Below are positions 1-64,000 of a DNA stretch of 64,000 bases, one piece after another. A model generated the notes under the pieces. It had not been told where the DNA came from. It searched no databases and worked only from the letters and a program-made list of their open reading frames with translations. Position numbers and translations under genes: made by a program. The first letter of the stretch is position 1; every line of letters starts with the position of its first letter. Source of the DNA: an uncultured Armatimonadetes bacterium (GTDB taxonomy: Bacteria > Armatimonadota > Hebobacteria > Hebobacterales > Hebobacteraceae). The stretch is from assembly GCA_963716175.1 (NCBI GenBank), contig OY970296.1:3456001-3520000 (forward strand). The letters run 5' to 3'.

Positions 1-442
1 GATTCCCGGGCTCGCGATCACGACCGACATGATAGTCGGTTATCCGGGCGAGACCGAGGACGAGTTCGAGGAAAGCCTGTCCGTCTACCAAGCGATTGGC
101 TTCGACGCGGCCTTCATGGTCGCGTACTCCCCGCGGCCGGGCACGGCCGCGGCCGCGATGGGCGACCAAGTCCCGCGCAAGCTTGCGCGGGCGCGCCTGC
201 AGAAGCTGATCGCGCGGCAGACTGCGATCACGGTGCAGAGAAACACGGCCGAGTTGGGCCGCGTGGTCGAGGTGCTGGTGGAGGGGCCGGCGGCGAAGGG
301 TGAGGGCCTGCTGGCCGGCAAGACCCGCACCAACAAGCAGGTGGTCTTCGCGGGGGATGAGAAGCTGACCGGCTCACTGGTCAGCGTGCGGCTGAGCGAA
401 GCGAACCTGTGGGGGTTTCGGGGGAACGTGGCGGCCCGATAG
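1..442 (+). CDS. miaB: tRNA-2-methylthio-N6-dimethylallyladenosine synthase MiaB, C-terminal part (5' truncated by window edge)
   Basis: ITTDMIVGYPGETEDEF, YSPRPGT motif and C-terminal TRAM domain (VEVLVEG...GKTRTNKQV). Confidence 0.9.
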   Translation, partial: IPGLAITTDMIVGYPGETEDEFEESLSVYQAIGFDAAFMVAYSPRPGTAAAAMGDQVPRKLARARLQKLIARQTAITVQRNTAELGRVVEVLVEGPAAKGEGLLAGKTRTNKQVVFAGDEKLTGSLVSVRLSEANLWGFRGNVAAR

Positions 443-2143
<1,701 letters not shown>

Positions 2144-2218
2144 GGCAATCTTGGGGGAGTGGGGGAACGTAAGGCAAAAGCGTGCTTCTCCCCTGCCGGC
2201 TGGCCCAGGAGCAATCAC

Positions 2219-2527
2219 ATGAGAAGGAACAGACGACGCGCGAAACTGCAGGTTGAACTGGCCGACGGGGAGATTGTCACGTGCCACATTGTGCAGCAAG
2301 GCACCCGGCGTACTACTACGTTGATAGACGGTGAATGGCCGCATCAGCTCGATAAAGACCGCACGTACGACCTTGAAGCGTTTGTATTCTACGCCGAGCT
2401 GTACAGCCCTCAGTTGCGCGTCCGACGGAGCAGGAGTGCCGTAAGAGCGCGGCTCATCTATGAGGGCGAGTATGAGCACAGCGTGCCCTGGCGGACACTT
2501 CGCACTGCTGATGCCAATCCCATGTGA
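2219..2527 (+). CDS. hypothetical protein
   Basis: ORF with AGGAG RBS before ATG 2219; no recognised family. Confidence 0.45.
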   Translation: MRRNRRRAKLQVELADGEIVTCHIVQQGTRRTTTLIDGEWPHQLDKDRTYDLEAFVFYAELYSPQLRVRRSRSAVRARLIYEGEYEHSVPWRTLRTADANPM

Positions 2528-2660
2528 GTTCGTGGGCCGCGAGCGCGTGAGGCCGGAGGACGTTCGTTGGGCAGGACTAGTGCTCCTGCTATGGAGCGAC
2601 CAGTTCCGTCCAGAATCAGGGGCCATTCCCAAGCGGAGCACGCGACACGCGATCTGCGGC

Positions 2661-2689
2661 TTGACAATGCTCCGCTGCAGCCCTATCCT
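2661..2689 (+). promoter_or_regulatory. sigma70-type promoter
   Basis: TTGACA-17bp-TATCCT upstream of GGAGG RBS and ATG 2711. Confidence 0.55.
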
Positions 2690-2710
2690 GCCAATCAGGG
2701 AGGTACCGCG

Positions 2711-2926
2711 ATGACCAGCCAAGACCATAATGACGACAAGCCTGCAGAACCTTCACAGGAACCAGCCGCTCCAGCCGAGCCTCCTCCGGCCCCGGCGAGT
2801 GACAGCGAGCCCGCTACAGTGCCCCTCGAATACCACACGGCAGCCGATGACGGGCCTCAGGCCAACACTGCGCTACCGACCGAACAGGGGCAGCAACGCG
2901 AGGCCGACGAGGGGAAGAAGAAGTAG
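2711..2926 (+). CDS. small acidic Pro-rich hypothetical protein
   Basis: promoter plus GGGAGG RBS; disordered composition. Confidence 0.45.
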   Translation: MTSQDHNDDKPAEPSQEPAAPAEPPPAPASDSEPATVPLEYHTAADDGPQANTALPTEQGQQREADEGKKK

Positions 2927-3496
2927 GACCAGCGCCCACACGATTCGCCTACCAGCGGCCTTAAGTCGTTCACCGCGAACGCGCGTGACGACCCGCATGG
3001 CGGCCGCCGCCTCGGACAACCAGGCCGCGGCCTTCGCCTTCGCTTCTTCGGGGGTCTTCTCGTGGTCTGCAAATTTCAACGTGTGCCTGCCTGCGGGAGG
3101 GGAAGGCGTATCCTCGGGTCCCCGGGCACTCAGTGATGCCTTGAAGGCGAACACCGCCAGAAGGAAGCTTGGAATGCTCAGCAGGGCAAGCCACCAGCTC
3201 TTGCCCGCCGCGAAACCGCCGGCAATAGCTAGGACTCCAGACATGCCACCGATGTACTGAGCTACGCTGTCGGCCTTTGACTCCAGAATTCTGACTGCTT
3301 CTGCTACTGTTTCATACTCGCTCCTCGCGTACTCGTAGACCCAGTTGTAGTCCACACCGGCCTTGCCTTCATATGAGTCCGCGAATTTCTTCGCCTTCTT
3401 GTAGGCCTCGTCGTCCTTGATCCGCTCCTTCATCGACCCCTGACGAGCCGCCGCGCTTCGCCGACCTCCCTTCGACTCCTGCTGGTTCGCCTTCAT
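2873..3496 (-). CDS. hypothetical 3-TM membrane protein (Pycsar-effector/DUF5706-like layout)
   Basis: G-rich RBS; helix ending ILESKA followed by two TM segments, a loop, and a C-terminal TM after a basic stretch. Confidence 0.55.
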   Translation of the reverse strand: MKANQQESKGGRRSAAARQGSMKERIKDDEAYKKAKKFADSYEGKAGVDYNWVYEYARSEYETVAEAVRILESKADSVAQYIGGMSGVLAIAGGFAAGKSWWLALLSIPSFLLAVFAFKASLSARGPEDTPSPPAGRHTLKFADHEKTPEEAKAKAAAWLSEAAAAMRVVTRVRGERLKAAGRRIVWALVLLLLPLVGLALLPLFGR

Positions 3497-3677
3497 CTGT
3501 CCCCCCTTCCCCTTTCGCATGCCTATCGCGACATTCCCCCTGTTCGTGGGGAACCGAGCCTTGCCTTCTGCCCGTTAATCGGGACGCCCCGCGGCGCTCT
3601 AACCCTATCCGAATCGCCAGCCGCGATCCTGCGCTCAGTGAGAGTAGGCAAGCTCCTGCCCACGCACCGCCCCAAGT

Positions 3678-3788
3678 TGTCATCCTCAGGCGAAGCCGAA
3701 GAGCCTGCCCTGAGCGAAGCCGAAGGGATCACGCCGTTGCGGTCACGAGGTGTGAACAACGGGGTCCTTCGCTCCGCTCAGGATGACA
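3678..3788. repeat. REP-like palindromic element (TGTCATCCTxAG...CTCAGGATGACA)
   Basis: terminal inverted repeats with internal GCGAAGCCGAAG duplication. Confidence 0.7.
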
Positions 3789-3880
3789 CCGAGGGGCGGT
3801 CGCACCTTTGCTTTTGCCAGTTGACTATCACACTTCTGTTTGCTATTATAGCCGGGCCGCCTTTCGCGCCTTCAGGAGTA

Positions 3881-3934
3881 TTGACATACTATATATAGTG
3901 TGGTATGCATAAGTGGAGGTACGGTATCTAGTGA
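3881..3934 (+). promoter_or_regulatory. nrdR-nrdJ promoter with tandem NrdR boxes
   Basis: TTGACA at 3881; ATACTATATATAGTGT (3886-3901) matches NrdR-box consensus acaCwAtATaTwGtgt; weaker second box 3919-3934, 33 bp downstream. Confidence 0.75.
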
Positions 3935-3944
3935 GAGCGCGGCC

Positions 3945-4457
3945 ATGAAGTGCCCCTTTTGCCAGTACGAAGACAGCCGGGTGGTGGATTCCCGGACGGG
4001 TGATGACGGCAGCGTGGTGCGGCGGAGGCGGGAGTGCCCGGAGTGCCACCGGCGGTTCACCACGTACGAGCGGCCGGGCGAGGTGCGCGTGTTCGTGATC
4101 AAGAAGGACGGCCGGCGGGAGCCCTTCGACCGGGCGAAGGTGATCCTGGGGATGACCAAGGCCTGCGAGAAGCGGCCCATCGGCCGGGATGTGATCGAGC
4201 AGGCGGCGGACGAGGTGGAGCGGCGCATCAGGGACGAGCTGGCGGAGGAGGTGTCCAGCAGCGAGATCGGCGCGCTGGTGATGGAGAAGCTGCGCGCGAT
4301 AGACGAGGTGGCCTATGTGAGGTTCGCCTCGGTGTACAAGGAGTTCCGCGACGCCGACTCGTTCCTGAAGGAGGTGGAGGGCCTGGTACGGAAGTCGCGG
4401 ACCCCGGCCCCGACGGCCACCGTATCGAAGTCGGATGATGATGCTGGTCAGCACTAA
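3945..4457 (+). CDS. nrdR: transcriptional repressor NrdR
   Basis: MKCPFC, VVDSR, RRRRECPEC, RFTTYE, ATP-cone, VAYVRFASVY. Confidence 0.97.
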   Translation: MKCPFCQYEDSRVVDSRTGDDGSVVRRRRECPECHRRFTTYERPGEVRVFVIKKDGRREPFDRAKVILGMTKACEKRPIGRDVIEQAADEVERRIRDELAEEVSSSEIGALVMEKLRAIDEVAYVRFASVYKEFRDADSFLKEVEGLVRKSRTPAPTATVSKSDDDAGQH

Positions 4458-4486
4458 TCGCTGCATTCATGGAGAGCAACTAGACT

Positions 4487-6775
4487 ATGGCTAGCTTACC
4501 CTCAGATCTACCCCTGCCGCGATTCTCGGAGAACGCCCTCACGGTATTGCAGAAGCGTTACCTCCGCAAGAACGAAGACGGAATACCGATGGAGGAGCCC
4601 TGGGAGATGTTCTGGCGCGTGGCCCACGATGTGGCCATGGCCAGCCGGCGCTATGACCCGGCGGCGGACGTGGAGGCCGAGGCGCGGGAGTTCTACGAGG
4701 CGATGGCGAGGCTGGAGTTCCTGCCCAACTCGCCCACCCTGATGAACGCGGGGCGGGAGCTGCAGCAGTTGTCGGCCTGCTTCGTGCTCCCGGTGGAAGA
4801 CTCCATGGAGTCCATCTTCGACGCCATCAAGAGCACCGCCCTCATCCACCAGTCCGGCGGCGGCACCGGTTTCTCTTTCTCCCGCCTGCGCCCGAAGGGC
4901 GATATCGTGCAGAAGACGGGCGGCATCGCCTCGGGGCCGGTGTCGTTCATGAAGGTGTTCAACGCCGCGACGGAGGCGGTGAAGCAGGGCGGGACCCGGC
5001 GGGGCGCGAACATGGCCATCCTGCGGGCCGATCACCCGGACATCATCGAGTTCATCACCGCGAAGCGCGATACCTCGGTGCTGACGAACTTCAACATCTC
5101 GGTGGGGCTCACCGAAGAGTTCATGAGGGCGGTTCAGGCCGGGGCGGACTACGACCTGATCAACCCTCGGACCAAGAAGGTGGTGCGCCGGCTGTCGGCG
5201 CGGGAAGTGTTCGATCTGATTGTTGAGAGCGCGTGGGCGACGGGGGAGCCGGGCATCATCTTCCTGGATCGCATCAACCAGTCCAACCCCACCCCCGAGC
5301 TGGGGGCGATCGAATCCACCAACCCCTGCGGCGAGCAGCCTCTGCTGCCCTATGAGGCCTGCAACCTGGGCTCGATCGACCTCGCCCGTTTCCTGACCCC
5401 CGGACCCAGGCCGGAGATAGACTGGGAGCGCCTGGGGCGGATGGTGCGGCTGGGGGTGCGGTTCCTGGACAATGTGATTGATGTCAACAAGTACCCGCTG
5501 CCTGCGATTGATGAGCTGGCGCGGGGCAACCGGAAGATCGGCCTGGGGGTGATGGGGTTTGCGGATATGCTGATCCGGCTGGGCATCCCGTACAACTCAG
5601 AGGCCGGACTCGAGACCGCGGAGCGGGTGACGGGGTTCATCCGGGAGCGCGGCTGGGAGGCCTCGGCGGAGATGGCGCGGGAGCGGGGCGTGTTTCCGAA
5701 TTTCGACCGCAGCCGATTCGCCGAGAGCGGGCCCCGCTTGCGCAATGCCACGGTGACTACCATTGCACCCACCGGTACCCTCTCCATCATCGCCGGGTGC
5801 TCGTCCGGGATCGAGCCCCTGTTCGCAATCGTCTTCACCCGCCGCATCCTGGACGGGCAGGAGCTGGTCGAGGTGCATCCGCTGTTCGAGCAGGTGGCGC
5901 GGGAGCGGGGGTTCTACTCGCAGGAGCTGATGCACGAGATCAGTCAGCACAAGTCGCTGGTGGACGTGGAGGAGGTGCCGGTGGAGGTGCGGCGTCTGTT
6001 CGTGAACGCCTATGACATCCCGCCCGAGTGGCACATCCGGATGCAGGCCCAGGTCCAGAAGCACACGGACAACGCGGTTTCCAAGACCGTCAACTTCCGC
6101 AATGAGGCCACGCAGGAGGACATCCGCCGCGTCTATCTGCTGGCCCATGAGCTGGGGTGCAAGGGGGTGACCGTATACCGGGACGGCTCGCGGGAGGCGC
6201 AGGTGCTGACCACCGGGCAGCGGGCCCCGGTGAAGGTGGAAGGCGCGGCAGTGGTGATGAAGGCCGCCTCCATCGTGCCCCGTCCGCGGCCGGTTCTCAC
6301 CAAGGGCACCACCGAAAAGCTGAGGACGGGCTGCGGGAACCTCTATATCACCATCAACCAGGACGAGGAAGGCCTGTGCGAGGTTTTCACCACCATCGGC
6401 AAGTCCGGCGGGTGCACCGCTTCCCAGTCCGAGGCCACCAGCAGGATGATCTCGCTGGCGCTGCGCTCCGGCGTGGATCCGAACTCGGTGGTGGAGCAGC
6501 TAAAGGGGATTCGTTGTCCCATGCCCTCCTGGGACCAGGGCGCAGTGACTCTGTCCTGCGCGGACGCGATCGGGAAGGCGATCGAGCGCTACCTATCCAG
6601 CAACGGCGGAGGAGGAGACCAGGGCAACCCAGTGGGAGCAAACCCGAAGCCCCTCCCGCAGAGCAATGTAGCGAGCGCGGGCTACAACCCGGAGTGCCCG
6701 GAATGCGGGACGATGCTGGAGCTGCTGGAGGGATGCGTGGTGTGCCGGGCCTGCGGATACTCTCGCTGCGCCTAG
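4487..6775 (+). CDS. nrdJ: vitamin B12-dependent (class II) ribonucleotide reductase with C-terminal TSCPD/Zn-ribbon domains
   Basis: PNSPTLMNAG, TNPCGEQ, TIAPTGT, KGVTVYRDGSR, SCADA, terminal CxxC...CxxCGYSRC. Confidence 0.95.
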   Translation: MASLPSDLPLPRFSENALTVLQKRYLRKNEDGIPMEEPWEMFWRVAHDVAMASRRYDPAADVEAEAREFYEAMARLEFLPNSPTLMNAGRELQQLSACFVLPVEDSMESIFDAIKSTALIHQSGGGTGFSFSRLRPKGDIVQKTGGIASGPVSFMKVFNAATEAVKQGGTRRGANMAILRADHPDIIEFITAKRDTSVLTNFNISVGLTEEFMRAVQAGADYDLINPRTKKVVRRLSAREVFDLIVESAWATGEPGIIFLDRINQSNPTPELGAIESTNPCGEQPLLPYEACNLGSIDLARFLTPGPRPEIDWERLGRMVRLGVRFLDNVIDVNKYPLPAIDELARGNRKIGLGVMGFADMLIRLGIPYNSEAGLETAERVTGFIRERGWEASAEMARERGVFPNFDRSRFAESGPRLRNATVTTIAPTGTLSIIAGCSSGIEPLFAIVFTRRILDGQELVEVHPLFEQVARERGFYSQELMHEISQHKSLVDVEEVPVEVRRLFVNAYDIPPEWHIRMQAQVQKHTDNAVSKTVNFRNEATQEDIRRVYLLAHELGCKGVTVYRDGSREAQVLTTGQRAPVKVEGAAVVMKAASIVPRPRPVLTKGTTEKLRTGCGNLYITINQDEEGLCEVFTTIGKSGGCTASQSEATSRMISLALRSGVDPNSVVEQLKGIRCPMPSWDQGAVTLSCADAIGKAIERYLSSNGGGGDQGNPVGANPKPLPQSNVASAGYNPECPECGTMLELLEGCVVCRACGYSRCA

Positions 6776-6894
6776 CCCAAGCTTGTCCCGAGACCTGAAC
6801 AAGGCGGACCCGGGAGGGCTTGACCAGCCGGTAGCCAGACAGTATGCTGTGGTCGCATCCTCGTGATGGATTTGAGGATAGCAGTCGGGCCCTG

Positions 6895-6934
6895 AAAGCC
6901 ACCTCGACGAAAGCGTCGAGGCGGCTTTTTCTTT
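6895..6934 (+). terminator. intrinsic terminator after nrdJ
   Basis: AAAGCCACCTCGACG-AAAG-CGTCGAGGCGGCTTTTT hairpin plus T tract. Confidence 0.75.
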
Positions 6935-7442
6935 GGGAGAAGCGCCACGAGTGCGCGGCCGGGGCATCGCCCCGGTACAGGTATCGGCACGATCCTGCCG
7001 GCTTCACCTCCTTTGTGCCAGATAACAGCCACGAGCGCTAGCCTGTGTCGCCGCAACAGACAGAGCCGAAGTCGCAAGGAAGGGGCAGTGATCGTGAGGC
7101 CCTCGCGGCGGGGAACCGCCGCGAGGGTCCCGACGGCAAGATGCGGGCGGGCCAGAGGCCGAGCTAACCCCGCCGAGTTCGGCCCCTCCGTCCGCTTAGA
7201 GCGAAGATAGCACGCGAGATCCCAGGGTTGGGGCTGGGGGGGGTGACGCCGAGGGCATCCCAGAACCCGGTCGGTCGTCGGGGCCGGTCCCGCATGAGCC
7301 CGCGGACCAGGGGCAGCAGAGGGCCGGCGTGATGGGCAGCCCAGCACGAGCTGCCTTCAGTAGAGCCAGACGGACCACAGCGATGCCACTCGGCGCTGCG
7401 AACAGGGCGACTCTTGCCTCCGAGTCGCCCTGTTTCGCGTCT

Positions 7443-7645
7443 CCAGTGGTGTTCGCACAGAGAAGCAGTGTGCGAACACCATCGCAAGCGTTTCTGGCGC
7501 GGTCTCTGAGCTTCGCCTCGGGACTCGATCAGGCGAAGCTCACCAGTCGTGTTCGCACACAGAAGTAATGAACGCCGGGCTTCTCAGCGCCCTGGGAAGC
7601 GCCCTGAGGGGTCTCGCCATCACTTCGTTTGGTGAAACCCGTTAG
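7443..7645 (+). mobile_element. MITE family A, one 104-bp copy (7443-7546) plus a degenerate tandem copy
   Basis: GTTCGCACA..TGTGCGAAC and GAGCTTCGCC..GGCGAAGCTC hairpins shared with copies at 17737, 21366 and 49886. Confidence 0.7.
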
Positions 7646-8259
7646 TGGGACTGCTCAGGACCGCTCTCGCCGGCCATCGCCACCGCGGGGCCGGCCGGGG
7701 CGGGCGGCCAGAGGCTGAACAGGTGGGGCACGATGACACGCCCTCGAATGGCGGCGACCGAGAGCATGCCGAAGCGACGGCTGTCGTAGGAGTTCGCCCC
7801 CGCATCGCCGAGCACGAAGACGCAGCCTGGCGGCACGCGGAGGCGAACCAGGTGGCCCAGGCTGGGATAGCGGCGGAGCAGATCGCGCGCCTGGGGGGCG
7901 CGATCGGGCGACAGCACCCAGGAGAGCTGCCCCTCCTCAGCCGGGGCCGCTACCCCCCACACCTCATCTCCTGCTACCGCGTAGACGCGCTTGAGGTAGG
8001 TCTGTCCATTGAAGCCGAACAGGACCACGTCGCCCCGTCCGACAGTCGCGTCACGGCTCAGTAGGGAGAGCAGAAAGACCTGTCCACTTCGGAAAGTCGG
8101 GGCCATGGACTCGCCCAGGACAACTCCTGGGCGCAACGGGGATGCAGCCAGGCCTATGGTCAAGCACATGCCGAGGAAGACCAGAGTGCGAATGCGCTCC
8201 GCCCTATCCGGCGGCGCCGGAGTCCCACTTCTCGCTACCTGCCATCGCCCGCGGAGCAT
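7642..8259 (-). CDS. lepB: signal peptidase I
   Basis: GESMAPT (catalytic Ser), YLKRV (Lys), FVLGD..NSYDSRRFG. Confidence 0.85.
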   Translation of the reverse strand: MLRGRWQVARSGTPAPPDRAERIRTLVFLGMCLTIGLAASPLRPGVVLGESMAPTFRSGQVFLLSLLSRDATVGRGDVVLFGFNGQTYLKRVYAVAGDEVWGVAAPAEEGQLSWVLSPDRAPQARDLLRRYPSLGHLVRLRVPPGCVFVLGDAGANSYDSRRFGMLSVAAIRGRVIVPHLFSLWPPAPAGPAVAMAGESGPEQSH

Positions 8260-8308
8260 CTGGTATGCCTGCCGTTAGCAGTATTCCACGGCCTCGGTCT
8301 CTCGAACC

Positions 8309-8707
8309 TCACCCGCTGGCGATAACCTGCACCAGGACCCGCCGGCTTCTGGGGCCGTCGAACTCGCAGAAGTAGATCCCCTGCCAGGTGCCGAGTACAA
8401 GGCGCCCCTTCTCTACCGGGAGGGTCGCGGACAGCCCCACCAGGCTGGCCTTGACGTGGGCATCGGAGTTGCCCTCTCCATGGTCATACGGACCGTGCCG
8501 AGGCACCAGTCGGGAGAGCGTGGCCAAGACATCGGCCATCACATCCGGGTCTGCATTCTCATTGACCGTGATGCCACCGGTAGTATGCGTGCTGCACACG
8601 ACAGCAACGCCCCGGTCAACGTTTGTTTTTGCTACAGCGGACTGGACCTGTGCGGTAATATCAACATATTCACACCTAGCCTTGGTCCCAATATCTATTA
8701 TCTGCAC
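8309..8707 (-). CDS. yjbQ: YjbQ/UPF0047 family protein (secondary thiamine-phosphate synthase)
   Basis: HTTGGITVNENADPDV, EGNSDAHVK, LGTWQGIYFCEFDGPR. Confidence 0.92.
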   Translation of the reverse strand: MQIIDIGTKARCEYVDITAQVQSAVAKTNVDRGVAVVCSTHTTGGITVNENADPDVMADVLATLSRLVPRHGPYDHGEGNSDAHVKASLVGLSATLPVEKGRLVLGTWQGIYFCEFDGPRSRRVLVQVIASG

Positions 8708-8717
8708 CAGAATCCTC

Positions 8718-10685
8718 TCAAGATAGGTCCTCGACGCCAGCGCGTAGGAGTTCAGCTACGCTCCAGGCCTGGGCGATGCAGCCACGCGGGCGGTGAGGCG
8801 GGTCACCGTCGAAGATCTCCGAAACCTGCCCCAGCCCGGCATCCCGCAGGTGAGTCCAGAGTGACTGCAGCCAGTCACGGGCTTTGGCTTGCGCCTTGCT
8901 CCTGTCGTCGCTCACGCTGACGTAGGCGGTGATGAACGGGCCCAGCAGCCAGGGCCACACGGTACCCTGGTGGTAAGCGCCGTCCCGGGAGCGCTGGTCG
9001 CCAGAGCACTGCCCCCGATAGCGTGGGTCGTGAGGGGAAAGGGTCCGCAATCCGTAGGGAGTGAGCAGGTCTCGGCGCACCGCGGCCACGACCTGTCGGC
9101 CGCGCTCACGCGGCAGGATGGGGTAGGGGAGGCTGACCGCGAGGATCTGATTGGGCCGAAGGGAGCTGTCCTCGGCCGCATCTCCGTCCACCACATCGTT
9201 GAGGTAGCCCGCCCGCTGGTTCCAGAAGCGCGCTTGGAAGCTGGCGGCGACTCGAGCGGCAGGCGGCCCCGCGCGCTGGGCGCCCAGGTCGTCGAGGAAG
9301 CGAAGGGCGTGGTACCAGAGGGCATTCACTTCCACCGCCTTGCCGTGGCGGGGGGTCACCACCCAGTCATCCACCTTGGCATCCATCCACGTGAGCTGCG
9401 TACCGCGCTCACCGGCCCGCAGCAAGCCGTCGGAATCCATCCCGATGCCGTAGCGGGTTCCGCGCACATGCCAGGCGACAGCATCCAACAGCACCGGGAG
9501 CAGCTCGTCGGTGATGAAGGCGCGGTCGCCGCTGTAGTCGAGGTACTTGTGGGCGGCCCAGAACATCCAGAGGGTGGCGTCCACGCTGTTGTAGTCAGGC
9601 GGGTGAGAGAGATCCGGGATGCGGTTGGGGATCATGCCCTGCGAGCAGTGGCTGGCGAAGGTGCGAAGCACCGCCCTGGCGATGTCGTAGCGTCCGGTGA
9701 CGAGGGTCAGCCCAGGCAGACTGATCATGGCATCGCGGCCCCACTCCTCGAACCAGTGGTAGCCGGCGATGATGCCGCGGGAGGCGGGGGAGGTTTCAGG
9801 GCCGGCGCGGCCGACGATGAAGGTGTCGGCCGCGCTGACCAGTGACTGCATCGGCGCAGGCTCGTCCTGCCAGGTGGCGAGCAGGGAAGCGCGGCGCGCC
9901 CGCTCTGCTTCCATCAGCTCGCCCGGGTCGAGATCCTCTGGGGGTCGTGTGGAGGCGACCAGATAGTGAGTCTCGCCCTGGTCGAAGTTGCAGGTGAAGA
10001 AGCCCGGGCTGTAGAGGTCCTCGCGGAAGTCGAGCCCGCGCGCGGCCTCCTGAGCGTACTCGAAGTTGCGGTACCAGTCGCCCCAGGGCTCGAAGTAGGC
10101 GTGCGGGAAGTGGAGGTGGAGTTCAGGCCCCGCGGGGTAGGGATGCACCGTCACCACGTCTCGGGCGCCCGAGATCTTCGCATTGGTGTCGAACTGGGGG
10201 TTCTCCTGCATCAGGTCGTGGTGATCGCGGCAGTTGACCAGAGGCCGAACGATCAGGCTCACCGTGCCGGGCGCCGAGAGTAGGCGATAGCGCACGATCA
10301 CCTCGGGCCGCCCCTGGCACATGGCCACGGTCTTCTCGATCCGGGTGGGGATTCCGTCGCCGACTTCGTAGACGAATGTGGGGAAGGGATCGAGGCGGAA
10401 CTCGAGCAGATGGCGGTGGCCCTGGGGATGGATCACGCCCGGGTATTGGTTGCAGGAGAGATCGTACTCGACCTCGCGCACGGCAAGGGTTTCCTCCAGC
10501 TTCGAGAGCAGAACGGTGCGCTGAGTCGGAGGCTGGAGGGCGGTGACCAGCAAGGCATGGTAGCGGCGAGCGTTGGCTCCGACGATGGTGGAGGAGGCGT
10601 AACCACCAAGGCCATTGGTCTCGAGCCACTCCTTGGTTATGCCGGCGCCGAAGTCCCTGCAGATCTCGGGCCCGAAGGCGATCAC
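8718..10685 (-). CDS. glycogen debranching enzyme (amylo-alpha-1,6-glucosidase)
   Basis: EWLETNGLGGYAS, IIAGYHWF..WGRD, LTWMDAK, YHQGTVWPW, QAWSVAE. Confidence 0.92.
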   Translation of the reverse strand: MIAFGPEICRDFGAGITKEWLETNGLGGYASSTIVGANARRYHALLVTALQPPTQRTVLLSKLEETLAVREVEYDLSCNQYPGVIHPQGHRHLLEFRLDPFPTFVYEVGDGIPTRIEKTVAMCQGRPEVIVRYRLLSAPGTVSLIVRPLVNCRDHHDLMQENPQFDTNAKISGARDVVTVHPYPAGPELHLHFPHAYFEPWGDWYRNFEYAQEAARGLDFREDLYSPGFFTCNFDQGETHYLVASTRPPEDLDPGELMEAERARRASLLATWQDEPAPMQSLVSAADTFIVGRAGPETSPASRGIIAGYHWFEEWGRDAMISLPGLTLVTGRYDIARAVLRTFASHCSQGMIPNRIPDLSHPPDYNSVDATLWMFWAAHKYLDYSGDRAFITDELLPVLLDAVAWHVRGTRYGIGMDSDGLLRAGERGTQLTWMDAKVDDWVVTPRHGKAVEVNALWYHALRFLDDLGAQRAGPPAARVAASFQARFWNQRAGYLNDVVDGDAAEDSSLRPNQILAVSLPYPILPRERGRQVVAAVRRDLLTPYGLRTLSPHDPRYRGQCSGDQRSRDGAYHQGTVWPWLLGPFITAYVSVSDDRSKAQAKARDWLQSLWTHLRDAGLGQVSEIFDGDPPHRPRGCIAQAWSVAELLRAGVEDLS

Positions 10686-10848
10686 GGTAGGTCACCCCGA
10701 GCTATGGTTTAGCCCAGTTCAGCGGCAGTCCTGCCGCAGGGATGACCGAACGGGCCCGAGCCCGAGGCCACTGGAACTCTTCCCCGGCGGAAGAGTAGGT
10801 CGCTGTTCTGTAGGGCGGGCACGCCTGTGCGCGCCGAGGCAGGTCGCG

Positions 10849-10902
10849 TGGCTAGGCCTGCTTTGCAGGCCGCCACCCCGGCCGCCGCAGGCGGCCTAGG
10901 GG
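10849..10902 (+). repeat. family D element (TGGCTAGG..GGCCGCCACCCCGGCC..CCTAGG) nested in a GGCAGGTC/GACCTGCC REP hairpin
   Basis: homologous to 28956, 32818, 35827 and 42825 copies. Confidence 0.65.
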
Positions 10903-10910
10903 GACCTGCC

Positions 10911-11903
10911 CTACCTTTGGATGCGCAGGCCCGCGCCCTTGATCAGGGCCTCGACTTCGTCCAGGGTGCCCCAGTGGAAGTCGCCGGGGATGGAGTGCTT
11001 GAGCGCGGAGAAGGCGGTGCCGTAGGCTACCCCTTTGGCCATATCGTCCTGCAGGTAGCCCCACAGGAAGCCGGCGGTGAAGGAGTCGCCCGCGCCCAGG
11101 CGGTCCACAATCTCGACCTCGTAGCTCGGGGCCTCGTAGATCCGGTCTCCGGCCAGGGCGAAGGCGGACCAGGTGTTGCGGAGCACGCTGGGGGTTTCCC
11201 GCAAGGTGATGGCGACGGCCTTGAGAGAGAACCGGCGCTGCAGCTCGCGGGCGACCTCGCGGTAGTCCGCGGCCTCGATCTGGTAGACCTTCTTGGTATC
11301 TTCCTCGGTTGTGATGAGAATATCGGCGTGGGCCATGAGCGCGGTCATGACCCGGTTCGCCTCCGCCTCCGACCACAGCTTGGCGCGGTAGTTGACGTCT
11401 ACGCTCACAACGCAGCCGGCCTCCTTCGCAGCCTTCGCCGCCGCCAGGGTGGCCTCCGCACACGAGGAGCTGAGGGCGGGCGTGATGCCGGAGACGTGGA
11501 ACAGGCGCGTCTGCGAGAAGATGGCGAGCCAGTCGAAGTCGCCTGGCCGCAGGGAAGCGATGGCCGCACCGGCGCGGTCGTAGAGCACGGATGAAGCGCG
11601 GGGCTGGGCGCCGAACTCCACGAAATAGAGGCCCATCCTCTCGCCCTTCGTCCAGATCACGCGCGACACGTCCACCCCCTGCTCGCGGGCCTTGTTCGCG
11701 GTCATGCGACCGAGCGGGTTGTCCGGGAGCTTGGAGAGCCAGGCCGTCTTCAAGCCCAGACGCGCCGCAGCCACCGCGACGTTCAGCTCCGCGCCGCCAA
11801 TCCGCAGGTCCAGGGTGGTGGTCTGCTCAAGGCGCTGGAAGCTGGGCGGCGAGAGCCGGATCATGGCTTCGCCGAGGGTGATGAGGTCGAAGGGTCGGGG
11901 CAT
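10911..11903 (-). CDS. PfkB family sugar kinase (2-keto-3-deoxygluconate kinase-like)
   Basis: GGAELNVA, DVNYRAKLW, IVDRLGAGDSFTAG. Confidence 0.88.
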   Translation of the reverse strand: MPRPFDLITLGEAMIRLSPPSFQRLEQTTTLDLRIGGAELNVAVAAARLGLKTAWLSKLPDNPLGRMTANKAREQGVDVSRVIWTKGERMGLYFVEFGAQPRASSVLYDRAGAAIASLRPGDFDWLAIFSQTRLFHVSGITPALSSSCAEATLAAAKAAKEAGCVVSVDVNYRAKLWSEAEANRVMTALMAHADILITTEEDTKKVYQIEAADYREVARELQRRFSLKAVAITLRETPSVLRNTWSAFALAGDRIYEAPSYEVEIVDRLGAGDSFTAGFLWGYLQDDMAKGVAYGTAFSALKHSIPGDFHWGTLDEVEALIKGAGLRIQR

Positions 11904-11982
11904 GGGGGGCGTCCTCCTGAAGGGAGTAGGGCAGGTCCGCGACCTGCCCGGCGGGCATGCAGAGACGTGCCCGCCCTACAAG

Positions 11983-12900
11983 CTACGCCAGCAGGCCGTA
12001 CTTCTCGATGTTCTCGTCGGCGAGTTCCTGGATGCGCGCGATCTGGGCCTTACCGGCTTCCCCCCGGAAGAGGTGGCGGAAGCGGCGCTGCACCTTCAGG
12101 TAGTCCTCCACCGGAACCTGCTTGATCTTGCGCACCCGCACCACTTTACCCAGCTCCCACTCCACTAGCGGGTAGATCCCGGTCTCCACGGCCAACCGGC
12201 CCACCTCGATGCTGGCATTCTCGTCATAGCCCCAGCCGGGAGGGCAGGGGACGTGAATCTGGATGTACTTGGGCCCCCGGGTGTCGAGCGCCCGCTTCAC
12301 CTTGCGCCTGATATCGGCGAAGTAGGACATAGAGGTGGTGGCGACATAAGGGATACCGTGGGCGGCGGCGATGGCGGGCAGATCCTTCTTCGGGCGATCC
12401 TCGCCAAAGGACCGCTTGCCGGCCGGGCTGGTAGTGGTGGAGGCGGCGAACGGGGTGGAGCCGGAGCGCTGCACTCCGGTGTTCATATAGGCCTCATTGT
12501 CCATGCAGACATAGAGCACATCATGGCCCCGCTCGAACATGCCAGAAAGCGCGCCGAAACCGATGTCCAGGGTGGCGCCATCGCCGCCGAAGGCGAGCAC
12601 ACGGATCTGGTCCAACTTGCCCTGCTTGCGCAGGGCGGCCTCGATGCCCGAGGCCACCGCGGGGTGGTTCTCGAACAAAGAGTGAATCCACGGCACTCCC
12701 CAGGCCGACTCCGGGTAGGGGGTGCTGAAGACCTCGAGGCAGCCGGTGGCATTGGCCACGATGCACTGGGGCCCGACGGTCTCCATCACCAGGCGGACAG
12801 CGGAGGCCTGGCCGCAACCGGCGCAGGCGCGATGGCCCGGTAAGAATCCTCTCGCAATGTCGTAATCGAACTCAGCAGCCTGAGCCGTGGTCTCGGCCAT
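11983..12900 (-). CDS. porB: pyruvate:ferredoxin oxidoreductase beta subunit
   Basis: [32 protein letters not shown]-binding motif. Confidence 0.92.
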
Positions 12901-12901
12901 G

Positions 12902-14071
12902 TCAGCTCTCCTCCAGCATCTCGGCGCGCAGGCCGGCGAAGAAGTCAGTCTCGCCGTCCCTGGCGCGCCGCAGCATTTCGTCAATGGTACCCATGGTAAT
13001 GTCACGGCCCCCCAGCCCTGTCACTGCGCAGACCACCGCCGGGGTAATCGCCTGCCCGTAGAGCGCGGCCCGCACCTCGGCCGGGACAATGCCGTAGCCG
13101 CCCATGCTCACCGCTTTCTCCAGCACGATCACATGTCTGGCTTTGGCCAGCGCCTCTCGCAGCTCGTCCTGCGGGAAGGGCCGGTAGCAGCGCAGCTTCA
13201 GCACGCCCACCTTTTCGCCCCGGTCGCGGGCGACATCGGCCCAGTCCTTCAGCGTGCCGACGACTGAGCCCAGGCCGATGAAGATGGTCTCGGCGTCCTC
13301 GCAGCGATAGGCCTCGAGGACGTCTCCCGACCAGCGGCCGAAGGCCTGCTGGAAGCCGCGCGCCACCTCTTTCACCACTTCCTTGGCGGCCAGGCAGTCC
13401 CGCTGCATGGTATAGCGGATCTCGTGATAGAGCTCGGGCCCGGCATAGGCGCCCAGGGTGATAGGGTCGGCCGGGTCGAGCTGGTAGAGCGGGTTATAGC
13501 GGGGCAGGAAAGCATCCACCTGCTCCTGGGTGGGAACGTCCACAGTCTCATAGGTGTGGGTCAAGATGAACCCATCCATGCACACCATCACCGGCAGCAA
13601 CACCCGGTCGTCCTCGGCGATCTTGTAGGCCTGGATGTGCATATCCAGGCACTCCTGGCTGCTCTCGGCATAGAGCTGAATCCAGCCGGTGTCGCGCAGG
13701 GCCAGCGTGTCCTGTTGATCGTTCCAGATGCTGAGGGGGGCGGAGACAGCGCGGTTGACACCGGTGATCACCATGGGCAGGCGCATGCCGGCGATGTTGT
13801 AGAGCACCTCCACCATCAGCAGCATGCCCTGGGAGGTGGTGGCGGAATAAGCGCGGCTGCCCGCGGCCACCGCGCCCAGGCAGACGGAGGCGGCGGAGTG
13901 CTCGCTCTCCACTCGCACGTACTCGGCGTCAATGTCCCCGTCCGCCACCATCTGGGAGAGCTCCTCGACGATATGGGTCTGAGGGGTGATGGGATAGGCG
14001 GAGATCACGTCCGGCCGGCACAGGCCGACGGCTTCGGCGACGGCGCGGGAGCCTTCGATCATCTTGCGCAT
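12902..14071 (-). CDS. porA: pyruvate:ferredoxin oxidoreductase alpha subunit
   Basis: [21 protein letters not shown]. Confidence 0.92.
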
Positions 14072-14126
14072 TGGTGATGGTCCTCGCTGTAACTCGTGCT
14101 TGCGGCGGTCCAGTGGTTCCGCCGCA

Positions 14127-14411
14127 CTATCGGTGCTCCTCGACCATGGTGATGGCATGGGCCGGACAGACCGCGGCGCAGAGGCCACAGCCCTTGCAGA
14201 ACTCCATGTCGGCCTCGTACTGCTTCTTCTCGAGGTGACGGATGCAGCCCTCGGGGCAGATGGTTTCGCAGGTGTTGCAGCCGGTGCATTTGGCGCAGTC
14301 GAAGACCGGGGTGAGAATGCCCCAGGAACCGGTCTTGTTGCGGAGAGAGGAGCCGGGGCGAGTGACGATGCCCAGGGGCGGCTTCCTCCGTGGCTTGCTC
14401 GGTGCGCTCAT
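14127..14411 (-). CDS. porD: pyruvate:ferredoxin oxidoreductase delta subunit (2x[4Fe-4S])
   Basis: NKTGSW, CTGCNTCETICP, CKGCGLCAAVCP. Confidence 0.9.
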   Translation of the reverse strand: MSAPSKPRRKPPLGIVTRPGSSLRNKTGSWGILTPVFDCAKCTGCNTCETICPEGCIRHLEKKQYEADMEFCKGCGLCAAVCPAHAITMVEEHR

Positions 14412-14956
14412 TTAGTCTGCTCCTTGATGGCCTCATAGGCACGCCGGGCGGCCTTGATATTCCTGTCCCCCAGCTCACCGGGGAAGCGATGGCGAATGCT
14501 GCGCTCGATGGCCTCGAAGCTGATCATGCCCGAGAGCCCGGAGAAGGCGCCCAGGATGGCGGTGTTCATGATGGGCCGGCCCAGCTCCTCCATGGCGATC
14601 TTGGTGGCCGGGAAGGTGATGACACGGGCGGAGGTGTCGAGGTTGAGGTCGGCAGCGGGATGCTCGGAGTTGATGAGCACGGTCCCATCGGGCTTCAGCC
14701 CGGAGAGCACATCTACAGCTTCAAGCAAGGTCGGGTCTTGCACCACCACGTAATCGGGCTGGTAGATCTGGCTGCGGATGCGGACGGGCTGGTCGCTGAT
14801 ACGGCAGAATGCCACCACCGGGGCCCCGCGGCGCTCGACCCCGAAGGCGGGGAAGGCCTGGGCCTCCCGGCCGTCGTCGAAGGCGGCAACCGCGAGCAGC
14901 TCGGCCGCTGTCACCGTCCCTTGCCCTCCTCGTCCGTGCAGTCTAATCTCGATCAT
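14408..14956 (-). CDS. porG: pyruvate:ferredoxin oxidoreductase gamma subunit
   Basis: EIRLHGRGGQG, FGVERRGAPV, NTAILGA. Confidence 0.92.
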   Translation of the reverse strand: MIEIRLHGRGGQGTVTAAELLAVAAFDDGREAQAFPAFGVERRGAPVVAFCRISDQPVRIRSQIYQPDYVVVQDPTLLEAVDVLSGLKPDGTVLINSEHPAADLNLDTSARVITFPATKIAMEELGRPIMNTAILGAFSGLSGMISFEAIERSIRHRFPGELGDRNIKAARRAYEAIKEQTK

Positions 14957-14988
14957 GTAGTTCTCCTGATCTCGCCCTGACCAACTAG

Positions 14989-15071
14989 CCGCCGATGAAC
15001 GCCGATAAACGCAGATAGTTTCCTAGCCCGCCTCCGGCGGGTAATCGGTGTTCATCTGCGTTCATCCGCGG
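14989..15071. repeat. REP-like inverted repeat (CCGCCGATGAACGCCGATAAACGCAGAT...ATCTGCGTTCATC)
   Basis: inverted repeat made of GATRAACGC units. Confidence 0.6.
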
Positions 15072-15304
15072 ATAGTGTGCCTAGCGATGTCCCTCCCCTA
15101 CACGCGCCCACAGGCGGGGATAGGGACCCCGCCCGCGGGGGCACACGCAACCCCAACGATCTACCCAAGCCTGCAAGGCCAGGCCCAGCCGTGACAGTTC
15201 CACTGGCCGGCCCGAAGTCCCTCTTGGGGATCGTCCCGAGGACGGGGCTCCCACGCGTGCCCAGAGCGCGGCGGGACTATGGGGGAGGAGACTTCGCTCC
15301 TGCA

Positions 15305-16735
15305 CTACGGACTCTTCTGCTGCAGATACGCGTGTATCGCCCGTGCCGCGCGCTTGGCGTCGCCCATGGCGGCGATCACGGTGCCGGCGTCATTGGCGAT
15401 GTCGCCGCCGGCGAAGACGCCCGGCAGGCTGGTCGCGCCGGTCTCCGGGTCCACGATGAACTTCCCCCACTGGTTCGTCTTCAGCCGCGGCTCGCGCCGC
15501 GCCAGCAGCGGGTTGGGGGCCTGGCTGACCGCCACCACCACGGTGTCGGCTGGGATCACGAACTCGCTGTGGGGCACCGGCACGGGCCGGCGGCGCCCGC
15601 TCTCGTCCGGCTCACCCAGCTCGGAGCGCTGGCATTCCAGCCCGGTCACGTGGCCCTTCTCGTCCCCGAGCATGCGCAGGGGGATGGTCAGCTCCATCAG
15701 GGCCACCCCTTCGTCGAGCGCGTTCTCCACCTCCTCTTTGCGGGCCGGCATCTCGGCGCGGGTGCGCCGATAGACCAGCGTGGACTGCGCCCCCAGGCGG
15801 AGCGCGCTGCGGGCCGAGTCCATGGCGACATTCCCGCCGCCGATGACGATGGCTTTCCTGCCGACCTTGATGGGCGTGCGGTACTCCGGGAACTTGTAGG
15901 CCTTCATCAGGTTGATGCGGGTCAGGAACTCATTGGCGGAATAGACGCCGCCCAGGTTCTCGCCGGGGATGTGAAGGAAGTAGGGGAGGCCGGCGCCGGC
16001 CGCCACGAACACGGCCTCGAACCCCTCTTCGTGGAACAGCTCGTCGAGGGTGATGGTATTGCCCACCAGCACGTTGGTCTCGATCTCCACCCCGAGCCGT
16101 CTCACGTACTCCACCTCGCGGTCGAGGATGGCGCGGGGCAGACGGAACTCGGGAATCCCGTAGCGCAGCACGCCTCCGGGAGCGTGCAGTGACTCGAACA
16201 GCGTGACCCGGTAGCCGAAGCGGGCGAGGTCGGCGGCGGCAGTGAGCCCACCGGGGCCGGACCCGATGACCGCTACTTTGGGTGCGCGGGGCTCCGGCAC
16301 GTGAGGCGGCGGAAGGGGGAGATGGCCTATCTCCCAATCGGCGACGAATCGCTCCAGGGCGCCGATGGCGACCGGCTCGCCCTTTCGCCCCAGGACGCAG
16401 GCGGCCTCGCACTGGGTCTCCTGGGGGCACACCCGGCCGCAGATGGCGGGAAGCGCGTTCTTCTCCTTCAGCACCCGCACCGCCTCCTCGAACCGCTCCT
16501 CGGCCAGGGCGTTGATGAAACCAGGGATGTCAATCTCCACCGGGCAGCCGGGCACACAGCTGGGCCGCTTGCACTGGAGGCAGCGCCTGGCCTCCGACAG
16601 CGCCGCGTCCAGCGCGAACCCCAGCGCGACTTCCTCGAAGTCCCGGGCGCGCGTGCCCGGGTCGCGGCGAGGCAAGGGCTGGCGCGGTGCCTTCGTCGGC
16701 TTCTTGCGAGTGGGGGTTTCGCGGCTCGCGGTCAT
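15305..16735 (-). CDS. NADPH-dependent oxidoreductase large subunit (NfnB/SudA, GltD-like)
   Basis: RCLQC, CGRVCPQETQCE, GSGPGG, YGIPEFRLP, GGGNVAMD, GGDI. Confidence 0.9.
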   Translation of the reverse strand: MTASRETPTRKKPTKAPRQPLPRRDPGTRARDFEEVALGFALDAALSEARRCLQCKRPSCVPGCPVEIDIPGFINALAEERFEEAVRVLKEKNALPAICGRVCPQETQCEAACVLGRKGEPVAIGALERFVADWEIGHLPLPPPHVPEPRAPKVAVIGSGPGGLTAAADLARFGYRVTLFESLHAPGGVLRYGIPEFRLPRAILDREVEYVRRLGVEIETNVLVGNTITLDELFHEEGFEAVFVAAGAGLPYFLHIPGENLGGVYSANEFLTRINLMKAYKFPEYRTPIKVGRKAIVIGGGNVAMDSARSALRLGAQSTLVYRRTRAEMPARKEEVENALDEGVALMELTIPLRMLGDEKGHVTGLECQRSELGEPDESGRRRPVPVPHSEFVIPADTVVVAVSQAPNPLLARREPRLKTNQWGKFIVDPETGATSLPGVFAGGDIANDAGTVIAAMGDAKRAARAIHAYLQQKSP

Positions 16736-17598
16736 GGCTTCTCGGGCTTCCCTCCACTCGCCTCCTGCTTGAGGGCCGCGAGCTGCGGGTCCAGCAGGCA
16801 CTGCTCCTCGTCGAAGAAGGCGCGCTTGCGCTTGGCGAGTTCGTCGAAGTCAACCAGGTGGCCATCGAACTCCGGGCCATCCACACAGGCGAACTTGACC
16901 TCCCCCCCGACGGTGACGCGGCAGCCTCCGCACATCCCCGTGCCGTCCACCATGATGGGATCCAGACTCACCAGGGTGGGCAGCCTGTACTCCTTGGTGA
17001 GGGCGCTGGTGGCTCGCATCATGGGGAGAGGGCCGATGGCGATGCAGTAGTCGAGATGCTCTCCCCGTTCGAGCAGGCCCCGCAGCACATCGGTCACCAG
17101 GCCGTGATGCCCGAGAGAGCCGTCGTCGGTGGCGATGTGTAGCTGGCTGCTCAGCGCGCGGATCTCCTCCACGAAGAAGAGCAGATCCCGGCTGCGCGCG
17201 CCGAGGATGGAGATGATCTCGTTCCCGGCCTCCCTGAAGGCCTTGACCTCGGGGTAGATGAGCGCGATCCCCACCCCGCCGGCGACGCAGGCGACGCGGC
17301 CGTATCGCCTCACCTCCGTCGCCTGGCCCAAAGGCCCAAGGATGTCGGTGACGGTCTGACCGACCTCCATCTCAGCCAGGCGACGCGTGGAGTAGCCGGC
17401 GGCCTGAATGACGGTGGTGATCGTGCCCCGCTCGGGGTCATGGTCAGCGACCGTGAGCGGCATCCGCTCGTCTTCTTCCCCGATGCGGAGGATGATGAAC
17501 TGGCCGGCTCTGACCTTGCGGGCCACGCGCGGCGCTCGCATCTCCAACAGCGTCACCGTGGGCGCCAATGCGCGCTTGGATACGATCTCGAAAGCCAT
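16732..17598 (-). CDS. FAD/NAD-binding 2Fe-2S subunit (NfnA/SudB, PyrK-like)
   Basis: GQFIILR, GPLG, MVDGTGMCGGCRV, CVDGPEF; overlaps the downstream NfnB-like gene. Confidence 0.9.
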   Translation of the reverse strand: MAFEIVSKRALAPTVTLLEMRAPRVARKVRAGQFIILRIGEEDERMPLTVADHDPERGTITTVIQAAGYSTRRLAEMEVGQTVTDILGPLGQATEVRRYGRVACVAGGVGIALIYPEVKAFREAGNEIISILGARSRDLLFFVEEIRALSSQLHIATDDGSLGHHGLVTDVLRGLLERGEHLDYCIAIGPLPMMRATSALTKEYRLPTLVSLDPIMVDGTGMCGGCRVTVGGEVKFACVDGPEFDGHLVDFDELAKRKRAFFDEEQCLLDPQLAALKQEASGGKPEKP

Positions 17599-17736
17599 GG
17601 GCTGCTGCGACCCTCTGGTTTATGATACCCAGTCCCGGCCGGTGCGCGAACCCACTCGGGAGCCCCATCGGGGCTCCCCGGCGGAACGCAAGGCCAGTGA
17701 ATTCGCAGCAGAAAGGCGAGTCTCCTTCTTCCACTC

Positions 17737-17840
17737 CCGATGGCGTTCGCACGAGGAAGTAATGTGCGAACGCCGCTCTCGGCCCGTCTGAGCAGTTGCC
17801 CGAGCTTCGCCCCGTTACTTCCTTGAGCGAAGCTCAGTAG
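17737..17840 (+). mobile_element. MITE family A copy (104 bp)
   Basis: close match to 21366-21469. Confidence 0.75.
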
Positions 17841-17847
17841 TGCGCAG

Positions 17848-18858
17848 CTAGCGCCAGCGCGCGGCCAGGCTCAGGCCGTAGAGAGACTGGGCCACCAGGT
17901 TCTCACCGATCTCCACGGCAACGTGTTCGCCACACATGTTGTGCCCGGCCGCCTGGCCGTGCGCGCTGGCCCGGATCCAGCCATAGCCGTGCGCTCGCTG
18001 TTCGGTGCCGCTGGCCTGAATCTCGGCCACGTCGCCCGCCGCCCAGATCATCTCATCGGTGGTGCGCAGGTGCTCATCGGTGACGACGCCGGCTTCCACG
18101 GCGATTCCCGATCCACTCAGCAGGTTCGTCTCTCCGCGCTGGCCACCCGCGAAGCCGACGATCTCGGCCGGCAGCTCATGGCCCTCCCGCGTCTTGACGG
18201 CCCGCACCCGCCCGGCTCGCCCCACCAGCTCGACGGCCCTGTCCAGCACTAGCACTTTCACACCGTGCTCGGCCAGGATCCGCTCCATGGTCTGCTCGTC
18301 GGTCTGGAAGAGGGGGAGGAACCAAGGGGTGTCATCGGGCACCACGAGCGTTACTTCCAGCCCGCGCAGGCGCAATGCTCGGACCAGCTCGAGCGCTTGC
18401 AGGCCCTGGCCGACGACCACGGCCCGCTTTGCCTGCTCAGCCCAGGCCTTGACCTTCACCGCGTCGGCATAGGCGCTGAAGGTTGTCACCCCCTCCAAGT
18501 CGGCGCCCGGGATCTCCGGCAGCACCGGCCTGGCCCCGGTGGCGATGAGCAGCAGATCATAGGGCACCTCTTCTCTGCTGCTCAGCGAGACAGTTCGTTC
18601 TCGACGGTAGTTCAGCCCCACGGCCTGGCGGCCGAGCATGAGGCTGATGTTCTTGGCGGCGGCCGTGGCTTCGAACTCCAGCCATATGTCCTGATCCTGG
18701 ATGCGGCCGGCCACGAGATCGGCAAGCAAGGGCCGCAGGTAGAAAGGCCGATCTTCCTCGGCGATGAGAGTGATGGGGTCGTCGCGGCGGAGGCCGCGAA
18801 TGGTTTCGGCGGCCTGCATGGCGGCAATGCCGCCCCCGACTATCAGGTAGCGCTGCAT
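17848..18858 (-). CDS. FAD-dependent pyridine nucleotide oxidoreductase (rubredoxin/nitrite-reductase-like)
   Basis: YLIVGGGIAA, LLIATGA, IWAAGDVAE. Confidence 0.8.
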   Translation of the reverse strand: MQRYLIVGGGIAAMQAAETIRGLRRDDPITLIAEEDRPFYLRPLLADLVAGRIQDQDIWLEFEATAAAKNISLMLGRQAVGLNYRRERTVSLSSREEVPYDLLLIATGARPVLPEIPGADLEGVTTFSAYADAVKVKAWAEQAKRAVVVGQGLQALELVRALRLRGLEVTLVVPDDTPWFLPLFQTDEQTMERILAEHGVKVLVLDRAVELVGRAGRVRAVKTREGHELPAEIVGFAGGQRGETNLLSGSGIAVEAGVVTDEHLRTTDEMIWAAGDVAEIQASGTEQRAHGYGWIRASAHGQAAGHNMCGEHVAVEIGENLVAQSLYGLSLAARWR

Positions 18859-19150
18859 CGAGTTCCCTCCCTTGGCCCCCTGGGCCTGATGGGCATCAGG
18901 TCGCCTGATTCGGGCCCTGCCCAGCCCCTCCTGCTGGGCGCGCGTTGGCGATGGTGCGACAGCCGCACGCGTGGTGCGATGAGCGTCCCATGGCAGGCAG
19001 AAATGACGTCCAGGGGCACTCTTCTGGGCCGCCATTCCTAGGCCGGCCCCGTATGTGCCACCGCTGGCACTGCCGGTGGGCAGGAGACGGGACCGGTAGT
19101 GAGAAGGTTTAGGGCGATAGGCTCAGAGGGTAGCGGGAGGGTAGCACTCA

Positions 19151-19887
19151 ATGAGTCCATCGTCTGCCAGACACTTCTCGCGCGCGGCCCTGATGGTCGC
19201 GCTCAGCGGGCTATTTACGTCGGCCTACGCCGGCGCGCCGGATTTCGGGCGGGAACGGGCGGCTCTGGTGCGCCGGCTGCAGAGGCCACACGCCGGCAAT
19301 CCGCGGATCACCAATCAGCGCGTGCTGAGCGCGATCAGCAGGGTGCCCCGGCACCTGTTCGTGGAGCCAGAGCTGCGGGGCGCGCGTATAACGATGAGGA
19401 CATCCCGGTGGGCTCGGGCCAGGTGATGTGCAGCCCCTATGCGGTGGCGCTGATGGCGCAGATGCTCGACCCACACCCAGGGGCGAGGCTGCTCGAGGTG
19501 GGGACAGGGCCGGGGTACTTGACCGCGGTGCTGGCGAGCATCACCCCCCAGGTCTACAGCATTGACCTGAGGCCGGAGCTGGCCAAGGCGGCGGAGGCGC
19601 GGCTGCGCGCCCTGCATTACTCCTCTGTTCGCACCCGGATCGGCAAGGGATGCCAGGGCTGGGCGGAAAACGGGCCCTTCGATGGCATCGTGGTCACCTG
19701 CGCCGCGCAAGAGGTGCCTGAAGCGTTGATCGCGCAGCTCCGGGAGGGAGGCCGCCTGGTGATCCCGATCGGTCACGGGCCGGAGCAGACGCTGAGCTGT
19801 CTGCGCAAGAGCGGCGGGAAGCTGCACGCCTCCGGGACCGTGATGAGGCTTCGGGTGAGCCCCATGCTGTGCCAGGGCGGGCGATGA
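19151..19887 (+). CDS. pcm: protein-L-isoaspartate O-methyltransferase; one frameshift near 19380 (probable sequencing error)
   Basis: VLSAISRVPRHLFV in one frame; AYND..IPVGSGQ, LLEVGTGPGY, PFDGIVVT, GGRLVIP in another. Confidence 0.8.
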
Positions 19888-19912
19888 GGGTGCCGGGGGG
19901 CGGCTGCCGCCA

Positions 19913-20791
19913 ATGAACCAGGTTGATCTGTTCGTGTTCGCGGTGGTGGCTGCGTTCTCCCTCTCCGGATACCGTCGTGGGCTGATCTCCTCGGCCGGTG
20001 ACATCATCGCCATCGGGCTGGCGCTGGCCGTGGGATCGGTCGCCTATCCGCCGGCGGCGACAGCCCTGGGCCGGCTCTTCGGTCTGCCCGCGAATGTCTC
20101 AGGGCCCCTGGGGTATCTGGCGGTGGCGGTGGCGGTCGCGCTGGCGACGAGCTGGGGGTGTTCGGCGCTGGCCGCGCGCTTCGAGCCGCCCCGGCGCGTG
20201 AGCCGTGCCGGCGGGGCGGCCTTCGGGGCCGTGCTGGGAATGGTCCTGGCCGGGGTGCTGGTGATGGCCTCCGGCATGGTCCCAAGCCTCGCGGCGCCGG
20301 TGGAGCGATCGGCGCTGGGTCGCAGCCTGGTGCAAGTGGTGCCGCGGCTGCACGAGGGGATGGAATCCATCGGCCTGCCTCTTCCCAAGCTGGTTCAGTT
20401 GCCTACCGACTACCGGGAAGAGGTGCAGGGGATGCGTCAGGGCCTCCAGTTCATGCGGATCAACTTCACGCGTCTGGACGGCGCCACCTGCATCCACTGC
20501 CGTACGCCGGTGGTTTTCGAGGGCTATCGCTTCTCCCGCGGCACGCTGATGTCTCCCAAGTTCCGCTGTCCCAAGTGCGGCCGCACGAGTGATGGCTGCC
20601 AGACCTTTGAGGGGTTCCACGCCATCTACGGCAAGTGCCCGGTGGAGCTGGCCGAGCAGGGGGTCGAGTTCGACTGCGGGGTCTGGACTAACGGGTGGCT
20701 GACCGTGCCCCATGGCCGGTGCCCGGTCTGCGGCCGGGAGCTCAAAGGCGCGGAGGCGGCCCAGACCCACCCTACCGCCGGCTTGCGATGA
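19913..20791 (+). CDS. CvpA family membrane protein with C-terminal Cys-rich (multi-CxxC) domain
   Basis: DLFV..GYRRGLI, 4 TMs, RAGGAAFG; then CIHC, CPKC, CPVC. Confidence 0.8.
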   Translation: MNQVDLFVFAVVAAFSLSGYRRGLISSAGDIIAIGLALAVGSVAYPPAATALGRLFGLPANVSGPLGYLAVAVAVALATSWGCSALAARFEPPRRVSRAGGAAFGAVLGMVLAGVLVMASGMVPSLAAPVERSALGRSLVQVVPRLHEGMESIGLPLPKLVQLPTDYREEVQGMRQGLQFMRINFTRLDGATCIHCRTPVVFEGYRFSRGTLMSPKFRCPKCGRTSDGCQTFEGFHAIYGKCPVELAEQGVEFDCGVWTNGWLTVPHGRCPVCGRELKGAEAAQTHPTAGLR

Positions 20792-21245
20792 GCTGTCGCC
20801 AGTCGAAGATCCCGGTGGCGGTGCACCACTCTGGAAAGGTAGCGCGCTTCTCCCTGGCATAGGCCTGGATCAGCTCCAGTCCACCCCGGAGCTGCTCCAA
20901 GGAACGACCAATAGGGCAAGGCAGCCATTCCACCCGGCCGAAGAGCCGGCAGATGAGGGGCCGCACCGGGTAGATGAGGCATCCGCGGCGGGAAACATCA
21001 TGGAAGAGACAGGCCTCGGCCTGGATCTCCTCGAACCAGAAGATAGTCTTCTCCTGCTCCAGTATCCGAACCACCTGGTCTCGATTGGCCTTCCCCAGGT
21101 AGGCGACGATGCTCTCGAACTCGCGCTGGCACATTTGAACCCCTGCGGTGCACCGCAGCCCGCACTCGTGGCAGCCATCGCAAGGGTTCGTGCCCTCGCC
21201 GGGGTGCGCCCGTGGTCCCGGATCGGTCCAGTCGGCCATGATCAT
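20772..21245 (-). CDS. YkgJ/CxxCxxCC family cysteine-cluster protein
   Basis: CDGCHECGLRC ... CLF...CLIYPVRPLICRLFG. Confidence 0.8.
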   Translation of the reverse strand: MIMADWTDPGPRAHPGEGTNPCDGCHECGLRCTAGVQMCQREFESIVAYLGKANRDQVVRILEQEKTIFWFEEIQAEACLFHDVSRRGCLIYPVRPLICRLFGRVEWLPCPIGRSLEQLRGGLELIQAYAREKRATFPEWCTATGIFDWRQLIASRR

Positions 21246-21365
21246 CGCCACTCCAATATATACCCCCTTGGGGGAGGGAGCAAGGGGAGTGGGATGAAGG
21301 TGGGATGCCTGGCGCATTCGAGGGGGGAAAGAGGACCCTCCCCCCTCGAATCTTCCCCCACCCCT

Positions 21366-21469
21366 CTAATGATGTTCGCACAACGAAGTAATGTGCGAAC
21401 ATCGCTCTGGGCCCGTCTGAGCAGTTGCCTGAGCTTCGCCCCCTTGTTTCTTTGGGCGAAGCTCAGTAG
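21366..21469 (+). mobile_element. MITE family A copy (104 bp)
   Basis: ends CTAATGATGTTCGCACA / TGGGCGAAGCTCAGTAG form imperfect terminal inverted repeats. Confidence 0.75.
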
Positions 21470-21558
21470 ACGGATGGGAGCTCAGACGCGAGGGCCCTGT
21501 TGGCTCTTGTCGCGGAGGGAGGGCTTATGCTAGAATGGCCGCGGTTGGAGACCGGCGA

Positions 21559-21801
21559 ATGCTAATAGTGCTGGTAGTGCTGCAGGTGATCTGTGCCGTC
21601 GGGCTGATCGCGCTCACCGCCGTGACTACTACCAAGAGCGAGCAGGGGGGCTCCGGGCTGGGCGGCTGGGGCACCATCGGGGGCAAGAGCTCGTCCACCA
21701 TCGCGGGCCTGGAGGATCAGCTAGGCCGTCTGACCATGTATGTGGCCATCGCCTTTCTCATCGTCTCTACGCTGGTGGGGATGGTGGCGATGCGGTCCTA
21801 G
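21559..21801 (+). CDS. secG: preprotein translocase subunit SecG
   Basis: two TMs with Gly-rich linker; directly upstream of tRNA-Leu(GAG), a conserved synteny. Confidence 0.8.
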   Translation: MLIVLVVLQVICAVGLIALTAVTTTKSEQGGSGLGGWGTIGGKSSSTIAGLEDQLGRLTMYVAIAFLIVSTLVGMVAMRS

Positions 21802-21832
21802 CTTCGCTCCGGGTTGACCGCTAAGGTCGTGT

Positions 21833-21919
21833 GCCCAGGTGGCGGAATTGGTAGACGCGCTGGCTTGAGGGGCCAGTGGCCGCAAGGCCATGCTGGTTCA
21901 AATCCAGTCCTGGGCACCA
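21833..21919 (+). tRNA. tRNA-Leu(GAG)
   Basis: GCCCAGG/CCTGGGC acceptor stem, anticodon loop TTGAGGG, long variable arm, TTCAAAT T-loop, CCA end. Confidence 0.95.
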
Positions 21920-22087
21920 CAGAGTGCGCGGCGGTAGGCTTGGTGCATTCGAAGGGGAAGGCAATCCTTCCCCTTCGATGTCTCACCTGACCCCCCTGCA
22001 ATGTGTCGGGCAGGCCAGGACACATGGTGGGTGGTTTGACACCGACAGGCCATTTTGCTAACATAGAGACCCCGGAGAATCATTGCC

Positions 22088-22420
22088 ATGTATGCTGTCG
22101 TGGAGACTGGCGGGAAGCAGTATCGGGTGGCGCCGGATGAGTTGGTGGCGGTGGAGAAGCTCCCTGCGGAGGCCGGGGAGGTGATCGAGCTCGACCGGGT
22201 GGCCCTGCTGGAGGTGGACGGGCGAGTGCAGGTGGGAACGCCGTGGGTGGAGGGAGCGAAGGTGACCTGCCGCGTGGTCTCTCACGGCCGGGGCCGCAAG
22301 GTGGACGTGTTCACCTACAAGGCGAAGAAGAACTACAAGCGGAAGCTGGGCCATCGCCAGCCCTACACCCAGCTCATGGTAGAGAAGATCTCGGTAGGCG
22401 CGGTGGAGAAGGAGGCTTGA
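22088..22420 (+). CDS. rplU: 50S ribosomal protein L21
   Basis: [21 protein letters not shown]. Confidence 0.97.
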
Positions 22421-22421
22421 G

Positions 22422-22679
22422 ATGGCACATAAGAAGGGAGTTGGCAGCTCACGCAACGGTCGGGACAGCCAGCCTAAGCGATTGGGCGTGAAGGTTTTCG
22501 CAGGCAGCCTGGTGCCGGCGGGCAGCATCATCGTGCGCCAGCGGGGGACGCCCATTCGGCCCGGCCGGAATGTGGGCCTGGGCCGCGACGACACCTTGTT
22601 CGCCAAGGTGGAGGGGGTGGTGGAGTTCGGCGGCAGCGCCGGCCGACGCCAAGTTCACGTGATCCCGGTCGCGCCCTAG
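22422..22679 (+). CDS. rpmA: 50S ribosomal protein L27
   Basis: [24 protein letters not shown]. Confidence 0.97.
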
Positions 22680-22689
22680 GAGCCCCGGC

Positions 22690-23984
22690 GTGACGGCCTC
22701 TGCGGGCCGCGCGGTCTTTGTTGACGAAGCCGAGATTGAGGTGAAGGCTGGCGGCGGCGGTGACGGCATCGTCAGCCTTCGGCACGAGAAGCACGTTCCC
22801 AAGGGTGGGCCGGATGGCGGCGATGGCGGCCGGGGTGGAGATGTGGTGGCGGCCGCTGACCCGCACCTGCGCACTCTCGTCGATCTTGCCCATCGGCGCC
22901 ACTACCGCGCGGAGGATGGCGGCCGGGGGGGCCCAACCGCCGTCGCGGCAAGAACGGCGCCAACCTCGAGATCCACCTGCCTGTTGGCACGGTCATCCGC
23001 CGGGTATCGGACGGCGTGGCCGTCGCCGATCTTGTCCGGCCAGGCGAGCACGTGGTATTAGCTCGCGGCGGGCGCGGCGGGCGGGGCAACGCGCACTTCG
23101 CCAGCGCCATCCGGCCCACTCCGCGGTTCGCGGAGAAGGCCGAGCCCGGCCAGGAACTGCGGCTCTTTCTCGAGCTGAAGCTGCTGGCTGATGTGGGCGT
23201 CATCGGGCTGCCGAATGTCGGCAAGTCCAGCCTGATCGCGCGGGTCTCGGCGGCCCGGCCCAAGATCGCGGACTATCCCTTCACCACCCTGGTGCCGAAC
23301 CTGGGGGTGGTCAAGCTGGAGGAGGGGTCGAGTTTCGTGATCGCAGACTTGCCCGGCCTGGTGGAGGGGGCGCACTCGGGGGCCGGGAGAGGGCACGATT
23401 TCCTGCGCCATGTGGAGCGCACCAGAGTGCTGATCCACATGCTCGACGTGACTGCGCCGGACCGCGATCCGCGCCACGATTTCGAGGTGGTCAACACCGA
23501 GCTGGCGCTGTACGATACGGAGCTGGCAGGGCGGCCGCAGCTGGTCGCGCTCAACAAGATGGACTTGCGGCCGGACCCGGAGAAGCTGGCGGAGCTGGAG
23601 TCTTCGCTGCAGGCGGAGGGCTACTTCGTGTTCCGCATCTCCGCCCTCACCGGGGAGGGGTTGAGACCACTGATGGGGGCCGCCTCCCGGCTGCTGCCCG
23701 AGATGTCGGCACCGGCCCCGGCCGAGCCCGCGGTCGCGGCCCGGGCTGCGCCGACCAGGCCCGAGCGGCCAAGAGTGAACCAGGTGAGTCCGGGGCGCTT
23801 CGAGGTGCTGGGCGAGGCGGTCGAGCGCGCCGTCATTATGACCGACCTCGACAATCAGGAGGCGGTGCGCCACCTGCACCGGCGCCTTTCCGCCATGGGA
23901 GTGATCCGCCGCCTGCGGGAGCTGGGGGCGAAACAGGGCGACCGGGTGCGGATCGGAACGGTGGAGCTGAACTTCGAGGAGTGA
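22690..23984 (+). CDS. obgE: GTPase ObgE; one-base frameshift in a G run near 22925-22931 (probable sequencing error)
   Basis: [16 protein letters not shown]; then [24 protein letters not shown]-terminal OCT domain. Confidence 0.93.
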
Positions 23985-23993
23985 GGAGGCAGG

Positions 23994-25256
23994 ATGGCCA
24001 CCGGAGTCATTGCCGAGGTGGTGGAGAAGGCAAAGCGGGCCCGCCAGGCGGCGGCGCGGCTGGCCGCGTTCTCTCGCGCCCAGAAGGATGCGGTGCTGCT
24101 GGCCATGGCCGATGTGCTCGAGCGCAACGCGGCTGCTATCCTGGAGGCGAACGCACGGGATGTGACGCAGGCTCAGGAGCGGGGGATGTCGGCGGCCCCG
24201 ATTGACCGGCTGATTCTGAATGAGAAGCGGATCGGGGAAATGGCCGAGGGGCTGCGCACGGCGGCCCGCCTCACTGACCCGGTCGGGGAGATTATCGGCG
24301 GCTGGCGCCTGGCCAACGGGCTGGAGATCACGAAGGTGCGCGTGCCTCTGGGCGTGGTCGGGATTATCTACGAATCGCGCCCCAATGTCACCGTGGATGC
24401 GGCCGGACTCTGCCTGAAGTCGGGCAATGCGGTGGTGCTCCGCGGGGGCTCGGATGCCATTCACTCCAATGTCGCCCTGGCCAACTTGCTGAACGAAGCG
24501 GGCCTCCCTGCAGGGCTGCCGGAGGGTGCGCTCTCGATCATCGAGAGCACCGACCGGGAGGCGGTGGGACAGCTCATGCGGCTGGACCGGTATCTGGATG
24601 TGCTGATCCCGCGGGGCGGAGGCGACCTGATCCGCCGGGTGAAGCAGGAGTCCACCATCCCCGTGATCGAGACCGGGGAGGGGGTCTGTCACGTCTACCT
24701 CGACGCCTCGGCCGACGTGGCCCAGGCCGAGGCCATCGTGGTCAATGCCAAGTGCCAGCGCCCCGGGGTCTGCAACGCGGCGGAGACGCTGCTGGTACAC
24801 CAGCGGGTGGCCGCCGATCTGCTGCCCAGGATCGGCCACCGGCTCACCGAGCTGGGGGTTGAGCTGCGAGCCTGCGAGCGCTCTCTTCCCTATCTGGAGG
24901 GCGCGAAGGCGGCGGAGGAGGAGGACTGGTCAACCGAGTACCTGGCCCTGATCCTGGCGGTCAAAGTTGTGGACAGCCTGCAGGAGGCGATCGCACACAT
25001 CAACTACTATGGCACCCATCATTCCGACGCCATCGTCACCCGCGATCTGGAGAGCGCGCGCCGCTTCGGCCAGGAGGTGGACTCGGCCGTAGTCTATGTG
25101 AACGCCTCCACCCGGTTCACGGATGGCGGCGAGTTCGGCTTTGGCGCCGAGATCGGGATCAGCAACCAGAAGCTGCACGCCCGCGGCCCCATGGGGCTGG
25201 CGGAGCTCACCAGCTACAAGTACGTGGTCTATGGCGAGGGGCAGGTGAGGGCATAG
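23994..25256 (+). CDS. proA: gamma-glutamyl phosphate reductase
   Basis: GIIYESRPNVT, CNAAETLL, NASTRFTDGGEFG, KLHARGP. Confidence 0.95.
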   Translation: MATGVIAEVVEKAKRARQAAARLAAFSRAQKDAVLLAMADVLERNAAAILEANARDVTQAQERGMSAAPIDRLILNEKRIGEMAEGLRTAARLTDPVGEIIGGWRLANGLEITKVRVPLGVVGIIYESRPNVTVDAAGLCLKSGNAVVLRGGSDAIHSNVALANLLNEAGLPAGLPEGALSIIESTDREAVGQLMRLDRYLDVLIPRGGGDLIRRVKQESTIPVIETGEGVCHVYLDASADVAQAEAIVVNAKCQRPGVCNAAETLLVHQRVAADLLPRIGHRLTELGVELRACERSLPYLEGAKAAEEEDWSTEYLALILAVKVVDSLQEAIAHINYYGTHHSDAIVTRDLESARRFGQEVDSAVVYVNASTRFTDGGEFGFGAEIGISNQKLHARGPMGLAELTSYKYVVYGEGQVRA

Positions 25257-25284
25257 CAGCAGCTCGTCGAGCCCGGATGAGGCG

Positions 25285-25920
25285 ATGACAGAAGCTGTCG
25301 GGATCATGGGAGGAACCTTCGACCCCGTCCACTTCGGCCACCTGGTGGCCGCGGAGGAGGCGCGGGTGCGATTCTCTCTGGGCCGGATCGTCTTCGTGCC
25401 CAATGCCGACCCGCCGCACAAGAAGGCGTACCCGGTGACCCCGGCCGAGCGCAGACACGAGATGGTGGTGCTCGCCACCGCCTCCAACTGCCACTTCGAG
25501 GCCTCTCGCATCGAGCTCGATCGCTCCGGCCCCTCCTACAGCGCTGACACCATGCGCTCTTTCCGGGAGCAACTGGGCAGCCAGACCAAGCTCTATTTCA
25601 TCACCGGGGTGGACGCGATTCTGGAGATATTGAACTGGCACCAGCCCGAGCAACTGGCACAGCTCTGCGAGTTCATCGCGGTCACCCGCCCGGGGTATCA
25701 ACCCCAGCGCCTGGAGGCGGTGTTGAGCAGGCAGTTCCTGGCCCGCACTCACCTGCTCCACATCCCGGGCCTGGCCATCTCCTCCACGGAGCTGCGTCAG
25801 CGGGCCGGGGCGGGGGAATCGCTGCGCTATCTGACTCCGCTGCCGGTGGTGCGCTACATCGCGGCTCATCAGCTCTATCAGCGGCAGGGCGCAGCCGAGC
25901 GAGCCGCGTGCGGCGGGTGA
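25285..25920 (+). CDS. nadD: nicotinate-nucleotide adenylyltransferase
   Basis: GGTFDPVHFGH, PPHK, FITGVD, ISSTELR. Confidence 0.95.
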   Translation: MTEAVGIMGGTFDPVHFGHLVAAEEARVRFSLGRIVFVPNADPPHKKAYPVTPAERRHEMVVLATASNCHFEASRIELDRSGPSYSADTMRSFREQLGSQTKLYFITGVDAILEILNWHQPEQLAQLCEFIAVTRPGYQPQRLEAVLSRQFLARTHLLHIPGLAISSTELRQRAGAGESLRYLTPLPVVRYIAAHQLYQRQGAAERAACGG

Positions 25921-25935
25921 GCCGAGGGAGAGACC

Positions 25936-27141
25936 GTGTCCGTTATCGCCCGAAGAAGAAGCGCGGGGAGCGGCCATGCCATCGTCTTCAAGTGGTGGTG
26001 GCTGATCTGGGCGGCTGCCGGGGCCTGCACCTTCCTCTGCGGGGCCGCCCTGGGCGTTGTCTCGTCCGGGGGGGCCGGGGGCGGGGGTGGGTGGTTCAGC
26101 CAGCTCTTGAGTCCACCCTTTGGGGGCCGCGACCGAGTCACCATCCTCATGGTGGGCGCAGACAGCTCTACCGGGCTGGGGCTTGCCGACACCATCATCG
26201 TGGTCGTGGTCAGCCCGCGTACGGGTGAGATCTCTGCGCTCTCCATTCCCCGAGACTGCCGGGTCGAGGTGCCGGGGGTGGGGGTGCGCCGGGTGAACGC
26301 CTCCCACTCGCTGGGCGGCATGCCACTCACCATCCAGACGGTGGAGCTGCTGCTGGGCCTTCCCATTGACCATTACATCGAGGTGAACGTACCAGGCATC
26401 GTGCACCTGGTGGACGCCATTGGCGGCGTGGACATAGACGTGGAGAAACGGATGTACTACCGCGACCGCTCGCAGGATCTGCTCATTGACCTTCAGCCCG
26501 GCCTGCAGCACCTGACTGGTATGCAGGCCATGGGCTATGTCCGCTTCCGCCACGACGCCACCGGAGATATTGGCCGGATGGAGCGCCAGCAGCATTTCCT
26601 GCGGGCCGTGATCCGCCAGCTGATGGCTCCCAGCAACGTGGCGCGCCTGCCCAAGCTGGCGCAGGCTTTCGTCGAGATGGTCAACACGGATCTGAGCGTG
26701 CGCGATCTGCTGTCCTTCAAGAAGCTGGTAGAGCAGAACGGGCCGGAGGCGATCCGCGCTGAAGCCCTGCCGGGCGAGCCCAAGATGATCCACGGGCAGA
26801 GCATGATCGAGCTCGACCCGGTGCAGGTGAAGCAGGCCGTGGACCGGGTGCTGCGAGGTCAGGGGTTGGCGGTGCAGGTGCTGAATGGCACCAGTGTCAG
26901 CGGCCTTGGGGCGAAGGTGGCGTCCGTGCTGGAGGAGGCCGGGTGTGAGATCACGGAGGTGGGGAATGCGGCCGAGCAGAGCGAGACCACGGTGATCGTA
27001 GATCATCGGGGGCGGGCTCGCCGGGCGGAGCGGGTGGCGGATTGGCTGGGTAAAGGGGTGATCTCGGTGCAGCCGGATGGGCAGAATCCGGCGGATGTCA
27101 CCGTGATCGTCGGGCGCGACCTGGTGGGCCGAGAGCGATGA
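25936..27141 (+). CDS. LCP (LytR-CpsA-Psr) family protein with LytR C-terminal domain
   Basis: ILMVGAD, DTII, SIPRD, YVRFRHD..GDIGRMERQQ; VQVLNGTSVSGL, DVTVIVGRD. Confidence 0.9.
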   Translation: MSVIARRRSAGSGHAIVFKWWWLIWAAAGACTFLCGAALGVVSSGGAGGGGGWFSQLLSPPFGGRDRVTILMVGADSSTGLGLADTIIVVVVSPRTGEISALSIPRDCRVEVPGVGVRRVNASHSLGGMPLTIQTVELLLGLPIDHYIEVNVPGIVHLVDAIGGVDIDVEKRMYYRDRSQDLLIDLQPGLQHLTGMQAMGYVRFRHDATGDIGRMERQQHFLRAVIRQLMAPSNVARLPKLAQAFVEMVNTDLSVRDLLSFKKLVEQNGPEAIRAEALPGEPKMIHGQSMIELDPVQVKQAVDRVLRGQGLAVQVLNGTSVSGLGAKVASVLEEAGCEITEVGNAAEQSETTVIVDHRGRARRAERVADWLGKGVISVQPDGQNPADVTVIVGRDLVGRER

Positions 27142-27536
27142 GGTCGCGCGCGCGCCGAGTGGTTCCCGAGGCCAAGCCGCTGGCGACTGAGGAGAAGCTG
27201 GCCGTGGCCGAGAGCGCGCTGGTGGACCATCGCGCGGTGGACCCGGTGCGGCTCGACATGAGAGCGGTGACCTTGATCACCGATTACTTCGTGATCTGCC
27301 ACGGCACCTCGAGCGTGCATATCCGGGGGTTAGCCGACGCGGTGGTGGAGGCCCTGGAGCAGTTGGGCCTGCGTGCCAGCGGGGTGGAGGGACATCGGGA
27401 GGCGCGGTGGATTCTGCTCGACTACGGCGATGTGGTGATCCACATCTTTGCGGAGGAGGAGCGCAGCTTCTACGACCTGGAGCGGCTCTGGAGTGATGCT
27501 CCTCAGGTCGCCATTGCCGCGCCGGAGCAGCAATGA
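27138..27536 (+). CDS. rsfS: ribosome silencing factor
   Basis: DYFVICHG, WILLDYGDVVIHIF, FYDLERLW. Confidence 0.93.
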   Translation: MRSRARRVVPEAKPLATEEKLAVAESALVDHRAVDPVRLDMRAVTLITDYFVICHGTSSVHIRGLADAVVEALEQLGLRASGVEGHREARWILLDYGDVVIHIFAEEERSFYDLERLWSDAPQVAIAAPEQQ

Positions 27537-28234
27537 CCACACCCGAGCAGCCATCGCATATGGAGATCCAGAGCAAGCTGCGCGAGCTGTTGGGGCGCGC
27601 TACCCTGGCCCGCACGCGGCGGCAATGGGAGCAAGCGCTCAAGCTGGTGCAGGAGGCGATCGCGCTCGATGAGAGCAGCGCCGAGGCGCATGAGCTGCAG
27701 GGCGATCTGCTGCTGGAGCTGAAGCGAGGCGCGGAAGCCATGGGGAGCTTCCGCCGCGCCCGGGAGCTGCGGCCCAGCCGCGCCCTGCTGGAGGAAAAGA
27801 TCGCCCGCGCCGCGCTGCAGCAGGCGGCCCGGCAGCAGCGCATCGAGCTCTCTCAGGCCATCCTGGAAGGACGGGTCAAGCCCGCGTCAAAACGCAGCCC
27901 GGGCTACGCGGCGGTGCTGTCACTCATGTTGCCCGGCCTGGGCCAGTTCTACAATGGTGAGGTGGTGAAAGGGCTGGTCATGCTCACGGCCTACGTATTC
28001 CTGCTCGCCCTCGCCCTGCTGGCCGTGCTGCGCGGGATCGCCACCAGCCCCTCGGCGGCCGGGGGCGGCCTGTTCGGACAGGAGATAAACGTGGGCGCCA
28101 TCTTCTCGGGTCTCTCGTCCGGAGGCACCACGCTGGTCAGCGTTCTGCTGGTGGTGCTCTGGCTCTACGGGATTGGCGACGCGGCCTGGCGCGCCAGCAA
28201 GACTCTGACCTCGGATGAGACCGGCCTGGTGTGA
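27533..28234 (+). CDS. TPR-containing membrane protein (TM2-like LPGLGQFY motif)
   Basis: TPR-like helices, then SPGYAAVLSLMLPGLGQFYNGE and TMs. Confidence 0.7.
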   Translation: MTTPEQPSHMEIQSKLRELLGRATLARTRRQWEQALKLVQEAIALDESSAEAHELQGDLLLELKRGAEAMGSFRRARELRPSRALLEEKIARAALQQAARQQRIELSQAILEGRVKPASKRSPGYAAVLSLMLPGLGQFYNGEVVKGLVMLTAYVFLLALALLAVLRGIATSPSAAGGGLFGQEINVGAIFSGLSSGGTTLVSVLLVVLWLYGIGDAAWRASKTLTSDETGLV

Positions 28235-28244
28235 GGTGGGAGAG

Positions 28245-28868
28245 ATGAGCGAGGCGATGGATGAGCTGCGGGAAGTGCCTCTGGGCAAAGCAGTCATTCT
28301 GCCGGAGCCGCGCGTGAGAGGGACGATGTCAGTGGAGGAAGCGATCCAGCGCCGACGCAGCACGCGCGGCTTCACCTCCGATCCGCTCGACCTGGCTGCT
28401 ATCTCTCAGCTCCTGTGGTCAGCCCAGGGTCTCACCTCGCCCGAGGGGCTGAGGGCTGCGCCCTCGGCCGGCGCACGCTATCCGCTGGAGGTGTATCTGG
28501 CGTGCGCGGCCGGGCTGTTTCGCTATCAGGGTCGCGATCACTCTCTGTTGAAGGTGCGGGGGGCCGATCTGCGCGGTCAGCTTGCGGAGGCCGCACTGGG
28601 CCAGAGCTTCGTGGCGGAGGCCCCGATCGCGCTGGTGTTCGTGGCCATCTACGAGCGCACTACCAGCCGTTATCGCGACCGAGGCATTCGCTACGTGCAT
28701 ATTGACGTGGGGCATGCCGCGGAGAACGTGCATTTGCAGGCCGAGGCCCTGGGCCTGGGGTCCTGTGCGGTGGGGGCGTTTGACGATGCCGCGGCGGCCC
28801 GGGTCCTGCACTTGCCAGACGACCAGAAGCCGCTCTACCTCATCCCGGTAGGCCGGCCGAGCGGTTGA
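28245..28868 (+). CDS. SagB/ThcOx family nitroreductase-like protein
   Basis: RRRSTR, LRAAPSAGARYPLE, GHAAENVHL, GAFDD. Confidence 0.88.
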   Translation: MSEAMDELREVPLGKAVILPEPRVRGTMSVEEAIQRRRSTRGFTSDPLDLAAISQLLWSAQGLTSPEGLRAAPSAGARYPLEVYLACAAGLFRYQGRDHSLLKVRGADLRGQLAEAALGQSFVAEAPIALVFVAIYERTTSRYRDRGIRYVHIDVGHAAENVHLQAEALGLGSCAVGAFDDAAAARVLHLPDDQKPLYLIPVGRPSG

Positions 28869-28955
28869 CCGGCCCTCCCTGCAAAGCTACAATTAGGGGC
28901 GGCGCCCCTGTGGCCAAGTGGATAAGGCGCAGGCCTCCGGAGCCTGAACCGCAGG
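28861..28955 (+). repeat. 95-bp direct repeat (promoter plus 5' part of tRNA-Arg), second copy at 29317-29411
   Basis: identical except one base; contains TTGACC-17bp-TACAAT promoter. Confidence 0.9.
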
Positions 28956-29030
28956 TGGCTAGGCCCGAAGGGCCGCCATGGCGGTCCCCGCGAGCGGGGA
29001 CCTAGCCATTCGCATCCCGCCAGGGGGCCA
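28904..29030 (+). pseudogene. tRNA-Arg(CCG) pseudo-copy interrupted by a 53-bp insertion in the T arm
   Basis: identical to the intact tRNA up to GCAGG; insert 28956-29008; then degenerate TTCGCATCCCGCCAGGGGGCCA. Confidence 0.8.
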
Positions 29031-29035
29031 GCCAC

Positions 29036-29296
29036 GTGGGGGGAAGCGTGTACTACGTCTACATTCTGCGGAGTGTGCCGCGAGGAACACTGTACGTAGG
29101 CACAACGCAGGATGTGGACAAGCGCCTTCGCGATCACAATGCGGGCCGAAGCAAGTCTACCCGCCCCCACCGGCCCTTCGAGCTGGTGCACGTGGAGCAG
29201 TTCCCGAGCCTAGGTGAGGCGCGGCGGCGGGAGTGGCAGCTCAAGTGCAGCCCCGCTGGAGGCAAGGAGAAGAAGCAGCTGGTCGGGGGCGAGTAG
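29036..29296 (+). CDS. GIY-YIG nuclease family protein (small, standalone)
   Basis: YYVYILRS..LYVGTT..KRLRDHN, EARRREWQLK. Confidence 0.9.
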   Translation: MGGSVYYVYILRSVPRGTLYVGTTQDVDKRLRDHNAGRSKSTRPHRPFELVHVEQFPSLGEARRREWQLKCSPAGGKEKKQLVGGE

Positions 29297-29359
29297 ACCC
29301 ATTCTATGTCTGAGCCGCGGTTGACCGGCCCTCCTTGCAAAGCTACAATTAGGGGCGGC

Positions 29360-29434
29360 GCCCCTGTGGCCAAGTGGATAAGGCGCAGGCCTCCGGAGCC
29401 TGAACCGCAGGTTCGAATCCTGCCAGGGGTACCA
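29360..29434 (+). tRNA. tRNA-Arg(CCG)
   Basis: GCCCCTG/CAGGGGT acceptor, anticodon stem CAGGC/GCCTG with loop CTCCGGA, GTTCGAATCC, CCA. Confidence 0.95.
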
Positions 29435-29574
29435 CAGAGTGCGAATGCGATAGGCCTGGTGCATGTCGGAGGGGGAGGGAGGACCCTCCCCCTCTCGAAT
29501 CTCACCCCTCCTCTTCGCCTGCTGCGATTGGTGTATAATAGGGAGCGGTTCTCTCTGTTGTCAGGAGCGTCCAG

Positions 29575-30427
29575 ATGAACTCTGTCAAGACTATCGGCCT
29601 GATGATCGGGCTGACGGCATTGCTGGTGCTGATCGGCGGCTATCTGGGCGGGCGCCACGGGATGATCGTGGCCCTCGCCTTCGCCACCATCATGAACCTG
29701 TTCAGCTACTGGTTCTCAGATAAGATCGTGCTCGCCATGTACCGCGCGCAGGAGGTAGATGAGGCCACCGCGCCGACGCTTTTCCGCGTAGTGCGTGGAT
29801 TGGCCGAGAAGGCCGGGATGCCCATGCCGCGGGTCTACATCATCCCGCAGGCCCAGCCCAATGCGTTCGCTACCGGGCGCGACCCCAAGCACGCGGCGGT
29901 GGCGGCCACTCAGGGGTTACTGCAGTTGATGGATGAACAGGAGTTGGAGGGCGTGATCGCCCACGAGCTTTCGCACGTCAGGAACCGGGATATCCTCATC
30001 GGCACCATCGCCGCCACCCTCGCCGGGGCGGTGATGATCCTGGCCCGGATGGCCCAGTTCGCCGCCATCTTCGGGGGCGGAGGCCGGGACCGGGACGAGG
30101 AGCGCGGCGGCGGACTCGGCCTGATCTTCGTCGCCATCTTCGGCGCCATCGCGGCCGCCCTGATCCAGCTCGCCATCTCGCGGGTCGCGGGAATACCAGG
30201 CCGACGCCTCGGGGGCCAGGCTTTCCGGCGATCCGCACGGGCTGGCGCGGGCGCCATCGGCCCTGGAGCGGGCCACTCAGCGCGTACCCATGGAGGCCAA
30301 TCCCGCCACTTCTCACATGTTCATCGTGAACCCCTTCGGCGGCGGGGGATTGGTGCGCCTGTTCAGCACTCACCCGCCCATAGAAGATCGCATCGCCCGT
30401 CTGGAGCGGATGGCGGCCGATACCTGA
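29575..30427 (+). CDS. htpX: zinc metalloprotease HtpX; one frameshift near 30183 (probable sequencing error)
   Basis: [14 protein letters not shown]; after the shift, SREYQAD and [14 protein letters not shown]. Confidence 0.9.
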
Positions 30428-30615
30428 GTCCGGCGTGCGTGGTCGTTCCCGCCGGGTCTTGAGCATCCGATTCCGCTAGCGGGCCTGGCGCTGCTCTGCC
30501 TGCCAGATTTGGTTGACCGCGATCTATTCGCGGCCTTCCTCCATGTCAATGGACGCGAGGTGACGGGAGAGACAGTCTCTGCTTCGAGGGTAATGTCGGA
30601 TCGGTTTACTGTGAA

Positions 30616-31710
30616 GTGACATCAGTCGGACGGGAGGGAGAGTTGAGAGCACGCAGGGTGGCACAGATGGCATTGGTTGTCGCGGCGGTGATGGCCTTCG
30701 TGCAGTGGGCGCCCCAGGCGCGGGCGGCTGCGCTGCCAGGGCCCTTTGACCCCAGGCCGCTGATGGACGCGGCAGCGAAGCGGCTGACCGGCGACCGCTA
30801 CACCTTCGCAGTTTTCGGGGACTCGTATGCTCGGCCTCCGCTTCGGACCTTGCTGGAGCTGGTGGACTCCTGCTCTCCGGACTTTGTGGTGCTGCTGGGC
30901 GACATGGTGGAGGACGGGGCTGGCAAGGAAGGCCCGAAGAACTGGGAGATGCTGAGCGAGCGGGTCGGCTGGTTCCTCCGGTCCCGGCCCACCTGGCCCG
31001 TGGTCGGCAATCACGAGGTGGACACGGATTTCCAGCAGGGGCTGAGCAGCTTCCTTCGCTTCTTCGGCATGAAGGATCAGAACTACAGCTTCACCTTTGG
31101 CAACGCCAAGTTCATCGTGCTGGGCATTGACCCGGAAGGGCGGCTGGTGGCGCCCGACCAGTTGGCGTTTCTCCAACGCGAGCTCGCCGATCGCGGCAAG
31201 TACAAGCACGTCTTCGTGCTCCGACACGTGCCCTTCTACACCATCGGCATGAAGGAGAAAGACGAGGTGCCCAACACCGAGACGGACTTGGTCAAGGTGC
31301 TGGAGCAGAGCCGGGTCACCGCTACCTTCAGCGGGCACGACCACTACTACTACCGCACTCGGCGACAGGGTGTGACCCACGTGATCGCGGGGGTGTCGGG
31401 GGCGGGTGTCTATGACCTTCAGAGGCTGGCCGAGCAGGCGCCCGGGGACGCCTATATGGGGGTCTCTGCGGCCGAGGATCAGATCATGCGGCATGTGCCG
31501 GGCCGGGTTGACAAGTCAGTGCCGTACCAAGGGTACTACGAGTCCGGCGACCAGTGCCTTTTTGCCGTCTTCGTGCACGTCAACGGCGATCGCGTCACCG
31601 CGGAGACCGTCTCCATGAACGGCGAGGTGTGGGACAGCTTCGTGCTCAGCGGCGATGATTTCGGTGCTGTCAGCGCCCCCGCGGAGGCCCCCGCCGCGCC
31701 TGGGCCATGA
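30616..31710 (+). CDS. secreted calcineurin-like metallophosphoesterase
   Basis: FGDS, LGDMV, VGNHE, SGHDH motifs; signal-peptide-like N-terminus; start uncertain. Confidence 0.85.
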   Translation: MTSVGREGELRARRVAQMALVVAAVMAFVQWAPQARAAALPGPFDPRPLMDAAAKRLTGDRYTFAVFGDSYARPPLRTLLELVDSCSPDFVVLLGDMVEDGAGKEGPKNWEMLSERVGWFLRSRPTWPVVGNHEVDTDFQQGLSSFLRFFGMKDQNYSFTFGNAKFIVLGIDPEGRLVAPDQLAFLQRELADRGKYKHVFVLRHVPFYTIGMKEKDEVPNTETDLVKVLEQSRVTATFSGHDHYYYRTRRQGVTHVIAGVSGAGVYDLQRLAEQAPGDAYMGVSAAEDQIMRHVPGRVDKSVPYQGYYESGDQCLFAVFVHVNGDRVTAETVSMNGEVWDSFVLSGDDFGAVSAPAEAPAAPGP

Positions 31711-32804
31711 GCGATCCTGTCAGGTCAGTTGACGTCGGTCGTGTCCGCATCGGCGGCGGCGCGCCCATCACGGTACAGGCGATGACCGACACCGATACCC
31801 GGGATGTCGCCGCCACCGTGGCCCAGATCCGCGCGCTGGAGGAGGCCGGATGCGACCTGGTGCGTGTGGCGGTGCCGGATATGGAGGCGGCGCAGGCGCT
31901 GGGGCGCATCAAGTCACAGACCAATCTCCCCCTGATCGCTGATATCCACTTCGACCACCGGCTCGCCCTGGAGGCGATCGCTCAGGGGGTGGACAAGGTG
32001 CGCATCAACCCGGGCAACCTGCGCCGGCGCGAGCAGGTGGAGGCAGTGGTCTCCGCGGCTGCGGAAAAGGGGATCCCGATTCGCGTCGGCGTGAATGCTG
32101 GATCCGTCCCCGAGGCGATCCGCGCCCGTCACGAGGGTGAGGGGGATGTGCAGGAGCAGCTCGCGGCGGCCATGGTCGAGGCCGCCCTCGACCACGTCGA
32201 ACTGCTGGAGCACCTCGACTACCGCGATATTGTGGTGTCCCTCAAGGCCTTCGACTTGCGCACTACCTGGCTGGCCAACCGGCGTTTCCGCCAGCAGCGC
32301 GACTATCCGCTTCACCTCGGAGTGACCGAGGCCGGCTTGCCGCCCTCGGGGATCGCTCGCTCCGCCATCGGGATCGGAGTGCTGCTGAAGGAAGGCATCG
32401 GCGAGACCATCCGCGTCTCACTCACCGGCGATCCCGTGCTGCAGGTGCGGGTGGGGCGCGAGATCCTGGCTTCCCTGGAGCTGAACACCGTTGGCATCAC
32501 TCTCATCACCTGCCCCACTTGCGGCCGCTGCGAGCTCGACCTGGCGGGACTGGCGCGGGCGGCCGAGGAGCGGCTGCGCCCGATTGACCGGGGGCTGCGC
32601 CAGGCCGGGCGCTCCCTGCGGGTGGCGGTGATGGGCTGTGTGGTGAACGGACCCGGAGAGGCGCGGGAGGCTGACGTGGGGATCGCTGGAGGAAGCGCCA
32701 GAGGTGTGGTATTCGTGCAGGGAAAGCCGGTCGCGACCGTGCCAGAGGGCAAGCTGGTGGAGGCGCTCATCCGCGCCGTGCACGAGCAGTTGGGTCCCGT
32801 CTAG
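31707..32804 (+). CDS. ispG: (E)-4-hydroxy-3-methylbut-2-enyl-diphosphate synthase
   Basis: ADIHF, RINPGN, LHLGVTEAG, CPTCGR, MGCVVNGPGE. Confidence 0.95.
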   Translation: MSDPVRSVDVGRVRIGGGAPITVQAMTDTDTRDVAATVAQIRALEEAGCDLVRVAVPDMEAAQALGRIKSQTNLPLIADIHFDHRLALEAIAQGVDKVRINPGNLRRREQVEAVVSAAAEKGIPIRVGVNAGSVPEAIRARHEGEGDVQEQLAAAMVEAALDHVELLEHLDYRDIVVSLKAFDLRTTWLANRRFRQQRDYPLHLGVTEAGLPPSGIARSAIGIGVLLKEGIGETIRVSLTGDPVLQVRVGREILASLELNTVGITLITCPTCGRCELDLAGLARAAEERLRPIDRGLRQAGRSLRVAVMGCVVNGPGEAREADVGIAGGSARGVVFVQGKPVATVPEGKLVEALIRAVHEQLGPV

Positions 32805-32900
32805 CGGCGGGCATGGGTCCCTAGGTCTGAAGGCCGGGATGGCGGTCGCCCACTGGCGACCTAGCCACATGCCCGCCCTACAGCGGACAGGGAGAACGAG

Positions 32901-33272
32901 ATGCCACGGCCTAAGCAGAGGATGACGGCGGTCGAGAGGCTTATCGTGCTCGCCATCATTGGCATCTTGCTTTCCATCGTCATGCCCAATCTTCAGCGCG
33001 CCAAGCGGCAACATCTTCGGGCTCGCCCGTCCGGCGCCAGGGTCACACAGCACGGCGATGAGTCGGCGGGCCAGCTCAACACCATCGAGGTGACGGAAGT
33101 GTCTCGCAGCCAGAAGCAGGGAGGCCCCGCGGCCAGCGGCCGCGCCATCCGCTCCCTGGCGCGAGTGGCCCTGATTGCCATCGCTGTGATCGCCCTTGTC
33201 AACGCCTACCGGCGTCGTTTCTTGCGGCCAGGTCCTTCGGACCGCCGCCCCGGCCCGCAGCCGCGGGCCTAG
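32901..33272 (+). CDS. hypothetical protein with degenerate type IV pilin-like N-terminus
   Basis: MTAVERLIVLAIIGILLSIVMPNL resembles the FTLIELLIV.AII.IL..I..P motif. Confidence 0.55.
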   Translation: MPRPKQRMTAVERLIVLAIIGILLSIVMPNLQRAKRQHLRARPSGARVTQHGDESAGQLNTIEVTEVSRSQKQGGPAASGRAIRSLARVALIAIAVIALVNAYRRRFLRPGPSDRRPGPQPRA

Positions 33273-33279
33273 GGGCAGC

Positions 33280-34026
33280 GTGCTCAGCAATAGCTTCCTG
33301 CACATCCCGGGGGTGGGGACCAAGACCGAGCAGCGCATCTGGGCTCGCGGCCTCACTACCTGGCAGGCCTTCCTTACGAATCCACCTCAGGCCGGGCTGT
33401 CAGCGCGAGCGACCCAGCGCATCGCGGAAGCGGTGACGCTCTCGCTGGATTGCCTCCGGCAGGAAGACCATCGCTTCTTCGCGGCCAGGCTGGCGCGGCG
33501 CGAGCACTGGCGCGCCTACCCGGAATTCTCACATCGCGTCGCCTATCTCGATATCGAGACCACTGATCTCTACGGGGATAACGTCACTCTCGTCGGGCTC
33601 TATGACGGCCGGGATGTGCGCGTCTACCAGCAGGGGGAGGACCTGGAGCAGTTCCCGGAGGACATCGGCCGCTTCGGCCTGATCGTCACCTTCTTCGGCA
33701 CCTGCTTCGACCTGCCCTACCTGCGTCGTCGTTTCCCAGAGATCGCCTTCGATCAGCTCCATATTGACCTCTGCCACGTGTTTCGCCGACTGGGCTTGAC
33801 CGGAGGCCTGAAGCGCATCGAGCAGGCCCTGGGCATCGCGCGCAGCCCGGAGACTGAAGGTTTGGATGGGTGGGACGCAGTCCGCCTGTGGCGAGAATGG
33901 GAGCGCGGCAGCCAGGAAGCGCTGGACCTGCTGAAGGCCTACAACAAAGAGGACGTGGTGAATATGGAGGTGCTGATGCGGTACGCCTACCCGCGGCTGC
34001 GGGAGAGGAGCGGGTTCCCGGGGTAG
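33280..34026 (+). CDS. YprB/RNase_H_2 family exonuclease-like protein
   Basis: FLHIPGVG, YLDIETT, FDLPYL, GGLKRIE, YNKEDV. Confidence 0.85.
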   Translation: MLSNSFLHIPGVGTKTEQRIWARGLTTWQAFLTNPPQAGLSARATQRIAEAVTLSLDCLRQEDHRFFAARLARREHWRAYPEFSHRVAYLDIETTDLYGDNVTLVGLYDGRDVRVYQQGEDLEQFPEDIGRFGLIVTFFGTCFDLPYLRRRFPEIAFDQLHIDLCHVFRRLGLTGGLKRIEQALGIARSPETEGLDGWDAVRLWREWERGSQEALDLLKAYNKEDVVNMEVLMRYAYPRLRERSGFPG

Positions 34027-34435
34027 GCGCGAGGCACAGACCGGGGGACGGGCGAGCGCTCGCTCCAGGGGATTCCTTCACGAGCGCTGAAGCTCTGTGA
34101 TACCGTGGTGTTCCGCACTCAGTTTGTAGGGCGGCCATGCCGACCGCTTCGCAGAAGCAGAAGGCATCGCCGCCATGTGGTCGGGGTGGACGCCCAGCAT
34201 TGGCGTCCCGGAAGCTATTCGGCGGCTATGCGCCCTTCCCCGCCCGGGGCGGACAAGCGCTCACGCTGTAGGGCGCATGGCCGCCCTACAGGAACGGCAG
34301 GGAAGCGCGTGTCCACCGAAACGAGAGCCGCGGGCGATGGGGGCGGGCAGGAGGCGAGCTCCTGCCCAACGGATAGCGACAAGGGACGCCCTGCTTGGGC
34401 GTCCCTGCTCGCGATATCAGTAAGATCAGGCCGGG

Positions 34436-35635
34436 CTAGTCGTTCTCGCCTTTCTTCCCATGCCCCTTGCCTCGGCCTCGGCCGGGAGGCGGGCCCTGCT
34501 GCTTGTCGCGGCCCTTGACCTTGCCGGGGGGCCCCTTCTCGTCCGGCGCGCCCAGGATCCTCAGCAGATCTTTGTCGTGCTTCTTCGCCTGCCCGGGTGG
34601 GAAAGGCTTGGGCTTGGCCGGGACGATGACCACAGGCGGAGCCTGCTTCTTGGCCAACCCCGGGGGCAAAAGCGGATTGCCGTGCTTGATCCAGCCTTCC
34701 TTCCGGCCCCGGTCCCATCCAGGTGGACGATAATGCGGGTCCTCGCCCAGGCCTACGAAGAGCGGGGCGCGCTGGAAGTAACCATAGTGGTCAGGGTACC
34801 GTTCGGCTTCCTTGGCACGCAGAACCATGGCGTCAACGAGCGCGGTGCACCCCACGCCCTTCACCCGGTGGATGGCGAGCGGGTTGATAGAGTCGCTCGG
34901 CACCAGGGCCCGCAGGCGGACCCGGCCGCTGTCGAAGAGCTGATCGTACTGCCAGACCGCCTTGACCTTGGCCACGCTGGCCTGAGGGCCGGCCACCTGC
35001 ATCATCCCGATATAGGCTTTGCTGCCCACATCCAGATAGGGCACCACCTTGGTGGCGCCGTCCGGCAGGCTGCCCTGATTGCGGAACACGGTGTTGATGA
35101 AGCCGTTGATCTGGCCGCCGAACTGGGTCGTCGCCACTGCGATCGCCCCGGCCTTCAGCACATCCCCGGCGTTACAACCGACCGACGGGGATAGCAGATA
35201 AGAGTTACGGCTGAGGGCGATATCGAGCAGGCCGGTGATGCCGACCCCCCGCACCCGCTTGGCCTTGAGCGGATTGCTGGAGTTGATCGGCATCAGGAGC
35301 TTGATGCGATATTGCCGATTGTCGAAATCCTTCTCGAATTGGAGCACGGCCTTGGTCTGGCTGACCAGCTTCTGCGATCCGGCGACCTGAGCCGCGCCGA
35401 CATAGCCCTTCTCTCCCAGGCTCAGCACCGGCACGACTCTGGTGCTGACTCCCGGCGCGTTGGCTGAACCGACCAGGCGGTTGATCCCGTCGTTGGCCGG
35501 CTTCGCCACCGCGTTGACCACCGCCCCCACGGCTACCGTCTTCACCAGCATTTCACCGACGTTGGCCGCCTGCGCAACCCCCGCGGCCAGCAGCACGGCC
35601 ACCACTGCCCACCAGATGAGTGATCTACGAGTCAC
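34436..35635 (-). CDS. secreted protein with a tandemly duplicated domain and PPGxAKK-rich C-terminus
   Basis: signal peptide; two repeats of T(R/K)VVP.L..G.K.Y.G..QVAG....V...KAV.Q....FD....R...L.P. Confidence 0.7.
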   Translation of the reverse strand: MTRRSLIWWAVVAVLLAAGVAQAANVGEMLVKTVAVGAVVNAVAKPANDGINRLVGSANAPGVSTRVVPVLSLGEKGYVGAAQVAGSQKLVSQTKAVLQFEKDFDNRQYRIKLLMPINSSNPLKAKRVRGVGITGLLDIALSRNSYLLSPSVGCNAGDVLKAGAIAVATTQFGGQINGFINTVFRNQGSLPDGATKVVPYLDVGSKAYIGMMQVAGPQASVAKVKAVWQYDQLFDSGRVRLRALVPSDSINPLAIHRVKGVGCTALVDAMVLRAKEAERYPDHYGYFQRAPLFVGLGEDPHYRPPGWDRGRKEGWIKHGNPLLPPGLAKKQAPPVVIVPAKPKPFPPGQAKKHDKDLLRILGAPDEKGPPGKVKGRDKQQGPPPGRGRGKGHGKKGEND

Positions 35636-35892
35636 TGTGCGTCCCTCCCTGTCCAGCCTCGCCCGTCCGCCTGAGGCAGGCGAACCAGGCCTGGACGCCC
35701 CCCACCGCCTCGGCGCAGCCTAGGGGAATATACCACATATCCGGAGGGCGGCGGGTTCGGTGCATTCCAAGGGAGAGAGACCCTGCCCCTTCGATGGCCA
35801 GGCCCGCCTGCGGCGGGCCGCCGTGGTCCCTAGGCCCAGAGCCGGGATGGCGGCCTGCGAACCAGGCGTGGCCACGGTCGGCCTTGGGCGAC

Positions 35893-36019
35893 CTACAGAT
35901 TCTCTTGCGTTACGGTTACAGCCGTAACGCAAGAGAATCGCCTGTGCAGGCGTCAGACTCTCCGCTGAAGCGTTTCTTGCATTATGGTTGGCGTCACCAT
36001 AATGCAAGAGACCCTATAG
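35893..36019. mobile_element. MITE family C (127 bp)
   Basis: TIRs CTACAGATTCTCTTGCGTTA / TAATGCAAGAGACCCTATAG, each folded into its own hairpin. Confidence 0.6.
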
Positions 36020-36106
36020 CTATTCCCATCTCTCCTGGACTCCTGATGACACGCGGGCGCCGCCGTAGTATCATCTATGGGAAACGTCACGTGGGGGGAT
36101 GAGGTT

Positions 36107-37621
36107 ATGTCGAAGGACATCGTACCTACGATCACGGAGCTGAATCTCTACGTTGATGACGGGGCGCTGGAGTTACTGTCCCGGCGGGACGCCGCGCGCC
36201 TGCAGGTGCTGCCCCTGCACGTCACCGGGAATGTGCTGACGGTAGCGATGGTCAACCCTGGCGATCTGCTCAAGCTCGACGAGCTGCGCCGCCTTACTGG
36301 CAGGGAGATCAGGCCCGCCCGCGCCGACCTGCAGGTGATAGACCGGGGTGTTCAGCGCTTCTACGGGGAGCGGGACGACCTGGAGACAGGCAGCGGGCTG
36401 ATGGAGCCGGGGCTGGTGGTGCAGGCCGATGCCCGCAGCGGCGTGGCCTTCCGGGCGGGCGAGGATGCTCCCGCGGTGGCGCTGGTGAACGAGTTGCTGG
36501 AGACCGCGATTCTCTCTCGCGCCAGTGACGTGCACATCGAGGCCGGTGCCACCAAGCTCCAGGTCAGGCTGCGCGTGGATGGGGTGCTGTTCGATCACCA
36601 GAGTTACCCCATGGACCTGCACGCGCCCGTGCTCTCTCGCGTCAAGATCATGGCCGGCATGGACATCGGCGACCACCGCCTTCCGCAGGACGGGCGCTTC
36701 GATGCCCGCTTGCGGGGCAAGGTCTTCGATGTCCGCGCCTCTGTGGTCCCTTCCATTTTTGGCGAAGCTGCAGTCTTGCGCTTGCTCCCGAAGACGGCGA
36801 CTGGCCTCAAGCTGATCGAGCTGGGCTTCTCTCCCGGTCATCTGGCGGTGATGGAGGAGATCGTCCACCGCCCTCACGGCATGATCTTCGCTACTGGCCC
36901 CACCGGCTCCGGGAAGACCACCACCCTTTACGCCATCCTCAGCCGGCTGGACCGCGTGGGCCGCAATGTGGTCACGGTCGAGGACCCGGTGGAGTATCAG
37001 CTAACCCGCGCCACCCAGATTCAGGTTCATCCCAAGATCGGCCTCGACTTCGCCGCCGGGCTGCGATCTCTGCTGCGCCAGGACCCGGATGTGATCATGG
37101 TGGGCGAGATTCGCGACCCGGAGACTCTGCGGATGGCGATTCAGTCCGCCCTCACCGGTCATCTGGTGCTGACCACTGTCCACTGCAACGACGCCGCCAG
37201 CGGCGCCGCCCGCTTGATTGACATGGGGGCCGAGCCTTTCCTGGTCGCCTCCTCGGCCACCGCCTTTCTCTCCCAGCGCCTGGTGCGCAAGATCTGCGAG
37301 GAGTGTCGCGTGCACGACTATGAGCCGCCCCAGGAGATGCTCGATCTGCTCCAGATCGAGCGAGGCACCTTCCACCGGGGGCGGGGCTGCGACCACTGCC
37401 GGGGGACCGGCTACTACGGCCGCACCAGCGTGTTTGAGATCATGATGGTGAACGAGGTGATTGCCTCCGCCATCACCCGGCGCGAATCAGCCGGTGAGAT
37501 CCGCCGCCTCGCCCGCAGCCTGGGCGTGGCGAGCCTGCGCGACGATGCCATCCAGAAGGCGCGAGAAGGCATTACCGCGCTGGAAGAAGTGGTGCGGGCA
37601 GTCTGGGTGCAGGAGGACTAG
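36107..37621 (+). CDS. GspE/PilB family type II secretion/type IV pilus ATPase
   Basis: ASDVHIE, RLPQDG, TGPTGSGKTTT, EDPVEY, RQDPDVIMVGEIRD, tetracysteine motif. Confidence 0.93.
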   Translation: MSKDIVPTITELNLYVDDGALELLSRRDAARLQVLPLHVTGNVLTVAMVNPGDLLKLDELRRLTGREIRPARADLQVIDRGVQRFYGERDDLETGSGLMEPGLVVQADARSGVAFRAGEDAPAVALVNELLETAILSRASDVHIEAGATKLQVRLRVDGVLFDHQSYPMDLHAPVLSRVKIMAGMDIGDHRLPQDGRFDARLRGKVFDVRASVVPSIFGEAAVLRLLPKTATGLKLIELGFSPGHLAVMEEIVHRPHGMIFATGPTGSGKTTTLYAILSRLDRVGRNVVTVEDPVEYQLTRATQIQVHPKIGLDFAAGLRSLLRQDPDVIMVGEIRDPETLRMAIQSALTGHLVLTTVHCNDAASGAARLIDMGAEPFLVASSATAFLSQRLVRKICEECRVHDYEPPQEMLDLLQIERGTFHRGRGCDHCRGTGYYGRTSVFEIMMVNEVIASAITRRESAGEIRRLARSLGVASLRDDAIQKAREGITALEEVVRAVWVQED

Positions 37622-38841
37622 CCGGTCGTCGGACGGCCCAGGCGGTGAGCGACTTCGTCTGACATCGGCTCCACTCTGGTGCCGGCATAGTAGTGCGCGA
37701 GGATCTCGGCCGCGGTGCGGCCCGCCTTCGCCATGGCGTTCGCTCCCCACTGGCAGAGGCCGACGCCGTGCCCGCTCCCCCGCCCGGCGAAGACAATGGA
37801 ATCGCCGTTGGGCGCGGCGGTGAAGTCGGCGCTGGGCAGGGTGTTCCAGCCGAGAGCTGAGTTGGCGGCGGCTCGCAGCGCGCCCGCGAGGAGGGTGACT
37901 TCCCCCTGTGGGCCCGAGATGCGGAACTCCTTGGGCCGCCCGTTCTCATCGCGCGGCCCGGCCTCAATGGCCGAGATGGGAGCGCGCACCCCGAACTGCG
38001 CCAGGGCCGAGGCGAGTGAGAGCTGTGGGATCTGGCGCGTCCAGACCGCCCGTGGTGAGTGAGCGCACAGCGCGGCGCCGCCCTCCACATCCGGGACCGG
38101 TCGGAGGTAGGGCAGTGGCTGGCTTCCCGACCAGGCCGTCTCGTTCCCGGCAGTGCGGCCGCCGCAGCAGTCGTGATAGACGGCATGGATGGGCTTGCCC
38201 TGGTAGGTGATGATGAGGCCGGCGGTGTCTCGCACCGCGGCATCGGTTCGCGCGTCTTCTCGTGACACACCGGTGTAGACCTGGCAGTGAGGCGCGTCAC
38301 AGAGGTCGTACCCTTCGGCGCGGTGCCGGCCGACAGCGGATAGAGCATAGGTTCTTGCCGCCATCGCCTGCGCCCTCAGGGCCTCCGGGGCGAAGCTCGC
38401 CGGAATCTCTGAGGCCAGTACCCCCCTCAGGTAATCCTCCAACCCCACCCGGTTGATCAGCATCAGCCGGTCTGATCGCGCCGAGATGGCGATGCTGCCC
38501 CGGTAGGCGCGTGCGTTGCGCCCGTCCAGGGCGACCTGGATCGGTGCCGGCGCGGAGATCACATAAGCGGCTGAGCGGCCGCCCCCGCGCGGCTGCGCGC
38601 AGGAGATCACCACCACGCCAGCTTCAGTCTCTGCCTCGAGCTTGGCGGCGGCCGGGAAGCTGGCCAGGCGATCGCCCCGCTCGTCGTGGAGGGTCAGCGG
38701 CCCCTGGCTGGTGATGGTACAGGCGATGACTCGCTGGCCGGAGAAGAGACCCACGGCGACCGTGGGCGTGAGATCAGAGCCAGCCAGCGGCGACGAGAGT
38801 GTGATGAGCGCGAAGCCGGATAGGAAGAGCACGTAGCGCAT
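37618..38841 (-). CDS. SpoIID/LytB domain protein
   Basis: LEDYLRGVLASE, AQAMAARTYA, CQVY, GHGVGLCQWGA. Confidence 0.9.
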   Translation of the reverse strand: MRYVLFLSGFALITLSSPLAGSDLTPTVAVGLFSGQRVIACTITSQGPLTLHDERGDRLASFPAAAKLEAETEAGVVVISCAQPRGGGRSAAYVISAPAPIQVALDGRNARAYRGSIAISARSDRLMLINRVGLEDYLRGVLASEIPASFAPEALRAQAMAARTYALSAVGRHRAEGYDLCDAPHCQVYTGVSREDARTDAAVRDTAGLIITYQGKPIHAVYHDCCGGRTAGNETAWSGSQPLPYLRPVPDVEGGAALCAHSPRAVWTRQIPQLSLASALAQFGVRAPISAIEAGPRDENGRPKEFRISGPQGEVTLLAGALRAAANSALGWNTLPSADFTAAPNGDSIVFAGRGSGHGVGLCQWGANAMAKAGRTAAEILAHYYAGTRVEPMSDEVAHRLGRPTTG

Positions 38842-38921
38842 GGCGGTACCCAGGAGTGTGACTGACAGGCCATACCACAACCAGGCTCCATGCTACCATC
38901 GCCGGGGCGGGGAGCTCTCCC

Positions 38922-39527
38922 GTGCCTGGTGAGCACTACTTCAGTCGCCGCCCCGCCGCCCGCGGGGAGCGCCGGATCCTCACTGTCAGCCTTCGCGGGC
39001 GAGAGCTGCGGTTGGCCACTGAGGCCGGGGTGTTCTCCCGCTCCCGCGTGGATTGGGGCACGCGGTTGCTGATCGAGCACATGGAGATCGGAACGGCTGA
39101 CCGCGTGCTCGACCTGGGCTGTGGCTACGGCGTGGTCGGGCTGGTGGCGGCGGGCCTGGCAAGCGAAGGGCGAGTGACGCTGGTGGACATCAACGAGCGG
39201 GCGGCGGCGCTGGCACGGGAGAATCTGCGCGCCAACGGGATCGAGAACGCGGAGGCCTTCGCCGGCGACGGGTTCGCGCCGATTGCCAGCCGGATCTTCG
39301 ATGTCATTGCGTTCAACCCACCCATCCGGGCCGGGAACGCGGTGATCCATCAACTGATTGAGCAGGCCAAGGATCACCTCGCGCCGGCAGGCCGCTTCTA
39401 CCTGGTGGGCCGGACCCAACAAGGAGTGGTCCGGCTGGCGGCGAAGACGGCTCAGGTGTTCGGCCAGGTGCAAGAGGTGGCCAAGGGCGGCGGCTATCGC
39501 GTCTACCTGGCACATCGTCCCTCCTAG
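38922..39527 (+). CDS. class I SAM-dependent methyltransferase (RsmC/YbxB-like)
   Basis: HYFS, GVFS...DWGT, LDLGCGYG, NPPIRAG. Confidence 0.88.
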   Translation: MPGEHYFSRRPAARGERRILTVSLRGRELRLATEAGVFSRSRVDWGTRLLIEHMEIGTADRVLDLGCGYGVVGLVAAGLASEGRVTLVDINERAAALARENLRANGIENAEAFAGDGFAPIASRIFDVIAFNPPIRAGNAVIHQLIEQAKDHLAPAGRFYLVGRTQQGVVRLAAKTAQVFGQVQEVAKGGGYRVYLAHRPS

Positions 39528-39543
39528 TCCAGAAAGGATGGCT

Positions 39544-40605
39544 ATGCGCAAAGAATCGTTCGTCTTCCTCCAGGACCTGGTGAATGCCTCCAGCCCCTCG
39601 GGCTTTGAGCAGCCCGCCCAGGCCGTGGTCCGCGGTTATCTCTCGCAGTACGCGCACGAGGTGCGCACCGATGTCATGGGCAATGTCATCGCCTCGCTCA
39701 ATCCCGATGGGCACCCTCGGGTGATGCTGGCCGGCCACTGTGATGAGATCGGGTTCATGGTCACCTATATCACCCCGGAGGGCTTCCTGCACTTCTCGCC
39801 CATCGGCGGTGTGGACGCGCACCTGGTGCCCGGCCAGAAGGTCCACATCCACGGGGCCAAGGGCCCGGTGCTGGGAGTGGTGGGGAAGAAGGCGATTCAC
39901 CTGATGGAGGCGGAGGAGCGCAAGAAGGTGCTCCAGTTCCACCAGCAGTGGATAGACATCGGCGCCCCCAACCGCAAGGAGGCGGAGAAGCGAGTCGCCA
40001 TCGGGGACTGCGCCACCTTCGCCACCACTTTCGACCGGCTGAAGGGCGACATGGCGGTCGCCCGCGGCTTCGATGACAAGATGGGAAGCTTCGTCGTGGC
40101 CGAGGCGCTGCGGCTGGCCTCTCAGGTCAAGCTGAAGGCCGCGCTCTTCGCCGTGTCTACGGTGCAGGAGGAGGTCGGCTTGCGCGGGGCCACCACCAGC
40201 GCCTTCTCGGTCGCCCCTGACTGTGCGGTGGCGGTGGATGTCACGCACGGCACGGATTACCCCGACGCGGACAAGAAGCGCTACGGGGAGATCAAGCTCG
40301 GCAGCGGGCCAGTGCTCCACCGCGGGGCCAACATGAACCCGGAGGTGGTGAGCCGGCTGATGGCTGCGGCCAAGAAGGCCCGCATCGCTCACCAGATCGA
40401 AGGGGTGCCAGGGGGTAGCGGCACCGACGCCTGGGCGATTCAGCTCGCCCGAGGCGGGGTGGCCACCGGCCTGGTCAGTGTTCCTCTCCGCTACATGCAC
40501 ACGCCGATTGAGGTGCTCAACCTGCGCGACGTGGAGAGCGCGGCCCGTCTCCTGGCGACCTTCGCGGAGGGGCTCAAACCAGACGCCAATTTCGTCCCCG
40601 GGTAG
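39544..40605 (+). CDS. M42 family metallopeptidase
   Basis: SPSGFE, GHCDEIG, FDDK, VQEEVG, GTDA, RYMHTP. Confidence 0.92.
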   Translation: MRKESFVFLQDLVNASSPSGFEQPAQAVVRGYLSQYAHEVRTDVMGNVIASLNPDGHPRVMLAGHCDEIGFMVTYITPEGFLHFSPIGGVDAHLVPGQKVHIHGAKGPVLGVVGKKAIHLMEAEERKKVLQFHQQWIDIGAPNRKEAEKRVAIGDCATFATTFDRLKGDMAVARGFDDKMGSFVVAEALRLASQVKLKAALFAVSTVQEEVGLRGATTSAFSVAPDCAVAVDVTHGTDYPDADKKRYGEIKLGSGPVLHRGANMNPEVVSRLMAAAKKARIAHQIEGVPGGSGTDAWAIQLARGGVATGLVSVPLRYMHTPIEVLNLRDVESAARLLATFAEGLKPDANFVPG

Positions 40606-40697
40606 AGAGACCTACAGCAGCGGCGGGCAGGCGGTTCCGGGACTGGAGTTCCGAAACACCGCAATAGGAACGCCCGCCCCACAGCAAGGGAGGCGGG

Positions 40698-42146
40698 GTG
40701 ATGAGAGAGATCGTAGAGCAGGCGGTAGCTCGGGCCCAGGCAGCGGGGGCGAGCTATGCCGATGCTCGCGCCATCGCAAGCCGCCACCAGGCCATCCATA
40801 CCAAGAACGGGACCCCAGACGCGCTCACCGATGCCAGTGAAGTCGGCCTGGGGGTGCGGGTGATCGCGGAAGGCGCGTGGGGGTTTGCCAGCACGTCGTC
40901 ACTCACCCCCTCTGATATCGGCGTCACGGCCGAGCTGGCGGTTCGCATCGCTCGCGCCAGCGCCGCGCTTCGGGCGCAGCCGGTGGCGCTGGCGCCGCTC
41001 TCGCCGAGCCGAGAGGAATGGGCTTCGGAGTTCGAAGTGGATCCTTTCTCCGTGCCGCTGGAAAGGAGGCTCGCCCTCCTGCTGGAGGCCGACAGGGTGA
41101 TGCGGGAGGTGTCGGGGGTGCGCCTCGCCATTGGCCAGATGAACTTCATGCGGGAGGAGAAATGGTTCGCCAGCAGTGAAGGGGCGCAGACCCTCCAGAC
41201 GAGAGTTCAGTCCGGCGGCATGATACAGGCTGTTGCCGAGGGCAATGGCGAGGTGCAGCGCCGCTCCTACCCCAGCTCTTTGGACGGCGATAATGCCAAC
41301 CGGGGCTGGGAGTTCGTCGAAGGCCTGAACTTCCTTGCCCACGCCCGCCGGATAGGAGAGGAAGCAGTCGCCCTGCTGGCGGCCGACCCGTGCCCGGCCA
41401 AGGTCACGACGCTGATCATCGAGGGGAGCCAGCTCGCGCTCCAGGTGCACGAATCCTGCGGCCATCCCACCGAGCTGGATCGGGTGTTCGGGAGCGAGCG
41501 CAGCTATGCCGGCGCCTCCTTTCTCACGCCGGACAAGCTGGACCATTTCCAGTATGGGTCACCCCTGGTGAACCTCTACGCGGACGCCACGCTGCCGGGC
41601 GCGCTGGGCAGCTTCGGCTATGACGACGAGGGGGTGCCCGCCCAGCGGGTTGAGCTGGTGCGCGGCGGGCTGTTCACCGGGTATCTTTCGTCTCGCGAGA
41701 CCGCGGCCCGGCTCGGGAGGGGAGGCGGAGGGGCGATGCGGGCCAGCGGCTGGAACCGGGTGCCCATCATTCGCATGACCAACATCAACCTGGCGCCCGG
41801 CGATTCCAGCCTGGCGCGGATGATTGAGGAAACCGATGACGGCATCTACGCCGCCACCACCAAGAGCTGGAGCATTGACGACGTTCGCCTCAACTTCCAG
41901 TTCGCTTGTGAGATTGCCTGGGAGGTGAAGAAAGGCCAGCTTGGCCGCGTGCTGCGCAACACCACTTACCAGGGCGTCACCCCCGAATTCTGGGGGAGCT
42001 GTGACGCCATTGCCGGCCCCGATGAGTGGCGGCCCTGGGGGTTGCTCTCCTGCGGCAAAGGGGAGCCGGTGCAGATCATGTGGGTGGGCCACGGCGTGGC
42101 TCCCGCCCGTTTCCGCAAGGTGCGGGTGGGCATCGGAGGGGGGTAG
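40698..42146 (+). CDS. tldD: TldD family metalloprotease
   Basis: GAWGFAS, HESCGHPTELD, DDEGV, RMTN, CGKG. Confidence 0.9.
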   Translation: MMREIVEQAVARAQAAGASYADARAIASRHQAIHTKNGTPDALTDASEVGLGVRVIAEGAWGFASTSSLTPSDIGVTAELAVRIARASAALRAQPVALAPLSPSREEWASEFEVDPFSVPLERRLALLLEADRVMREVSGVRLAIGQMNFMREEKWFASSEGAQTLQTRVQSGGMIQAVAEGNGEVQRRSYPSSLDGDNANRGWEFVEGLNFLAHARRIGEEAVALLAADPCPAKVTTLIIEGSQLALQVHESCGHPTELDRVFGSERSYAGASFLTPDKLDHFQYGSPLVNLYADATLPGALGSFGYDDEGVPAQRVELVRGGLFTGYLSSRETAARLGRGGGGAMRASGWNRVPIIRMTNINLAPGDSSLARMIEETDDGIYAATTKSWSIDDVRLNFQFACEIAWEVKKGQLGRVLRNTTYQGVTPEFWGSCDAIAGPDEWRPWGLLSCGKGEPVQIMWVGHGVAPARFRKVRVGIGGG

Positions 42147-42200
42147 GGGCGCAGTTCACTGCGCCCTGGGAGGGCTGGGCGTGATGAATCACGCCCCTAC
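42143..42200. repeat. GTAG-type REP pair between convergent genes
   Basis: GTAGGGGCGCAGTTCACTGCGCCC...GGGCGTGATGAATCACGCCCCTAC; supplies both stop codons. Confidence 0.7.
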
Positions 42201-42778
42201 AGCGGCATGGCGAGGATGCGATGGATGTCCAGATCGAACAAGTTGGCGCTGGCCGCCGAGGTGGCGACGATGGCAGTGTCAGCGCCATGACCGGTGCCGG
42301 CGCAGGAGATGACCTGCACGCCCTCCGGCAGCACTCCCGCGTCCGCCGCCATGGCGATGATCTCGACGCAGACCTTCATCCCCTGGGAGAAGAGGTAGAG
42401 CGTCTCCGCTATGATGGCGCTGGGCGGGAAGCCCTCGAACTTGGCCCGCAGCGCGCGGTCCACTCCCCCGGTGAGAGCGTGCGTTCCGCACACCAGCTTG
42501 ACGCCGGCCTCGTCCATCAGCTTGCGGTAGCGGGGACTGAACTTCACCTCGTAGATGGCGTCCACGGCCGGGGCCATCTTCACTCCCACGAAGTTGACTT
42601 TCGGGTGGGCCCGGGCGAGAAGGGCGAACTGCGCGCCCACGTAGCCGGTGTTGGTTGCCAGCACCACGTGGCGCGTGCGATGGGAGTTCAGGTAGGCGCC
42701 GACCAGCTTCACGACCGCGCGGGTGTTAGCCTCGGCCTTCCCGGTGTCCTTGAAGTAGACGATCTCTCGCGTCTCCAT
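42197..42778 (-). CDS. pyruvate kinase alpha/beta (PK_C-like) domain protein
   Basis: IVYF..G..NT, VLATNTG, FSQGMKVCVEI..MAADAG, GADTA. Confidence 0.75.
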   Translation of the reverse strand: METREIVYFKDTGKAEANTRAVVKLVGAYLNSHRTRHVVLATNTGYVGAQFALLARAHPKVNFVGVKMAPAVDAIYEVKFSPRYRKLMDEAGVKLVCGTHALTGGVDRALRAKFEGFPPSAIIAETLYLFSQGMKVCVEIIAMAADAGVLPEGVQVISCAGTGHGADTAIVATSAASANLFDLDIHRILAMPL

Positions 42779-42968
42779 GGCTTGCTCGCCCTCCCTGCTG
42801 TTTGGCTCAGCCGGGCAGGTCGCGTGGTTAGGCCCGCTGCCAGGGCCGCCACCCCGGCCGCTGCAAGCGGCCTAGGGGGACACGGCCTACCCTCACTTAC
42901 CGGCTGCTCATTTCGCCACTCGCGCGACTGCCCCTGCCGCTCCTATCCTGCCCACAAGGAGGCGCCCC

Positions 42969-44291
42969 ATGCTCGGTGAAGCCCAGTGCCTCGACTTGCT
43001 GAGCGCTGCTCTGGCCGCCTGCGAGGGCGACCAGGCGGAGGCGATGCTCTACCGCACCAACTCCGCTCTCACCCGGTTCGCCGAGTCGCGCATTCACCAG
43101 AATGTCGCCGAGCTGAGCACGCTCATCTCGGTGCGGGCCATTCTCGGGAAGCGCATCGGGTGCGCGCGCGGAAACCAGCTCGCGGTCGCGGAAGTGCAGT
43201 CGGTGGCGCGCCGCGCTCTGGACCTGGCGCGGGTGGCGGCCGAGGATGGGGCCTTCGTCTCACTGCCGGGGCCCGAGTCATTGCCATCTGTCGCCAGCTA
43301 TGCGGAAGCCACCGCCTCCTCTTCCCCCGAGCGGCGAGCGAAGGCTGCCCGCACCATCGTGGGGATCGCGGAGCGCGACGGCTGCCAGGCTTCCGGGTCG
43401 CTCTCGGCTGAGGCCTCCGAGCTGGCAGTGGCGAACTCACTGGGCGTGCGTGCCTATGCCCCAGCTACTCAGGCCTCACTCGTGCTGGTGGTCAATGACG
43501 AGGAGTCGAGCGGCTATGCGGACTGGCGGGGGATGGACATCTCGCGGGTCGAGCCGGGCGCGGCGGCCGAAAAGGCCGCCGAGAAGTGCCTGGCGGGTCG
43601 GGGCGCCGAGAGCATACCACCGGGCGAGTACCCGGTGATTCTGGAGCCGGCAGCCGTGGGCGATCTCATCATGTTCCTGGGCTACCTGGGGCTGGGCGCG
43701 CTCTCGCTTCAGGAGGGCCGCAGCTTCCTCACGGACCGCCTGGGCGAGAAGGTGATGGGCGAGAACATCACCATCTGGGACGACGCCACTGATCCGCGCG
43801 GCCTGGCCATTGCCTTCGACTGGGAGGGCCAGCCGAAGCGCAAGGTCGTGCTGATAGAGCATGGCGTGGCCCGCCAGGTGGTGTATGACTCCTACACCGC
43901 GAGCCGGGAGGGGAAGAAGACCACGGGCCACGCCTTGCCGGCCCCCAACACCGCCGGCCCTCTTCCCCTCAGTCTCTTCCTGGCCCCTGGGGAGGCGTCC
44001 CTGGACGAGATGATCGCCTCCACCGACCGCGGCCTGCTGGTCACCCGGTTCCATTACGTCAACGTGGTGCATGAGAAGCAGACCATCATCACGGGCATGA
44101 CGCGGGATGGCACGTTCCTGGTCGAGCATGGCAGGATCACCAGGCCGGTGAAAAACCTGCGCTTCACCCAGAGCATCGTGGAAGCGCTCAATCACGTGGA
44201 GATGATCGGCCGCGAGTGCCAGCTCGGCGATTACGCCTATGTGCCGGCGCTCAAGATCGGGAAGTTCGCGTTCACAAGTCAGCAGCCGTGA
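42969..44291 (+). CDS. TldE/PmbA family protein
   Basis: TRFAESRIHQN, PGEYPVILEP, FDWEG, TGMTRDGTF; no HExxxH. Confidence 0.88.
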   Translation: MLGEAQCLDLLSAALAACEGDQAEAMLYRTNSALTRFAESRIHQNVAELSTLISVRAILGKRIGCARGNQLAVAEVQSVARRALDLARVAAEDGAFVSLPGPESLPSVASYAEATASSSPERRAKAARTIVGIAERDGCQASGSLSAEASELAVANSLGVRAYAPATQASLVLVVNDEESSGYADWRGMDISRVEPGAAAEKAAEKCLAGRGAESIPPGEYPVILEPAAVGDLIMFLGYLGLGALSLQEGRSFLTDRLGEKVMGENITIWDDATDPRGLAIAFDWEGQPKRKVVLIEHGVARQVVYDSYTASREGKKTTGHALPAPNTAGPLPLSLFLAPGEASLDEMIASTDRGLLVTRFHYVNVVHEKQTIITGMTRDGTFLVEHGRITRPVKNLRFTQSIVEALNHVEMIGRECQLGDYAYVPALKIGKFAFTSQQP

Positions 44292-45412
44292 CCCCGCGCC
44301 AGCGTTACGTCGAGACTCTCACCTTCGGGAAGCCGGATCGGATTCCGCTGGAACCCGGCTGGCCGCGGGAGTCCACGCTCGCGGCCTGGCATCAGCAGGG
44401 GCTGCCGGAACGCAAGGGCTTCCACCGGGCCCTGCTGGAAACCGTGGGCATCGAGCCCGATGTCACCCAGCCGCAGACCGCAGTGGAGGTCTCGTTCCGT
44501 ATGATCCCTGAGTTCGAGGAGAAGGTGCTGGCGCACGAGCACGGCCACTACCTGGTGCAAGACTGGATGGGCGCGATCGTCGAGATCTCCGACCGCTATG
44601 ACTACACCTACCTGCGGCACGCCAAAGACTTCGTCACCCGCAAGTGGCACCGGTTTCCGGTGCAGACTCGCGCCGACTGGGAGCGGATGAAGCAGCGCTA
44701 TCAGGCGCAGACACCGGGGCGGTTCCCGCAGGATTTCGAGGATAGATGCCGCGCTCTGCGCGGGCGGGATTACGTGGCCGGCATCAGCTTCAACGGGCCC
44801 TTCTGGCAATTGCGGGAGTGGTGTGGATTCGAGGGGCTGTGCCTGCTGATGGCCGACGATCCCGAGTTCGTGCAGGAGATGTGCGAGTTCTGGATCGAGT
44901 TCGTCTCTCAGACCATGGCCCCGATCCTGGCGCGGGTGCAGCTCGATTCCGTCGGCATCTCCGAGGACATGGCCTATAAGGAACACAGCATGATCTCACC
45001 GGAGATGACGCGGCGCTTCCTGCTGCCGGCTTACCAGCGCTGGGTGGGGGAGATCAAAGCCAGCGGCTGCCCCCTCATTGACATGGATTCGGATGGGTAC
45101 ATCGCCGACCTGATTCCGATCTGGATCGAGGCCGGCATCAACTGCTGCTGGCCCGTGGAGGTGGCCGCGGGCAATGACATCGTGGGATTTCGCCAGCGCT
45201 TCGGCAGGGACATGGCCTACCATGGTGGCGTGGACAAGCGCGCCATCGCCAAAGGCGGGGAGGTGATGCGGGCCGAGGTGATGCGAGTGGCCCCGCTGCT
45301 AAAGGACGGAGGCTTCATCCCCGGCTGCGACCACGGCGTGCCGCCGGACATCTCCTGGCCGAACTTCGTCGCGTACGCGCGGTTACTAGCTGAGTTGACC
45401 GGTTGGCTGTAG
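44288..45412 (+). CDS. uroporphyrinogen decarboxylase family protein
   Basis: EDMAYK..MISP, DSDG, GGVDK, PGCDHGVP. Confidence 0.8.
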   Translation: MTPRQRYVETLTFGKPDRIPLEPGWPRESTLAAWHQQGLPERKGFHRALLETVGIEPDVTQPQTAVEVSFRMIPEFEEKVLAHEHGHYLVQDWMGAIVEISDRYDYTYLRHAKDFVTRKWHRFPVQTRADWERMKQRYQAQTPGRFPQDFEDRCRALRGRDYVAGISFNGPFWQLREWCGFEGLCLLMADDPEFVQEMCEFWIEFVSQTMAPILARVQLDSVGISEDMAYKEHSMISPEMTRRFLLPAYQRWVGEIKASGCPLIDMDSDGYIADLIPIWIEAGINCCWPVEVAAGNDIVGFRQRFGRDMAYHGGVDKRAIAKGGEVMRAEVMRVAPLLKDGGFIPGCDHGVPPDISWPNFVAYARLLAELTGWL

Positions 45413-45502
45413 GGCGGGCATACCCTTCGACTTTGCTCAGGGCAGGCCTATGCCCGCCGCCGCGCCATCGGAAGATGCCCTCCTGCGGCCACCGCGCGGT
45501 CC

Positions 45503-46195
45503 TCAGGCCTGGTCCGGCCGCGCTTCCGAGACTGCCGCGCCGGTGGGCAGCACTCTCACCTCCTCCAGGCCGCGCAGGCGTTCGAGCAGTTGCTCCAGGT
45601 AGCTGCTGCGGATGGGCCCCCAGCCCTCGTCGTCCAGCCCGTGAGTGTTGTAGATCAGCCACCCGCTCGGCTGCGCCAGCAGAGCTTCGATCTCTGTGTC
45701 CAAATGGTGCTCGCAGTTCTCGGGGCCGTAGCCGCTTGTGGTCAGCTTCGCCGCGCCGGGATGGGGAAGGGGGTTGAGGCCGCCGCCAGAGGTCCGGAAG
45801 GCGCGCACCACCGACGGCAACCAGGCCTCCAGCTCCGGCGTGGAAGCATTGTAGGGGAAGTTGAAGACGGCCTGGTGGCGCTGGAAGCCCTCCAGCTTCT
45901 GCTCGAACTGATCCAGGCAGCGCAGGATCAGGTCCCTGGCCTCGGCGAATGGGAGCAAGCTCTTATTGGCGTGCTTCCAGCCGTGAGGCATGATCTCATG
46001 GCCGCGCGCCGCGAGTTCATTCCAGAGCTTGAAGTCGCCTCGGTCCGTTCCGTACTGGCGCTGCTCGACGGCCAATTCCTGTGGCGCGGCCAGCACGTTG
46101 CAGCAAGCGCGCAGCCCGAACTGCTCGTAGATCTCGGCCGTGCGCAGGCACGATCTGCGAAAACCATCGTCGAAGCTGAGGGAGATGATGTGCAT
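45503..46195 (-). CDS. polysaccharide deacetylase family protein
   Basis: SLSFDDG, GHEIMPHGWKH, FNFPY. Confidence 0.8.
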   Translation of the reverse strand: MHIISLSFDDGFRRSCLRTAEIYEQFGLRACCNVLAAPQELAVEQRQYGTDRGDFKLWNELAARGHEIMPHGWKHANKSLLPFAEARDLILRCLDQFEQKLEGFQRHQAVFNFPYNASTPELEAWLPSVVRAFRTSGGGLNPLPHPGAAKLTTSGYGPENCEHHLDTEIEALLAQPSGWLIYNTHGLDDEGWGPIRSSYLEQLLERLRGLEEVRVLPTGAAVSEARPDQA

Positions 46196-46237
46196 GGTGG
46201 CACGATTCGCAGGCCAGACGCGAGTCTCCTGCCCTCC

Positions 46238-47353
46238 TCAGTAGTCGCGGAGCTTCACTCCGGTCTCGATCATCGCCAGGTAGTTGCTCACCGCGAGGTG
46301 GGATAGGGCAGGGGTGTGGGGCGAGGCGGAGGGGCAGAGGATGAAGCCTCCGCCAGGCCGGCCGGTCATGATCGCCTCCTCGACCAGGGCAGTCACCCTC
46401 TCGGTGGGAGCGGCGTAGAGCTCGCCGATCTGGATGTTCCCCTCCAGGCAGAGCTGCTTCCCCACCCGGCGCTTGGCATCGGCCAGATCAACATCCCCCA
46501 TGGGCGGCGGCTCGAGCGGATGGGTGATATCCCAACCCGCCTCCACGAAATCCTCCAGCAGTGCGCTCACCCTGTTGTGGCAGTGCACGTGCAGCATGCC
46601 GCCACGCTCGTGGATGCGCCTGGTCAGTTTCCGGAAATGAGGCAGCACGAACTCACGGTAGGTCTGGGGCGCATGCAGGGGAGGCGCGATCTGCTCGGAG
46701 CCATTAGTGGCGAATACCGGGCCCGCGCCGGCCTGGAGCATGAACTCGACCGCAGCAAGGACTCTCTCCTCGAAGGCCTCCAACAGCCGGAAGAGCAGGC
46801 TGCGATGCTCTACCCACCAGTAGGCAAAGGTCTCTGAGCCGAGCAGATCGTGCACGCACTCGGAGGCCTGCGGACAATTGCACATGGTCAGGTTGGCCGG
46901 CCAGCGCTCGCAAGTCTGGAAGTACTCGGAGAGGGCTATCGGCGGGGCGACATACGGCACGGACAGCGCGCGGTCCACATCCTCAGGCCGCTTCAGGAAG
47001 TAGCTCTTGGTGAGAGGGAGGTAGTCGAGCTTCGACTCCCAGTAGTCTTGGGAGAGGTCGCCTTTCGGAGTGTGGAGGATGGCGCGATGGATGGTCCAGT
47101 CGCCGGCGTCTACCGTCAGGGTCTCGGTGATCTCCTCCTCGGCCCGGGTGAACAGCGGCAGGCCCAGACCGCCGACGGGCGGATGGGGGATGACATCGCA
47201 GTGTTCCAGCACCGCATCTATCAGTGGCCGGTAGGAGCGGTCACGGGTGGCCACCCAATCGGGCTCCCAGACGCGCGCCCCGCGGATGTTGATCGGCATC
47301 CGGTCGGGCTGCTCCCGGCGCATGGCGGCCAGCACACGCTCTCGCGAGGTCAT
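46238..47353 (-). CDS. uroporphyrinogen decarboxylase family protein
   Basis: MTSRERVLAAMRREQPDR, HVHCH, PLEPPPMGD, GGGFIL. Confidence 0.78.
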   Translation of the reverse strand: MTSRERVLAAMRREQPDRMPINIRGARVWEPDWVATRDRSYRPLIDAVLEHCDVIPHPPVGGLGLPLFTRAEEEITETLTVDAGDWTIHRAILHTPKGDLSQDYWESKLDYLPLTKSYFLKRPEDVDRALSVPYVAPPIALSEYFQTCERWPANLTMCNCPQASECVHDLLGSETFAYWWVEHRSLLFRLLEAFEERVLAAVEFMLQAGAGPVFATNGSEQIAPPLHAPQTYREFVLPHFRKLTRRIHERGGMLHVHCHNRVSALLEDFVEAGWDITHPLEPPPMGDVDLADAKRRVGKQLCLEGNIQIGELYAAPTERVTALVEEAIMTGRPGGGFILCPSASPHTPALSHLAVSNYLAMIETGVKLRDY

Positions 47354-47549
47354 GGAGACAGCTCTCCTAACGAATGCGCAGGCCTTCGCTGATCGCAGGG
47401 CGATACCTCCTGGCTGGTTCTTCTCAAGAGCAGGTGCGGACAGCCGGACGGCCAAGAGGCTCTATGGGTGTTCCGGAGCTTTGGGTGTTCCGGGACTTCC
47501 AGTCCCGAAACCGCGATGCATCGCCGGCGTGTGGGGAGCGAGGTGAGGC

Positions 47550-48245
47550 ATGGTGACAGTGCTGCTGGTCGAAGACGACGCTCAGGTCCGGGAGTTGGTG
47601 GCGCGATATCTGCAGCGAGAGGGGCTGACGACGGTGGCCGTCCCCACCGGCGGCGCCGGGCTGGAGGCGATGGCCTCCCGCCAGCCCGACCTGGTGATCC
47701 TGGATGTGAACCTGCCGGATCTTGACGGCTGGTCAATCCTGCGCCGGATTCGAGATGAGTGGGGCGATGCTCCGGCGGTGATCATGCTGACCGCGCGCAG
47801 CGATGAGCCGGACCGCCTGCTCGGCCTCGATCTGGGGGCAGATGATTACATCGTCAAGCCCTTCAGCCCGAGGGAGGTGGCGGCCCGGGTGAAGGCAGTG
47901 CTGCGACGGACCAAGCGAGCACCCGAGGCCCCGGAGGAGCTGTCTTTCCCCGGGCTGCGACTGGACCTGGCTGGTCACACCGTCTGGCGAGGCGAGGCCG
48001 TTGTCCCTCTCACCTCCAAGGAGTTCGACCTGCTCGCCCGGCTGGCCCAGCACGAGAACCGGGTGCTGCTGCGGGGTGACCTCTACGACGCGGTGTGGGG
48101 CGAGGAGGGACAGGGAGATGATCACACCCTGGATGTGCACATCAGCCGGCTGCGCCGAAAGCTGGCGGGGCCGGACGGGATCAGCTACCTCACCACGGTG
48201 AAGGGCGTGGGTTTCAAGTTCGAGGTGATGGAACGTGCTAGGTAA
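47550..48245 (+). CDS. OmpR/PhoB family response regulator
   Basis: LLVEDD, ILDVNLP, GADDYIVKPF, winged helix DVHISRLRRKL. Confidence 0.93.
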   Translation: MVTVLLVEDDAQVRELVARYLQREGLTTVAVPTGGAGLEAMASRQPDLVILDVNLPDLDGWSILRRIRDEWGDAPAVIMLTARSDEPDRLLGLDLGADDYIVKPFSPREVAARVKAVLRRTKRAPEAPEELSFPGLRLDLAGHTVWRGEAVVPLTSKEFDLLARLAQHENRVLLRGDLYDAVWGEEGQGDDHTLDVHISRLRRKLAGPDGISYLTTVKGVGFKFEVMERAR

Positions 48246-49668
48246 GCCGACGTTGGTTCGCAGCATCGTGCGCCAGCAGGTGTGGGCCACCGCCCTCACC
48301 TTGGGGGCGATCATGCTGGTGTTGCTGATCATCGCCGATGTCATGAACCTGCAGGTGCGGGGTCTGGCGCTGGTGCGGCAGCTCCGCTCCATCGAGTCCG
48401 TGGACATCAGCAGCGACGCGGAGATCGAGACCCGCTCCCGCGCCGGCCGGCAGCAGGTGGGCTTCATCCTGGTTGATGATTCCGGGCACTGGACCGCGGG
48501 CGAGGGCGAGAGAGGTGAGAAGCCACGAGGGCGGGCCGGCGCTCGCTGGCCAGAGGCAGCCACGGTGTTGACCAAAGGCGAACTGCAGGGGCGCGGCCAG
48601 CTCCCGTGGCTGTCCGAGCCCGTGGTGTGGGCGGCCCGGATGATGTATGACCCCGACGGCCAAAGGGTGATCTTGGTGGTGTGGCATCCCGTCAGCGCCA
48701 TTCGTGCCAGCGCCACCAGAACCAGCTATGGCTTTGTCATCCTGGGCACGGTGCTGATGGCCGCGGTGGGGGTAGGGCTGTCGCTGCGCTCCAGCCGGCG
48801 CATCACCCGCCTGCTGGACAGCATCGCCGACTCCAGCACCCGCATGGCCGCGGGCGATTACCGAGTTCATCTCCCGGCCCAGCCGGTGGCGGAGCTGGAC
48901 CGCGTTTCCGATGCCATCAACCGGCTGGCCCAGGACTTGACCACCACGGCCGCCGACCTGCAGGCCGAACACGAGCGACTGGTTCGGCTGGAGCAGCTGC
49001 AGCGGCAGTTCGTGGCCGACGCCTCCCACGAGCTGCGCGCTCCTCTCACCTCCATGCGGGTGACCCTGGAGGCCTGGCAGGACGGAGTGCTGCATCCGGA
49101 GGAGCAGCCGGCGGCGCTAGCCCAACTGCTGCACGAATGCGAGCACCTCTCGGGTCTGATCTCCAAGTTGCTCGATCTTTCTCGCATCGAGTCCGGGCGC
49201 GAGGCGGTGACGCTCACCGCGGTGGAGGTGCCGGCGGTAGTGGAAGAGGTGGTGGCCACCTTCAGGGATCTGCCTGGGGCGGCCATCGTGCTGGCGTTCG
49301 CGGCCGACCTCCCGCGCGCCCAGGCCGATCGCGAGGCGGTGCGGCGCGTGCTCCAGAACATGGTGGAGAATGCCCGCCGGTTCACCTCGGCGACGGGCTC
49401 GATCCGCATCTGGGGCGAGGTGAGAGAGGGCCGGCTCTGTCTCGGCGTGACCGACACCGGCTGCGGGATCGCACCTGAATACCTCCCCCGCATCTGGGAT
49501 CGGTTCGCTCGTGCGCCCCAGGCGCGGGGCGAGGGCAAGGCGGGCAGCGGCCTGGGGCTGGCGATTGTGAAGGCGCTGGTGGAGGCGATGGGGGGCGAGG
49601 TTGGCCTGGACAGCACCTTGGGCTCCGGGACCACGGTGTGGATGCTGCTAGACCAGGCGACCGGGTAG
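48235..49668 (+). CDS. HAMP-domain sensor histidine kinase
   Basis: two TMs, HAMP, DASHELRAPL, N box, DTGCGI, GSGLGLAIVK. Confidence 0.92.
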   Translation: MLGKPTLVRSIVRQQVWATALTLGAIMLVLLIIADVMNLQVRGLALVRQLRSIESVDISSDAEIETRSRAGRQQVGFILVDDSGHWTAGEGERGEKPRGRAGARWPEAATVLTKGELQGRGQLPWLSEPVVWAARMMYDPDGQRVILVVWHPVSAIRASATRTSYGFVILGTVLMAAVGVGLSLRSSRRITRLLDSIADSSTRMAAGDYRVHLPAQPVAELDRVSDAINRLAQDLTTTAADLQAEHERLVRLEQLQRQFVADASHELRAPLTSMRVTLEAWQDGVLHPEEQPAALAQLLHECEHLSGLISKLLDLSRIESGREAVTLTAVEVPAVVEEVVATFRDLPGAAIVLAFAADLPRAQADREAVRRVLQNMVENARRFTSATGSIRIWGEVREGRLCLGVTDTGCGIAPEYLPRIWDRFARAPQARGEGKAGSGLGLAIVKALVEAMGGEVGLDSTLGSGTTVWMLLDQATG

Positions 49669-49758
49669 GGAGGTCCTCCTACCACCGTGATGACGGCGAT
49701 GCAGGCCCACGCGCTGGGCCAGCTTCGACCTGCCCCGTGGCGGCCGACAGCATGTTCG

Positions 49759-49888
49759 TAGAAGCTGTTTCATAACCTTCCCAGGGGAGGTTATGAGACA
49801 GCACTGCACAACGTCAGGCAGTGGCAGGCGCATTTCATGCGAGGGCGTGGTGCGGCCAGCCGGCAGGTAGGTTATGAAATGCGCTCTA
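49759..49888 (+). mobile_element. MITE family B (130 bp, IS5-like ends), copy 1
   Basis: TIRs TAGAAGCTGTTTCATAACCT / AGGTTATGAAATGCGCTCTA; 4 mismatches to the copy at 63185-63314. Confidence 0.8.
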
Positions 49889-49989
49889 AGGAGCGTCGCC
49901 GAATGAAGTAACGCGGCGAAGCTCAAGAGGCGGCCCACACAGGCATAGGGCGATGTTCGCACATTACTTCGTTGTGCGAACATCATTAG
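49886..49989 (-). mobile_element. MITE family A copy (104 bp, inverted), abutting family B
   Basis: GATGTTCGCACATTACTTCGTTGTGCGAACATCATTAG is the reverse complement of the 21366 left end. Confidence 0.75.
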
Positions 49990-50106
49990 TACAGACGCGC
50001 GGTTAGTTGCCGCAAATATGAGACACAGTTGAAGTTCCTGAGAAGTACCTCTGCTACCATCTCCAGCACTCGGGCATCGCCCGAAGACTACCATTGGAGG
50101 TAGGAG

Positions 50107-50472
50107 ATGAAGAGGTTCCTGGTAGGGTGCACTGTTCTGGGTCTCCTCTTGGGCATGGCAAGCGGTGTCTTCGCTGTCCAGAAGAGAGCCAAGGGCAAGG
50201 CGGCAGCAAAGCCGGCCGCGGCTGCGACCAAGGCGGCGACGGCTGAGCCTGCGGCCGCCAAGGCCGCTCCCGCGGAGAAGGCCAAGCCGGCGATGAAGAA
50301 GGCCAAGGGCAAGGCTGTCGCCAAGAAAGCGACCAAGAAGGTCGCAGTGAAGGCGAAGAAGGCCAAGGGCAAGGCTGTCGCCAAGAAAGCGACCAAGAAG
50401 GTCGCAGTGAAGGCGAAGAAGGCCAAGGGCAAGGCCGAGGCCGCGAAGCCGGTCGAGAAGGCGCCCCAGTAG
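50107..50472 (+). CDS. Lys/Ala-rich low-complexity protein with signal peptide
   Basis: AGGAG RBS, signal peptide, exact 60-bp tandem repeat (50295-50435). Confidence 0.75.
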   Translation: MKRFLVGCTVLGLLLGMASGVFAVQKRAKGKAAAKPAAAATKAATAEPAAAKAAPAEKAKPAMKKAKGKAVAKKATKKVAVKAKKAKGKAVAKKATKKVAVKAKKAKGKAEAAKPVEKAPQ

Positions 50473-50498
50473 TAGCAGTCTGGATAGCTGGCGAATGG

Positions 50499-50537
50499 GT
50501 GATGACCTCCGCGGAAAGCGGGGGTCATCACGCTTTT
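50499..50537 (+). terminator. intrinsic terminator
   Basis: GTGATGACCTCCGC-GGAAA-GCGGGGGTCATCAC followed by GCTTTT. Confidence 0.65.
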
Positions 50538-50749
50538 GTGGGGAGAAAGGGCTGGTGTTTCGATAGGGTTTATTCTGGAACCACGCGCGCCGAAAACCAC
50601 ATCTCGGAGGGGATAACCTGGAATTGCGGGCGTCTGACGAATGCCTGTTCGCCGGTTTGGGAGTGCTAAGCCGGAAAAAGAATGCGGCCGCGCTCCTGAG
50701 AGCGAGGTGTGACATTGGGATCTGCAAACAGGGACCCTCGGCGAGCGCC

Positions 50750-50953
50750 CTTCCATCGGACCAGGCCGAACGCTGCGGCGCGCGCCTGGTGATCGCCCTG
50801 CAGAAGGATCTCGTCATTGACCGCTCCACTCTCTTTCGCTGCGTCCAATTCCATCAGGCTTTCTCCCTGGAGGAGATTCTTGCCACGGGGAGACAATCTC
50901 AGCGGGGCCTAACCTGGAGCAAGCTACGCCTCATTTTGGCTCTTGACACGTGA
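50750..50953 (+). pseudogene. DUF1016 (YhcG) N-terminal-like fragment
   Basis: LQKDL..DRSTLFRCVQFHQAF...ILAT...LTWSKLRLIL resembles the DUF1016_N pattern; no clear start. Confidence 0.45.
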
Positions 50954-50979
50954 CGGGGCAAAGGGCCGCGGCAAGTCGT

Positions 50980-51008
50980 TGGACAGCGCGGGATTCATGT
51001 GGTATACT
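50980..51008 (+). promoter_or_regulatory. sigma70-type promoter of the element's left operon
   Basis: TGGACA-17bp-TATACT with extended TG. Confidence 0.6.
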
Positions 51009-51279
51009 CCCTTGCGCTTGATTCCGGCGGCATAGGCTGATCGGCGCAGATAGACAACCTGGCGGCCCGGGTGCCGTGTAGCGGGGCATATGACAGCTCC
51101 GTGTCGACTCATCCGGGTGATCGGCTCCAGTAGGGCCGGGCGGGAAGCACTGGGAACGTCTCCCTTGTGGAGGGGCGCAGTGCAATCCGCCGGTCCAAAA
51201 CCGAATAGATGCGCAGCGCCTTGGGCACTGGCCTCCGTACCACAAAGGACTAAGGCCTCAGACCCGCGGTCAAAGGATG

Positions 51280-51317
51280 AAAGCTGCCATGACCCCATTG
51301 GGGTTATGGCAGCTTTT
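51280..51317 (+). terminator. leader terminator/attenuator hairpin before the first gene
   Basis: AAAGCTGCCATGACCCC-ATT-GGGGTTATGGCAGCTTTT, about 10 bp before the AGGAG RBS. Confidence 0.6.
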
Positions 51318-51338
51318 GCGTTTACAGGAGATCATCCG

Positions 51339-51995
51339 ATGAGCAAAGCTACCAAGAAGCAAGGCACGCACGGCAGCGAGATCGACCAGCTTCAGACCGA
51401 GATCGCCCGCCTCAGCGCCCGCGTCGAAGAAGTGGGTGAGAAGGAGTCCGCGGCCGCGGCCGAGGAGCAACGGCTATCAGGTGCGCTCGGCGCATTGATC
51501 GGCCAGGCCAGGTCGCCCACTGAGATTGGAAAGACCCGGCGGCGGCTCCGGCAGATCGACGAGCAGCGCGCGGATCTGCGCGCTGGGCGGCAGTGGTTGT
51601 TGAGCTCATTGAGCGAAGCGGAGGCCCGCCTCGCCGCGGCGCGGAGGGAGAAGGGACTCCACCTCCTGGAGCGGGATGTGACGGAGCTTCGGAGCCTGGT
51701 GAAGAAACTCGTCGCGCTCGAGGCCGAGTCGGCCAGTACAGGGCAATTGCTGGTGGTTGCCTATGGATCTCTACTCACCCACGCGCGAGAGCTTCGCCAC
51801 GCGACGCCAGGAGGGGGCCTCGTTGACGTGCCGGATCTCGACGACGTGTTGTGGGGAGCCCTTACCAGCGGAGGGCCCGGCGGCAGTGACCACCGTGGAG
51901 CGCTCACGCTGGCGGCCGTCGCCTCCCGAAATGCGCATGCCGAGCTGCGACACTTGTTGGCGATAACCGTCCAAAGTCGGGGGAACGCCGAATGA
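51339..51995 (+). CDS. coiled-coil hypothetical protein
   Basis: AGGAG RBS; long heptad-like helical sequence. Confidence 0.7.
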   Translation: MSKATKKQGTHGSEIDQLQTEIARLSARVEEVGEKESAAAAEEQRLSGALGALIGQARSPTEIGKTRRRLRQIDEQRADLRAGRQWLLSSLSEAEARLAAARREKGLHLLERDVTELRSLVKKLVALEAESASTGQLLVVAYGSLLTHARELRHATPGGGLVDVPDLDDVLWGALTSGGPGGSDHRGALTLAAVASRNAHAELRHLLAITVQSRGNAE

Positions 51996-52693
51996 TCGCC
52001 TCCCGGGAGACAGCCGTGGCCAGCCCAGCGCCCGGCGGGCCCGAGAAATCCGCCGGCGAATCCAGCCCGGGATCCGCCCTCCCCGGCGGCGGATCGAGCC
52101 GGCCCGACTCTCTCAGCCCAGAGGAGGCTGCGCTCTTCGAGCTCATCGTTGGTCGCCTGGACAATCCGGAACTTGTTGACTCTCCCTTCGGTAGGGCCGT
52201 GCTAGTTTACCTCTGCCTGCGGCGCAGGGCGCCGGGCCTACAATTACTCCCTATTCTGCGGTGGCCGGCCGATTTGCTCTCCTCCTGCACTACCTCTCGC
52301 TTCCTTCATTCGGCCGTGCCTGACCTGGTTCCCGCTCCCCCGCCAGAGGAAGAGGATCTCGACCGTCCAAACGTCTGGCCCCCGCTGGCGCCCTCAGCCG
52401 GTACGATCGTCATCGGCCTGGAAACTTTTCACTGGCAAACCCCTTCCCTGGGCGAACTTGAAGGTTGCGAGAACTCTGTCGGCAGCCTTCATGATGGCCG
52501 CGTGCGGAGCTCGGCAAAGGCGTGTATCCGCCTCGCTGTTCTGTTCCTTCGCGCAAAGCATCCTGAGGTGACCGCCGAAATTGTCGGCGGCTTTGCCGCC
52601 AATGCCTGGGGGCCGCTCACCGATATGTTTAAGCGAGCTCTTCCTCATCTTTGGGCCGAGGGTACAGACCAGAAGGAGGGGATCCATGCTTAA
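51992..52693 (+). CDS. protein with two tail-assembly-chaperone-like domains
   Basis: GRAVLVYLCLRRRAPGL...WPAD and FHWQTPSLGEL..LAVLFLRAKHPEVT both align with the next two ORFs. Confidence 0.6.
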   Translation: MIASRETAVASPAPGGPEKSAGESSPGSALPGGGSSRPDSLSPEEAALFELIVGRLDNPELVDSPFGRAVLVYLCLRRRAPGLQLLPILRWPADLLSSCTTSRFLHSAVPDLVPAPPPEEEDLDRPNVWPPLAPSAGTIVIGLETFHWQTPSLGELEGCENSVGSLHDGRVRSSAKACIRLAVLFLRAKHPEVTAEIVGGFAANAWGPLTDMFKRALPHLWAEGTDQKEGIHA

Positions 52694-53090
52694 GGACGAC
52701 TTCACCGTCATGGGAACAGACTACCTCTGGAGCCCGCCGACAGCAGCGGATCTGGCTGAGTGGGAGCGTGAGATCGGTCAGCGGCCGCTGACCGACCAGA
52801 CCGCCCTGCGTTCGGTTCACGGGAGGGGCTATTTGCTGTGGCTGCTTTTCCGGCGGGATCAACCTGATCTCACCCTCGATCGGGTTCTGGCCTGGGGCCC
52901 GAACGTCATCGCCTCCCCGAACATCTCTCGCCTCCTCAACAAAGCGTGCCCGCAGCTCGGGATCGAGGAGGTCAAGGCGGACCCCCGACACATGTATGGC
53001 AGACAGACGACCAACCGCCAGAAAGGTCTCGCAACGAACCGGTCCTCCGGAGTCGAGCGTCTCCTGGACATCGAGGGGCCAGCCCGATGA
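52686..53090 (+). CDS. tail-assembly-chaperone-like protein
   Basis: AGGAGG RBS; YLWSPPTAADL.EWE..IG...SVHGR.YLLW..FRRDQPDLTL. Confidence 0.65.
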   Translation: MLKDDFTVMGTDYLWSPPTAADLAEWEREIGQRPLTDQTALRSVHGRGYLLWLLFRRDQPDLTLDRVLAWGPNVIASPNISRLLNKACPQLGIEEVKADPRHMYGRQTTNRQKGLATNRSSGVERLLDIEGPAR

Positions 53091-53132
53091 ATCGTGCGAT
53101 CGACGGTCTCTGCTGAGAAAGGATCACAAGTC

Positions 53133-53519
53133 ATGCCTTCAACCGGCACCATCGAAGTCGATGGCCACACCTATACCTGGCTCTCGCCCACGCTTGGGGA
53201 CTTGGAGCGGTTCGAGGCTACCATCGGGCCAATCTCCGACTCCGCTGCCATAAACAGCGTCAAGGGCCGCATTTGGCTCTGCTGGGCCTGCCTCAGAGAG
53301 AGCCAGCCGGACCTAACCTTGAAGCAGATCGGCGAGTGGCCAGCGGATGCCTGGAACGCCATCTGGGCCACGATCCAGCAGGCAATTCCGCTGTGGGGCC
53401 CCGCCAGCGGCGAGGACGAGAAGAAGAAGGAGAAGACCTCGGCCTCGCCCGACACCTCTGCCTCGCCTGCGCCCGACTCTGGGGGTGGCCCCCTTCCGTC
53501 ACCCGTCGGGAGCGGGTAG
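53133..53519 (+). CDS. tail-assembly-chaperone-like protein (gpG-like), immediately upstream of the TMP-like gene
   Basis: IEVDGHTYTWLSPTLGDL.RFE..IG...SVKGR.WLCW.CLRESQPDLTL; position before the TMP-like gene. Confidence 0.7.
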   Translation: MPSTGTIEVDGHTYTWLSPTLGDLERFEATIGPISDSAAINSVKGRIWLCWACLRESQPDLTLKQIGEWPADAWNAIWATIQQAIPLWGPASGEDEKKKEKTSASPDTSASPAPDSGGGPLPSPVGSG

Positions 53520-53555
53520 GCGATCTTCTCGACCTGCTCAGGGACTTAGAGAGCG

Positions 53556-55070
53556 ATGCCACAGACAGAGAAGCTCGAAATCCTAGTCCAGGCCCGCGAC
53601 CAGGCCAGCGCCGTCCTCAAGGGCGTCGCCGGTAACCTGCGCGGCGAGCTCAAAGCCGTCGAAGGCGCGAGTGCCGGTCTCGCCAGCACCAGCAGCCGCA
53701 TGGCCGGCACCACGGTCGCGGGATTCGGGCAGATGCGGGGCTCCGCCAAGGGGTTCACCTCCCAGCTCAATGCCACCAGGCTGGTGATGGCTGGTGTCGC
53801 CGTAGCCGCCGTCGGGATGGCCACCAAGTTCATTGAGAAGGCCGCCGAGGCCGAAGCCGTCGCCACCAAGCTCCGCGTCGCCATCGCCGCCAGCGGCCAG
53901 GGCATCAACCAGAAGGCGCTCGAGGAACTGGCCACCCATCTTGGGGAGGTGACTACCTTTAGCAAGGAAGCCGTCGAGGGTATGGAAGCGTTCCTTGTTG
54001 GCGCCCATCTGAATCAGGAACAGATCGAACGCCTCAGTCCGGCCATTATTGACATGGCTACCTACCTCGGCACCGACCTCACCTCTGCGGCCAAGGCCAT
54101 CGGCATGGCCCTCAAGAGAAACTCCACCATGCCCCTCATGCGCCTGAAGTTGGCGGTTGATAAGGCGAAGTTCGCGCTCGATCCGCTCGGCGCCATCCTC
54201 GATGCCATCAAAGGCAAGGCCGGCAACCTGGGTGAAGCCGCCGGCAGGGACGCTGGCGGCCAACTGGCCATCTTCACACACCAGGTGGAGCAACTCGAGA
54301 TCGCTCTCGGCACTATGCTCCTGCCGACACTCAAGCTCGTGGTTCCACTCATGAAAGACCTAGCCAAGGCCGCGACCGCGATCGCCCAGGTCCCGGGTGT
54401 CAGCCAGGTGGTGTCAGGCGGCATGCTTCTTGCTGGGGGCCTCGCGGTTGCCGGCCTGGTTGGTGGGCCCCTCGCAAAGGGGGCCAAAGGAGCGGCGGCA
54501 GTGGGCAAGTGGGCCCTTACCAGGGCGGGAGTCCTGGAGGCCGCCGCCCCCGTCGCCGAGGGCGTCGCCGAGGGCGCCGCCGTTGGCTTCGGCGCACGCG
54601 CGCTGGGGCTACTCGGCGGCCCGATCGGAGCGACCGCGGTCGTCGCCGGCACTGCCGCTACCATCGCCGGCCCGCCGCTCGCCCGCTGGAGGGAAGCCAG
54701 GCAGGAAGATGCCATCACTGCCCGCGCCCGGGCCTTCGTCGCCCGCAGGCGCGCTGCCGGCCTGCTAATCCCGGGCGAACCCTTCACCGGCCCGCCTCTC
54801 CAGGAGCCCGCCCGCGTGGCCCCTCCCACCGGCCCCGAGCCCACCCCCCAACAGCAATACGAATCCTTCCTCAGGGGCCAGGGCTGGGTGCTGCCCGCCC
54901 CCGCGCCCGCACCGGCGAAGATCACCAACACCGCCCCCAATGTCGCCGTCTCCCAGGCCGCCAACAACGACCTCCTCATCCGCGTCCAGATGCCCGAAGT
55001 CCCCCAGGGCCTGGTGGACGATTACACCAACGAATACCTCGAAGATGTTTCCTATGCCGAGGAGGAGTAA
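53556..55070 (+). CDS. short phage tail tape-measure-like protein
   Basis: N-terminal LEILVQARDQAS..L, ATHLGEVTTFSKEA, IIDMATYLGTDLTSAA, Ala/Gly-rich helical and hydrophobic core. Confidence 0.75.
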   Translation: MPQTEKLEILVQARDQASAVLKGVAGNLRGELKAVEGASAGLASTSSRMAGTTVAGFGQMRGSAKGFTSQLNATRLVMAGVAVAAVGMATKFIEKAAEAEAVATKLRVAIAASGQGINQKALEELATHLGEVTTFSKEAVEGMEAFLVGAHLNQEQIERLSPAIIDMATYLGTDLTSAAKAIGMALKRNSTMPLMRLKLAVDKAKFALDPLGAILDAIKGKAGNLGEAAGRDAGGQLAIFTHQVEQLEIALGTMLLPTLKLVVPLMKDLAKAATAIAQVPGVSQVVSGGMLLAGGLAVAGLVGGPLAKGAKGAAAVGKWALTRAGVLEAAAPVAEGVAEGAAVGFGARALGLLGGPIGATAVVAGTAATIAGPPLARWREARQEDAITARARAFVARRRAAGLLIPGEPFTGPPLQEPARVAPPTGPEPTPQQQYESFLRGQGWVLPAPAPAPAKITNTAPNVAVSQAANNDLLIRVQMPEVPQGLVDDYTNEYLEDVSYAEEE

Positions 55071-55110
55071 CCCTCAATGCCAGCGGCAAGCGGGAGTCGG
55101 GAGAGCCAGA

Positions 55111-55440
55111 ATGACAGAGCAGGTTGCAACGGCAGTCCGGGGAGTGGCGGCAATCAGAGCCTCCGTCGCGGTGAGAGTCAGGCCCGACCTTGTGGCGACA
55201 CTCAGTCCGGAGGTGGCCGCGAGGCTGTTCGGCCTTGGCGATGAGGAGAAGCCCCACGAGTATCTGACCGTCAACGAAGCGGCGGAAATGCTCCGCGTCG
55301 TGCCCCAGACCGTCCACCATATGATCCGTGATGGCCGCCTCCGGGCCCAACGCGTGTGCGACAAGCGCGTCCTCATTAAGCGCGAGGAGGTGTTGCGCTG
55401 CTTTGAGCCTATTGAGCCGCAGAGGTACGAGCTCGACTGA
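55111..55440 (+). CDS. excisionase-like HTH_17 DNA-binding protein
   Basis: YLTVNEAAEMLRVVPQTVHHMIRDGRLRA. Confidence 0.85.
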   Translation: MTEQVATAVRGVAAIRASVAVRVRPDLVATLSPEVAARLFGLGDEEKPHEYLTVNEAAEMLRVVPQTVHHMIRDGRLRAQRVCDKRVLIKREEVLRCFEPIEPQRYELD

Positions 55441-55444
55441 GGGA

Positions 55445-56224
55445 ATGACGGCTTCCATGGCAACGTCCACCGCAACATCGAAGAGCCCCCGGCCCCAGAT
55501 CGGTCTGCTCGAGTCCACCCCGAAGCAGGTGCTCCCGATCGGGGTGCGTGCTATCGGCCGGTCAGGCGTCCTCGAGCTGATGAGGATTGGCGGCGGACTC
55601 TCCTACAAAGAGGTCGGCAAGCGGGCCGGTATGCCACCCGTCAAAGCCATGCGCCTGATCCGCGGCCAGTACCTTAAGGCTCGCCACCGGGATCTCCGGC
55701 GGATCCTCGATGTCCTCTGGGCCGCGCTTCCGGCCATCCAGCAACCGGGTCCGCTGCAGGTAATCGAGGAGGCAGAGCGTCGCTTCGCCCTCCCGCGCAC
55801 CGCGAGGCCCATGTATCTTACCCTCGATGAGGCCGCCGACCTGCTCAAGGTGAACCGGGCGAAGATGCGCCGGCTCGCCAGCGACCGCCCCGAACTTCAC
55901 GCCATCAGGGTCGGGTGGGGCGTCAGGATTCCCCGCCAGGCGATAGAAGAGTATATCCTCGCCCCGCGCCGGGCCGCGGCCTCCTCGAAGTTCATGTCGC
56001 CGGCGGCTGTGGCCGCCCTGTTCCGAGTGCATGAAGATGTGATCGGGTATGCCATCCGCACTGGCCGCATCCGCGCCCAGCAGTCAACGAAACAGAAGTG
56101 GGGCCGCTGGCGCATTCCCATGGCCGAGGTCAGGCGCATCGCCCGCTTCGGAGTCACCAATCTGCCCCGGCTCAAAAGCTGGGGGCCCACACACAGAGAC
56201 CATGATCGCCGCCCTACTGCGTAG
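55445..56224 (+). CDS. multi-HTH protein (XRE-like plus two HTH_17 domains)
   Basis: GLSYKEVGKRAGM; YLTLDEAADLLKVN; FMSPAAVAALFRV...IRTGRIRA...WRIP. Confidence 0.75.
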   Translation: MTASMATSTATSKSPRPQIGLLESTPKQVLPIGVRAIGRSGVLELMRIGGGLSYKEVGKRAGMPPVKAMRLIRGQYLKARHRDLRRILDVLWAALPAIQQPGPLQVIEEAERRFALPRTARPMYLTLDEAADLLKVNRAKMRRLASDRPELHAIRVGWGVRIPRQAIEEYILAPRRAAASSKFMSPAAVAALFRVHEDVIGYAIRTGRIRAQQSTKQKWGRWRIPMAEVRRIARFGVTNLPRLKSWGPTHRDHDRRPTA

Positions 56225-56659
56225 TCCTTCATATCTCGAGCGATCTGCCTCGGCCTTCCCATGCCGCGGCTCGGCGGAACCGCCTCTCGGGTTCGGGCGG
56301 AGCCTGGCGTGTCAGCGCCAGGCCGAGGGGTCGGCGGTGTTCCAGCACCGCCGACCCGCGCTCTCATCTGCCTTGATAGGGGTAGGGCGCCTGGCATGCG
56401 GACACCAGGCGCGGGGGCCAGTGGTGCTAGCACACGGCTGGCCCCGGATCTCGCTCACGCAGATTCACCCAGGGCAACGGCGGCTTTCCGCCTTGGCCGC
56501 CGATCTCCAGCCAGGGGCGAGGCCCGCACGCGGCCCGATCCCACCCCTCGCCCCCGGGCTGCCCTCATCCTTCTCTTTCTCGGGCCGGGGCGACTCTGCC
56601 CTCCCAGCTCTCGGCCAAACGACGCTCTACGAGGCCCCAGGAGAAGAGCATTGATCGGG

Positions 56660-57307
56660 ATGCACCCATACCCATCCCCTGCCCCGAACGCCTCTCCTAC
56701 CCCCCATGACACCCCGTCACAGGGGCATTCCCTGCGCGACCTCAAGTTGCAGGCCGGACTCTCCGTGCGCCAGATCGCCGATCGCACCCGGATCCACTAT
56801 CGCCGTGTCGCTCGCGTGCTTTCCGAGAGAGGGCGCCCCCGGCGCCGGGAACTCAGGGTCCTGCGGCAATGCCTGGATAATGAACTCCGCCGCCGGCGCA
56901 GCTCCGATCCCGGCTTCCTGCGCTCTATCCAGGAGGTGGCCGTTCCCTTCCTGCATGCCCGCCTGAGGCCTAGCGGTGACTGCGCTGCGGGTGAGGATCC
57001 CGCTTTGCATCGAGGGAGTTCACTATCTCCCGTCGAAGACGTCGTTGGCGGCGAGGGAATCGCAGCAGGCGGCCCCTGCGCTCGGCGGAATGGGTCCCGT
57101 CAGGCCGCGGGAGCTCCTGCGACACTATTCGGCCGGCGGCGGCTGAGTGGCAAGCGAGCACCTGCGATTCCCTCCCGCCGCTCTCATCCAGGGAATCAGA
57201 TTTCCCCGCTCCTGTGCGAGGCCACCACGGTCTGCCCCACCTCCACCGCGGAGGCGCTCAGGGCCCACGCGCCGGCGCCCGCCCCGGAGAGGAATCCGTC
57301 CGAATGA
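56660..57307 (+). CDS. XRE/Cro-like HTH protein (C-terminal half uncertain)
   Basis: LRDLKLQAGLSVRQIADRTRIHYRRVARVLSE. Confidence 0.55.
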   Translation: MHPYPSPAPNASPTPHDTPSQGHSLRDLKLQAGLSVRQIADRTRIHYRRVARVLSERGRPRRRELRVLRQCLDNELRRRRSSDPGFLRSIQEVAVPFLHARLRPSGDCAAGEDPALHRGSSLSPVEDVVGGEGIAAGGPCARRNGSRQAAGAPATLFGRRRLSGKRAPAIPSRRSHPGNQISPLLCEATTVCPTSTAEALRAHAPAPAPERNPSE

Positions 57308-57744
57308 GCGCGAGATCCTCCGCGGCCGCCACAACCACGCTCGCCCTCCCCGCCGCCGTCGCCCGGGGCCTCCTCGATTGGCGCCGGCGCCTGCAGCAGG
57401 TGGAGCTCGCTCGCCGTCTCTTCTCGCCGCAGGCCGACCAATTGCAGCGGGACCTGTGGGGCGAGGTGGCCCATGCCGTGCTCAGTGCTGGCGACGAGGA
57501 GGCGATCGCCCAGCTCCTGCCCGCCGTTGCGCGGCGGCTGCGGATCAGCCCCGCCAGCCTTTCCCGGGTACTGGAGGTGGGCCGGGCCTGGCCCCAGGAG
57601 ATCCCGGAGCGCCCCTGGATCGTTCTCTGCGCCCTCGCCCGCCTGCCCCAGGAAGAGCGAGATCGCCTGGACGCGGCCCTGCCTCTGGACGCGCCCCTGA
57701 GCGCGGTCACTTCGCCGGCACAAAAAGCGGACGGAGACGCTTGA
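57304..57744 (+). CDS. hypothetical protein, helical DUF1016_N-like pattern
   Basis: ATGA overlap with the upstream stop; VARRLRISPASLSRVLEVGRAWP...PW. Confidence 0.55.
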   Translation: MSARSSAAATTTLALPAAVARGLLDWRRRLQQVELARRLFSPQADQLQRDLWGEVAHAVLSAGDEEAIAQLLPAVARRLRISPASLSRVLEVGRAWPQEIPERPWIVLCALARLPQEERDRLDAALPLDAPLSAVTSPAQKADGDA

Positions 57745-57768
57745 CAGGGCGAGGATATGGTATATAAT
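57741..57768 (+). promoter_or_regulatory. near-consensus sigma70 promoter for the HTH-transposase operon
   Basis: TTGACA-16bp-TATAAT. Confidence 0.7.
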
Positions 57769-57799
57769 GCCTGATAATGCCAGATCAGAAGAAGATAGC

Positions 57800-58009
57800 A
57801 TGGCTGAGCGCCTGATCAAGGCTCGTGAGGCGGCCGCCATCCTTGGCGTGAAGCCGCTCACGATCTATAGGTGGGCTGCCCAGGGGAAACTAGCCTCGCT
57901 CCGCGTAGGCCCCGGGGGGAAGATGCTTCGCTTTCGCTATGCTGACATCAGGGCCTTGATCAAGGAGAGCCAGGCCCAGGACAAGCCCGGCGACGAGGGG
58001 GCTGGGTAA
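57800..58009 (+). CDS. excisionase-like HTH_17 protein
   Basis: LIKAREAAAILGVKPLTIYRWAAQGKL...RFRYADI. Confidence 0.88.
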   Translation: MAERLIKAREAAAILGVKPLTIYRWAAQGKLASLRVGPGGKMLRFRYADIRALIKESQAQDKPGDEGAG

Positions 58010-58039
58010 TGGCCGCCCGCACGGAGAGGGCAAAGGTGC

Positions 58040-58136
58040 TGTCAGACGGTCTGACGGGCGCAATAGCGCGCCGAACCTGTGACATTCACCGTGTCAGACG
58101 GTCTGGCACGCGTAATAGCGCCCGAAAGTGTGACAT
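58040..58136. repeat. two ~46-bp tandem repeats (TGTCAGACGGTCTG...AATAGCGC...TGTGACAT)
   Basis: 58040-58085 and 58092-58136; motif related to the element-end sequences. Confidence 0.8.
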
Positions 58137-58829
58137 ATGAAGGCCCCCGCCAGGAAGCAGAGCGACAATCCCCAGATCCCGCTCCCCCTGGAGCTGGAGC
58201 GCGCTCTTCCGTCGCTGCGGGAGCGCCTCGCTCAGATTCAGTCCGCCCTCGGGGGCAAGCCGGATTACGCCGCGGTCAACCGCTGGCGCTGGGAGCTCGG
58301 GATCCAGATCTCGGACGCGTTGCGGAGCCATGCCCCGGAGGCCACCATGCGACCCCATGTGCTGGCGCTCGCGCCGCGCCTGGGGTGCAAGGCCTCCCTG
58401 CTTTACGGGTTCGTGAACGTCGCTAGGGCCTTCCCCGATGAGCCTCCGCCCCAGTATTGGGACACCCTCGTGCACCTTGCGGCCATCGAAGATCCGCAGC
58501 GGCGCCAGGAAGCTCTGCGTCGGCTTCCGGATTGGGCGCCAGTCCGCTTGTCCAGGCCCACCCGGGAAGAGGTCGAGTCCGAGAAGATGCTGCGAGAGAT
58601 CAAGCTCAGCGCCCAGCACGAGCTCGACGCGGCCCGCCATTTTGTCCACAAGCTTCCTTCCACACAGCAGCTCTTCGTCGCCCAGGAGATACTGGAAGGC
58701 TTCGACGAAAAGGCCGTCGCCGAACTCACCGACCCACCGCTCCAGATAGCTGAGATCTGCAAGGCCACCGAGAGGCTGAGAACGCTCCTGACCTGTGCCG
58801 CCGCAGGCCCCAATGAACCACCAACCTGA
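58137..58829 (+). CDS. hypothetical protein, DUF1016_N-like N-terminal region
   Basis: RWELGIQI...LAPRLG..ASLLY.FV.VARAFP...YW..LVHLAAIEDPQRR. Confidence 0.6.
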   Translation: MKAPARKQSDNPQIPLPLELERALPSLRERLAQIQSALGGKPDYAAVNRWRWELGIQISDALRSHAPEATMRPHVLALAPRLGCKASLLYGFVNVARAFPDEPPPQYWDTLVHLAAIEDPQRRQEALRRLPDWAPVRLSRPTREEVESEKMLREIKLSAQHELDAARHFVHKLPSTQQLFVAQEILEGFDEKAVAELTDPPLQIAEICKATERLRTLLTCAAAGPNEPPT

Positions 58830-60666
58830 TGAGACAATCGCCGCCCTCATAGCCCAGGTCAATGCGCTGCTCGCCGAAGGGGCGGGCCCCGAGATCGTCG
58901 GCCCCCTCCTCCAGCGGCTGAAGCAGTTATCGAAGCACGGTTCTTGCATCCACAACCTGCGGCGCATCGCCACCTTCCGCGCCGTGAAGAGAGATTCTGC
59001 GGTCAGTCAGGCCGCGCAGCGCTGGATCAAGCGCGGCCAGCGCGCCGCCCTCAAGCCGAGCAGGGCGGCGGGCCCGGTCACCAGGCAGCAGATAGGCCTC
59101 TGCCAGCAGTTCCTCGCGATAGATGCCCAGCCCGAGCCGCTCAGGTCCCGCCTCCTGGAGGCGAAGGCCCACGATCTGAACCTATCATTGCCGACCCTCC
59201 TCGGTAAGCTGAGGAAGGCGAAGGCACAGGGCCCGGATGGCCTCGCCCGCCGGCGCCGCCGCGATCGGGGGCGCTGCCGGGAGCCCGAGGAGGTTCAGGG
59301 GTTCTTCCGCGATCGGCGGATCAACAAGGCCACCCGCCACGAGCCGGTGCAGCTCTCCATCGATGCCACCCGGCGCGAGTTCCCCGATCTCCGGATCTCC
59401 GCCGATGCTTTGCGCCGCCTCGACCGGGGCATCGGGAGGCCGCTCACCATGAGCAAGGAAGAGAGGCGCCGGCGCTACCTCCCGAGCGGCCAGTGGGAGG
59501 TTGCGCACCCAAACCACACCTGGGTGCTCGACTGCACCGTCGCCGATCTCTTTGTCTGGGACGGCGATCCCGATGAGAAACCCTACCGGCCTCACCTCAC
59601 CGCCATCATAGATGAGTGCACCCAAAGCTGCATGTGGGCCATCTACACGAAGGAGACGCCCAGCACGGCCGTCCTCCAGGGCGTCCTTCTTCACGCCATT
59701 CTTCCCAAGAGCGATCCCGACTGGCCTCAGTGTGGTTTCCCCAGGTATCTGCACTGCGACAACGGCAAGGTTCAGACCTCGCACTGGCTCAGGCAAGTCT
59801 GTGCTGCCTGCCACACGAAGCTGGATCTCATGGGCGAAATCCGCCATGCCGGGATTCGCTCCCCCTGGCAGGACGGTCATATCGAAAGCTTCTTCGGCAT
59901 CGCCCACCGCCGTTTTGAGGGCCAGCTCGGGGCCTGCTATTGCGGGAATGACCCCAAGCGCCGGCCGGATTGCTTCGCCGACCCCGAGGGGAAAGGGCCT
60001 CGCGTCTGGCAGCAGTATCCGACGCTCGATATCCTCAATGAGGGCTTCCGCATCTGGATCAGCGCCGACTATCACCACGGCATGAAGCATAGCCGGCTGA
60101 AGATGAGCCGCGCCAGGTATTGGGACCTGCACGCGGATGGCTATGTCGCCGTGGTGCCGGAGGCTTACCTCCGGTACGAGCTGATGCAGCGCGACCAGCG
60201 CAATGTTGTCGGCCCCAGGGTTAGCATCTTCAATCGCGCCTACCGGCATGAGGATCTCATTGCCTATGACGGCATGAGACTCGAGGTCCGTTGGGATCCC
60301 GCTGATCTCACCAAAGTGGGCGTGGTCAGCCCCAGCGGGGCCGTCATTGTCGCCGCGCGAGAGCCGGTCGGCTCAGTGGATGATCCCAAGGATCTCTCCG
60401 CCCTCAAGGGCTGGCGCCGGCGCAGCAAGGCCAAGCTGGAGGCCATTGACACCGCCGCGCGGGTGCTGGCGGGAGGCACTGAGGCTGATCGCCGCACCTT
60501 CGAGGAGAGACTGACGAAGCATCGGGAGAGGCAGCCGATCCGCTTCACCGGCCGGCGCCCCCAGGTTCTCAAGCCAAAGCAGGAAGAGCAACCGGACGCC
60601 ACTGAGGCGCTCGACCTGATCCGGGGCGCAGGGCAGCGCGGCGTGGCCATGGCGGAGCGAGTCTAA
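58813..60666 (+). CDS. Mu/TnsB-like DDE transposase
   Basis: PNHTWVLDCT (D), LTAIIDECT, LHCDNGK (D), DGHIESFF (E), Mu-transposase C-terminal VRWDPADL. Confidence 0.88.
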   Translation: MNHQPDETIAALIAQVNALLAEGAGPEIVGPLLQRLKQLSKHGSCIHNLRRIATFRAVKRDSAVSQAAQRWIKRGQRAALKPSRAAGPVTRQQIGLCQQFLAIDAQPEPLRSRLLEAKAHDLNLSLPTLLGKLRKAKAQGPDGLARRRRRDRGRCREPEEVQGFFRDRRINKATRHEPVQLSIDATRREFPDLRISADALRRLDRGIGRPLTMSKEERRRRYLPSGQWEVAHPNHTWVLDCTVADLFVWDGDPDEKPYRPHLTAIIDECTQSCMWAIYTKETPSTAVLQGVLLHAILPKSDPDWPQCGFPRYLHCDNGKVQTSHWLRQVCAACHTKLDLMGEIRHAGIRSPWQDGHIESFFGIAHRRFEGQLGACYCGNDPKRRPDCFADPEGKGPRVWQQYPTLDILNEGFRIWISADYHHGMKHSRLKMSRARYWDLHADGYVAVVPEAYLRYELMQRDQRNVVGPRVSIFNRAYRHEDLIAYDGMRLEVRWDPADLTKVGVVSPSGAVIVAAREPVGSVDDPKDLSALKGWRRRSKAKLEAIDTAARVLAGGTEADRRTFEERLTKHRERQPIRFTGRRPQVLKPKQEEQPDATEALDLIRGAGQRGVAMAERV

Positions 60667-61397
60667 TGCAGGAATGGCGGCTGGGCAGTCAGATCATCTA
60701 TGCCATCGGTCCCCTCGAGGAGTATCTCGCGGCGCTTGATCTCTCGCCGCGCCTGGAGGGATGCGAGCAGCGCATCATCCTCGTGGTGGGCGATCCCGGC
60801 ACAGGGAAAACCGTTGCCGCTCGCATCTATGCCCGAGACTGTGACCGCCATCCGATCTACATCGCCATGCCCGCGGCCGAGATGCTCCGCCCCCGGGATC
60901 TCCTCGATATCCTCGGCCGCCCGGTCGGGCTCAGCTTCGACCTCCATTACCCCCGCTATGAGGTGGGGCAGCAGCTCGCCCGTGACAGCCTCGATCGCCC
61001 CCGCATCTTCCTTCTCGATGATGCCCATGCCATGGCCAGGGGCGGCTTGCTCGACATGCTCAGGTGGTTGCATGATGCCGGCGGCCACACCTTCGTGCTC
61101 ATCGGGCCGCCATCCCTGGAGAGGGAGTTTGTGGCCCGGCGCGACCTCGCCGGTCGCGTCGCCCTGCGCCACCAGGTCCGCTTACCCAGTGTAGACGAGA
61201 TCGCTCCCCTCTTCGACAGCCTCTCTGCTGAGGCACTGGAGCAGATCCACCAGGAGACAGGCGGCCGCATGCGCCAGGTGATAGCGCTCGAGAAATGGCT
61301 CGGCGAGCTCATCGAGCAGCGCAAGCTCGCCCCCTCGGATCTCGTGCCGAAGCAGGTGCAGATGGTGGCCCGGCACTTCATGGTGAAGGTGGCGTGA
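60666..61397 (+). CDS. AAA+ ATPase (MuB/TniB/TnsC-like)
   Basis: Walker A GDPGTGKT, Walker B FLLDDAH, FVLIG, TGGRMR; TAATG coupling to the transposase. Confidence 0.88.
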   Translation: MQEWRLGSQIIYAIGPLEEYLAALDLSPRLEGCEQRIILVVGDPGTGKTVAARIYARDCDRHPIYIAMPAAEMLRPRDLLDILGRPVGLSFDLHYPRYEVGQQLARDSLDRPRIFLLDDAHAMARGGLLDMLRWLHDAGGHTFVLIGPPSLEREFVARRDLAGRVALRHQVRLPSVDEIAPLFDSLSAEALEQIHQETGGRMRQVIALEKWLGELIEQRKLAPSDLVPKQVQMVARHFMVKVA

Positions 61398-61430
61398 TCC
61401 CTCAGCCATGGAGCGAAATGGGAAGGAGCA

Positions 61431-61670
61431 ATGAGCGGCACGAAAAGGGTGCGGGTCGATCACACAGCGGGCAGCCTAGCCAAGGTCGGAGTCGGGATCT
61501 TAGAAGGCGGGGGCGGCTACCTTCTAGAGTGCCGCATCTGTCTCCAGATATGGTCGCCGATGCAGGACATCCCGCTGGAAGAACTGACGACGAGGCGGCG
61601 GTTGCCCCGCGGCTGGTGGCATTGCCCCAACGGGCGCAATCATCCCAGCAAGGAGCCAGCGAGTAGCTAA
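61431..61670 (+). CDS. small Cys-containing (possible Zn-ribbon) protein
   Basis: AGGAG RBS; ECRIC...W...LPRGWWHCPNG. Confidence 0.6.
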   Translation: MSGTKRVRVDHTAGSLAKVGVGILEGGGGYLLECRICLQIWSPMQDIPLEELTTRRRLPRGWWHCPNGRNHPSKEPASS

Positions 61671-61999
61671 TGGGCACGAAGCGGCTTCCCCGAGATACAG
61701 AGAAGCAGAAGGCCTGGGCCCGCAAGCTCGGCGCCCAGGCAATCATCCCGCCAATCTGCTGCTTCCGTTACTACCGGGAGAGCATCGGGCAGTATTACCC
61801 CCGGCTCTTCCGCCGTGCCTTCGAGCTCGGCGCCGTCGCCGCGCTCAAGCAGGTGCTGCAGGAGATCGCCCAGCCCGATGATCCCTGCGCCGGGCTCCCC
61901 CCACACCTGGTCAAGTCTGCCCGGGCCACCAAGCGCGCCCGGGAGAGGAAGGCGGCACAGATCCACCCCGGCCGGGGGTCTAAGAGGGCGGCAGCATGA
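61670..61999 (+). CDS. hypothetical protein
   Basis: ORF starting right after the upstream stop, basic C-terminus. Confidence 0.5.
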   Translation: MGTKRLPRDTEKQKAWARKLGAQAIIPPICCFRYYRESIGQYYPRLFRRAFELGAVAALKQVLQEIAQPDDPCAGLPPHLVKSARATKRARERKAAQIHPGRGSKRAAA

Positions 62000-62089
62000 T
62001 CCGAAGCAGACCGGGGCACCCTAAGGGGTTCTCCGGTTCACAGATAGCTGGCGGCGGCAGGGGCAACCAATGCGAGGAGGAAATCGCCC

Positions 62090-62473
62090 ATGCCTGAGAG
62101 GACGGTCGAGGGGTCGGACCCGGCGCGGCCAGCCGGGGTAGAGGAGCAGGAGGCGAAGATCATGCAGCGGTACTGGCGCCTGGAGATCATCACCGACGAA
62201 CCCGAGAGGGGACCGTGGCAGGAACTTCGCGACTTCTGGGCCCAGCTCAGCGGACGGATCCAGTCAGACATCGCGAAAGTGAGGGCGTTCTCGGCGAGCC
62301 CCGGAGCGCCTGAGAGCAAGAGAGCATGGATCGCGGTGTGCGCACAGGATGCCGAGCACGACCTCGGCGACGCTGCGGTGCTAGTGCGGTTCGCGATCGC
62401 GGAGCTGGAGCGGCTGGATTCCTCGCTAGGGGAAGCCGCAGAGGAAATGTCGCAGGCGCTCAAGGCCAGGTAG
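62090..62473 (+). CDS. hypothetical helical protein
   Basis: GAGGAGG RBS. Confidence 0.55.
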   Translation: MPERTVEGSDPARPAGVEEQEAKIMQRYWRLEIITDEPERGPWQELRDFWAQLSGRIQSDIAKVRAFSASPGAPESKRAWIAVCAQDAEHDLGDAAVLVRFAIAELERLDSSLGEAAEEMSQALKAR

Positions 62474-62835
62474 CAGGGGCCGGAAGGCCCCAAGAGGTTC
62501 GTGAAAGCTCATCAGTAGCCAAATCCGACCCCTGCCGTCGCCATCATAACAGGACCGGGCCGCTCCCACAAGCCCCATACAGAGGGCCGCGCTCTCCTCT
62601 GAACGCAGGCGGCGATCGCCCTGCAGATCCCGCCCTCCTGGGCCCCAGATCCGGGCGATCCCAGCGCCCTCCCGGGTCCTCGCCGGGGCTCCGAATCCCC
62701 TCTTCACCCCCCTCATCCCCGCCCCGTGTCAGACGTCCGCAGCGTCGAAATAGCACCACAGTATTCCGGGTCAACTCGCGCGACAGACGTCCGTATTCCA
62801 CTTTATCCCCGCGCGCCACAGCTGGGGGGATAATG

Positions 62836-62886
62836 TAAGCATTTGTTTGCAGAAGCCTTGACATAGAAACATGTGTTTGCTATACT
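62836..62886 (+). promoter_or_regulatory. sigma70 promoter overlapped by LexA(SOS)-box-like sites
   Basis: TTGACA(62858)-17bp-TATACT; GAAAC-ATGT-GTTTG between -35 and -10, and TAAGC-ATTT-GTTTG upstream, resembling GAAC-N4-GTTC. Confidence 0.7.
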
Positions 62887-62904
62887 TCGGTCAGGCATCA
62901 GACG

Positions 62905-63165
62905 ATGGCTAGTCTGGAAGTGATCGGGGAGGCGGTCCGGGTCTGCGCCTATTTTCCGTGGGGGCGGATCTCGCCGCGGTGGTTTGAGTGGAAAGGTCGC
63001 TGCTACCGGGTAGCAGAGATTCGGAGCCGCTGGGTGACTAACGAAGGGGTGGGCCGGTGCTATCACTTCGCGGTCACGGTGGAGGGACGCGCCGACCTCT
63101 ACGAGTTGTGCCTGCGTTCCGAGACCATGGGATGGCACTTGGGAGGCATTGACGTGACTGGATGA
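62905..63165 (+). CDS. small conserved protein (DUF6504-like)
   Basis: P.WFEWKGR.YRV..I..RW...YHFAV...LYEL.....W.L pattern. Confidence 0.65.
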   Translation: MASLEVIGEAVRVCAYFPWGRISPRWFEWKGRCYRVAEIRSRWVTNEGVGRCYHFAVTVEGRADLYELCLRSETMGWHLGGIDVTG

Positions 63166-63184
63166 GGACCGGCGATCTGCAGAT

Positions 63185-63314
63185 TAGAAGCTGTTTCATA
63201 ACCTTCCCAGGGGAGGTTATGAAACAGCCCTGCACAACGTCAGGCAGTGGCAGGCGCATTTTATGCGAGGGCGTGGTGCGGCCAGCCAGCAGGTAGGTTA
63301 TGAAATGCGCTCTA
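63185..63314 (+). mobile_element. MITE family B copy 2
   Basis: 126/130 identical to 49759-49888. Confidence 0.8.
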
Positions 63315-63356
63315 CGCAGATGGCATAGATGCAGGGGAGTCTGTAGGGCCAGCGGC

Positions 63357-64000
63357 ATGAGCGATACTAAGCCAAAGGTAAGACGGGTTTTCGCTCACGT
63401 GCGGGTGCACGGCCTGGGCGCTTCGGTGGAGGCGCGAGCGCACGGCGGAGGCAAGCCCGCGGTGCTGTGGGATGAGACCGGGCAGCGCGTGATGAGCGCC
63501 TCCGCCGCGGCCTGGCAGCGCGGGGTGCGGCCGGGTCATTCTCGCTGGGAGGCGGAGCGCCGATGCCCGGAGCTGATCGCGCCGCAGCCGGACCCGGAGA
63601 AGTATGAGTATTTCTGGCAGCGCCTCTTGGATATTTGCGAGGACTATGCGCCGGAGGTGCGAGTAGGAAAAGGATCCGCAGATTACGCAGAGATTCCGCT
63701 CGACCTCACTGGCACCGAGCGCTTGCTCGGACCTGCGAAGGTCGTCGGGTTGGAGATTCGCAACCGGCTGCGGGTGGAGGTGGGGCTGACGGCTTCCGTG
63801 GGCATTGGCCCCAACCGGATGGTGGCGTGGCTGGCCTGTGGGTCGGCGCGGCCCGGCGAAGTAGTCGAAGTGTCGTCGGAGGAGGCGGCCCGATTCGTGG
63901 GAGGGCTGCGCATCGGCGCGCTGCCCGGGGCGGATGCGGAGTGGATCGCGCGGCTGGGTGAAATGGGGATCAGGAGGGCGGAGGAGCTGGCCAAGCTGCC
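63357..64000 (+). CDS. Y-family DNA polymerase homologue, likely catalytically inactive (ImuB-like); 3' truncated by window edge
   Basis: manual translation: HVRVHGLGASVE, GVRPG...EAERRCPEL, LDLTGTERLLG, GLTASVGIGPNRMVA, LPG; open to window end. Confidence 0.8.
   Translation, partial: MSDTKPKVRRVFAHVRVHGLGASVEARAHGGGKPAVLWDETGQRVMSASAAAWQRGVRPGHSRWEAERRCPELIAPQPDPEKYEYFWQRLLDICEDYAPEVRVGKGSADYAEIPLDLTGTERLLGPAKVVGLEIRNRLRVEVGLTASVGIGPNRMVAWLACGSARPGEVVEVSSEEAARFVGGLRIGALPGADAEWIARLGEMGIRRAEELAKL

What the first reader, a model, noticed from the sequence alone, without database searches (positions are those of the whole stretch)
50537..62820. Candidate transposable phage satellite: Mu/TnsB-type transposon carrying only tail-assembly genes
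Seen: one co-oriented ~12.2-kb block with a DDE transposase and coupled AAA+ ATPase, four HTH genes, three genes with tail-chaperone-like domains and a 504-aa tape-measure-like gene. It is bounded by an imperfect inverted repeat, and I recognise no capsid, portal, terminase, tail tube/sheath, baseplate, lysis, TniQ or Cas gene. Established: Mu-like phages are ~35-40 kb with full structural modules; known satellites (P4, PICI, cf-PICI, PLE) integrate with site-specific integrases and mostly manipulate heads. Inference: the ORFs look intact with RBSs and coupled start/stop codons, so this could be a compact transposing element that sabotages or re-templates a helper phage's tail using its own chaperones and TMP (defence by decoy, or hitch-hiking).
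Basis: partly seen in the sequence, partly recalled or inferred. Interest (0 to 1): 0.88.

Follow-up and report, generated by a model that had tools for sequence, protein, structure and literature searches.

The report
Compact Mu-like transposon keeping tail-assembly genes
A 12.3-kb jumping element derived from a Mu-like phage sits in this bacterial genome with clean insertion scars, keeping its transposition genes and two kinds of tail-building genes but no other virus-particle genes, so it probably needs a helper phage to spread.

Summary
The block is real. It is a discrete Mu-type insertion. Contigs from two public metagenome runs of two studies join 50550 directly to 62821. This empty site leaves a 5-bp target duplication (GCTGG at 50551-50555 and 62821-62825). 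It encodes a MuA-like DDE transposase, a MuB-like ATPase, at least four HTH genes, four tail-assembly-chaperone (TAC) domains in three genes, and a 504-aa tape measure. No other virion gene was found. TAC and TMP identities rest on relatives: in canonical Mu-like siphophage contigs their homologues lie exactly between tail tube and distal tail genes. Two metagenomic relatives (L004, L008/L009) share the unusual order TAC-TMP-HTH genes-(MuA-MuB), so this is a small lineage. Both carry a Mu gpT capsid gene just upstream of the TAC, which this copy lacks. This copy also holds a truncated early gene at its left end. I read it as a non-autonomous, probably helper-dependent 'natural mini-Mu' (about 0.5). 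A decaying prophage remnant is the main rival (about 0.3). Tail sabotage is untested. The scan noted this same stretch before in an overlapping window.

The parts
50551..50555 (.). Left copy of the 5-bp target-site duplication (GCTGG)
   Evidence: The empty-site joint 50550->62821 has 5 letters that fit either side. The pentamers were printed.
50556..50640 (+). Left end. It starts with the terminal TG. It holds a weak terminal transposase-site copy (50556-50585) and a strong inner copy (50605-50640) of the right-end repeat.
   Evidence: An 18-nt core of the inner copy also lies just upstream of the first early gene in the canonical phage contig L016.
50624..50953 (+). Truncated DUF1016_N-like early gene. 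Only the part equivalent to residues 50-115 of a 234-aa homologue is present.
   Evidence: tblastn gives 42% identity to L016:1070-1774 (E 4e-12). blastp to the G005 homologue gives 38%. The Pfam DUF1016_N match is weak. In L016 and L017 the full-length gene lies directly upstream of MuA.
50980..51008 (+). Promoter-like site (10 of 12 matches, extended -10) ahead of the tail-gene operon. A hairpin lies at 51280-51316.
   Evidence: promoter scan; inverted repeat I14. No Rfam family matched.
51339..51995 (+). Coiled-coil protein of 218 aa, function unknown
   Evidence: No Pfam, PHROG or PADLOC family matched. No homologue was found in any fetched locus. The Atlas returned only unnamed clusters and a weak Psu lead.
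51992..52693 (+). Protein with two TAC-like domains (52136-52366 and 52391-52678)
   Evidence: tblastn with the window TAC and the L006 TAC gives E 1e-7 and 1e-14. Its GC3 is lower than in neighbouring genes.
52686..53090 (+). Third TAC-like gene
   Evidence: tblastn gives 44% identity over 63 aa to the window TAC.
53133..53519 (+). Tail assembly chaperone
   Evidence: It is 40-58% identical to the gene that lies between tail tube and TMP in L006, L026, L027 and L029. The AF2 model has pLDDT 73. The best PDB match is the HK97 TAC 2ob9 (E 0.065, prob 0.97). BFVD matches are mostly TACs and the N15 GT protein. phrog_2115 matched at 2.6e-4.
53556..55070 (+). Tape measure protein, 504 aa, with both the conserved N-terminal 280 aa and the conserved C-terminal motif
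   Evidence: There are six homologues (alignment). In L005, L006, L026 and L027 the homologue is followed by distal tail genes. TMP phrogs matched at 4.5e-4 and 2.4e-3.
55111..55440 (+). HTH_17 (excisionase/MerR-type) DNA-binding protein
   Evidence: Pfam 1e-11 and phrog_66. The homologue lies after the TMP in L004 and L008.
55328..56224 (+). Regulator with one HTH_31 and two HTH_17 domains. The likely true start is near 55445. It was found only in the compact relatives.
   Evidence: Pfam. It is 51% identical to L004 and 36% to L008. It was not found in IMG/VR.
56261..57307 (+). Open frame holding an HTH_31 domain (about 56720-56965). The coding signal is weak, so the real gene is probably shorter.
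   Evidence: Pfam 2e-4, frame plot. The domain is 38-44% identical to a short ORF in L026-L029.
57214..57744 (+). Paralogue of the gene before MuA. It is distantly DUF1016_N-like.
   Evidence: It is 41% identical to L008:4969-5682. hhalign to the DUF1016_N-like group gives prob 75%, E 2.5e-5.
57741..57768 (+). Consensus sigma-70 promoter (12 of 12 matches) for the early operon
57767..58009 (+). Ner/excisionase-like HTH_17 protein, first gene of the early operon. The likely start is at 57800.
   Evidence: Pfam 1.5e-10 and phrog_66 3e-12. A homologue is present in L008.
58040..58121 (.). Two 30-nt repeats, each with a palindromic core that contains the half-site also found at both element ends. 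This is a candidate operator or enhancer.
   Evidence: Repeat family D5 and motif positions.
58137..58829 (+). Early protein of 230 aa, in the position that the DUF1016_N-like gene holds in canonical relatives
   Evidence: No Pfam or PHROG family matched.
58795..60666 (+). MuA-like DDE transposase with D246, D322 and E364
   Evidence: The alignment to the TnsB core gave E 5e-15. The three residues are invariant in A2. It is single copy in the genome.
60666..61397 (+). MuB-like AAA+ ATPase with Walker A and Walker B motifs present
   Evidence: AAA_22 2e-13 and phrog_296. The motifs were read from the translation.
61431..62473 (+). Three small ORFs (61431-61670, 61670-61999, 62090-62473). The middle one is conserved after MuB in L008.
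   Evidence: 59% identity over 83 aa. No family matched.
62727..62820 (-). Right end. It has an inner site (62727-62760), a terminal site (62781-62820) and ends in CA.
62821..62825 (.). Right copy of the 5-bp target-site duplication (GCTGG)

Best explanation
This is a non-autonomous Mu-type transposable element, in effect a natural 'mini-Mu'. It descends from the Mu-like siphophages of Armatimonadota.

Shown:
- It inserted as a unit by DDE transposition, with TG..CA termini, multi-site inverted ends and a 5-bp duplication.
- The site is empty in related populations.
- It encodes an intact-looking MuA/MuB pair.
- It encodes a bona fide TAC/TMP pair plus three extra TAC domains.
- It lacks every other virion gene.
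- It shares its odd gene order with two diverged metagenomic relatives.

Inferred:
- A consensus promoter drives a Ner-like gene, an operator region, a small early gene, MuA and MuB. MuA binds the repeated end sites and MuB delivers target DNA.
- The element cannot build particles. Its persistence as a diverged lineage therefore implies spread with the help of a complete Mu-like phage, which could package it from its left end by the headful route used for engineered mini-Mu.
- The TAC/TMP genes are either retained cargo that engages the helper's tail assembly or the last surviving structural genes.
For: Insertion and ends:
- Empty-site contigs occur in 2 of the 4 runs laid (X3 and X4, two studies) with a 5-letter overlap. 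The pentamers are identical and the termini are TG..CA.
- The inverted end repeats share a half-site with the internal palindromes.
- The host locus is syntenic in 3 relatives (G010, G013, G014), and none of the 5 relatives' stretches fetched holds an element gene.

Transposition module:
- The transposase and ATPase families matched.
- The DDE residues align with the TnsB core and are invariant among relatives.
- A 12-of-12 promoter lies before the early operon.

TAC and TMP:
- In L006, L026 and L027 the homologues lie in the order tube-TAC-TMP-distal tail; L029 shows tube-TAC before its contig ends.
- The TAC fold is supported.

Lineage:
- L008 has TAC, TMP, HTH_17, the multi-HTH regulator, the Ner-like gene, the early gene, MuA, MuB and the post-MuB ORF in the same order at 35-59% identity.
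- L004 has TAC, TMP, HTH_17 and the regulator at 36-69% identity.
- The regulator was not found in IMG/VR.

Other:
- Rough NG86 dN/dS is 0.36-0.54 for the TMP and 0.39-0.55 for the TAC. That is no higher than MuA (0.46) or MuB (0.51).
- The genome has no terminase, portal, gpT or tube gene of this phage type.
Against: - The gene at the left end is truncated, so at least one rearrangement has damaged the element.
- About 1 kb (56.2-57.2 kb) has a weak coding signal, and the duplicated TAC domains have lower GC3.
- The element is single copy. The TMP was found in 0 of 14 same-family genomes and the MuA in 1 of 14.
- Both compact relatives with visible upstream DNA carry a capsid gene that this copy lacks. 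That fits stepwise loss.
- By TAC, TMP and MuA identity the compact members do not group apart from canonical phages. The lineage is therefore mosaic, and its common origin rests on gene order alone.
- No complete relative with both ends was seen.
- No helper, no packaging and no second insertion site were observed.
- dS is saturated. The dN/dS values mostly reflect history inside functional phages.
Confidence: 0.5

Rival explanations
1. It is a dead-end remnant. A full Mu-like prophage, or a tandem pair, inserted here. Internal deletions and recombination then reduced it to 12.3 kb. The surviving open frames are intact only because the loss is recent, and the element no longer moves or does anything.
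For: - The left end holds a truncated DUF1016_N-like gene.
- The capsid gene present in L004 and L009 is missing here.
- There is a weakly coding stretch, and the duplicated TAC domains have lower GC3.
- The element is single copy and was not found in 14 same-family genomes with the TMP query.
- No helper-type prophage is in the genome.
- Internal deletions would leave the ends and the duplication untouched, so one search does not argue against this reading.
Against: - The same non-canonical junction (TMP followed by the HTH genes, and in L008 by MuA-MuB) occurs in two relatives at 35-69% protein identity. Independent decay would not repeat it, and a shared ancestor must have kept spreading afterwards.
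- All transposition parts look intact: the DDE residues, the Walker motifs, the multi-site ends and the consensus promoter.
- The site is polymorphic in present-day populations.
- A variant about 93% identical, with an in-frame 3-nt deletion in the TAC array, is present in run X4.
Confidence: 0.3
2. It is a tail-interference element. The TAC array and the TMP are expressed from the resident element and mis-assemble or re-template the tails of an infecting Mu-like siphophage. This would serve either as host defence or to favour the element's own transfer.
For: - TAC domains are expanded to four here against one in every relative seen.
- The tail operon has its own promoter-like site.
- Tail assembly is a known target of mobile-element-encoded defences. 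Tab acts on the tape measure protein (PMC10884400, abstract and section headings seen). Tai is carried by PICIs and P4-like satellites (PMC11364771, abstract seen).
- Candidate target phages with 31-58% identical TAC and TMP exist.
Against: - There is no functional evidence of any kind.
- No PADLOC family matched any of the 10 ORFs scanned, although that library dates from 2023.
- Tab and Tai are small dedicated proteins, not TAC or TMP homologues.
- The extra TAC copies have the weakest coding signal in the operon.
- The TMP length is ordinary for the group.
Confidence: 0.1
3. It is a Tn7- or Tn5053-like cellular transposon (TnsB/TniA with TnsC/TniB) that merely carries captured phage genes as cargo. 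On this reading it is not phage-derived.
For: - The closest solved structures by sequence are TnsB proteins (E 5e-15).
- There is a weak TniB match for the ATPase.
- A 5-bp duplication and TG..CA ends are shared with Tn7.
Against: - No TniQ/TnsD, TnsA or resolvase was found among the 19 ORFs scanned.
- The transposase fits the phage family phrog_310 at 7e-56 and the ATPase fits phrog_296.
- The nearest relatives of the transposase lie in Mu-ordered phage contigs with Gam, terminase and Mu portal (L016) or in a prophage-like early region (L017).
- The left end and its first gene match the L016 layout.
Confidence: 0.05

Closest known systems
Bacteriophage Mu and Mu-like siphophages (D3112/B3 type transposable phages)
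   Same: MuA-type DDE transposase with Mu-transpos_C, adjacent MuB-like ATPase, 5'-TG..CA-3' termini with repeated end sites, 5-bp target duplication, and a Ner-like gene leading the early operon. Uncultured relatives carry Gam, Mu portal, gpT capsid and gpG-like tail completion genes.
   Different: It has no head, terminase, tube, tail-tip or lysis genes. TAC and TMP lie upstream of the A/B genes instead of far downstream. There is no close cultured relative: the MuA query gave one 25%-identical hit and the TMP query none in 50,697 phage records.
Engineered mini-Mu and mini-D3112 elements
   Same: Ends plus transposition functions without lethal or structural phage functions. They are able to transpose and to be mobilised with help (PMC8705779, introduction passage seen; helper packaging recalled).
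   Different: This one is natural. It carries a large block of HTH regulators and TAC/TMP genes, and it belongs to a small diverged lineage.
Phage satellites (P4, PICI, capsid-forming PICI, PLE)
   Same: Mobile elements that lack a full virion gene set. Some carry a few morphogenesis genes related to those of their helpers. They have rich regulatory modules.
   Different: Here the mobility module is Mu-type transposition and the retained genes are for the tail (plus capsid in relatives). Helper dependence is not shown.
Tab and Tai tail-assembly-blocking defences
   Same: They are encoded on prophages or satellites and act on tail assembly. Tab acts on the tape measure protein (PMC10884400; PMC11364771).
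   Different: They are small dedicated proteins with partner counter-defences. No homology was detected and no function was tested here.
Tn7-like and Tn5053-like transposons (TnsB/TniA with TnsC/TniB)
   Same: Related transposase core, AAA+ partner, 5-bp duplication and TG..CA ends.
   Different: No TnsA, TniQ/TnsD or resolvase was found. The relatives are phages.

Membership tests
Mu-like transposable phage | MuA-type DDE transposase (rve core plus Mu-transpos_C) with the catalytic D, D, E | tested here: met
Mu-like transposable phage | Adjacent MuB-like AAA+ target-delivery ATPase | tested here: met
   The Walker motifs were read.
Mu-like transposable phage | 5'-TG..CA-3' termini with several transposase-binding repeats in inverted orientation | tested here: met
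Mu-like transposable phage | 5-bp target-site duplication | tested here: met
   Empty-site contigs and identical pentamers.
Mu-like transposable phage | Complete head, tail and lysis modules (an autonomous virus) | tested here: not met
   Among the 19 ORFs scanned, only TAC and TMP matched virion families. There is no gpT in the genome. No terminase, portal, gpT or tube of the related phages was found by tblastn. The Portal_Mu family search found nothing, but its control did not ring either.
Mu-like transposable phage | Virion DNA flanked by varied host DNA (headful packaging) | not testable with these tools
   This needs virome or lysate reads.
Phage satellite (general sense) | Lacks the genes needed to build its own particle | tested here: met
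Phage satellite (general sense) | Induced, replicated or packaged only with a helper phage | not testable with these tools
   No helper prophage is in the genome. No RNA run or lysate run was available.
Phage satellite (general sense) | A conserved family architecture distinct from that of the helper phages | tested here: inconclusive
   The order is shared with 2 relatives (L004, L008/L009). No relative was seen from end to end, and both relatives also carry gpT.
P4 / PICI / cf-PICI / PLE | Site-specific integrase and att site | tested here: not met
   No integrase was found among the 19 ORFs scanned. The flanking 135-nt repeat is a dispersed repeat.
Tn7-like / Tn5053-like transposon | Target selector (TniQ/TnsD), with TnsA or a resolvase | tested here: not met
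Tail assembly chaperone (gpG type) | Gene placed between the tail tube and tape measure genes | tested here: met
   This was met in the canonical relatives L006, L026, L027 and L029. In the window itself no tube gene is present.
Tail assembly chaperone (gpG type) | TAC fold | tested here: inconclusive
   The best PDB hit is the HK97 TAC, but at E 0.065 and TM 0.43-0.49. BFVD hits are dominated by TACs, best E 5.7e-4. The model has pLDDT 73 from 5 sequences.
Tail assembly chaperone (gpG type) | Programmed -1 frameshift giving a G-T fusion | not tested
I did not examine it.
Tape measure protein | Long gene after the TAC and before the distal tail genes | tested here: met
   This was met in L005, L006, L026 and L027. 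In the window it is followed by HTH genes. The PHROG TMP hits are weak.

The most novel reading that the evidence does not exclude
The window element, L004 and L008/L009 represent a previously undescribed class of phage satellite that moves by Mu-type transposition instead of site-specific integration. These compact 'mini-Mu' elements would keep only ends, MuA/MuB, a large sensor-like block of HTH regulators and a few morphogenesis genes (TAC and TMP, plus capsid in some members). They would be packaged headful from their left end by Mu-like siphophages of Armatimonadota. Their own chaperones and tape measure would bias or sabotage helper tail assembly.
Probability: 0.25. Interest if true: 0.85.

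Novelty: new variant of a known kind. Interest (0 to 1): 0.6.

Why it matters
All well-described phage satellites integrate with site-specific recombinases. My three literature searches found no paper describing a satellite built on Mu-type transposition, nor one that retains tail chaperone and tape measure genes. If the compact lineage seen here is helper-dependent, it would add a new mobility mode to satellites. It would also provide a natural counterpart of the laboratory mini-Mu, whose headful packaging carries along host DNA and so drives transduction. If instead it is only a decaying prophage, the locus is still useful. It is a precisely bounded Mu-type insertion with an empty-site allele, in a phylum (Armatimonadota) whose phages are essentially unknown. 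It also links an uncultured group of Mu-like siphophages to a host.

Tried and rejected
- **Flanking 135-nt repeat as att sites.** Rejected. The repeat has 40 near-full-length matches across the genome.
- **Left terminus TGTGG at 50537.** Rejected in favour of TG at 50556.
- **Nested insertion of a second Mu-like element after the TMP.** Rejected. The TMP-HTH gap is about 40 bp and holds no end-like repeat.
- **Scans that found no close relative.**
  - TMP alignment on genome contigs: 0 relatives.
  - TAC alignment and regulator alignment on IMG/VR: 0 relatives each.
  - TMP alignment on IMG/VR: only two distant hits.
  - TMP alignment on 401 Armatimonadota genomes: only two distant hits besides the own genome. 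These lie in a different phage context, with gpT about 4 kb away and no MuA match.
- **Ends of relatives.** A search for end motifs of the window in relatives gave only one 18-nt match, in L016. A k-mer search for the ends of L009/L008 gave nothing interpretable.
- **tblastx of L009 and L004 upstream DNA** against the canonical phages and the own genome. It returned only short low-scoring segments typical of high-GC noise, so I draw nothing from it.
- **Upstream ORFs of L009 and L004.** Apart from gpT, they matched no Pfam or PHROG family beyond two marginal hits (DUF6301, E 0.0035; phrog_23432, E 0.0097). I cannot tell whether they are host or element DNA.
- **TMP profile against solved structures.** Chance-level hits only.
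- **Rfam on 49500-63400.** No match.
- **Atlas search for the coiled-coil protein.** Unnamed clusters and a weak Psu lead, below the recognition level.
- **PADLOC.** No family matched.
- **Expression.** No RNA holder was listed among the sequencing runs, so nothing can be said about expression.
- **Odd joints.** The joint 63691->51035 lies at short CGCAGAT-type repeats and was not pursued. Other loose ends there (for example at 50813, 51466, 52113 and 62472) hint at mosaic relatives but could not be resolved from contigs.
- **dN/dS.** This uses NG86 on saturated, GC3-biased pairs and is only a rough guide.
- **Closed resources.** Supplementary files of papers were not consulted.
- **Unused tools.** Complex prediction was not used, because the report does not claim a tested protein-protein contact.

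Full report
**What is in the sequence.** The window is a 64-kb piece of a complete 4.56-Mb genome of about 66% G+C. A same-family genome, G005, carries the record title 'Armatimonadota bacterium', so I infer that phylum. Between about 50.5 and 62.8 kb all credible genes are on the + strand.

Pfam and PHROGs identify the following:
- a Mu-type transposase at 58795-60666 (Mu-transpos_C, rve, phrog_310 at 7e-56);
- a start/stop-coupled AAA+ ATPase at 60666-61397 (AAA_22, phrog_296);
- HTH_17 proteins at 55111-55440, 55328-56224 and 57767-58009;
- weaker HTH_31 matches in 56261-57307 and 57214-57744;
- weak tail hits for 53133-53519 (phrog_2115) and 53556-55070 (two TMP phrogs).

None of the 19 ORFs scanned matched a capsid, portal, terminase, tube, sheath, baseplate, lysis, integrase, TniQ or Cas family. 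The observation therefore stands.

**True boundaries.** I laid the contigs of four public metagenome runs on 48500-63900. This gave a joint from 50550 to 62821 that skips 12,270 bases. It appeared in one contig of run X3 (301 nt, 166 + 135 nt on the two sides, 6 mismatches) and in one contig of run X4. The two runs are from different studies. Five letters fit on either side of the joint. The pentamer GCTGG is indeed present at both 50551-50555 and 62821-62825.

The element is therefore 50556-62820 (12,265 bp). It begins with TG, ends with CA, and is flanked by a 5-bp target duplication. That is the signature of Mu-type (and Tn7-type) DDE transposition. The left end (TGTGG at 50537) is 19 bp outside the element. 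An overlapping-window note of this scan (e1-6372529) gave 50551-62825, which matches the element plus both duplication copies.

The ends are composite. A 30-40-nt repeat at the right terminus (62781-62820) recurs inverted at 50605-50640. It recurs more weakly at the left terminus itself (50556-50585). A second right-end site lies at 62727-62760.

The 135-nt direct repeat on both sides of the region is a dispersed repeat with 40 near-full-length matches across the genome. It is irrelevant to the element.

In three same-family genomes (G010, G013, G014) the flanking genes are partly syntenic. There, 3.8-5.2 kb separates the neighbours that lie 16.6 kb apart in this window. None of the five relatives' stretches fetched holds an element gene.

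**Are the tail genes real?** Six homologues of the 504-aa protein exist in the large protein collection. A scan of JGI metagenomes gave ten loci.

In L006, Pfam and PHROGs and tblastn show this order: Mu gpG-like tail completion protein, two small genes, tail tube (Phage_tube_2), a homologue of 53133-53519 (58% identity over 88 aa), a homologue of 53556-55070 (32%), then distal tail proteins.

The IMG/VR contigs L026 and L027, found through the capsid gene, extend the same order upstream: Gam, large terminase, gpT capsid, tail completion, tube, TAC, TMP and distal tail. L029 holds the same run from terminase to TAC before its contig ends, and L028 ends just after gpT. L005 has a distal tail gene after its TMP.

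So 53133-53519 is a tail assembly chaperone and 53556-55070 a tape measure protein by conserved position. An AlphaFold model of the chaperone (pLDDT 73) has the HK97 tail assembly chaperone as its best PDB match, though weakly (E 0.065, prob 0.97). Its viral matches are mostly annotated chaperones.

The upstream genes 51992-52693 (two domains) and 52686-53090 are diverged paralogues of the chaperone. That gives four chaperone domains. Every relative examined has one.

The tape measure is complete at both ends. It is not unusually short for this group, whose members are 491-618 aa.

**A small lineage with the same odd order.** In Mu and in the canonical relative L016, the transposase genes lie next to the left end and the structural genes follow far downstream. 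L016 has the order DUF1016_N-like gene, two small genes, MuA, MuB, Gam, terminase, Mu portal. In the window the chaperones and tape measure precede the transposition genes.

This is not a one-off.
- Contig L008 has chaperone, tape measure, HTH_17, the multi-HTH regulator, the Ner-like HTH_17, the early gene, MuA, MuB and the first post-MuB ORF in the same order, at 35-59% identity.
- L004 has chaperone, tape measure (69% over the N-terminal 305 aa), HTH_17 and the regulator (51%).
- The regulator was not found in IMG/VR.

L009 overlaps L008 identically over 1,028 bases. It shows what lies upstream: a Mu gpT major capsid gene (PF10124 at 1e-33, phrog_371) directly before the chaperone. L004 has the same capsid gene about 1 kb before its chaperone. 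Neither has the tail completion and tube genes that separate capsid and chaperone in the canonical phages. In L009 the 3.3 kb upstream of gpT holds no recognisable portal, protease or terminase.

The own genome has no gpT. By tblastn with every long ORF of the related loci, it has no terminase, portal, capsid or tube of this phage type.

The relatives are thus compact and non-canonical too. But they carry a head gene that the window copy lacks.

**Signs of rearrangement.** Just inside the left end, 50741-50947 encodes only residues 50-115 of the DUF1016_N-like early protein. In L016 and in the same-family prophage L017 that protein is full length and lies immediately upstream of MuA. An 18-nt core of the window's inner left-end repeat also lies just upstream of that gene in L016.

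The genes now preceding MuA in the window (57214-57744 and 58137-58829) are mutual paralogues. They are distantly similar to the same family (hhalign prob 75%, E 2.5e-5). The element therefore looks mosaic: a canonical left end with a broken first gene, a late-type block, and then a complete early operon.

A stretch at 56.2-57.2 kb has a weak coding signal, and the duplicated chaperone domains have lower GC3 than their neighbours.

**Likely working parts.**
- A perfect sigma-70 consensus at 57741-57768 precedes the Ner-like gene.
- Two 30-nt repeats follow at 58040-58121. Their palindromic cores contain the half-site that also occurs at both ends.
- Then come the early gene, MuA and MuB.
- MuA has D246, D322 and E364 at the positions aligned with the D, D and E of the TnsB core. 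These residues are invariant in its relatives. That they are the catalytic triad is inferred from the family.
- MuB has Walker A and B motifs (read).
- A second promoter-like site at 50980-51008 precedes the operon of coiled-coil gene, chaperones and tape measure.
- No Rfam family matches the leader.
- No PADLOC family matches the unknown ORFs.

**Selection.** Rough NG86 estimates between the window and its relatives give dN/dS of 0.36-0.54 for the tape measure and 0.39-0.55 for the chaperone. MuA gives 0.46, MuB 0.51 and the regulator 0.42. Synonymous sites are saturated and GC-biased. The values mainly say that these genes evolved under constraint over their history, not that this copy is constrained now. 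Run X4 also holds pieces about 93% identical to the chaperone array, the tape measure start and the HTH region, with an in-frame 3-nt deletion at 52779.

**Interpretation.** It is firmly shown that this is a Mu-type transposon insertion, and that it is phage-derived and non-autonomous.

The open question is whether it is a living, helper-dependent element or a relic. The repeated non-canonical junction in relatives as far apart as 35% identity argues for the living reading. So do the intact transposition apparatus and the present-day presence/absence polymorphism. An element without particle genes can only have spread and diverged like this with outside help. Laboratory mini-Mu elements show how: they transpose and are mobilised with help (PMC8705779, introduction passage; headful packaging from the left end is recalled, not tested).

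The truncated left-end gene argues for the relic reading. So do the missing capsid gene, the weakly coding stretch, the single copy, the absence from 14 same-family genomes with the TMP query, and the lack of any complete relative. By TAC, TMP and MuA identity the compact members do not separate from canonical phages. Their kinship therefore rests on gene order.

I put the helper-dependent mini-Mu reading at about 0.5, the dead remnant at about 0.3, tail interference at about 0.1 and a non-phage transposon at about 0.05. The specific idea that the chaperone array and tape measure sabotage or re-template a helper's tail remains untested. Tail assembly is a known target of mobile-element defences (Tab, PMC10884400; Tai, PMC11364771; abstracts seen), but through unrelated small proteins.

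**Novelty.** Three full-text searches returned no paper describing a satellite or compact natural element built on Mu-type transposition. The listed papers that combined my terms concerned ordinary Mu-like phages or P4-like satellites. I inspected passages. The nearest cultured phages are remote: one 25%-identical MuA hit and no TMP hit in 50,697 records. I class the finding as a new variant of a known kind (Mu-like transposable prophage or mini-Mu), with a moderate chance of marking a new satellite class.

**Limits.** Only contigs, not reads, were available for the runs. No RNA data were listed. Paper supplements were not consulted.

Noticed in passing
window 49759-49893 and 63185-63319: A 135-nt dispersed repeat with an internal 19-nt palindrome. 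It has 40 near-full-length matches (95-100% identity) on both strands across the genome, which makes it a MITE/REP-like family.
   Followed up: partly
window 50107-50472: A secreted-looking Lys/Ala-rich protein gene built on 60-nt tandem repeats. A contig in run X2 lacks one 60-nt unit (joint 50294->50355), so the repeat number varies between strains. The element inserted 24 bp after this gene's terminator hairpin (50499-50531).
   Followed up: no
window 62858-63998: A host operon of a DUF6504 protein and a Y-family (ImuB/IMS) polymerase with its own promoter-like site. The element's right end lies 38 bp upstream of the -35 hexamer. The gene pair is conserved in 10 of 14 same-family genomes.
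   Followed up: partly
window 51035 and 63691: Contigs in runs X1 and X4 join these two places with 13 extra letters between them. Both places carry short CGCAGAT-type repeats, which another note of this scan reported as a dispersed motif. This is probably a repeat-driven similarity rather than a rearrangement.
   Followed up: partly
L009:2680-3342 and L004:1492-2307: A homologous unknown gene (28% identity over 178 aa) lies upstream of the gpT capsid gene in one compact relative and downstream of it in the other. These elements have therefore been reshuffled around the capsid gene.
   Followed up: no
L026:5828-6040, L027:7662-7916, L028:4161-4403, L029:5953-6204: The HTH_31 domain of window ORF 56261-57307 is 38-44% identical to a short ORF that lies between terminase and capsid genes in all four canonical phage contigs. 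That is an unexpected place for a regulator.
   Followed up: no
window 51339-51995: The coiled-coil protein's nearest named cluster in the ESM Atlas carries the Psu family (the P4 satellite capsid-decoration and polarity-suppression protein) on 20% of its members. The score is below the recognition level, so this is only a lead.
   Followed up: no
G000:C1:1535504-1536148 and 2973492-2974124: Two loci elsewhere in the genome are 34-50% identical to a 276-aa gene from the tail region of the canonical phages (L057, L058). They are the only other matches to that phage group in the genome.
   Followed up: no
L016:990-1060: The canonical phage contig L016 has a sequence resembling the window's left junction (GGGCT.G followed by TGT) about 45 nt before its copy of the inner end repeat. 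This may mark its left end and hint at a shared target preference.
   Followed up: partly
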